Source: Opitutales bacterium (GTDB lineage: Bacteria > Verrucomicrobiota > Verrucomicrobiia > Opitutales > PNEW01). Taken from it: a stretch of 32,000 nt of DNA. Below, one piece after another: positions 1-32,000 of the stretch (positions within the stretch are counted from its first letter, which is position 1; each line of letters begins with the position of its first letter). Under the pieces are notes generated by a model, which saw nothing but the letters and a program-made list of their open reading frames with translations, ran no database searches and was not told the DNA's origin. The position numbers and the translations under genes are program-made. The stretch is taken from assembly GCA_965219535.1 (NCBI GenBank), contig CBDCNV010000002.1, positions 180,001 to 212,000 on the forward strand, written 5' to 3'.

Positions 1-165
1 GGAACTGTTCAGGCCAAAATAACGTTCCGGAAAATCGCTGTTAAACCACCAACGGAACACGCTTTGTATTACAAATAGCCCAAAGTTAATGATGAGAATC
101 CACTTTAAAACAGGGAAGCGGCGAGATGCGCCATCGTAGCGCATATAGGGGCGATCATAGAGCAT
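1..165 (-). CDS. Partial CDS running off the left edge; possible rhomboid-family intramembrane protease N-terminus
   Basis: Read by hand on the reverse strand. ATG is at 165-163, and the translation is MLYDRPYMRYDGASRRFPVLKWILIINFGLFVIQSVFRWWFNSDFPERYFGLNSS, still open at base 1. It is missing from the ORF track because only 55 codons are visible. The YDRPYMR start followed by a first TM helix resembles rhomboid N-termini as I remember them. No catalytic motif is visible. Confidence 0.35.
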   Translation of the reverse strand, partial: MLYDRPYMRYDGASRRFPVLKWILIINFGLFVIQSVFRWWFNSDFPERYFGLNSS

Positions 166-470
166 GAGTTTTTAAAGCGTAAAATGCCTGGGTAAATTTT
201 AGAGCTAAAATCAGCACGTAGTCTATCTCTTGAAGATTATTCAATTTCCGCCAAAGGATCGACTTGTAACTGAGTATTAAGTTTAAGCTTAAAATGCTAT
301 TCATTACAAATTTTTCCGATTATAAAAATCGGCCCTAAAAAATAGGTTCAATTCAATTAATTGTTGCGTCTTATTTTAGGAAAGGACAAGGCGTCAATAG
401 TTTCATATTCTTCTGTAAAAAAAGGATAATAATTGACTATTTTAGCCTTTTAATAACTTTAAGCGCACAA

Positions 471-713
471 ATGGCTGATAAATCAGATAAATGGGCCGAA
501 AATGTAAGCGGGAAATTCTTTGTCGATGAGCAATGCATTGATTGCGATCTCTGTCGAGAAACAGCCCCTGACTTTTTTACTCGTAATGACGATGGCGGTT
601 ACTCCTATGTCTTTAAGCAACCGGAGACAGAGGATCAAATCGCCGAATGCATGGAAGCGCTTGAGGGGTGTCCGGTAGAAGCGATTGGCGAAAACGGTGA
701 CCAGGCGGATTGA
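471..713 (+). CDS. Small single-cluster ferredoxin (4Fe-4S type)
   Basis: 80-aa ORF with CIDCDLC (CxxCxxC) plus a distal CP (EGCPVEAI), the typical single-cluster ferredoxin layout. Confidence 0.85.
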   Translation: MADKSDKWAENVSGKFFVDEQCIDCDLCRETAPDFFTRNDDGGYSYVFKQPETEDQIAECMEALEGCPVEAIGENGDQAD

Positions 714-849
714 TTAGGGAGTTAGAACAGTTCTAAATTGTAATCCTCTTTCACCATTATCCTTTTATTATCATTGATAAATAGGAATGTGTCGGTTGAA
801 GCATTTCCATCATAAATGTGAATAGGGTTCATATCAAAATTTATAAGTA

Positions 850-2325
850 TCAGGAAAAACGCCTCCAAAATGAGGGGACAAAGAGCACGAGAATAGCATA
901 GAGTTCCAAGCGACCCATAATCATCAAGAGAGAGAGGTAATATTTCGTGCTGTCATTAAAAAAAGCATAAGTATGTGTGGGTCCGATCTCGGAAAACCCT
1001 GGCCCAATGTTGTAAAAGCAGGAGATCACTGTAGAATAAGTCCCTTCTAAAGTTAAATTGTGTTCCAGTAATGCGACAACGCATTGGCTTATAAAAATGA
1101 TTACCGTGATAAGCATGATATAGATGACAATATTTTCTTGTGCCGTGGCTGATATATTTCGCCCATTAACTTTTATCGGTCGGACGACATGACTACGAAA
1201 TGCTTTCTCAATATTGACGAGGCAGATTTTAATTCCTATTACCACGCGTATTACCTTTAGACCACCGGCAGTGGAACCAGAGCTGCCACCAATAACCATT
1301 AGGGCCAGAAGAAAAGCGTGTGTCGCCGGTATCCAGGCATCGAAATCAGCGGTAGTGAAACCCGAAGTTGTCGCGATAGAAACTACATGAAAGGCACTTG
1401 CTCGCAAGGCGTCGAGAGGTGTATCAATTATACCATTGATGAGCAAAAGCAGAGTGATTACTACGGTGGAAATAACCAGTATAGCATAAAAGACACGGAT
1501 TTCTGTATTAGTAAGGACGTCTCTCCACTGGCCGCGGAGGCTACGTAGGATGACGAGAAAACTGGTCCCGCCTACGATCATAAAAAGAATAAACATCCAT
1601 TCAATGAGCGGGCTTTGAAAGGCTGCGATACTATTACTGTAAGTACTGAATCCCCCTGTGGCTATAGTGGTAAACATATGGCAGATGGCATCATACCAGG
1701 ACATTCCGCATACATGATAAACCAGGGTGCACACAACTGATATCGCCAAATATAAATAAAGAATACAGAGAACCCCGCTTTGGACTCTAGAGGATTCCAG
1801 CTCCGTTGACTCAGCGGAAGACTCTCGAGAGTAAAGTATTTTTGCCCCCGCTCCGAGAAAGGATAAAACGGCGACAAAAAAAACAACTACCCCAAGGCCA
1901 CCTATCCACTGACTGATCTGCCGCCAAAACATGAGGCTGCGTGGAAACTGTTCAAGGTCGGTAAAGACCGTAGCACCGGTTGTGGTGAGACCTGAAACGG
2001 ATTCAAAAACAGCGTCCGCTAAACTGCAACCTGGGATGACTAAAAAATAGGGCAATGCGCCCGTCATACAGGAGAGAATCCACCCCAGCCCAATCACGCA
2101 GAGTGCTTCCTTGCGTAACATTTTGAAATCGCCGCGTGGGCCAAGTATATACAATGCGACAGCCAGACCAAAAGCAATGCATATACTTATTCCAAAACCG
2201 TGTAATGCCTGTGCTTCGATTAAGCGGTCCCCCGCTAAATAACCCGCGCCAAGACTTACCGATAAGGCAAATCCGATAGCTGCCATGATTACACTTAACA
2301 GCTTGAAGATAACTGCATAATTCAT
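850..2325 (-). CDS. trkH: TrkH/KtrB-family potassium uptake membrane protein
   Basis: 491 aa and polytopic. It carries four selectivity-filter-like repeats: GLTTTGATV, TIATGGFST, ATTSGFTTAD and GGSSGSTAGGLKV. It lies next to trkA. Confidence 0.9.
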   Translation of the reverse strand: MNYAVIFKLLSVIMAAIGFALSVSLGAGYLAGDRLIEAQALHGFGISICIAFGLAVALYILGPRGDFKMLRKEALCVIGLGWILSCMTGALPYFLVIPGCSLADAVFESVSGLTTTGATVFTDLEQFPRSLMFWRQISQWIGGLGVVVFFVAVLSFLGAGAKILYSRESSAESTELESSRVQSGVLCILYLYLAISVVCTLVYHVCGMSWYDAICHMFTTIATGGFSTYSNSIAAFQSPLIEWMFILFMIVGGTSFLVILRSLRGQWRDVLTNTEIRVFYAILVISTVVITLLLLINGIIDTPLDALRASAFHVVSIATTSGFTTADFDAWIPATHAFLLALMVIGGSSGSTAGGLKVIRVVIGIKICLVNIEKAFRSHVVRPIKVNGRNISATAQENIVIYIMLITVIIFISQCVVALLEHNLTLEGTYSTVISCFYNIGPGFSEIGPTHTYAFFNDSTKYYLSLLMIMGRLELYAILVLFVPSFWRRFS

Positions 2326-2426
2326 CTTAAATCAGCTTTCAGCTGCAAAAAGACAGAATTCAATAATAAACGGGATGAGGGGTGTCAAATAAGGCGTCCA
2401 TCAATATAAGATGATTGGGATCCCTA

Positions 2427-3776
2427 TTAAGTGAACAATTTAAGTAATTCTTTTATGTTATCTTCTTTAGTTATAACAACGACTCGATCACCTTCAAGAA
2501 TGATATCTTCAGCGCCGGGAACCACCGCTTGAAATTTATGCAAAAGGGCGACGAAAACCGTGCCCGACGGTAAAGGGATATCTTTAATCAATCGACCTGT
2601 TTGCGAACTTTTACCACTAATCCTGATTTCCAGAATTTTCCCTGCCTTGTTCGGTAAGTCGGCTAGCTCAGTATAAAGTGCCGGTGAGAGGTAGCGCATA
2701 ACTTCGTTAACCGTGGCGATGCGCGGTGAGACAGACAATTCAATACCTAAAGTACTTTTCATCCGTTCGAGGACTTCTTCATAATCTGTCTTATTGATAA
2801 CAATTTGAACATGGGCAGCACCCAGTTTCGATGACTGTAACCCAGTCATTATGTTATTTTCATCATTTTTTGTACAGGCTATAAAATAATCGGTACTACC
2901 TATCTGTTCTTCTTCTAACAGGCGTAACCGTGTAGCATCACCGTTGATAACTGTGACATGAGGAAATTTTTCTGCTAGAAAGTCACATTTCTCACGATCA
3001 CTATCGATGATGCGAATTTTAAATCGGGGATTAGCAAGCAATCGAACCAGGGCAATTGAAATCTCACTCCCCCCAAAAAGAACAACGCGGACTATATTCG
3101 CGGTATTATCAGGATTGAAATTCACGCGCGATTCCATCATTACATCGGGAGGGCCGAATAGCGTTACCCAGTCACCCGCTTCTAATATTGAATCACCCGT
3201 TGGCAGTTCTATTTTGTCAGCCCGTTGGATCGCCCCGATCCTCATCTTAGGATTTATTTTTAATTCCGCCAGTGTCTTACCCGTTAGCTTGGATTTTTTA
3301 GCTAATTGCACTTGTTGGACCTCAATCTGACCGCGGGCAAAATTTTCGACTGCAACCCTTCCCGGATTGCGAATCGTTTTGGCCAGCTCAACCGCGCAAA
3401 GTGCTTCGGGGTTGAGGAGCATATCTATACCAAAATGAAGTTGGTAATTAAGATAGGAATTGTCAGTATAAGTCTGATCGTGAACACGGGCGATGGTCGT
3501 CCCTGCCCCTAATGCTTTGGCTAATGAGCTTGAGATTAAGTTAGTCTTATCGTCACTTGTCATCGCGAGGAAGAAATCACAATCATCAACTTCGGCTTTT
3601 TTAAGCGTTTCTGCCGAACTGCCGTTCCCTTCCAAAACACGAACGTCATATTGCTCATCGGCACGACTTACGTTTTTCCCTGCAGATTCGATGAGCGTAA
3701 CTTCATGTGCATGTCCACTCAACATCCCACATAAGTAGCTGCCAACCTCTCCGGCTCCGACAATTACTATTTTCAT
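2427..3776 (-). CDS. trkA: Trk system potassium uptake protein TrkA (two RCK/NAD-binding domains)
   Basis: 449 aa. The N-terminus MKIVIVGAGEVGSYL is a Rossmann motif, and a second Rossmann repeat (VVLFGGSEISIAL) occurs mid-protein. Two TrkA-C-like segments are present. The gene is upstream of trkH on the same strand. Confidence 0.9.
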   Translation of the reverse strand: MKIVIVGAGEVGSYLCGMLSGHAHEVTLIESAGKNVSRADEQYDVRVLEGNGSSAETLKKAEVDDCDFFLAMTSDDKTNLISSSLAKALGAGTTIARVHDQTYTDNSYLNYQLHFGIDMLLNPEALCAVELAKTIRNPGRVAVENFARGQIEVQQVQLAKKSKLTGKTLAELKINPKMRIGAIQRADKIELPTGDSILEAGDWVTLFGPPDVMMESRVNFNPDNTANIVRVVLFGGSEISIALVRLLANPRFKIRIIDSDREKCDFLAEKFPHVTVINGDATRLRLLEEEQIGSTDYFIACTKNDENNIMTGLQSSKLGAAHVQIVINKTDYEEVLERMKSTLGIELSVSPRIATVNEVMRYLSPALYTELADLPNKAGKILEIRISGKSSQTGRLIKDIPLPSGTVFVALLHKFQAVVPGAEDIILEGDRVVVITKEDNIKELLKLFT

Positions 3777-4130
3777 AGCCTATTAAATATAATGCAGTGA
3801 GATAAAAAAGATAATCCTTATAAACCGAACGTTGAGACGATGATAATAAGGATAGAGGAGGTATCGATTCTTACCTTAAGTGAAGGTAATTCAAATCAAA
3901 CTTTACTGAATATTGTAAAAGAATCGCTCAACAATGAAAGATTATTTTTTGTAATACTTTAAAAAATAAGAGACGCTCAGTGGCCTATTTCTTCGTTATT
4001 TCTAATAGTTGTGGAATTTATTATCGATTATTAAACAAGAAATTTTCTTGTGCTTCGCGTAGTTGTTAACGCTTAGTGATTGAATTGATGAAAAAGAGCG
4101 CTTAAAGTTATTTGGAATAGACATAAAGTC

Positions 4131-4643
4131 ATGATAAAAAAAGCTAAAAGCAGGTCTAAACCGCTCGTTGGAATTATTATGGGCAGCGCATCCGATTGGG
4201 ATACTATGCGGCATGCAGCCGTTAGCCTGGATGCACTGAAAGTGTCTTATGAGAAAAAAATTGTCAGTGCCCATCGCACACCCGAATTACTATACAAATA
4301 TGCCCGTGAAGCGTCGGAACGGGGGTTAAAAGTAATCATTGCGGGGGCAGGTGGAGCTGCGCATTTACCAGGAATGACAGCTTCATTGACCGAGCTACCA
4401 GTTCTCGGGGTACCCGTTCAGTCACGGGCGCTCAGCGGGTTGGATTCTCTTTTATCTATAGTACAGATGCCGGCCGGTATCCCTGTCCCGACTTTCGCGA
4501 TTGGAAAAGCAGGCGCCATCAATGCAGCACTTAGTGCGGCCTCTATTCTCTCCCTTGAGAACAAAAGCCTTCGTAATCAGCTAAATAAATTGCGTGAGGC
4601 GCAGACTGCTAAGGTGCTCAAGACAATATTACCTGGCTCATGA
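4131..4643 (+). CDS. purE: N5-carboxyaminoimidazole ribonucleotide mutase (class I PurE)
   Basis: 170 aa with [17 protein letters not shown] and [10 protein letters not shown] motifs. Its stop overlaps the purK start in an ATGA. Confidence 0.95.
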
Positions 4644-5782
4644 TTCCACCCGGTAGCACGATCGGGATCCTCGGGGGGGGACAGCTCGGTCGCATGACCG
4701 TTCTCGCTGGCAGGAGAATGGGATATCGTTTTAATATTTTTGAACCCAACGCGGGGTGTGCTGCCGGCATGGTCGCGGATCTCGAGGTGAACGCTCCCTA
4801 TAATGATTTGCATAGCTTGCGTAATTTTGCTTCGCAGGTTGACGTCGTTACCCTTGAGTTTGAAAATATTCCTCTTTCGGCAATAGAAGTCATTGCAGAG
4901 CGAGTGTCCCTACATCCCTCGGGACAAGTTTTGCACATTTGTCAGCATCGTCAGCGAGAAAAAGATTTTTTAAGTCAATCGGGATTCCCATGTGTTCCTT
5001 TTGAAGTAGTTAAATCTTCTCGGGAATTTGCCGCCGCGGTAATACGGATGGGGTTACCTTGTGTTCTTAAAACAGCTTCGTTTGGGTACGATGGCAAAGG
5101 ACAGAGAAAGATAGATTCTACTGATGAGGACTTCGAAGCGATATGGCATGATTTTGGCAGTGATGTCGGGATCGTCGAAAAATGGATTTCTTTTCGTGGT
5201 GAATATTCTGTCATCTGCGCGATGAATGAACAGGGAGAGGGAAATACCTTCCCCATGTCTGAAAACATCCATCGAGACCACATCTTACATACATCGATAG
5301 TGCCTGCTCGAATCGAAGCAGATAAGCAACGTGAAGCAGAGGACCTCGCAATGAAGATAGCTAAAGCGCTCGATTTAGTAGGCCTGTTGGCGGTTGAATT
5401 ATTTTTAACTCAGGATAATGAATGGCTGGTAAATGAACTTGCTCCTCGCCCGCACAATTCCGGACATTATAGTTTTGACGCCTGCTTAACCAATCAATTC
5501 GAGCAGCATGTAAGAGCGGTTTGCGGGCTTCCACTGGGAGCTACAACATTACTTTCTCCTGTCGTAATGGTTAACTTACTCGGTGAATTATGGAATCCAG
5601 ATATACCCGAATGGAATATTCTTCTGCGTGATCCAACCATTAAACTGCATCTCTATGATAAGGGATCGCCGCGAGCCGGGCGTAAAATGGGGCATTACTG
5701 TGTCCTCGATGAATCTATTAATACAGCTTTGGGAAAAGCTGAAAATATATTCGAAGCCCTGGGTAGAACTTCAGGGCTCTAG
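4640..5782 (+). CDS. purK: N5-carboxyaminoimidazole ribonucleotide synthase (ATP-grasp PurK)
   Basis: 380 aa with [11 protein letters not shown] at the N-terminus, an ATP-grasp core (GYDGKGQ) and [12 protein letters not shown]. It is translationally coupled to purE. Confidence 0.95.
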
Positions 5783-5943
5783 CCCCTGTGAAGTTATTTT
5801 TCATCTAAACTTTATTTCTCCATGTGTGAAACAAGATCGCAATTTTCAACAAGCAATTCCTCAGATAAGTCTTGAGTTATCTTTATTCAAATCCGCGTTA
5901 TTATTTGAGAAAGCGCAATTAAATATTTTTGAATTAAGTTATT

Positions 5944-7605
5944 ATGAGGGAGGAATTTTCCAATGTAGCGCGCTATCTCTCTGTGATGGCGAGGGAGGAT
6001 CCCCTTCTATGTGCGATTAAGGATCCGCATCATCGCGAACCTAATGGAACTATTATTTATAATGAACTTACCTTTCTTGAATTGAATAAATACTGTGATG
6101 CAGTTTCACGTTATATAAGCGAATGTAAAATAGGGCGTGGTACCCGCGTGCTACTATTACTGAAACCAGGATTAAATTTTTTATTCATAAGCTTTGCCCT
6201 TTTTAAGATTGGTGCGGTACCTATTTTTATTGATCCAGGTATGGGGCTCAAAAATTTCTTAAACTGTGTGCTTAATTCGCAGCCCGAAGGGCTGATCGGG
6301 ATCCCCAAAGCGCAATGGTTTAGCCGTATTTTCTTTCCTTATTTCCGTAATCTCCGGGTGAGAATAAATGTCGAGAGTTATAAGTTTGTGCAAGCTGTTG
6401 ACAAATTGCTTTCAAGCGAAGATGAGAACGACAATTTCGATATTGCACCAACCGGGAGTGAAGAACTTGCGGCTATTCTGTTTACTTCAGGGTCTACGGG
6501 ACCACCGAAGGGAGTTTCTTACGAACACGGTGTATTTGAATCTCAAGTAAATCTAATTCGCGAGCACTATGGTATCAAACGCGGCGAGATCGATTTTCCC
6601 ATGCTACCCATTTTCGCACTTTTTAATCCAGCACTGGGAATGACGACGATTGTTCCAGAAATGAATCCCAGTCGACCGGCAACAGTAGATCCTCGAAAGG
6701 TGGTAGAAGCGATTAATCAATGCGAGGTTACGAATAGTTTTGGTTCACCTGCGATTTGGTCAAGAGTTGCTCGGTATTGCAATGGGAGTAAAATCAACCT
6801 AGCGACGATGAAACGGATCCTTATTGCCGGTGCTCCAGTCCCGCTACCGCTTATCGAAAATTTAAGTAAATGCCTTCCCTGTGGCGCTATTTACACACCC
6901 TATGGCGCTACAGAATGCTTACCTATTACCTCAATCGGCAGCGCCGAAATAATAAAGGAGACTTCGCGCCTTACGCTTCAGGGAAAGGGGACTTGTGTAG
7001 GGCGACCCCTTCCAGGGATCATCGTGCGTGTTATTAAAATCCATGATGATTCGATTGGTGTTTGGGATGAGTGTCTTGAACTGCCCCAGGGATCAATAGG
7101 AGAAATCATTGTCAAAGGTTCAGTCGTAACCAAAGAATACGATGCACTAAAAGAACATACAGAATTGGCAAAGATCAATGAGGGTAACTCTATTTGGCAT
7201 CGGACTGGAGATTTAGGATATATTGATAATGAAAACCGGCTCTGGTTTTGTGGACGCAAGGTTGAACGTGTACCTACGGCTCAGGGGGAGCTTTATACAG
7301 ACTGTTGCGAGTCCATTTATAATCAACATCCTGAAGTTTTCAGGACTGCATTAATTGGCTTAGGTGAATCTCACGAATTAATACCTGCCATTGTAGTCGA
7401 ACCCGAAAAAGGTAACTTCCCTAATAGTGTTTCCCATCGTAAAAGATTAATAACCGAACTTAAAGCACTAGGTGAAGATTACCAGATGACACGGGGTATT
7501 GTTCGGTTTTTTATCCAAAAAAGTTTACCGGTTGATATACGACATAATGCAAAAATTCATCGCCTTACCTTGGCGCGAAAATATAATTTATCTTCTCCAA
7601 TATAA
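5944..7605 (+). CDS. Adenylate-forming enzyme of the OleC / 'fatty acid CoA ligase family' type (beta-lactone-synthetase-like)
   Basis: 553 aa. ANL-superfamily motifs are present: AAILFTSGSTGPPKG, TPYGATE, HRTGDLGYID and WFCGRK. The protein is collinear with OleC as I recall it (FALFKxGAVP..DPG, FALFNPALG, RPATVDPRK, C-terminal PVDIRHNAKI). An OleD-like reductase follows 15 nt downstream. Confidence 0.75.
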   Translation: MREEFSNVARYLSVMAREDPLLCAIKDPHHREPNGTIIYNELTFLELNKYCDAVSRYISECKIGRGTRVLLLLKPGLNFLFISFALFKIGAVPIFIDPGMGLKNFLNCVLNSQPEGLIGIPKAQWFSRIFFPYFRNLRVRINVESYKFVQAVDKLLSSEDENDNFDIAPTGSEELAAILFTSGSTGPPKGVSYEHGVFESQVNLIREHYGIKRGEIDFPMLPIFALFNPALGMTTIVPEMNPSRPATVDPRKVVEAINQCEVTNSFGSPAIWSRVARYCNGSKINLATMKRILIAGAPVPLPLIENLSKCLPCGAIYTPYGATECLPITSIGSAEIIKETSRLTLQGKGTCVGRPLPGIIVRVIKIHDDSIGVWDECLELPQGSIGEIIVKGSVVTKEYDALKEHTELAKINEGNSIWHRTGDLGYIDNENRLWFCGRKVERVPTAQGELYTDCCESIYNQHPEVFRTALIGLGESHELIPAIVVEPEKGNFPNSVSHRKRLITELKALGEDYQMTRGIVRFFIQKSLPVDIRHNAKIHRLTLARKYNLSSPI

Positions 7606-7620
7606 ATTTCTTTCTAAAGG

Positions 7621-8622
7621 ATGAAAGCATTGGTAACAGGTGGGAGAGGATTTCTAGGACGCTATGTCGTTAAAAAATTGTGTGCGCGTGGGGCTGAGGT
7701 TGCTATCCTGGGTCGATCACCACAACCCGCGATTGAGGCTCATGGAGTTAAGGTTTATCGGGGTGAAATTGAAAATTTTAATAGTGTTAAGGATGCTTGT
7801 CAGGGTTGCGATGTAGTATTTCATATCGCGGCTAAAGCTGGTATCTGGGGGAGCTGGAAAAGTTTTTTTCACCCTAACGTCATTGGAACGAGAAATGTGA
7901 TCAATGCCTGTAAAGAGCAGGGGATCACACGGCTAATTTACACCAGCACCCCAAGTGTAGTATACAATGGGAACTCCTTTGAAGGGGCGGATGAATCGCT
8001 GCCCTATGGGTGTAATTGGCTATCTCACTACGCGCATACGAAAGCAATTGCCGAGGCTGAAATGCTCGCCGCTAACAACGATGGGGGATTGCGCACCATA
8101 GCTTTGCGTCCGCATCTGATTTGGGGGATTGGTGACCCGCACTTAATTCCCCGTGTCGTTGCGCGCGCGCGCGCGGGTAAATTACGCATCATCGGTAATG
8201 GCCGCAATCGCGTTGACATCACGCATGTTGACAATGCTGCCCATGCACACCTTTTAGCTTTCGATGCTTTGGAGAATGGAAATGCCGGTGGCAGGGCTTA
8301 TTTCATTTCTCAAGATCAACCTGTGGTTCTGTGGGAATGGATAAATGAATTGCTCACTCGTCTGAATATTCGACCCGTAGAAAAAAGAATCAGCTTAAAT
8401 AAAGCGTATGTATTAGGCATGGGGTTTGAGGGTATATATAAAATATCAGGCCTTAGCTCGGACCCCCCGATGACACGGTTTCTCGCAGTGGAGCTCGCAA
8501 AAAACCATTTTTTTAATATCGCTGCCGCGCGTCGTGATCTAGGATATGAACCAGCGATCAACATAGAAACGGGGCTCAATCAACTGGTTGAGCATCTAAA
8601 TAAAGCGGGACCCATAAATTAA
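7621..8622 (+). CDS. NAD(P)-dependent extended SDR, 3beta-hydroxysteroid dehydrogenase/OleD-like reductase
   Basis: 333 aa with the Rossmann motif VTGGRGFLG, a catalytic YxxxK (YAHTK) and STPSVV. Length and order match the OleD/3beta-HSD family. Confidence 0.8.
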   Translation: MKALVTGGRGFLGRYVVKKLCARGAEVAILGRSPQPAIEAHGVKVYRGEIENFNSVKDACQGCDVVFHIAAKAGIWGSWKSFFHPNVIGTRNVINACKEQGITRLIYTSTPSVVYNGNSFEGADESLPYGCNWLSHYAHTKAIAEAEMLAANNDGGLRTIALRPHLIWGIGDPHLIPRVVARARAGKLRIIGNGRNRVDITHVDNAAHAHLLAFDALENGNAGGRAYFISQDQPVVLWEWINELLTRLNIRPVEKRISLNKAYVLGMGFEGIYKISGLSSDPPMTRFLAVELAKNHFFNIAAARRDLGYEPAINIETGLNQLVEHLNKAGPIN

Positions 8623-8690
8623 GAACCTTCAGATTTTACCTCAGGGTAAAAACATTGCAGTCTATTTTTACACATGTTTTAAATCGTAAT

Positions 8691-9557
8691 ATGGGTCATT
8701 CAAATAAGGTTCTCCTCTCCGTTTTAATTCCGGTAAAAAATGAATATCTGAATTTGGAACGCTGTCTCCAATCTATCAATTGGGCGGATGAAATCTTTGT
8801 TGTTGATTCCCAAAGTACGGATGGAACTCAAGAGATTGCGACAAAATTTAATGTTAAAGTTGTACAATTTAAATTTAGCGGAATCTGGCCGAAAAAGAAA
8901 AACTGGGCACTCGAGAACCTGCCGTTCAAGCACGAATGGGTTTTTATCATGGACGCTGATGAAGCGCTCCCACCAATGGCGGAAGAGGAATTTCGCGAGG
9001 TAGTGGAGAATGAGGATGGATCAGTAGTCGGCTATTGGATAAATCGTAGGTTTCATTTTATGGGGAAATGGCTCAAACATGCCTATTACCCGAATTGGAA
9101 TTTACGTCTTTTTAAGCACCGATTGGGTCGATTTGAAAAATTGACCAATTCAGCAACAGATAGTGGCGATAATGAGGTGCATGAACATGTTATTATTCAG
9201 GGTGAAACGGATCGTCTAAAAACAGAGATGGATCATTACGCCTTTCCCTCCGTCGCCTCATTTGTAGAGAAGCACAATCGTTATTCAAACTGGGAAGCGA
9301 GAGTTGCTCTTGAAAATAATGGTCTCATTGCAAGTGATTCTTCCTTACAAAATTCAGAAGTAAATTTTCGTCGCAGCATGAAACGATGGTCCGCGAATTT
9401 ACCCTTTCGACCCTGGCTCCGTTTTTTCTATGTTTTTATTTTTCAAGGGGGATTTCTTGATGGAAGAGAAGGATATTATTTTGCCCGTTTACACGGGTAT
9501 TATGAATTTTTAAACGAAGCTAAGTTCTATGAACTTAAAAAAGAAAAAAAGACTTAA
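8691..9557 (+). CDS. Glycosyltransferase family 2 (LPS-core WaaE/KdtX-like)
   Basis: LSVLIPVKNE, VVDSQSTDGT and the DXD motif IMDADE. The ORF is open from a TTG at 8655, but the ATG at 8691 gives the usual short GT2 N-terminus. The start is uncertain; the end is firm. Confidence 0.8.
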   Translation: MGHSNKVLLSVLIPVKNEYLNLERCLQSINWADEIFVVDSQSTDGTQEIATKFNVKVVQFKFSGIWPKKKNWALENLPFKHEWVFIMDADEALPPMAEEEFREVVENEDGSVVGYWINRRFHFMGKWLKHAYYPNWNLRLFKHRLGRFEKLTNSATDSGDNEVHEHVIIQGETDRLKTEMDHYAFPSVASFVEKHNRYSNWEARVALENNGLIASDSSLQNSEVNFRRSMKRWSANLPFRPWLRFFYVFIFQGGFLDGREGYYFARLHGYYEFLNEAKFYELKKEKKT

Positions 9558-9598
9558 GCTATTTTAACTAATATTCGCCGATCGAAAGTTACGTTTCT

Positions 9599-11278
9599 AT
9601 GAAAATTACACTTAAGAAGGCGATCATTATTACGAGCTTGGGTTTATGTCTCATCGGTCTCTCCGGCTTGTTTTTAGCAAAGCCCATTTACCGGGAAATC
9701 AAAGAGTGGCGCGCGCGTCAATTGTCGGAAAAAGCAAGGCAGATTTTTGAAGAGGATGAATTGTCAACGGAAGCTTGGGAATCAGCGCGAGCGGCCTACA
9801 ATTTGGCTCCACAGGTTACTGAAGTTGTGCGCACCGTGGCCCGTATATATAGTAAAGCTGATCCCTATAAAGCACTTCCTTTTTGGGAGGAAACGATAAA
9901 TTTAAGTGATGGGGCCTATGAAGATCGACTCGGGCTGGGAAAAGCGGCGCTTGCCGTTGGTTTTCTGGAAATTGCTGAACAACAGCTAGGCTATTTATCT
10001 CAACAAAAAGTAGATGATCCAGAGTTTTTATTTTTTAAAGCTCGCTTGTTCGCGATTCAAAGTAAAATCGAAAAAGCGGTTGAAGTCGCTCGTGAACTCG
10101 TATCACTCAGCACCATTCCTGAAGACGCGCATTTTTTTTATGTTCAACTGACTCAACTTTCTAAACGATCCGAATTGCGGGAGGAGGGCTTGCGTTACTT
10201 ATGGGAATTAGCAGATCAGCAAGATTTGCTGGGTTTGTCTGCATTACGCAATCTGGCCCGCGCTTCGGGTGTCCTCACCGTTGATCTGTATGAGATTGCT
10301 CGCAGGTTGAAGAGCCATCCACAAGCAGGTAGAGCAGAAGATTTACTTAGACTTGAGCTTTTATTGCGATTACCCACTACAGATCCCGACGATGTCCTCG
10401 AAGAAGCAAAGGAGTATTTTGATACCCAGCAAGTAGGGGAGTTAGTCGAGTTAGGCCGATGGCTAAACACACAAAAACTTTACGCAAAAACCACGCTCTT
10501 AATTAGTAAGGAGAGGGCTCTTGAGCGACGAGACTTATACCTTATCCGCATCGATGCGATGGCAATGATGAACCAGTGGGAAGAAATTGGGGTTTACCTG
10601 GACCTGCCCAATGTTCCAATTGAATCCTATGTAAGAAATCTATTCAAGATGCGGGTCTATCTGGAAGATGATCAAGTCCGTTATGCCAATCTCGAATGGG
10701 ATAAAGTATTGCTCGCTGTATCGCGCGACACTCAGAAACTCTGGTATGTAGTCGATTATTCATTAAGATTAAATCTGATAATTTATGCCCGTGCCGCTCT
10801 TCATAAATTGACGGAAATTCCTACAAGTATGCGTCGAGCATACGAATCTTTAGTGCGTATTGAACAAGAAACTGGTCGGACTGTAGAATTGCGCGATCTT
10901 CTCGAAGGTATGGGGAAAGTTTATCCTAATGAACCCGCGGTACTAAATGATATTGCCTACTTGAATTTACTGCTCGGTGACCGCGTCTCTGTATCGATTG
11001 AAAAAGCGAGAACGATGGTCATCGAAAACCCTCGCTATCTTGCCCATCGTATCACATTGGCGCTGGGGTACCTTCGTATTGGGGAAAAAAATGAAGCTTT
11101 GCGCCTACTCGAAGGTTTACCTGTGAATTGGAGAAGTGTTGAAGCCCGTTGGCGAGTTGTTGCCGCCGCCGTCTACCGGGTTAATGGGCATCTCGAAGTT
11201 GCACAGCAAATTATAACCGGCATTGATCCGGAGAAGCTATTACCCCAGGAAAGAAAATTATTACAGGAGTTAATGTAA
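9599..11278 (+). CDS. Membrane-anchored alpha-helical (TPR-like) repeat protein, function unknown
   Basis: 559 aa with an N-terminal hydrophobic helix (IIITSLGLCLIGLSGLFLA). The rest is leucine/alanine-rich helical-repeat-like sequence. It is the last gene of the 5944-11278 same-strand run. Confidence 0.6.
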   Translation: MKITLKKAIIITSLGLCLIGLSGLFLAKPIYREIKEWRARQLSEKARQIFEEDELSTEAWESARAAYNLAPQVTEVVRTVARIYSKADPYKALPFWEETINLSDGAYEDRLGLGKAALAVGFLEIAEQQLGYLSQQKVDDPEFLFFKARLFAIQSKIEKAVEVARELVSLSTIPEDAHFFYVQLTQLSKRSELREEGLRYLWELADQQDLLGLSALRNLARASGVLTVDLYEIARRLKSHPQAGRAEDLLRLELLLRLPTTDPDDVLEEAKEYFDTQQVGELVELGRWLNTQKLYAKTTLLISKERALERRDLYLIRIDAMAMMNQWEEIGVYLDLPNVPIESYVRNLFKMRVYLEDDQVRYANLEWDKVLLAVSRDTQKLWYVVDYSLRLNLIIYARAALHKLTEIPTSMRRAYESLVRIEQETGRTVELRDLLEGMGKVYPNEPAVLNDIAYLNLLLGDRVSVSIEKARTMVIENPRYLAHRITLALGYLRIGEKNEALRLLEGLPVNWRSVEARWRVVAAAVYRVNGHLEVAQQIITGIDPEKLLPQERKLLQELM

Positions 11279-11318
11279 GTTTATACACCCCACGCAATGA
11301 TGGCAGCTATTGCCGTGA

Positions 11319-13595
11319 TTAAGGGCTCGCAGGTGGCGGATCCGGGGGTGGATCTGGGGGTATAATGGGATCAGGATCGGGTTCCGGTTCCGGCTCGGGC
11401 TCCGGTTCAGGTTCTGGCTCGGGTTCCGGTTCAGGTTCCGGCTCGGGTTCCGGTTCAGGTTCGGGTTCCGGCTCGGGCTCCGGTTCAGGTTCGGGATCAG
11501 GATCGGGATCAGGCTGCGGGTCGGGATCGGGGATTATGATTTCGGTTGGTGTTTCTATGACAATCCCGACATTTTCTGTGTCATCATCAATGTCAGTTAC
11601 TACTTCTGTTTCAGTTGGACCAAATTCGAATAAGGGGACTACAGCTAATACAACATCTTCAATCGGCACTTCTCCCAACACACTGATTTCATATATACGC
11701 AGACCTTGGGAGTCAGTATCTTCGGGCTGCCAACGCAGGACTAAATAGCGCCCTGTGATCTCCTCGAAATTCATGCGAATACGTTGATCTTTATCATCGA
11801 TCGTTTGAGACGAAGTTGGAGTAGCTTGATTAAAAAACTCCTCAGAAAGCGAGACGACGGCAAAGTCTTCACTATCTACAATGCCATCTGCTCCACCCGT
11901 AAGTTCCGAACTGTCGATTAGAAGAATTCCACCGGCGTTTTCTTTAAATAAATCTGAAGCGTCAGTGGCGAATTGTTCGATCTTTGTCGCTATCTCGGTG
12001 GCGAGATCTTGAAGACCGGTCGAAATAAATAAGGTTTTTCCTGTATCCGCATCTTGAGATAAATTAATTATGATTTGTTTTTCTGAAGGAATATTGATGC
12101 CTTTCTGGTTTAGTGGTAATACTTCTAACAATCCATTTTTAACGCCAAAGAGGGCACTGAAAGAGCCATCGATCGCCTCGATCACTTGGACGATATAACG
12201 CGTGCCACGAATGCCTCCAATGCCTACTGGAGTATCGATTTCATATCTGGATCCGGGATTTAATTTTTTTACCTCACCAACTAATTCCCCGACGTTAAGT
12301 CTTAGCTTTGTTCTGGAAATACTGGGTTCTTCAACTGCATTGGCAAAACTTTCCTCCTCTGCGTTGAACGGATCCTGTGAAAATTGATCGATGTTAATAC
12401 TTGTATTTTCTGATAATGTAACCGTCGAACCGTTGGAAAAAAGGAGAACAGAAGAGCTTCCAAACCCTGTTTCTACTATTGTTCCCTCAGTTAATCTTAC
12501 ACCATTTTGTCCGATCTGTGCAGGAGCATTCGCGCTGACACGATAGGTGACATCCCCTTTTATGTTGGTAATGATTATTAAAGCTTGATTCTGCAGGGCG
12601 CGACTTACCTCGGGCGAAATTGACGGCTCTTCACTCGCAGCGGCCGATCGGGAAAGGCTGGTACTTGGTAGTTCATCAAGAAAATAAAAATCCATTTTAC
12701 CGCGACCAGCATCGAGGAGTAGCGAGATACGATCGACATTTGATTGTTTATCGATATCCAGCACGAGAACCGACTCTTTCTCCCCCCCAGCGAAGTCATA
12801 AGAGGTGAGCACATCGTCATCAATCATACTGTTGACATCTACAAGATCGCCTGAACTAACGTGCGTGATGTTTGATCCGGAATGGAGTGAAGCAAAATCC
12901 TGTGTGATTGTTTCTACACTCTCGGCAACATTTCTTTCAGAAACTCCCTCATCGCTTTTACGTGTTTCCGTTTCGGCAACTGTCGTTTCTCCAAATAACC
13001 CGAAACTGCTGATTTCACCTTCATTGATAATGGAAAAATTAATTCTGACAAATCGCCCTTCAATCATGGGAAACACAATGTTCACCGATTCTCCGGATTT
13101 AAAATCGATCGGTTCGGTAATGGCGATCCATCGATTGCTATCCTTGTAGCGGAGGGTTTTAGAAACTTTAATTTCTACCTGGCCTTGAGCGGAATGACTA
13201 TCAAAGAAAAAACGATTGAGGTTAAAATAATCTCCCAAGTCCAAGGTAAAAGCCTTTTCTCCCTCTGCTATACGGTAAGTGATAGATTCATCGTCACCAA
13301 GGAGTGCAGACTCTTCAAAGTCCTTCTCATTTTCAAGTGATATTGTCTTGAGTAATCCGTCTCCCTCGCTGACGAGGAGACTGGTATCCATATGCCACCG
13401 CGCCAAATTTTTTGGTGTTAGCGATAAGTCCGCTTTAGTTGCAGGCGCAAGTTCGATTAAATTAATGCCTTCTTGTCCGATAGTAGGACAGATTCCCAAC
13501 CCGATGAAAATGAAACTAGCCAGAACTGTGCGAAATACAAATTGCTGACAAAAGGGCATAGAAATGACGGGCTTCTTTATTTTCAGATTCAGCAT
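11319..13595 (-). CDS. Large secreted/surface protein: signal-anchor, discoidin (F5/8 type C)-like domains, central FecR-like domain, C-terminal acidic-proline (EP)19 tract
   Basis: 758 aa with an N-terminal hydrophobic segment. The FecR-like block runs GDVTYRV...[35 protein letters not shown]...GIRGTRYIV. Discoidin-like endings are [23 protein letters not shown] and [11 protein letters not shown]...[10 protein letters not shown]. The tail reads [13 protein letters not shown](EP)19[19 protein letters not shown]. Confidence 0.8.
11368..11529 (-). repeat. Tandem hexanucleotide coding repeat: 27 acidic-Pro dipeptides, with 19 consecutive Glu-Pro
   Basis: The plus strand reads 27 consecutive GGNTCN hexamers. 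Hexamers 3-21 are GG(T/C)TCN (Glu-Pro on the minus strand). Hexamers 1-2, 22-24 and 26-27 encode Asp-Pro (GGATCN; hexamer 26 is GGGTCG), and hexamer 25 (GGCTGC) encodes Gln-Pro. A 24-nt higher-order unit, GGCTCGGG(C/T)TCCGGTTCAGGTTCN, occurs 4 times between 11392 and 11493. Confidence 0.95.
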
Positions 13596-13835
13596 GAAAT
13601 TCTTTGAGCTAAAATTAGCGCTTAACTTAGTGCTTTATTAACAAGCTCTAATCCATATAATATATTAAATAGTAAAAGGCACCAATTTTACCTCTCCTAG
13701 GGAAGACAGCCGATAACACTCGCTTTTATAAGGCGTTAGTTATGATATTGCAATATTAAAAAGGCGTTAATTCCTTTTTAATACATTATTTACAGCAATA
13801 TGAGGTATTGAAACTTTATAAAATTAATCGCATAA

Positions 13836-14918
13836 ATGTTTCACTTTTACCCCATAATAAAAAGCTCTTTAACCACCCGGTTAGAAGCACTCATTGCCCC
13901 ATGGCGTCGAGTTGCGGAAGTGGTTATACTCCTGCTTTGGCTAACTCTCATTTTGCCGAACAATCTAAGCGCTCAGGGTAAGAATGTTAAAGCTGGTCCC
14001 ATCACCATGGACCTGACCGCGAGGGTATCCCTTGAATACAATGACAACATCAATGCATCGGGCACAAATGGATTAAATGATTTTATATTATTTGCGGGTA
14101 TGGATATGGCCGGTAATTGGGATATTTCACGCATAAATAGTATGTCATTCAATTTAGGTGCAGAATACCGTAAATACTTTGAACATCCCGAGTTGAGTTC
14201 TGATCAAAACTTTCTCATTCTCTCTCCGGATACGGAGATGGCTTTCACGATTTTGGTTAAAGGAATAGAATTTCGTTTCTATGATAAGTTAAATTTTTCC
14301 ACCGACCCGACCGACTCGGTATTAGTAGATCCAGAAACGGGTGAAGTTTCCTACGATATATTAAGTTACAATCGGTTTGAAAATAGATTAGGGATCGATG
14401 CTGAATGGGATCTTAAACCACTGAAAATTACTTTTGGATTAAATAGAAATGACGTCATCCCACAGGACATAGAATTTGAATTTACGGATCGCACCCAAAA
14501 TACGATAGCGTTAGGTGGAAGCGTTCAGTATGCAGCAAATTTAATGGTTGGTGTCGAAGGCACTTATTTAATTACCGAATACAAGGATAACTTTCAAAAC
14601 GGGAGCGAAGGCTATACGATCGGACCTTTTGTTAACTGGCAGATCTCGCGCTTCATAAGTCTTGCCTTCCACTCATATTGGAACAATATAGATTTCGATA
14701 ATACCGGTGATAATAGCGATAGTTCCGACAGCTCAACGTTCAATTTTAACCTTAGTCTGAATCACGTATTTAATAGGCACTATTCCCATTCTTTTAATTT
14801 GTCGCAAACGACCTATCTTGGATTTATTGCTAATACGACAACGGTTGAAAACATTACTTATTCCTTTGTGTTAGATGCCATACTGATCGGACCCCGTTTT
14901 TCGTACCAATTTAAGTGA
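13836..14918 (+). CDS. Putative outer-membrane beta-barrel protein (EpsL-like candidate); 3' end replaced by IS sequence
   Basis: 360 aa. It has a signal-like N-terminus (VVILLLWLTLILPNNLSAQG). Short alternating aromatic/polar strands rich in Y, F, N, G and D run throughout. The last ~10 codons (from ~14889, PRFSYQFK*) lie inside the IS terminal repeat, so the native C-terminus is lost. Confidence 0.5.
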   Translation: MFHFYPIIKSSLTTRLEALIAPWRRVAEVVILLLWLTLILPNNLSAQGKNVKAGPITMDLTARVSLEYNDNINASGTNGLNDFILFAGMDMAGNWDISRINSMSFNLGAEYRKYFEHPELSSDQNFLILSPDTEMAFTILVKGIEFRFYDKLNFSTDPTDSVLVDPETGEVSYDILSYNRFENRLGIDAEWDLKPLKITFGLNRNDVIPQDIEFEFTDRTQNTIALGGSVQYAANLMVGVEGTYLITEYKDNFQNGSEGYTIGPFVNWQISRFISLAFHSYWNNIDFDNTGDNSDSSDSSTFNFNLSLNHVFNRHYSHSFNLSQTTYLGFIANTTTVENITYSFVLDAILIGPRFSYQFK

Positions 14919-15876
14919 GAGAGTTACCGGGTGTTAATGGTTTTAGGATTGATGTATATGAGAGATCTTGGCGAAGTGAGGGCGTAGCCCGAACGCGGCC
15001 AAGATCGGAAAGGAATCTGACAAACTCTTGTGGGCTTTTGAAGCCTAAACGACTGTGGGGATGTTCATGGTTATAGGTCTGACGCCATTGTTCGATTACC
15101 ACTTGCGCTTCAGCCACGCTGAGCAACACTTCACGGTTCAAACACTCATCGCGTAAGCGGTTGTGAAACGACTCGATGAAACCGTTTTGCCAGGGACTGC
15201 CCGGATCGATATAGATCGCCTTTATGTTATTACCGGACAACCACTGCTGCACTTGATGAGCAATGAACTCACTGCCGTTGTCACTACGGATATAGCTGGG
15301 AGGTCCCTCCTCTTCAATGGCCTCGCTAAGCACAGAGAGGACATCGGTTGAGGTGAGTTGACGAGCGACCCGGATATCCAGGCATTTACGCGTATATGTC
15401 TTCGCTTCGCTTGAGTGTCGTCGCTTTCAGCTCCTCGGTACATCGATCAGAGTCATCATCTTTAATGGACCGCCGTTGTCTGTACGATCATGGACAAAGT
15501 CCCAGGACCAAACGTGATTGCGACCCTTTGCTTTAGTAGGTGACCCCGTAGAGACTCCTTGACGGTGTCTGCCCTTTTTCGGGGGCTTTACCTGCAGCCC
15601 TTCTGAACGTCGTACCGCCTGGACAAACTTCCTGCTTGTTGTCCAGCCTTCCTTTACCAGCAAGGCACGGATGCGCCGGTAACCGTAGCGGGGATGTTTC
15701 CAGGACAAGCTCACAATCCGCTCGACCAACCGCTGAGCTTTCTCACTGGCCTGTTTGGGCCGGTAACTGAACGTTGACCAACTCAGGCTGAGATAAGCAC
15801 AAGCCCTCCGCAACGAGCACAACCCTTTCTCAGCCGCAGCTTTTACTACTCGTTTCTTCTGCTTTGGGCTCACCAT
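14911..15876 (-). pseudogene. IS3-family transposase OrfB (integrase/rve DDE domain) with an in-frame TGA
   Basis: ORFs 15427-15876 and 14911-15333 are in one continuous frame, interrupted only by a TGA at 15429-15427. The read-through is ...KMMTLIDVPRS*KRRHSSEAKTYTRKCLDIRVARQLTSTDVLSVLSEAIEEEGPPSYIRSDNGSEF... The frame is -1 relative to orfA. Confidence 0.8.
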
Positions 15877-16163
15877 TTTTTTGACAGCGTTTCCTCCATT
15901 ACCTGATTCTTGAGCATTTGATCTGCGAGCAGCTTCTTCAGCTCGGTATGTCAGGCCTTCTCGCTTGCGCTCGTGAATTCTTTTTCCAGCTCTTTAAATC
16001 GCTTCGCATCGGCAAGTTCTAAATTGCCATATTTTTTACGCCAGCGATAGAAAGTCTGTTCGCTCAGGTTGTTTCCACGGCAGATTTCCTGTACCGTTTT
16101 ACCGGTATCGGCTTGCCGCAATATTGTTATAATCTGTTCTGTTGTGTATCTTTTTCTTTTCAT
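15870..16163 (-). pseudogene. IS3-family transposase OrfA (HTH + leucine-zipper region) with an in-frame TGA
   Basis: The frame reads MKRKRYTTEQIITILRQADTGKTVQEICRGNNLSEQTFYRWRKKYG...KELEKEFTSASEKA, then a TGA at 15953-15951. It continues in the same frame as HTELKKLLADQMLKNQVMEETLSKKW* to 15870. Confidence 0.8.
15876..15882 (-). other. Programmed -1 ribosomal frameshift slippery heptamer (A AAA AAA) at the orfA/orfB overlap
   Basis: A run of 7 T on the plus strand (15876-15882) reads tcA AAA AAA tgg tga in the orfA frame. The orfB frame opens at the overlapping ATG (15876-15874). This is the classic IS3-family architecture. Confidence 0.7.
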
Positions 16164-16275
16164 TGAGGTTATCTGTTTATCCCGATAACCTCTCTCTGTA
16201 AATGATACGATTTTTGGGGGTCACTCCAAAAAGATTAGCGAGCAGAAGAGTATCTTACGTGCAAGGATTGATAAC

Positions 16276-17358
16276 TTGGATAAGGTAATTGCGGAATGGG
16301 AGCATACCGCTCTCGACAATAGCCGACGCATGGCGGAATTTGACCGGCTAAACTCGCGATTGGAGCGTTCAAGAACACTTTATCAAAGGCTTCTTAGCTC
16401 TATTCAATCCATCGATCTCAACCTTAATGTCGATCAGGAGACGCTTGCCATCCTGGAAAATGCGACAGCGGCTCGATTGCTCAGGGGATCGGTTAGCAAA
16501 AAATTAGCCCAGGGAGGGCTTGCTGGACTTATGATTGGCGCTGGTTTGATTTTCCTCATCGGTGTCATCGACAATCGAATAGTATCTGCAGAAGATATCA
16601 GCCTTCGCTTTGAACCACCCGTATTAGGAATTATACCACTCGAAAAAATAACTGATAATGGGCAATTGGAACATATTAAACCTAAAGATGACCGGCACTT
16701 ATTTGCTGAAGCCTGTCGCGCTCTACGCTCCTCTCTTCTTTTTATGGAAGATCAGGGATCGAAACCGCAATGTATTATTGTTACGAGTTCTGTTCCCTCC
16801 GAGGGTAAATCGATGATATCCACTAATCTATCTATAACATTAGCGCTGGCTGCATCGCGTACCATACTTGTCGATCTCGACTTAAGACGAGGGCAACTAT
16901 ATAAAGTGTTTGGCACGACGCGCAAAGACGGTTTGCACGAGGTGATCAATAACGGAGTAGAACTCGATGACGTGATACAAAAAACAGAGATTGAAAACCT
17001 TGATTTTATTCCTTGCGGCGTTTACCCGGACCGCCCAGGGGAATTGCTCCTTAGTGAACATATGGAGCAGATACTACGCGAACTTAAAGAACGCTACGAT
17101 TATATAATTTTCGATACCGCGCCAATACTAGCTACGGATGATACTTCAAGTTTTGCCGCTAAAACGGATGGGGTCCTTTTTGCCGTGCGTTCATCTAAGA
17201 CTCAAGCGCGACAAGTAAAAGCCTCAATGGAGCGACTACATTTACGAAGCACTACAGTTTTGGGATTTATCCTAAATTTTGTTGATACTCAGAATCCCGA
17301 CTACTATTATTATAAAAAGTATTCCTATTATTATACGGCAGATTCTTTGGCGAGTTGA
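16276..17358 (+). CDS. 5'-truncated Wzc/GumC-type polysaccharide co-polymerase / tyrosine autokinase (BY-kinase) fragment
   Basis: The fragment has a coiled-coil Wzz-like remnant and one TM (GGLAGLMIGAGLIFLIGVI). Walker A (SSVPSEGKS), A' (VDLDLRRG) and B (IIFDTAP) motifs follow, with a C-terminal Tyr cluster DYYYYKKYSYYYT. The frame is open back to 16189 and abuts the IS end at 16223/16224. The N-terminal ~half of a normal ~700-aa protein is absent, and the TTG at 16276 is only the ORF-track start. Confidence 0.8.
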   Translation: MDKVIAEWEHTALDNSRRMAEFDRLNSRLERSRTLYQRLLSSIQSIDLNLNVDQETLAILENATAARLLRGSVSKKLAQGGLAGLMIGAGLIFLIGVIDNRIVSAEDISLRFEPPVLGIIPLEKITDNGQLEHIKPKDDRHLFAEACRALRSSLLFMEDQGSKPQCIIVTSSVPSEGKSMISTNLSITLALAASRTILVDLDLRRGQLYKVFGTTRKDGLHEVINNGVELDDVIQKTEIENLDFIPCGVYPDRPGELLLSEHMEQILRELKERYDYIIFDTAPILATDDTSSFAAKTDGVLFAVRSSKTQARQVKASMERLHLRSTTVLGFILNFVDTQNPDYYYYKKYSYYYTADSLAS

Positions 17359-17450
17359 AGCTTTCCAGTCGGTAATTTAACGACGTGTCGCTAGCTTGAT
17401 CAGATGGGCTAACTTTCACGCATCCTAAGGTTCAAGAATATACTCTTCGC

Positions 17451-19774
17451 ATGGCTTCATCCATAGGCCACTACCTAAGTCTCTGCTTCATTTTTATTTT
17501 AATCCTGCTTGGAGGGGGAACAAATATCTGGTCACAAGCACTCTGTTTAGTGGCAACGGGTATTTTCCTCATATGTTTTCCACCCCGAAAGTCACCTGGA
17601 AAATATATTAATATTGCAGCTTTAGGGTTGATTGCTACGGCCCTGCTGGGATTTCTTCCCATCCCATTATTTTTGCGGCCACGCTGGTGGATTGAAGCTA
17701 CACAGGATTTCGGATTATACCTTCCGCTTACTTTATCATCGCAACCGTTACATACGCTCGAAGCGGTAGTGTTATTAATAACCGTTATCGCCTGGTTTTA
17801 CACGCTCAGTGGGATGGAGCTTTTTCATACGCGGCGCAAAACCCTCCTTTGGTGTTTCTCTCTCGGCATCTTTATTCTCGCTATCGGTATTGTCATCGGA
17901 ACACATAAAACTTTAAATTACCCATTTGGCCGGGAAGCACATAGTTTCAGCTATTTTCCCAATCGCAACCAGACAAGTATTTTACTTGCGATGGGTGGTG
18001 TTGTCGCCTTCACCCTATCGATGATAGCGATGAGCTCCCGTCGTTATATACAGGTGTTATGCGGGCTGTTTATCACGATCGTTATTCTTTTTGCTCTCAT
18101 CTATAGTCTCTCTAAAGCGGGAATCCTATTATTTTTATCGGGTGCATTATCTGGCTTTTCAGCACCCAACAGAAGCGATCAATGTTTCGTTATGCCCGCT
18201 TCGCAGTACCCGTTATAATTATCCTCGTCAGTGTATTCATGATCTATGGTGGGTGGACCCTGGAACGAGTCGTCCAGTTATTCGATCAAGGGGTGATTAA
18301 TGAAAAAGGGTTTCGCTGGCGAATTTACCAGGACACGGCTCGTTTGATAGCTGATCAGCCGGTGTTGGGTATAGGACTGGGAAATTTTGAAGCAGTTTTT
18401 CCACAATATCGGGAGAATTCTGCCACTTTCCATGCTATAATCCACCCTGAGAGTGACTGGTTTTGGGTGTGGGCCGAGTTAGGAACATTGGGGGTTGTTT
18501 TTCTTCTGTTTCTTTGTGGAGCGATGTTTGCGGGAATTTTCCCTTTTAGTGAGGGAAAACAAACACATTACCGTGCCGTCGCCGCCACGGCAATGATCAT
18601 ATTTCTTGCGCACACCGTGGTCGATGTGTCAGGGCATCGCTTGGGGACAGTATTTGCGGCTATCTATTTGTCTGTCTTAGCCCGACCTCGCCATTCGGCC
18701 TCCGATGATTTATTCCCCCCACTATACTTTTGGCGATGGAGTGGAGTATCCATTCTTCTCGTGGGACTTATCTGGGGATTGGCTTGGGCATTACCACAAG
18801 CGTGGAATTCCTCTGTCGCACAAAAAATTAATGAGGATAGAATCGAACAAGCATTAGAGAGAAGGGATAAAAAATCATTTGAAGAGGCAGTTAATGACTC
18901 CCTGATGTGGTCTCCGCTTAACATGAGGGCTTATTTTGATCGAGCGCGTGGTTTAATACATTTTCGAGAAAATGCTCAAGCAGCGAGGAAGGACTTTAGA
19001 CGCGCCCGATATCTGGAACCGATAACTGCAGACGTAGCCTTCTATGAAGGACTGGCGTGGATACCGCACAATCAGGCTTATACCCTTAGCGCCTGGCGTG
19101 AAGCATTAGCGCGTAAAACTGAATTTCCGCGTGATCTCTATCGTATGATGCTGCGTCATTCCAATAAAATTGATCCGCTCAATGCTCAAGTACGTGCACT
19201 ATCCGTCGTTGACCCCGCCCACCAATTTTTCATGTTAAATTCGTTATATGGAAATGAGTTTAAAGAGGAATTCCATTTTATCGCAGTAAACAATCCCTTA
19301 CTGGAAAATTATTCTCTACAGCAAAAGAAGATTCTTTTTAAAAAATGGATCGATTCGGGTGATGTGATAGGTGTGGTAGAACATTTCGATGAATACCCAG
19401 CCATCGCCGATGAACTATGGGTTAGCAAGGCGCGTGCTGATGCCGCTGGAGGTGACTATTTTTCGGCTTGCACAACTGTTTTTCAGCACCTCTCAAAACC
19501 GGATCTTCCAGCCATAGGGGAAGACATTCCAGTTTTTCAGTTGGAGCGCCTGTATATCGTCAATCAACACGATCCGGTTTACGGGGCCGCTTTATTAAAG
19601 CATCAAATCGAACTTCGCGACTGGAATGGAGTGTTACGAACAATCGGAAAATTTAAGAATCAACCTGACATTCCTAGTTACGTTTACTACTGGGAAGCCA
19701 AGATTTATTTTGATCAGAAAAAATTAGCAGAGAGCTGGTCTAGTTTGGCAATCTATCTCAAGAGAGTCGAATAA
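17451..19774 (+). pseudogene. O-antigen-ligase-like (Wzy_C) polytopic membrane protein with C-terminal helical-repeat domain, split by a frameshift near 18150-18180
   Basis: ORFs 17451-18218 and 18182-19774 overlap in different frames. The first ends inside the Wzy_C core (YSLSKAGILLFLSGAL). The second frame is open from 18116 and continues with the family-typical RWRIYQDTARLIADQPVLGIGLGNFEAVF and HPESDWFWVWAELGTLG. Together they make ~770 aa. Confidence 0.7.
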
Positions 19775-19819
19775 TAATCGGGTATTACCGTTAGCAGTGT
19801 CTTAACCCTATTGAATCTC

Positions 19820-21355
19820 TTATTGAGGGTCTACGTTTACTGAACGATCAAGAAATGCGAGGACTTTCATTCTTGCTTCCTCTTCATATTCCAATCCAGA
19901 GACTATAATTTCCAATGAGCGTCGACCGCTCAGCCGCTTGGCCTTCATTGCATTATCCAGCCGTTCCCATTTACTGCGGGCAGAAGGGACCGTCTCACCA
20001 GATACGTCATTCCAAACTGAGAAGAAAACAAAGATCGGTGAATTGTTGTCATATAATATATATGTATTTATCTCTAAATCTAATCCATTTCTCGACCAAT
20101 TGAAATCATCCGCATGAATAATTTCGGAATAACCAGCGGCTGGAAGGCAAACTTCGGGGCGATGCACATCGGAAAATGATGAGATGTTTCCTTCTTCCCA
20201 GTTAAAGTAATAGGTGATCCAATGTTCTCTTTGGCCGATATTCCACCGTGCTTTTTTACCTTCTGAATAACGTAAAACAGAACGTATCCTTCCGGGGATA
20301 TCTTCGAATATTATATCAGATGCGGCTTGCGTCCAATCGATCGTTGCAATGATACGATCTTGCCTGGCGGGTTCCTGTAATTGATACCAGGCTTCAACGA
20401 ATGGGGCGCTTCCGATTAATAAAATTAGTGCTGGATAAACAGTTATCTTGTTCAACCAATTTATCGAAAAGAAGAGATGATCATTATGGTTCCCCTGCTT
20501 TCTGCTACGCTTATTTTTTCTCACGAAAAATGACAGAAACAGAAGAAGCACAAATGCAAAAAGTGAAACTAAGTAGCCAACCGGATCATGCCAATGTTCC
20601 ATAAACTGCGGCCCAATCATATGTGTTGCAAAAGTAAGCGTTAAGGTTCGTATGATATTGAGAACGATCGAAGCGACAACGCCAAACCCCAGGAGAGAAA
20701 CACGCCAATTAATGTTGAAACGAAAGAGTTCGCCGAGAAAGTATCCTAACATCAGGGTGGATTGAAAAGAGCGCACCCCACTGCAAGCTTCTTCTACACC
20801 CACCAGTCCGTTGGTCAGCATTATGATGTTTCCTTTTTGCAGAGCATAAATCCCCAGAAGATTAAAAGTATCTACCGTTATTGCTGCCACCATGCGCATC
20901 AAACCTTGAATGAGTGGCTGTTCAAATTGCGTTGGCCAAGGAACGCTGAACAAGAGGATTAAAAATGGAAGGGAAAAATGTTTTAGCCAGGGTGATCCCC
21001 CCCATTGATAAAAGATAGCTAAAGTTGCCCCAAAAACAATCATCGACTGGGTCCAATGCATGAGACGCCAATCGGGATTGGATTCGAGAATGATTTTTGT
21101 CGGGTAAAGACTGACCAAAACAATAAACAATAAAAGGGTGGTCAGTTTATTAAATCGTGCCACCTCGGGAGAGGGTCTATCTTGCCAACGCAGGAAAATT
21201 AAATAGGCTCCAATCCAGGGAACGAGATAGCCGAATTGATACTGTTCATTAAGTGACCACTCCAAGCTTAAGGTTAAAAACAGATCCCCCCACAACAGAC
21301 AGAGAAGGAGGATATTACTGGTTTTAAGTATAGAGGAGTGATAGATATAGCCCAC
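19820..21355 (-). CDS. Exosortase (EpsH/Xrt family) with fused C-terminal EpsI-like domain
   Basis: 511 aa. The N-terminus is WSLNEQYQFGYLVPWIGAYLIFLRW. The catalytic-type motif EEACSGVRSF has its Cys codon at 20785-20783. The conserved Arg (LNIIRTL) and His (HWHDPVGY) are present across ~8 TM helices. A ~200-aa soluble tail follows a KNKRSRK stop-transfer, in the position of EpsI. Confidence 0.85.
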   Translation of the reverse strand: MGYIYHSSILKTSNILLLCLLWGDLFLTLSLEWSLNEQYQFGYLVPWIGAYLIFLRWQDRPSPEVARFNKLTTLLLFIVLVSLYPTKIILESNPDWRLMHWTQSMIVFGATLAIFYQWGGSPWLKHFSLPFLILLFSVPWPTQFEQPLIQGLMRMVAAITVDTFNLLGIYALQKGNIIMLTNGLVGVEEACSGVRSFQSTLMLGYFLGELFRFNINWRVSLLGFGVVASIVLNIIRTLTLTFATHMIGPQFMEHWHDPVGYLVSLFAFVLLLFLSFFVRKNKRSRKQGNHNDHLFFSINWLNKITVYPALILLIGSAPFVEAWYQLQEPARQDRIIATIDWTQAASDIIFEDIPGRIRSVLRYSEGKKARWNIGQREHWITYYFNWEEGNISSFSDVHRPEVCLPAAGYSEIIHADDFNWSRNGLDLEINTYILYDNNSPIFVFFSVWNDVSGETVPSARSKWERLDNAMKAKRLSGRRSLEIIVSGLEYEEEARMKVLAFLDRSVNVDPQ

Positions 21356-21720
21356 GCGCTCAAGACCCTACATTATTATTCTATTGATATTGAATTTTCC
21401 AATCCCTCAGCGAGGGAGACAGCGTTCATAACTTAAATTATAAAATGCATGTATTCTTTAATAAAAATAAAAAACCTCATACGTAAAGAGGACATTACAT
21501 GTTATATACCGACCTTTCTCATATAATCGCAAAATATCTCCTTGCCAAGTAGAGATTGGCGTATATGCAATGAATTGAAGGTTTTATGAGGTAGGTTATA
21601 AAAGCTGAAAATAATAAGACCAAATATCGGTAAATGATTTACAACTATATTCTTAGGAAAAGTCATGCACGGTAAAATTGCTTGCTATTGTAAATTCATC
21701 TTTTAAGAATACCCGAAAAT

Positions 21721-22560
21721 ATGGAGCTGAAGAAGAGTCCTGCCTTTACCCCGCATCTTGAAGATGAGTTGAGGGAATCCTTAAAGCGCTGTTCACCGGA
21801 AACCGTAGAAGCCGCTCTTGGCTTCCGGCAGTACGGAAATTTTGACGATATTCCGGTAATTGTATTAGGTATTATCGAGAGGTTCCTCGAACCTGATGTT
21901 CGACACTTACTTAGAGAAGGCAACGATGATACCCGTTTATTCGAAGACCTCGGTGTAGATTCCCTGTTGATGGTTGAGATTATTATTCTCGTAGAGGAAA
22001 CACTCGACATCTCTATTGCCAACGACGAATTAAGAGATATCAGGAGCGTAGGTGATATCAAAACTTACCTTGATTACAAAGTTAAAGGCATTCCTATTCC
22101 ACAACAGAACAAACGTCTCACGGTTGAAGAGATTGCTTCTGTGATGCCACACCAAGACCCCTTCCTCTTTATCAGAGAGTCTAAAATTAGTCTTAACGAG
22201 GCTGAATCCATTTACTCGATCACGGGGGAAGAATTTTTTCTCGATGGACATTTTAAAAACAACCCCGTTTTTCCCGCCTCTATTCTCATTGAAGCATTGG
22301 GGCAGTTGGCAGTACTCTATCTCATCCGAAACGAAAAGCCGGAATTCGAACAACCGATTGACACCAGTAAAGTGATGTTTGCTTCATGCGATGGCGTTCG
22401 CTGTCATCGGGTTTGCCGCCCTGGAGATATTCTTAACCTAAAAGTTAAATTGAAAAGGATACGCTATCCTTTAGTAACATTTGAGGGTACCATTACGGTG
22501 GGTGATGAAAAGGCTGTATTCGCGGAAGATATAACTTTGGCCTTTGACTATGAAAGTTAA
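21721..22560 (+). CDS. Fusion protein: acyl carrier protein domain + FabZ/FabA-like (hotdog) 3-hydroxyacyl-ACP dehydratase domain
   Basis: 279 aa. The ACP phosphopantetheine site is LGVDSLLMVE (Ser81 codon 21961-21963). The dehydratase motifs are MPHQDPFLFI and GHFKNNPVFPASILIEALGQ, carrying the catalytic His and Glu positions of FabZ. Confidence 0.8.
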   Translation: MELKKSPAFTPHLEDELRESLKRCSPETVEAALGFRQYGNFDDIPVIVLGIIERFLEPDVRHLLREGNDDTRLFEDLGVDSLLMVEIIILVEETLDISIANDELRDIRSVGDIKTYLDYKVKGIPIPQQNKRLTVEEIASVMPHQDPFLFIRESKISLNEAESIYSITGEEFFLDGHFKNNPVFPASILIEALGQLAVLYLIRNEKPEFEQPIDTSKVMFASCDGVRCHRVCRPGDILNLKVKLKRIRYPLVTFEGTITVGDEKAVFAEDITLAFDYES

Positions 22561-22636
22561 GGTTATCGCCTTTTAAGTAATCATTCACTCTTAACCGGGA
22601 AGTCCTTTAAAAGGCAAGCCCTTCGACCCAGGAAAG

Positions 22637-23902
22637 ATGCGCAAGGTAGTAGTCACCGGTTTGGGCTTTGTAACAAGCATTGGCAATGACAAAGCTTCCG
22701 TCTTCGACAGTCTTTGTCATTTGAAACATGGGATCGAACTTTTTCCCCCCTTCCAAAAAGATGATGTTCCGGTTAAATTAGCCGCGCCGATTAAGGAATT
22801 TAATACCGAATCCATGGATTCTGAAGACTGGGCCTACCCCAGTCAGTATAAATTGCGTTTAGACACCCTGCGCGGCTTATCACCTCATGGATTATATGCC
22901 TATTGTGCCATGGTTCAGGCGATCCAAGATGCCGGATTGTCTGAAGATGAGATTTCAAATCCAAAGACTGGTTTATTTACCGCCTCATCCGGGTCTGTAT
23001 CTATGACTTATAATCACCTCAATCGTATGTTTAAAGTTGGTGTTTTGAGGGCGTCACCCCAGGGAATTATTTCATCTATTGTCGGGACTTTGAATTTTAA
23101 TCTCGTTGCTGCATTTAAAATTAAAGGTGCGTCGAGTGGTTTTGCCTCGGCATGTTCTTCCTCTGGTCACGCGTTAGGGTATGCCTATGACGAAATTGCC
23201 CTCGGGCGCCACGACCGCATGTTTGTTGTCGGCGGTGAAGACGGCAACTTTCTTAGTATTTTGCCCTTTGCTGGTATGCGTGTTTTAACTTTATCACTCG
23301 ATCCAGATCGGGCTTCACGACCTTTTGATAAAAACAGGGATGGATTCGTAGGTACCGGAGGCGCGGTAGTGATGGTTTTGGAAGAGGAAACTATCGCGCG
23401 GAAGCGAAAAGCGGATATATACGCAGAATTCATGGGCTGGGGGCAAGCCTCTGATGGCTACCATGTCGCCCTTTCACACCCCGAGGGGAATGGGCTGATC
23501 CAATCGATGCAGCGGGCCTTGGAATCGGTGAAACTTGGTCCCAAAGATATCGATTACATCAATGCTCACGCCCCATCCACCCTCGCTGGTGATTTGTCGG
23601 AAATGCGCGCTTTAAAAAAAGTCTTTAATCAAAATAATTGTAAGCCGGCAATTAGCAGTACAAAAGCACTGACCGGCCATGCTTTATCACTCGCAAGCAT
23701 AATGGAAGCATCCTTTTCTGTCCTGGCAATAAAAGAAGACTTTACGCCGGGTTCAGCTCACATTGAGACCCTCGATCCAGAAGCAAAAGGTTTAAATATT
23801 ATAAATAAAACGCAAGAGGGGGGCCCCAAGCATGCGATGAGTAACAGCAGTGGTTTTGGCGGTGCGAATGTCTCTTTAATTTTTAGTGATCCCAATCACT
23901 GA
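22637..23902 (+). CDS. Beta-ketoacyl-ACP synthase, KAS I/II (FabB/FabF-like, Cys-His-His)
   Basis: 421 aa with the active-site Cys in ASACSSSGHA, His residues in NAHAPST and LTGHALS, and C-terminal SNSSGFGGANVSL. Confidence 0.9.
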   Translation: MRKVVVTGLGFVTSIGNDKASVFDSLCHLKHGIELFPPFQKDDVPVKLAAPIKEFNTESMDSEDWAYPSQYKLRLDTLRGLSPHGLYAYCAMVQAIQDAGLSEDEISNPKTGLFTASSGSVSMTYNHLNRMFKVGVLRASPQGIISSIVGTLNFNLVAAFKIKGASSGFASACSSSGHALGYAYDEIALGRHDRMFVVGGEDGNFLSILPFAGMRVLTLSLDPDRASRPFDKNRDGFVGTGGAVVMVLEEETIARKRKADIYAEFMGWGQASDGYHVALSHPEGNGLIQSMQRALESVKLGPKDIDYINAHAPSTLAGDLSEMRALKKVFNQNNCKPAISSTKALTGHALSLASIMEASFSVLAIKEDFTPGSAHIETLDPEAKGLNIINKTQEGGPKHAMSNSSGFGGANVSLIFSDPNH

Positions 23903-23961
23903 TTTCTTGGATTCGGGACAAATTTAATTTTCGGTGTAAGTAGAGAGACCTGTATTGGCTT

Positions 23962-25170
23962 ATGACAAAGCCCCTTAAAATCACTTACTTATTTTCGACT
24001 TTCCCCGTTGCGACAGAAACCTTTTTGCAAAGGGAAGTCCGGGCAATGATTAAACTTCCGGTAGAACTTGAACTGTTTTCATTATGGGGAGGAGATAAAT
24101 CATATAAAGGGTTAAAAGTGTTTCGGTTCGCTAAATGGAAGCTGGTCTTACTGATTATTCTCTTCCCTTACTGGATGGGAAAGAATCCAAAAGCATTTCG
24201 TTATATTTTCTCAGGATTAAGGCAACGGAGCATGCCATCGCTCGGCAATGCCGGTGAAATTTTTATCGGATTAAGTTTTGCCATTCTTTACGCAGGAAGA
24301 TTCAGCCGACAACGACCTTCACACTTTCATGCTACATGGGCGACAATGCCTGCGACCGCTGCCATGCTTTTATCTAAACTGACAGGAGTACCATTCTCTA
24401 TGGGGGCTCATGCTTTCGACATTTATGCAAATGGTGGCGACTGGTTATTGCCTGAAAAACTATCGGAGTCCACTTTTGTTCATACAACAACTGAAGCAGC
24501 CGAACGTTATTTAATTGAAAGGGGTGCTGATAAAAATGACATCGTGGTCATTAGGCGTGGTCTGGACTACTATCCAGAGTTAAAAACAGAGCATGCTATC
24601 AGACATCCATTAAGAATTCTAAGTGTTGGAAGACTTGTAGAAAAAAAAGATCAATTACGACAAATTGATATCTATGCTGAGTTGTTGAAAAAGGGGGTTT
24701 CTTTCAAAGCCAGAATAGTGGGATCTGGGCCGATGGAAAATACATTGCGTGCGAAAATTAAGGAACTTGATCTTCTGGCTAACGTGAAACTCATGGGTTA
24801 TATTGATAATGAGGCAGTGTTTGAACAGTATCGTTGGGCAGATATTTTTCTCTACACGACAAGAATCGCTTCTGACGGTAATCGCGATGGAACCCCTAAT
24901 GTGATCCTAGAGGCTATGGCGGCGGGTTTGCCGGTTGTTGCTGCCGTCCATCCCGGAATATCCGAAGTTATCACCTCTGAGGAAAATGGATTGATTATCG
25001 AGCAATCAGAGAGTGAAGCTTGGGGTGAAGCTATTTCAGACCTCATTAATAATTGTGAATTATACAATAAAATCCGAATGAATGGACGTCACTGGGTAGA
25101 AGAAAATGCAGATGCACACAAAAATACTACCCGTCTCTACCAAAAGTTTAAAAACGCCGTTAATGCTTAA
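23962..25170 (+). CDS. Glycosyltransferase family 4 (GT-B, WcaL-like)
   Basis: 402 aa with the C-terminal GT4 signature DGTPNVILEAMAAGLPVVAAVHPGISEVI. The N-terminus TYLFSTFPVATETFLQREV resembles EPS/colanic-acid-type GT4 enzymes. Confidence 0.85.
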   Translation: MTKPLKITYLFSTFPVATETFLQREVRAMIKLPVELELFSLWGGDKSYKGLKVFRFAKWKLVLLIILFPYWMGKNPKAFRYIFSGLRQRSMPSLGNAGEIFIGLSFAILYAGRFSRQRPSHFHATWATMPATAAMLLSKLTGVPFSMGAHAFDIYANGGDWLLPEKLSESTFVHTTTEAAERYLIERGADKNDIVVIRRGLDYYPELKTEHAIRHPLRILSVGRLVEKKDQLRQIDIYAELLKKGVSFKARIVGSGPMENTLRAKIKELDLLANVKLMGYIDNEAVFEQYRWADIFLYTTRIASDGNRDGTPNVILEAMAAGLPVVAAVHPGISEVITSEENGLIIEQSESEAWGEAISDLINNCELYNKIRMNGRHWVEENADAHKNTTRLYQKFKNAVNA

Positions 25171-25192
25171 AAGTAAATGATTCGTCTAAAAT

Positions 25193-26275
25193 TTAATTAT
25201 TATCCTCAGCCCCGTTAATAACGGCCGTTAATTCATTTTTGATTTCTTCAACCGAAAATGCGTTGAAATAGCGCCGATGATAAGCGCGGGTAGTTTCCCA
25301 AAGTCGTGGAGAGAGGGGCTTCTCAAATACCTTGGCCGATGATCCAAGTGGCCGCCAGCGAGTCGAGGCCAGTTTTCTCCCGAGTGGTCCGATAAGCGTT
25401 ACCGCTGGGCAATTTACCGCGGTGGCAAGATGCGCTGGGCCACTGTCTCGAGAAAGCAGAAAACGCGCTTCGTTTAAAACACGAGCGGTCTCCCCTAAAT
25501 GAGTGATCCCGGTTAAATCGCTAACCTTTTCACTCAAGCGATTACCGATTAATTTTAAAAATGATTTTTTCACGGGATCATCGCTCTCAGATCCAATGAG
25601 AACGAGATGATAATCTAACTCATCAATAAGCCAGGGGGTAAGCCCCGCGAAAATGTTTGCCGGGATCCGGGCTTTGGATGCGTGTGCGCTTATATGAAAT
25701 ACGGCAAAAGGACAATTGGATCTCCACCAGGGTAAAAGCTCAAGCAGGCGCGCGTCAGTTATGGATTCCGGTGATAGCCAGGGTTCGAGTTTATGAGGTG
25801 GGGAGATGTGAAGAGGGTTGAGCAAATCTAAATTATATTCGGCCTCATGTTGCAGTCCTTCCTTTCTTCGATCAGGGATAGTGTGGGTGAGCCAGGCGTT
25901 ATGTTTTTTTTGCCGGTGACCCAATCGATAGGGAATATTCGCTTTATAGGCAGCAGCAGCTACTATTGGGTCATGATTAAAGTGAATGATACAATCTGGA
26001 TTTAAATTCAGTATCTTATCTCTTAAAAATGGGATTGAATGATTGGGGTTCGCATTGCGATCCGGCAGGGAAATTATTCCTGAAAGCAAGGGATGATCAC
26101 TGAGTAATGGAATCAACGGCTCATTAACGAGGAAGTAAATCTCAAGGTCAGGATAAACATCATGGATTACTTTTAGACACGAAGTCGTGATTACCACATC
26201 GCCAATGCGATCTGGGCGGGATAGCAGCAGGCGCTTGAAAGCCCTGACTGCCTGTTGAGAGATTTTCGACTTCAA
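25193..26275 (-). CDS. Glycosyltransferase family 9 (heptosyltransferase-like)
   Basis: 360 aa with RPDRIGDVVITTSCLKVI near the N-terminus and LSRDSGPAHLATAVNCPAVTLIGP near the C-terminus. Both are typical GT9 blocks. Its start overlaps the stop of the upstream alpha-oxoamine synthase by 4 nt. Confidence 0.85.
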   Translation of the reverse strand: MKSKISQQAVRAFKRLLLSRPDRIGDVVITTSCLKVIHDVYPDLEIYFLVNEPLIPLLSDHPLLSGIISLPDRNANPNHSIPFLRDKILNLNPDCIIHFNHDPIVAAAAYKANIPYRLGHRQKKHNAWLTHTIPDRRKEGLQHEAEYNLDLLNPLHISPPHKLEPWLSPESITDARLLELLPWWRSNCPFAVFHISAHASKARIPANIFAGLTPWLIDELDYHLVLIGSESDDPVKKSFLKLIGNRLSEKVSDLTGITHLGETARVLNEARFLLSRDSGPAHLATAVNCPAVTLIGPLGRKLASTRWRPLGSSAKVFEKPLSPRLWETTRAYHRRYFNAFSVEEIKNELTAVINGAEDNN

Positions 26276-27468
26276 AGACCCTTTGCAGCGAATGCCATAG
26301 CCTCGCCAATTTTTTCCAGATCCTCTTTTGTATGTCGCGCTGAAATCGCGGTTCGAATAAGAATTTTATTTGGCAAGACAGCGGGTGGGGGGATTATATT
26401 CGTAAATATCCCTTTTTTCATCAGTTTTTTCCAAAAGTAATAAGCGCGTTCTATTTTTCCCAGGACGATAGGGGTCGCCGGCGTCTCTGATCCCCAGATG
26501 TCGAGATCTAAATCTACAAGGAGTTTATGATAATAGCGTGTATTATCCCAGAGGCGTTGTAAATGTTCCGGTTCTGTCTGTATTATATCTAAAGCGGCTT
26601 GGGCGCAAGCGGTCTGGCAGGGACTTAAGGCCGCGCTAAATACTGTTTGTTTAGAATGGGTCCTGAGATATTCAATGATTTCGTTAGAACCGGCGACAAA
26701 CCCGCCGGTACTTCCCATGGATTTAGACATGCTTCCCGCAATGACGTCCACTTGATCGGTTGCACCGAAATGATCTACCGTTCCCCTGCCCTGTTCACCC
26801 AGGACCCCGAAACCATGAGCATCGTCTACGACAAAGAAACAATTTTGGTTTTGGATGACGGTTAAATAGTCGAGGAGATTTGCAATGTGGCCTTCCATTG
26901 AAAAGACCCCTTCGACAACCAGCATTTTTGCAATTTCAGGTGATTCTTTTTCCAGAACTTCCTTCAAACTTTCGGTATTATTGTGGCCGAACCTTTCCAG
27001 ACGAGCTCCGGTATTTGCAATTCCCGCCCAGAGACTGGAGTGAACATTGCGATCGACAATAATCAGATCGCCTTTACGGGCGAAGGATTCAATAGAAGAC
27101 ATGCAAGAGATATAACCTGCTACGCTTACATGGCAGGCTTCCTTCCCGAGAAAGTTTGCCAAATCCGCCTCAAGTTTTTCATGGAAATACCGACTGCCAT
27201 TGGCAAAGCGTGATCCAGTTGTTCCGCCACCCCAATCTTCCAATGCCTTTTTACCCGCTTCGATAACTTTCGGGTGATCGCTCAATCCCAGGTAATCATT
27301 GCTGCTGAGCATGATTAACTCTTTTCCATCAAGCCATACGTGAGAACCTATCTGTTTATCAAATGGCAGATAATAAGGATTGTATTTTAACCGAAGTCGC
27401 GTCTGGTCGTCATTGATACAGCGTTCGACAATACCGTTTCTGGCGCTGGAGGATGTAGAGGTGATCAT
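26272..27468 (-). CDS. PLP-dependent alpha-oxoamine synthase, serine-palmitoyltransferase-like
   Basis: 398 aa with SSNDYLGL and a glycine loop GGGTTGSRFANGS, also VEGVFSMEG and VDDAHGFG. The Schiff-base lysine context is GSMSKSMGSTGG. From memory, the GSRxxNG and SKS contexts are closer to bacterial Spt (GTNGSRMLNG, TFSKS). They are further from BioF, Kbl or ALAS (G-K-A/G contexts). Confidence 0.8.
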   Translation of the reverse strand: MITSTSSSARNGIVERCINDDQTRLRLKYNPYYLPFDKQIGSHVWLDGKELIMLSSNDYLGLSDHPKVIEAGKKALEDWGGGTTGSRFANGSRYFHEKLEADLANFLGKEACHVSVAGYISCMSSIESFARKGDLIIVDRNVHSSLWAGIANTGARLERFGHNNTESLKEVLEKESPEIAKMLVVEGVFSMEGHIANLLDYLTVIQNQNCFFVVDDAHGFGVLGEQGRGTVDHFGATDQVDVIAGSMSKSMGSTGGFVAGSNEIIEYLRTHSKQTVFSAALSPCQTACAQAALDIIQTEPEHLQRLWDNTRYYHKLLVDLDLDIWGSETPATPIVLGKIERAYYFWKKLMKKGIFTNIIPPPAVLPNKILIRTAISARHTKEDLEKIGEAMAFAAKGL

Positions 27469-27717
27469 ATTACGCTTAAAATAGACTTAAAATATAACCT
27501 AAAGCGTGGTCACATTAGGTCAAATGAACACAAATTAAAGGTTCTTATACCGACGAGAAATTCTAGGGTAAAGGATAAAGAACAGCCTTAGATAGCAATT
27601 TGCCCTAATTCCTTTCCCCTGTTCGCTTTCCTCACATTTGCTTGAACAAAACCAGCTTGTCATTCTGCTTTCATCTAATAATTTAGCCACTGTTTTAAAA
27701 TTAAATACGGTAATTTA

Positions 27718-28836
27718 GTGACCAAAAATAAAGAACTTACACCTACCCCACGCATTCTAATGGGCCCTGGGCCCAGTGATGTTCACCCCCGGGTTTTACG
27801 TGCCATGGCTAACCCATTGCTCGGGCACTTGGATCCAGAGTATCTCGGTATTATGGATGAAGTCATGGCCATGCTTAGACTGGTATTCCGTACCGAAAAC
27901 GAACTCACTTTCGCCCTCCCGGCACCTGCCAGCGCGGGGATGGAAGCTGGTTTAGTAAATCTCATTGAACCGGGTGATGATGTTATTATTTGTGTGAACG
28001 GTTTTTTCGGTAACCGGATGAGTGACATCGTCGAGCGCTGTGGGGGCAATTTAGTGCGAGTCGATGCACCTTGGGGTTCTCCCATCGAACCGGAGCAAGT
28101 CCGAAAAGCGCTTGAAACTTGTGCAGCTAAACTGGTCGCTATCGTTCATGCCGAAACATCGACCGGCGTTCTGCAACCGCTTGATGAGATCAGTCAAATC
28201 GTCCATGAGGTCGGTGCACTCTTTCTCGTCGACGCGGTAACCTCGCTCGGTGGAGTCGATGTGCGAGTCGACGAAAGAGGAATCGACGCCATTTACAGCT
28301 GTTCTCAGAAATGTTTAAGTGCCCCACCTGGATTGTCCCCTGTCTCGTTTAGTTCGAAAGCGCTCGCCGTAATTGAAGGGCGTAAGAGCAAAGTGAATAG
28401 CTGGTTTCTTGATTTAAATTTGTTGAAAAAATATTGGGGCGAAGAACGGATGTATCATCACACGGCACCGATCTCATCCTTTTATGCATTATATGAAGCA
28501 TTAAGAATTGTCCTTGAAGAGGGTTTGGATGCCTGTTTTGCCAGACACCAGAAAAATCACGAGTATCTGCGTGACGGATTAGAAAAACTTGGGTTCGAGT
28601 TTATCGTCGCACCTGAATATCGGATTCCCCATCTTAATGCTGTAAGAATCCCACCTGGATTAGATGACCTCGCGACCCGGCGTCGCTTACTCAATGAATG
28701 CAATATCGAAATTGGAGGTGGCCTGGGCGATTTTGCAGGTAAGGTCTGGCGTATCGGCCTTATGGGTTGCAGCAGTTCTGAAAATCATGTAAATTTGTTA
28801 CTGGCTGCTTTGGAAAAACTAATAAAGACTAAATGA
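27718..28836 (+). CDS. Class-V aminotransferase (alanine-glyoxylate / serine-pyruvate aminotransferase family)
   Basis: 372 aa with a GTG start. Motifs are MGPGPSDV at the N-terminus, HAETSTGV and the PLP-lysine context [12 protein letters not shown]. Confidence 0.85.
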
Positions 28837-28837
28837 G

Positions 28838-31750
28838 ATGCTAAAAACTCTAGAGACAAGACCATTAGATTCAAAAGTGGAAGCTTTTGAGAAGGATTTA
28901 AGAAAAAGGGTCAGAGGTGATCTCCATACAGATGAAATGTCACGAGGTCTATACGCGACTGATGCGAGTATTTACCAAATGTTTCCCGTTGCAGTATTTC
29001 TACCCCTCGACGATGAGGATGTTAAAGCAGCGGTGAAGACCGCATTTGAACATGGGATTCCTATTTTACCACGGGGGGGAGGGACAAGCCTCGGTGGTCA
29101 GACAGTAGGCGCCGCGCTTGTTTTGGACTTCTCAAAATACATGAATAAGCTGCTTGAGCTTAATCTGGAAGAGAGTTGGGTTCGCGTTCAACCGGGCATA
29201 GTGCGTGACGAGTTAAATGTGATGCTCGCCGAGCACGACCTGCATCTCTCTATCGACCCCGCCACCGCTAACCGGGCTAATGTCGGTGGCATGATTGGGA
29301 ACAATTCCTCCGGGACCAAGAGTATAATTTACGGTAAAATGGTGGACCAGGTGCTGGAAGCTAAAGTGCTGCTCGCAAATGGTGAAGTCATGGAATACAA
29401 GGAACTTTCTCCCGAGGAATATGAAGAGAAAAAAAGCGGCGATACACGCGAAGCACTTATTTACACGGAGTTCCAAAAGATTGTGGAGGAAAATCGTGAG
29501 GAGATAGAAAAGCGCTATCCAAAAATATTGCGCCGTGTTCAGGGTTATAATCTCGATGAGTTTCATCAATCCAAGCGCTGGAACCTGGCTAAACTGATTA
29601 CGGGCAGTGAAGGAACGCTGATTACTTTGCTTGAAGCAAAAGTTAAATTACAACCGGTTCCAAAAGAGAAAATTTTATGTGTCGCCCACTACGCGGATTT
29701 AATTGAATCGATTAAAGCGGTGCCTTGGATCGTCAAACATCAACCCTCCGCGGTGGAAATACTCGATGGAGGAGTAATAAAGCTCGCTCGTGAGAATCAT
29801 GATTTGGCTCCCTTGTGTTCCTTCATAGAGGGGAACCCTGCAGCGGTCCTTATTGTTGAATTCTTTGGCGACGATAGGGATGAGTTATCCCAGCGTGCCG
29901 AAGCGATGGTAAAGGACCTTACCGGTCGGGGTCTAGGGTACAACTACCCGATATTTTCTGATGCCGGCGATCAGGATCGCATCTGGACCGTTCGGAAAAA
30001 TGGACTCGGTTGTATGCTCGGGATGAAAGGCGAACGCAAACCTTTACCCTTCATTGAAGATGCTGCTGTCCCGGTTGAGGTGCTGCCTGAGTATATCGAA
30101 AAGGTGCTTAAAATATGTGAAAAACATGAAACGCCGGTTATCATGTATGCGCATGCCAGTGTCGGGCTTATCCACGTACGCCCTATTCTCGATTTACGAA
30201 AACAAGAGGATATTGACCGTATGAAAGGCATCGCAGACGATACATTTGAGCTCGTTAAATTTTATGGAGGTTCCTGGAGCGGCGAGCACGGCGACGGACG
30301 CGTTCGCAGTGCCTATCTGGAACGCTTTTATGGCTCTCAAATTTTTCAGCAATTTAAAGAGATTAAAAATCTCTTTGACCCCCAAGGGCTGATGAACCCG
30401 GGTAATATTGTCGATGCATTGCCCATGGATCATCACCTTAGATTTGGCACGAGTTATAAACCCAGCGAGCACAAGGGTCATTTTAAATTCCGCGACGATG
30501 GCAATTTCTTTGAAGCCGTGCACATGTGTAACGGTGTGGGTGCCTGTCGGAAGAAAAATGTCGGCACCATGTGCCCCAGCTATATGGCGACCCTCGACGA
30601 GGAACATACTACCCGTGGCCGTGCTAACGCCTTGCGTCTCGCGATGAGTGGGCAACTAGGCCCTGACGGGATGACGAGTGAGCGGCTGCATGATGTTCTC
30701 GACCTTTGCCTCTCGTGCAAAGCCTGTAAATCCGAATGTCCGAGTAATGTCGATATGGCCAAGCTTAAGAGCGAATTTTTGCAGGGATATTATGATAAGC
30801 ATGGATTGAAACTGATCGATCGTTTGATTGCCGCCTCATCCAAAGCAGCGAAATTTAATTCCGGACTGCTTGCACCACTCGTTAACGCGGTACAGGGTAC
30901 TTTCATTTTTCGAAAAATCCTCGAATGGCTGACGGGTATTGATGCCCGGCGTAAACTGCCTGAATTTACCAGTGAACCCTTTACCAAATGGTTTCAAAAG
31001 CATAACCAAAATAATGGAAAGGGAAATAAAACGAAACGCGTCGTCCTTTTTAATGATACCTATATCAATTATCACGAACCCCATATTGGGCGCGCGGCTA
31101 CTGAACTGCTCGAATCTTGTGGCTACGAAGTGATCCTTGCCCAGGCCGGTTGTTGCCAGCGACCAAGAATTTCTCATGGTCTGCTTGAACTGGCTAAACG
31201 AGACGGGCTCAATACCCTGCGCTCGCTCGATAAATTTATAAAAGAGGGATTGGATGTTGTCATATGCGAACCAAGTTGTGCGACGGCAATGATTGATGAC
31301 CTTCCCGACCTTATTGATGACGAAGAACTCGGAAAGCGAATAAAAGAGCATGTTACAATGATTGACGTCTTTATCGCGCGCGAAATTAAAGCGGGATATA
31401 TTTCTCCAGATTTCAAATCTCCCAGTAAAGACATCCTGATTCATGGGCACTGTCATCAAAAAGCTGTCTTTAGCACTTCCGCAATGAAAGATGTTCTCGG
31501 GCATGTCAATGGATTGAAGGTTAACGAAATTAATTCCGGTTGTTGTGGGATGGCGGGGGCCTTCGGTTATGAAAAGAAGCATTATGATCTTTCGCAGAAA
31601 ATAGGCGGAGAGAGGCTCTACCCGGCTATTCGCAATCGCGATGAAGAGACTACGGTTGTTGCCTGCGGTTTCAGCTGTCGTCACCAAGTTCTCGATGCCT
31701 TTGGCTTCACACCCAAACACTGGGTAGAAGTCGTAAGGGGAAAAAAGTAA
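28838..31750 (+). CDS. FAD-binding oxidase fused to Fe-S/CCG domains (YdiJ / GlcD-GlcF-fusion-like 2-hydroxyacid dehydrogenase)
   Basis: 970 aa. The FAD_binding_4 motif PRGGGTSLGGQ is present. The 4Fe-4S motifs are CNGVGACRKKNVGTMCP and CLSCKACKSECPS. The C-terminal cysteine-rich CCG-type repeats are AGCCQRP and SGCCGMAGAFG. The start codon lies 1 nt after the aminotransferase stop. Confidence 0.85.
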   Translation: MLKTLETRPLDSKVEAFEKDLRKRVRGDLHTDEMSRGLYATDASIYQMFPVAVFLPLDDEDVKAAVKTAFEHGIPILPRGGGTSLGGQTVGAALVLDFSKYMNKLLELNLEESWVRVQPGIVRDELNVMLAEHDLHLSIDPATANRANVGGMIGNNSSGTKSIIYGKMVDQVLEAKVLLANGEVMEYKELSPEEYEEKKSGDTREALIYTEFQKIVEENREEIEKRYPKILRRVQGYNLDEFHQSKRWNLAKLITGSEGTLITLLEAKVKLQPVPKEKILCVAHYADLIESIKAVPWIVKHQPSAVEILDGGVIKLARENHDLAPLCSFIEGNPAAVLIVEFFGDDRDELSQRAEAMVKDLTGRGLGYNYPIFSDAGDQDRIWTVRKNGLGCMLGMKGERKPLPFIEDAAVPVEVLPEYIEKVLKICEKHETPVIMYAHASVGLIHVRPILDLRKQEDIDRMKGIADDTFELVKFYGGSWSGEHGDGRVRSAYLERFYGSQIFQQFKEIKNLFDPQGLMNPGNIVDALPMDHHLRFGTSYKPSEHKGHFKFRDDGNFFEAVHMCNGVGACRKKNVGTMCPSYMATLDEEHTTRGRANALRLAMSGQLGPDGMTSERLHDVLDLCLSCKACKSECPSNVDMAKLKSEFLQGYYDKHGLKLIDRLIAASSKAAKFNSGLLAPLVNAVQGTFIFRKILEWLTGIDARRKLPEFTSEPFTKWFQKHNQNNGKGNKTKRVVLFNDTYINYHEPHIGRAATELLESCGYEVILAQAGCCQRPRISHGLLELAKRDGLNTLRSLDKFIKEGLDVVICEPSCATAMIDDLPDLIDDEELGKRIKEHVTMIDVFIAREIKAGYISPDFKSPSKDILIHGHCHQKAVFSTSAMKDVLGHVNGLKVNEINSGCCGMAGAFGYEKKHYDLSQKIGGERLYPAIRNRDEETTVVACGFSCRHQVLDAFGFTPKHWVEVVRGKK

Positions 31751-31940
31751 TGTCGCTAAGATAAAGACGCGGCCACGACGGAGCGACATCTTCCATTCCA
31801 GGCGAATAGTCAATGTGATTACAAATACCAGTCTCCGATCAATAAATATGTGCATCTTATTGTATAATGTAGATCGGCATTCGTCTACTGAGCGAAGCCT
31901 TGCATTCAGGGACTGCGAATACGCAACAGACATTCCCCTG

Positions 31941-31972
31941 GATTGCTTCGTCGCTTCACTCCTCGCAATGAC
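31941..31972. repeat. Copy of a short dispersed repeat whose reverse strand translates VIARSEATKQ
   Basis: GATTGCTTCGTCGCTTCACTCCTCGCAATGAC translates DCFVASLLAMT on the plus strand. The reverse complement GTCATTGCGAGGAGTGAAGCGACGAAGCAATC gives VIARSEATKQ, SLRGVKRRSN and HCEE.. in its three frames. I recognise these peptides from recurrent spurious ORFs in many phyla. It sits at the window edge, so its copy number is unknown. Confidence 0.35.
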
Positions 31973-32000
31973 AATAGGGACGAAGAGGCGAACAAAGACG

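What the first reader, a model, noticed from the sequence alone, without database searches (positions are those of the whole stretch)
19820..27468. Exosortase head-to-head with a private ACP/KAS/dehydratase/SPT-like/GT4/GT9 module: candidate exosortase-linked amino-glycolipid pathway
Seen in the sequence:
- The exosortase-EpsI gene (minus strand) and the ACP-FabZ / KAS / GT4 operon (plus strand) diverge from one 365-bp AT-rich intergenic region (21356-21720).
- Converging on that operon is an SPT-like alpha-oxoamine synthase overlapping a GT9 by 4 nt.

Established knowledge:
- Alpha-oxoamine synthases condense an amino acid with an acyl-CoA or acyl-ACP to give a long-chain amine (sphingoid, capnoid or CAI-1 type).
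- Bacterial ceramide clusters (Caulobacter type) combine Spt, a dedicated ACP, an acyl-ACP synthetase and an SDR reductase.
- Exosortase A loci carry their own, different acyl-CoA-ligase / ACP / PLP-enzyme accessory set (the TIGRFAM 'exosortase system type 1 associated' families) of unknown role.
- The acceptor onto which exosortases transfer cleaved PEP-CTERM proteins has not been established.

Inference: this module could build an amine-bearing, glycosylated lipid that either decorates the envelope together with the EPS or serves as the exosortase acceptor. I know of no described system with this exact gene set.
Basis: partly seen in the sequence, partly recalled or inferred. Interest (0 to 1): 0.72.

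Follow-up and report, generated by a model that had tools for sequence, protein, structure and literature searches.

The report
Exosortase beside conserved Opitutales glycolipid genes
The genes are all there, but the exosortase lies beside the lipid genes only in one small group of related bacteria, because a 12.85-kb polysaccharide-export block sits at that spot; the lipid genes form a separate, widely conserved and uncharacterised cluster in Opitutales that probably makes a sugar-decorated, sphingolipid-like lipid.

Summary
Observation confirmed: every gene, the 365-bp AT-rich divergent spacer and the 4-nt AOS/GT9 overlap are as described.

The exosortase link is not supported.
- Among 80 species-level loci holding the ACP-dehydratase gene, KAS is adjacent in 73/75 evaluable loci, the GT4 orthologue in 38/56 and the AOS in 27/51.
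- An exosortase is adjacent in 2/76, and in 0/73 outside the window's own clade.
- Five of six exosortase homologue contexts lack all lipid genes. Three of them keep a Wzy_C-like partner, two with Wzc and Wza as well.
- In a close relative (L002), window 8646-21493, the whole EPS/exosortase block, is replaced by about 58 bp. The 227-bp ACP-DH leader is retained.
- The window's block is damaged: an IS3 element truncates Wzc and removes Wza, and the Wzy-like gene is frameshifted.

What remains is a real lipid module found across class Opitutia: ACP-FabZ-type dehydratase fusion, CHH-triad KAS, SDR, GT28/GT4/GT9 glycosyltransferases, and an AOS closest to characterised serine palmitoyltransferases (clade profile 374 bits, next non-SPT 308). 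It most likely builds a glycosylated sphingoid-type amino-lipid. I found no description of it. Interest is moderate.

The parts
5944..7605 (+). Fatty-acid CoA/AMP ligase family protein (PRK09274 type, OleC-like). It lies directly upstream of the lipid module in island-free L002. Membership of the module is possible but unproven.
   Evidence: NCBIfam NF006754 637 bits, above its cut-off of 478; OleC models are below cut-off. In L002 it is contiguous with OleD-like and ACP-DH. It is absent from 68/68 evaluable loci outside the clade.
7621..8622 (+). Extended-SDR reductase, OleD-like (3-beta-HSD/epimerase fold). Candidate keto-reductase for the module in this clade, which lacks the classical SDR found in Opitutaceae clusters. 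This is an inference.
   Evidence: NF042423/NF042422 383-387 bits, below the cut-off of 580; Pfam 3Beta_HSD 178.8 bits. In L002 its stop codon lies about 300 bp from the ACP-DH start.
8646..21493 (.). 12.85-kb strain-variable EPS/exosortase cassette. Contents: GT2, TPR protein, FecR-domain protein, truncated ~420-aa unknown, IS3 element, Wzc remnant, Wzy_C-like gene, exosortase-EpsI fusion.
   Evidence: blastn: window 373-8645 and 21494-31754 are contiguous in L002 with about 58 bp between them. The cassette is present in L001, L003 and L081.
14884..16228 (-). IS3-family insertion sequence (HTH_Tnp_1 orfA; HTH_21 and rve_3 orfB pieces). It replaces about 2.1 kb that is intact in L001.
   Evidence: Pfam hits; blastn gap against L001. 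L001 has a 424-aa unknown, a 330-aa Wza-like protein (Poly_export/SLBB) and a 696-aa Wzc where the window has 360 aa, nothing, and 360 aa.
16276..17358 (+). C-terminal remnant (kinase domain) of a Wzc-type polysaccharide tyrosine autokinase.
   Evidence: TIGR01007 146 bits, above its cut-off of 108. The full-length gene is 696 aa in L001 and L081.
17451..19774 (+). Wzy_C/O-antigen-ligase-like membrane protein. Split by a frameshift near 18160-18218 in the window.
   Evidence: Two ORFs in different frames; Wzy_C Pfam hit. It is a single 775-799-aa gene in L081, L082 and L086 and intact in L003. L001 has an in-frame stop.
19820..21355 (-). Exosortase with a fused EpsI-like C-terminal domain. It belongs to an unclassified Opitutales/Puniceicoccaceae subtype and is part of the EPS cassette, not the lipid module.
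   Evidence: PF09721 142.7 bits; TIGR04178 signature 57 bits, above its cut-off of 23; no Xrt subtype cut-off reached (best XrtD 106 against 400). ACSGVR motif at residue 190. 340 homologues found.
21494..21720 (+). Conserved leader or promoter region of the ACP-DH operon. It is kept with or without the cassette.
   Evidence: Long invariant blocks across window, L001, L081, L002 and L003. The motifs occur only in this clade. No Rfam match.
21721..22560 (+). Fusion of an acyl carrier protein (DSL phosphopantetheine site, S81) with a FabZ-type dehydratase (H177/E191).
   Evidence: Pfam PP-binding plus FabA; FabZ 78.8 bits, below its cut-off of 113. Invariant residues in alignment A1. 1770 homologues and at least 374 species representatives, the best 80 all Opitutia.
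22637..23902 (+). Dedicated elongating beta-ketoacyl-ACP synthase (FabF/FabB-like paralogue) with a Cys173/His311/His347 triad.
   Evidence: FabF 329 bits, below its cut-off of 494; motifs. Adjacent to ACP-DH in 73/75 evaluable loci.
23962..25170 (+). GT4 glycosyltransferase of the lipid module.
   Evidence: Glycos_transf_1 115.8 bits. Orthologue (40-47% identity) lies downstream of KAS in 38/56 evaluable loci.
25193..26275 (-). GT9 (heptosyltransferase-family) glycosyltransferase, translationally coupled to the AOS.
   Evidence: Glyco_transf_9 62.3 bits. The 4-nt overlap with the AOS is also present in distant L005 (15475-16542 and 16539-17735). Present in 4/51 loci.
26272..27468 (-). Alpha-oxoamine synthase, SPT-like, with the PLP lysine at K249.
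   Evidence: NF047600 (SPT, CFB type) 360.5 bits, below its cut-off of 640; BioF 324, below 426. Nearest PDB entry is S. multivorum SPT: 282 bits with the single sequence, 373.6 bits with the clade profile, against 308 for the next non-SPT. 13 of 16 SPT active-site residues are identical (one search read against PMC10196870).

Best explanation
Two unrelated gene sets have been juxtaposed.

(1) Window 8646-21493 is a 12.85-kb polysaccharide-export/exosortase cassette: GT2, TPR protein, FecR-domain protein, ~420-aa unknown, Wza, Wzc, Wzy_C-like protein and an exosortase-EpsI fusion. In one genus-level Opitutales clade it lies immediately upstream of a lipid operon, which creates the head-to-head arrangement. 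It is dispensable for the lipid genes: a nested relative lacks it cleanly, and the window's own copy is partly decayed.

(2) The ACP-dehydratase fusion, KAS, GT4, GT9 and SPT-like AOS are this clade's version of a lipid module conserved across class Opitutia. In Opitutaceae the module reads thioesterase, GT4 | ACP-DH, KAS, SDR, GT28, GT4, GT4, AOS, GT4.

Proposed mechanism (inferred, not shown). A fatty acyl chain is carried on the fused ACP. The dedicated KAS extends it, and a reductase plus the fused FabZ-type dehydratase process it. No enoyl reductase is encoded in the module. The SPT-like AOS then condenses the acyl-ACP with an amino acid, most likely serine, to give a long-chain 2-amino-3-keto base. 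An SDR reduces this base, and the GT28, GT4 and GT9 enzymes glycosylate it to give a glycosphingolipid-like envelope lipid.
For: Juxtaposition rather than linkage:
- An exosortase lies next to ACP-DH in 2/76 evaluable loci, and in 0/73 outside the clade. No exosortase-like tblastn hit appears elsewhere even at E<=1e-3.
- Of the six exosortase homologue contexts, only the 83%-identical one has the lipid genes. Three of the other five keep a Wzy_C-like gene, two also with Wzc, Wza and the ~420-aa unknown, and those three sit beside transketolase. The remaining two have unrelated neighbours.
- L002 joins window 8645 to 21494 across about 58 bp.
- L002 is as close to the window as island-bearing L081, while the more distant L003 has the island. 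This points to loss of the cassette in L002.
- The 227-bp ACP-DH leader is conserved with or without the cassette.
- The cassette carries an IS3 insertion and a frameshift in the window.

The lipid module is real:
- KAS 73/75, GT4 38/56, AOS 27/51.
- The GT9-AOS 4-nt overlap recurs in L005 at 40% and 64% identity.
- Catalytic residues are intact in the ACP, dehydratase, KAS and AOS.
- SDR, MGDG-synthase-like GT28, further GT4s and a YbgC-type thioesterase recur in the cluster.
- The AOS clade profile scores characterised SPT highest: 373.6 bits, against 308 for Thermus AOS, 251-276 for KBL and 196-239 for BioF.
Against: - The product has not been observed. No lipidomics exists for these organisms in the literature I searched.
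- No N-acyltransferase (bCerS-like) is linked in any of the 80 loci, so a true ceramide is not demonstrated.
- The AOS is below every curated Spt cut-off, and its amino-acid substrate cannot be read from the sequence.
- AOS is within 10 kb in only about half of the evaluable loci.
- The window clade lacks the classical SDR and GT28.
- Within the window's clade the cassette position is stable in four genomes, so some clade-specific co-regulation cannot be excluded.
- L002 is a MAG contig, so a mis-join is unlikely but possible.
- The 80 loci are the best-scoring of at least 374 and are dominated by Opitutaceae.
Confidence: 0.72

Rival explanations
1. The lipid module is functionally tied to the exosortase: it builds the glycolipid acceptor onto which cleaved PEP-CTERM-type proteins are transferred, or a lipid co-deployed with the EPS, and the two share a divergent control region.
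For: The head-to-head arrangement is stable in the window and three related genomes with exosortase identities of 97%, 83% and 71%. Both gene sets act on the envelope. A published link exists between lipid (N-acyl amino acid) synthases and PEP-CTERM/exosortase systems (Craig et al. 2011; only the title was seen, as reference 34 of PMC11631085).
Against: - 0/73 loci outside the clade and 0/5 distant exosortase contexts show the link.
- The cassette is cleanly absent in nested relative L002 while the lipid operon and its leader are intact.
- The cassette is decaying in the window itself.
- The lipid module is common in Opitutaceae loci, none of which has an exosortase within 10 kb.
- No PEP-CTERM-like substrate is nearby.
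- The exosortase is not XrtA, and none of the listed NCBIfam matches of the window proteins is an XrtA-associated lipid family.
Confidence: 0.05
2. The AOS is a BioF (KAPA synthase), and ACP-DH, KAS, SDR and thioesterase form a dedicated pimeloyl-ACP route. The module would then be a biotin pathway variant.
For: BioF is among the top NCBIfam hits (324 bits). KAS plus reductase plus dehydratase acting on an ACP resembles the fatty-acid-like assembly of pimeloyl-ACP (established knowledge of BioC/BioH and BioZ routes, from memory).
Against: - The score is below the BioF cut-off (324 against 426).
- The clade profile scores solved BioFs at only 196-239 bits against 374 for SPT.
- The AOS is translationally coupled to a GT9 and embedded among 2-5 glycosyltransferases.
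- None of the recurrent neighbour families I annotated is BioA-, BioB- or BioD-like. This list was not exhaustive and these genes were not searched for directly.
Confidence: 0.06
3. ACP-DH, KAS and SDR make a special fatty acid for LPS or another glycolipid, as the rhizobial AcpXL/FabZXL/FabFXL cluster does. The GT4 and GT9 would be LPS-core-type transferases, and the AOS would be a separate or auxiliary activity rather than the anchor-forming step.
For: Dedicated ACP, FabZ paralogue, FabF paralogue and dehydrogenase is the AcpXL-cluster architecture (from memory). GT9 is the LPS heptosyltransferase family. LptF/G lies two genes upstream in L005. AOS is absent within 10 kb in about half of the loci.
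Against: No LpxXL-type acyltransferase is linked. GT9 is rare in the module (4/51). GT28 is MGDG-synthase-like, a family that glycosylates a membrane lipid directly. The conserved GT9-AOS coupling argues that the AOS acts in the same pathway.
Confidence: 0.15

Closest known systems
Bacterial sphingolipid (ceramide) clusters of the Caulobacter/Sphingomonas type: Spt + dedicated ACP + acyl-ACP synthetase + CerR + bCerS
   Same: An SPT-like AOS is linked to a dedicated carrier-protein domain. The AOS's closest characterised relatives are bacterial SPTs. A reductase (classical SDR, or the OleD-like extended SDR) and, in the window clade, an acyl-AMP/CoA ligase lie nearby. Spt-like proteins have already been inferred in Verrucomicrobiota MAGs (PMC11334938).
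   Different: The ACP is fused to a FabZ-type dehydratase and paired with its own KAS. No bCerS-like N-acyltransferase is linked. Two to five glycosyltransferases are built into the cluster. The AOS is below all curated Spt cut-offs.
Sphingomonad and Bacteroides glycosphingolipids (GSL, alpha-GalCer) made by glycosyltransferases acting on ceramide
   Same: The predicted end product is a sugar-decorated sphingoid lipid of the outer envelope (inference).
   Different: In those organisms the GT genes are not clustered with spt, an ACP-DH or a KAS (from memory). No product has been shown here.
Rhizobial AcpXL / FabZXL / FabF1XL / FabF2XL / AdhA2XL / LpxXL very-long-chain fatty acid cluster
   Same: A private ACP, FabZ paralogue, FabF paralogue and dehydrogenase are dedicated to one envelope lipid (architecture; from memory).
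   Different: There is no LpxXL acyltransferase. The ACP and dehydratase are fused. An AOS and lipid-type GTs are present.
Exosortase/PEP-CTERM EPS loci (XrtA-EpsI with Wza/Wzc/Wzy and 'exosortase A-associated' ligase, ACP and PLP enzymes; N-acyl amino acid synthase link of Craig et al. 2011)
   Same: The cassette at 8646-21355 is an exosortase-EpsI gene with Wzy_C-like, Wzc, Wza (in relatives), TPR and GT2 genes.
   Different: The exosortase is not XrtA and belongs to no curated subtype. The neighbouring lipid genes are not among the XrtA-associated families listed for these proteins and are not syntenic with this exosortase outside one clade.

Membership tests
Exosortase/archaeosortase superfamily | Matches the family HMMs above cut-off and has the active-site Cys motif | tested here: met
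   PF09721 142.7 bits (cut-off 25.7); TIGR04178 57.1 bits (cut-off 23); ACSGVR at residue 190.
Exosortase A (XrtA) / PEP-CTERM system type 1 | Exosortase reaches the XrtA model cut-off | tested here: not met
   TIGR03109 98.4 bits against a cut-off of 208. The best subtype hit, XrtD, scores 106 against 400.
Exosortase A (XrtA) / PEP-CTERM system type 1 | Neighbouring acyl ligase, ACP and PLP enzyme belong to the 'exosortase A-associated' families | tested here: not met
   No such NCBIfam family appears among the listed matches of ACSL, ACP-DH or AOS (for ACSL only the best 25 of 85 were shown). The GT4 scores 73 bits against cut-offs of 409-442 for the XrtA-system GT families. TyrK scores 151 against 230.65.
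Exosortase A (XrtA) / PEP-CTERM system type 1 | PEP-CTERM substrate genes present | tested here: inconclusive
   A regex for a C-terminal P[ED]P + TM + basic tail found none in the window or in L001-L003 and L081-L086. The rest of the genome was not available.
   Exosortase adjacent in 2/76 ACP-DH loci, 0/73 outside the clade. 0/5 exosortase contexts at 36-48% identity have the lipid genes. Clean indel in L002.
Bacterial serine palmitoyltransferase (Spt) | Reaches a curated Spt equivalog cut-off | tested here: not met
   NF047600 360.5 against 640; NF047599 313 against 500; NF047603 260 against 670.
Bacterial serine palmitoyltransferase (Spt) | Closest characterised relatives are SPTs and the active-site residues are conserved | tested here: met
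   S. multivorum SPT is top by single sequence (282 bits) and by clade profile (373.6 against 308 for the next non-SPT). 13 of 16 residues named in PMC10196870 are identical. These residues are largely family-wide, so they do not fix the substrate.
Bacterial serine palmitoyltransferase (Spt) | Falls in the Spt / Spt-like clade of an AOS phylogeny with BioF, Kbl and HemA outgroups | not tested
Only score rankings were obtained.
Bacterial ceramide cluster (Spt/ACP/ACP-synthetase/CerR/bCerS) | Dedicated ACP linked to the AOS | tested here: met
   PP-binding domain with an invariant DSL motif, fused to the dehydratase, in the same module.
Bacterial ceramide cluster (Spt/ACP/ACP-synthetase/CerR/bCerS) | bCerS-type N-acyltransferase linked | tested here: not met
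   No acyltransferase was found among the window ORFs or among the recurrent neighbour families I annotated across the 80 loci. An unlinked copy cannot be excluded.
Bacterial ceramide cluster (Spt/ACP/ACP-synthetase/CerR/bCerS) | Keto-reductase (CerR/KdsR) linked | tested here: inconclusive
   A classical SDR occurs in many Opitutaceae clusters and scores 70.6 bits against KdsR (cut-off 400) among many generic SDR hits. The window instead has an OleD-like extended SDR 13 kb upstream, adjacent only in L002.
BioF (8-amino-7-oxononanoate synthase) | Reaches the BioF cut-off and lies in a biotin operon context | tested here: not met
   TIGR00858 324 against 426.45. The clade profile scores solved BioFs at 196-239 bits. 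The neighbours are glycosyltransferases.
Housekeeping FabZ / FabF | Reaches equivalog cut-offs | tested here: not met
   FabZ 78.8 against 113 and 71.7 against 155; FabF 329 against 494; FabB 320 against 630. Catalytic residues are present.
AcpXL-type VLCFA cluster | LpxXL-type acyltransferase and AcpXL-specific ACP | not tested
   The comparison is from memory. No AcpXL- or LpxXL-specific model appeared among the hits.

The most novel reading that the evidence does not exclude
The Opitutia-wide module makes a previously undescribed class of oligoglycosylated sphingoid-type amino-lipids. The long-chain base would be assembled on an ACP-dehydratase fusion by a private KAS and handed to an SPT-like AOS. 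No enoyl reductase is encoded in the module, so the acyl donor could be a 2-enoyl-ACP, which would install a sphingosine-like delta-4 double bond biosynthetically rather than by a desaturase. The exosortase cassette is only a neighbour.
Probability: 0.25. Interest if true: 0.6.

Novelty: new variant of a known kind. Interest (0 to 1): 0.35.

Why it matters
As proposed, the finding would have addressed an open question: what exosortases attach their substrates to. The comparative evidence removes that promise, because the neighbourhood is a clade-specific accident of where an EPS cassette sits.

What remains has more modest value. It is a well-bounded, highly conserved lipid gene cluster, found in at least 374 species representatives of a widespread environmental class. 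It combines an SPT-like enzyme with a private ACP-dehydratase/KAS pair and built-in glycosyltransferases, and it lacks the bCerS gene expected for known bacterial ceramide synthesis. If its product is a glycosphingolipid-like lipid, that would extend bacterial sphingolipid biochemistry to Verrucomicrobiota with a different route for supplying the acyl chain. It would also give environmental lipidomics a candidate gene marker.

Tried and rejected
- Subtyping the exosortase with NCBIfam: no subtype cut-off reached.
- Rfam and tRNA scans of the window, looking for island landmarks or a riboswitch in the leader: nothing found.
- Promoter and terminator scans of the divergent spacer and the convergent junction: no more than chance.
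- Search for terminal inverted repeats of the IS3 element: none convincing. Its ends are known only from the blastn breakpoints.
- Regex scan for PEP-CTERM tails: none found.
- Literature searches for Verrucomicrobia or Opitutaceae sphingolipids and polar lipids: nothing specific to this cluster. The Craig et al. 2011 paper was not held.
- Reading the amino-acid specificity from S. multivorum SPT active-site residues: the residues are conserved but family-wide, so they are not diagnostic.
- ACSL and OleD-like as core members of the module: rejected as unproven, because they are adjacent only in L002 and absent from 68/68 evaluable loci outside the clade.
- The class-V aminotransferase next to the AOS as an amino-acid supplier: rejected. 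It abuts a 970-aa FAD/Fe-S oxidase gene (1 nt between the two ORFs) and is conserved only within the clade.
- A full AOS phylogeny: not done, for lack of reference sequences.

Full report
**1.

- exosortase, 19820-21355 (-), 511 aa
- ACP-dehydratase fusion, 21721-22560 (+), 279 aa
- KAS, 22637-23902 (+), 421 aa
- GT4, 23962-25170 (+)
- GT9, 25193-26275 (-)
- alpha-oxoamine synthase (AOS), 26272-27468 (-), 398 aa, overlapping GT9 by 4 nt

Pfam and NCBIfam confirm every domain call. The divergent spacer 21356-21720 is 365 bp with GC 0.27-0.35, against about 0.44 for the window.

All the lipid enzymes are paralogues that fall below the curated equivalog cut-offs: FabZ 78.8 against 113, FabF 329 against 494, BioF 324 against 426, and the best Spt model 360.5 against 640. 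Their catalytic residues are nevertheless intact:
- ACP: DSL motif with S81
- dehydratase: H177 and E191
- KAS: C173, H311 and H347
- AOS: K249, H143, D215 and H218

The exosortase passes the generic family models and keeps its ACSGVR motif. It reaches no Xrt subtype cut-off: XrtA scores 98 against 208 and XrtD 106 against 400.

**2. Synteny seen from the lipid genes**

The ACP-dehydratase fusion has 1770 homologues. A scan of one genome per species found at least 374 species representatives. The best 80 are all Opitutales, Opitutaceae or Puniceicoccaceae, and L001 (98% identical) shows that the window comes from an Opitutales bacterium.

I ran tblastn of every window protein against these 80 loci, each with ±10 kb of flank, and counted only loci with enough flank to judge:

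| Gene | Evaluable loci with it | Outside the window's clade |
|---|---|---|
| KAS | 73/75 | 70/72 |
| GT4 orthologue | 38/56 | 35/53 |
| AOS | 27/51 | 24/48 |
| GT9 | 4/51 | 1/48 |
| Exosortase | 2/76 | 0/73 |

No exosortase-like hit appears outside L001 and L003 even at E<=1e-3.

ORF clustering and annotation give this consensus order for Opitutaceae: YbgC-type thioesterase(-), GT4(-) | ACP-DH, KAS, classical SDR, MGDG-synthase-like GT28, GT4, GT4b, AOS(-), GT4b(-), and sometimes a 519-aa polytopic membrane protein of unknown function. The flanks are variable housekeeping genes: QueG, shikimate kinase, PurD and an oligopeptide ABC transporter.

In L005, a distant Opitutales lineage, the order is LptF/G, SMC, ACP-DH, KAS, [IS], GT4, GT9(-)/AOS(-), GT4, GT4, SDR. 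The GT9 and AOS genes there have the same 4-nt overlap as in the window.

**3. Synteny seen from the exosortase**

The exosortase has 340 homologues. They are full-length (~510 aa) exosortase-EpsI fusions in Opitutales and Puniceicoccaceae, and several carry PF11984. I examined six genomic contexts:
- The 83%-identical homologue (L081) repeats the window's arrangement.
- Those at 45-48% identity (L082, L083, L086) sit beside transketolase and keep a ~790-aa Wzy_C-like gene. Two of them also keep Wzc, Wza and a ~420-aa unknown.
- Those at 36-39% identity (L084, from Rubellicoccus, and L085) have unrelated neighbours.
- None of these five has ACP-DH, KAS or AOS within ±10 kb.

The exosortase's recurring partners are therefore polysaccharide-export genes, not the lipid genes.

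**4. The indel**

blastn of the window against L002 aligns 373-8645 and 21494-31754 to adjacent stretches separated by about 58 bp. L002's ACP-DH is 95% identical to the window's. So window 8646-21493 (12.85 kb) is present or absent as a single block. It holds GT2, the TPR protein, the FecR-domain protein, the ~420-aa unknown, the Wzc remnant, the Wzy_C-like gene and the exosortase.

By protein identity, L002 is as close to the window as island-bearing L081, and the more distant L003 also has the block. L002 is therefore nested among island-bearing genomes, and loss of the cassette in L002 is the most parsimonious reading. Either way, the lipid operon persists without its neighbour.

The 227 bp upstream of ACP-DH (21494-21720) are retained in L002. 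They contain long invariant blocks in all five clade members, even where the coding DNA is only 70-75% identical. Only 21356-21493 of the "shared" spacer belongs to the cassette. The only promoter-like matches, which are no better than chance, lie there on the exosortase strand.

**5. The cassette is decaying in the window**

Window 14884-16228 carries IS3-family transposase ORFs in place of 2.1 kb that is intact in L001. As a result:
- the ~424-aa unknown is cut to 360 aa
- the 330-aa Wza-like gene (Poly_export/SLBB) is missing
- only the C-terminal 360 aa of a 696-aa Wzc remain

The Wzy_C-like gene is frameshifted in the window and has an in-frame stop in L001, but it is intact in L003, L081, L082 and L086. 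Assembly errors cannot be excluded for the point defects. The IS replacement is structural.

**6. What the lipid module probably does**

The clade profile of 17 Opitutia AOS orthologues ranks solved structures as follows:

| Structure | Bits |
|---|---|
| Sphingobacterium SPT | 373.6 |
| Thermus BioF/Kbl-type AOS | 306-308 |
| Sphingomonad SPTs | 288-294 |
| KBL | 251-276 |
| Cysteate acyltransferase | 251 |
| BioF | 196-239 |
| ALAS | 185-236 |
| CqsA | 164 |

Thirteen of sixteen SPT active-site residues named in PMC10196870 are identical in the window's AOS. These residues are largely family-wide, so they do not settle the substrate.

Dedicated ACPs next to spt are a hallmark of non-Bacteroidota sphingolipid clusters (from memory). 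Spt-like proteins have been inferred in 22 Verrucomicrobiota MAGs (PMC11334938). The module also encodes a KAS, a FabZ-type dehydratase and usually an SDR, but no enoyl reductase. It adds a lipid-type GT28 and several GT4 or GT9 transferases.

My best inference is a glycosylated long-chain amino-alcohol (sphingoid-type) lipid whose acyl precursor is made on the fused ACP. The missing enoyl reductase suggests the donor might be a 2-enoyl-ACP, but this is speculation.

Weak points:
- No linked N-acyltransferase was found in any locus.
- AOS is linked in only about half of the evaluable loci.
- No chemistry is available.

I keep two rivals at low to moderate probability: a BioF/pimelate route, and an AcpXL-like fatty acid for LPS.

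In L002 the acyl ligase (5944-7605) and the OleD-like reductase (7621-8622) abut the module. They could supply acyl loading and keto-reduction in this clade, which lacks the classical SDR. That adjacency is itself clade-specific (1/71 evaluable loci, 0/68 outside the clade).

**7. Verdict**

The feature is a new variant of a known kind: an SPT-like AOS lipid cluster with an unusual ACP-dehydratase/KAS supply arm and built-in glycosyltransferases. It lies next to an ordinary, partly degraded exosortase/EPS cassette.

Noticed in passing
window 14884-16228 (-): IS3-family element: HTH_Tnp_1 orfA at 15951-16163, HTH_21 at 15427-15876 and rve_3 at 14911-15333, with orfB itself split. It replaces about 2.1 kb present in L001, which removes a Wza-like gene, the N-terminal half of Wzc, and the end of a ~424-aa unknown protein.
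   Followed up: yes
window 17451-19774 (+), junction about 18160-18218: The Wzy_C/O-antigen-ligase-like gene is split by a frameshift in the window and has an in-frame stop in L001. It is a single 775-799-aa gene in L081, L082 and L086 and intact in L003. This is either independent decay or long-read assembly error.
   Followed up: partly
window 21494-21720 (+): The ~227-nt region upstream of ACP-DH has long invariant blocks (for example TCTCCTTGCCAAG and GGTAAATGWTTTAC) in five clade members whose coding DNA is 70-97% identical. It is better conserved than the neighbouring genes, has no Rfam match, and its motifs are absent from the other 82 loci. It may be an operator or a leader RNA.
   Followed up: partly
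window 5944-8622 (+): An OleC-like acyl ligase (PRK09274, above cut-off) and an OleD-like reductase form a two-gene unit without OleA or OleB. In L002 they lie directly upstream of the ACP-DH operon. Their role is unknown; they may load or reduce the module's intermediates.
   Followed up: partly
window 11319-13595 (-): A 758-aa FecR-domain protein ends in a long (PE)n/(PD)n repeat tail with no transmembrane anchor. The (GS)n ORF on the opposite strand (11365-11748) is its antisense shadow.
   Followed up: no
window 27718-31750 (+): A class-V aminotransferase (AGXT/PhnW-like, below all cut-offs) abuts a 970-aa FAD-binding/Fe-S (GlcD/GlcF-like) oxidase gene, with 1 nt between the two ORFs. The pair is conserved next to the AOS only within the window's clade. 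It is probably glycolate/glyoxylate metabolism rather than part of the lipid module.
   Followed up: partly
L082, L083, L086 (around 5-12 kb and beyond): In three other Opitutales genomes the exosortase/Wzy_C block sits beside transketolase and is surrounded by Y1, DDE and IS3 transposase genes. This suggests the cassette lies in recombination-prone regions.
   Followed up: no
L026 18928-20487 (-) and homologues in 7 loci: A 519-aa polytopic membrane protein (at least 6 hydrophobic segments) with no Pfam match closes the Opitutaceae version of the lipid cluster. It is a candidate flippase or membrane glycosyltransferase.
   Followed up: partly
L005 12417-14009 (+): A DDE_Tnp_1 transposase is inserted between KAS and GT4 of the lipid module in this small (1.49 Mb record) Opitutales genome.
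   Followed up: no
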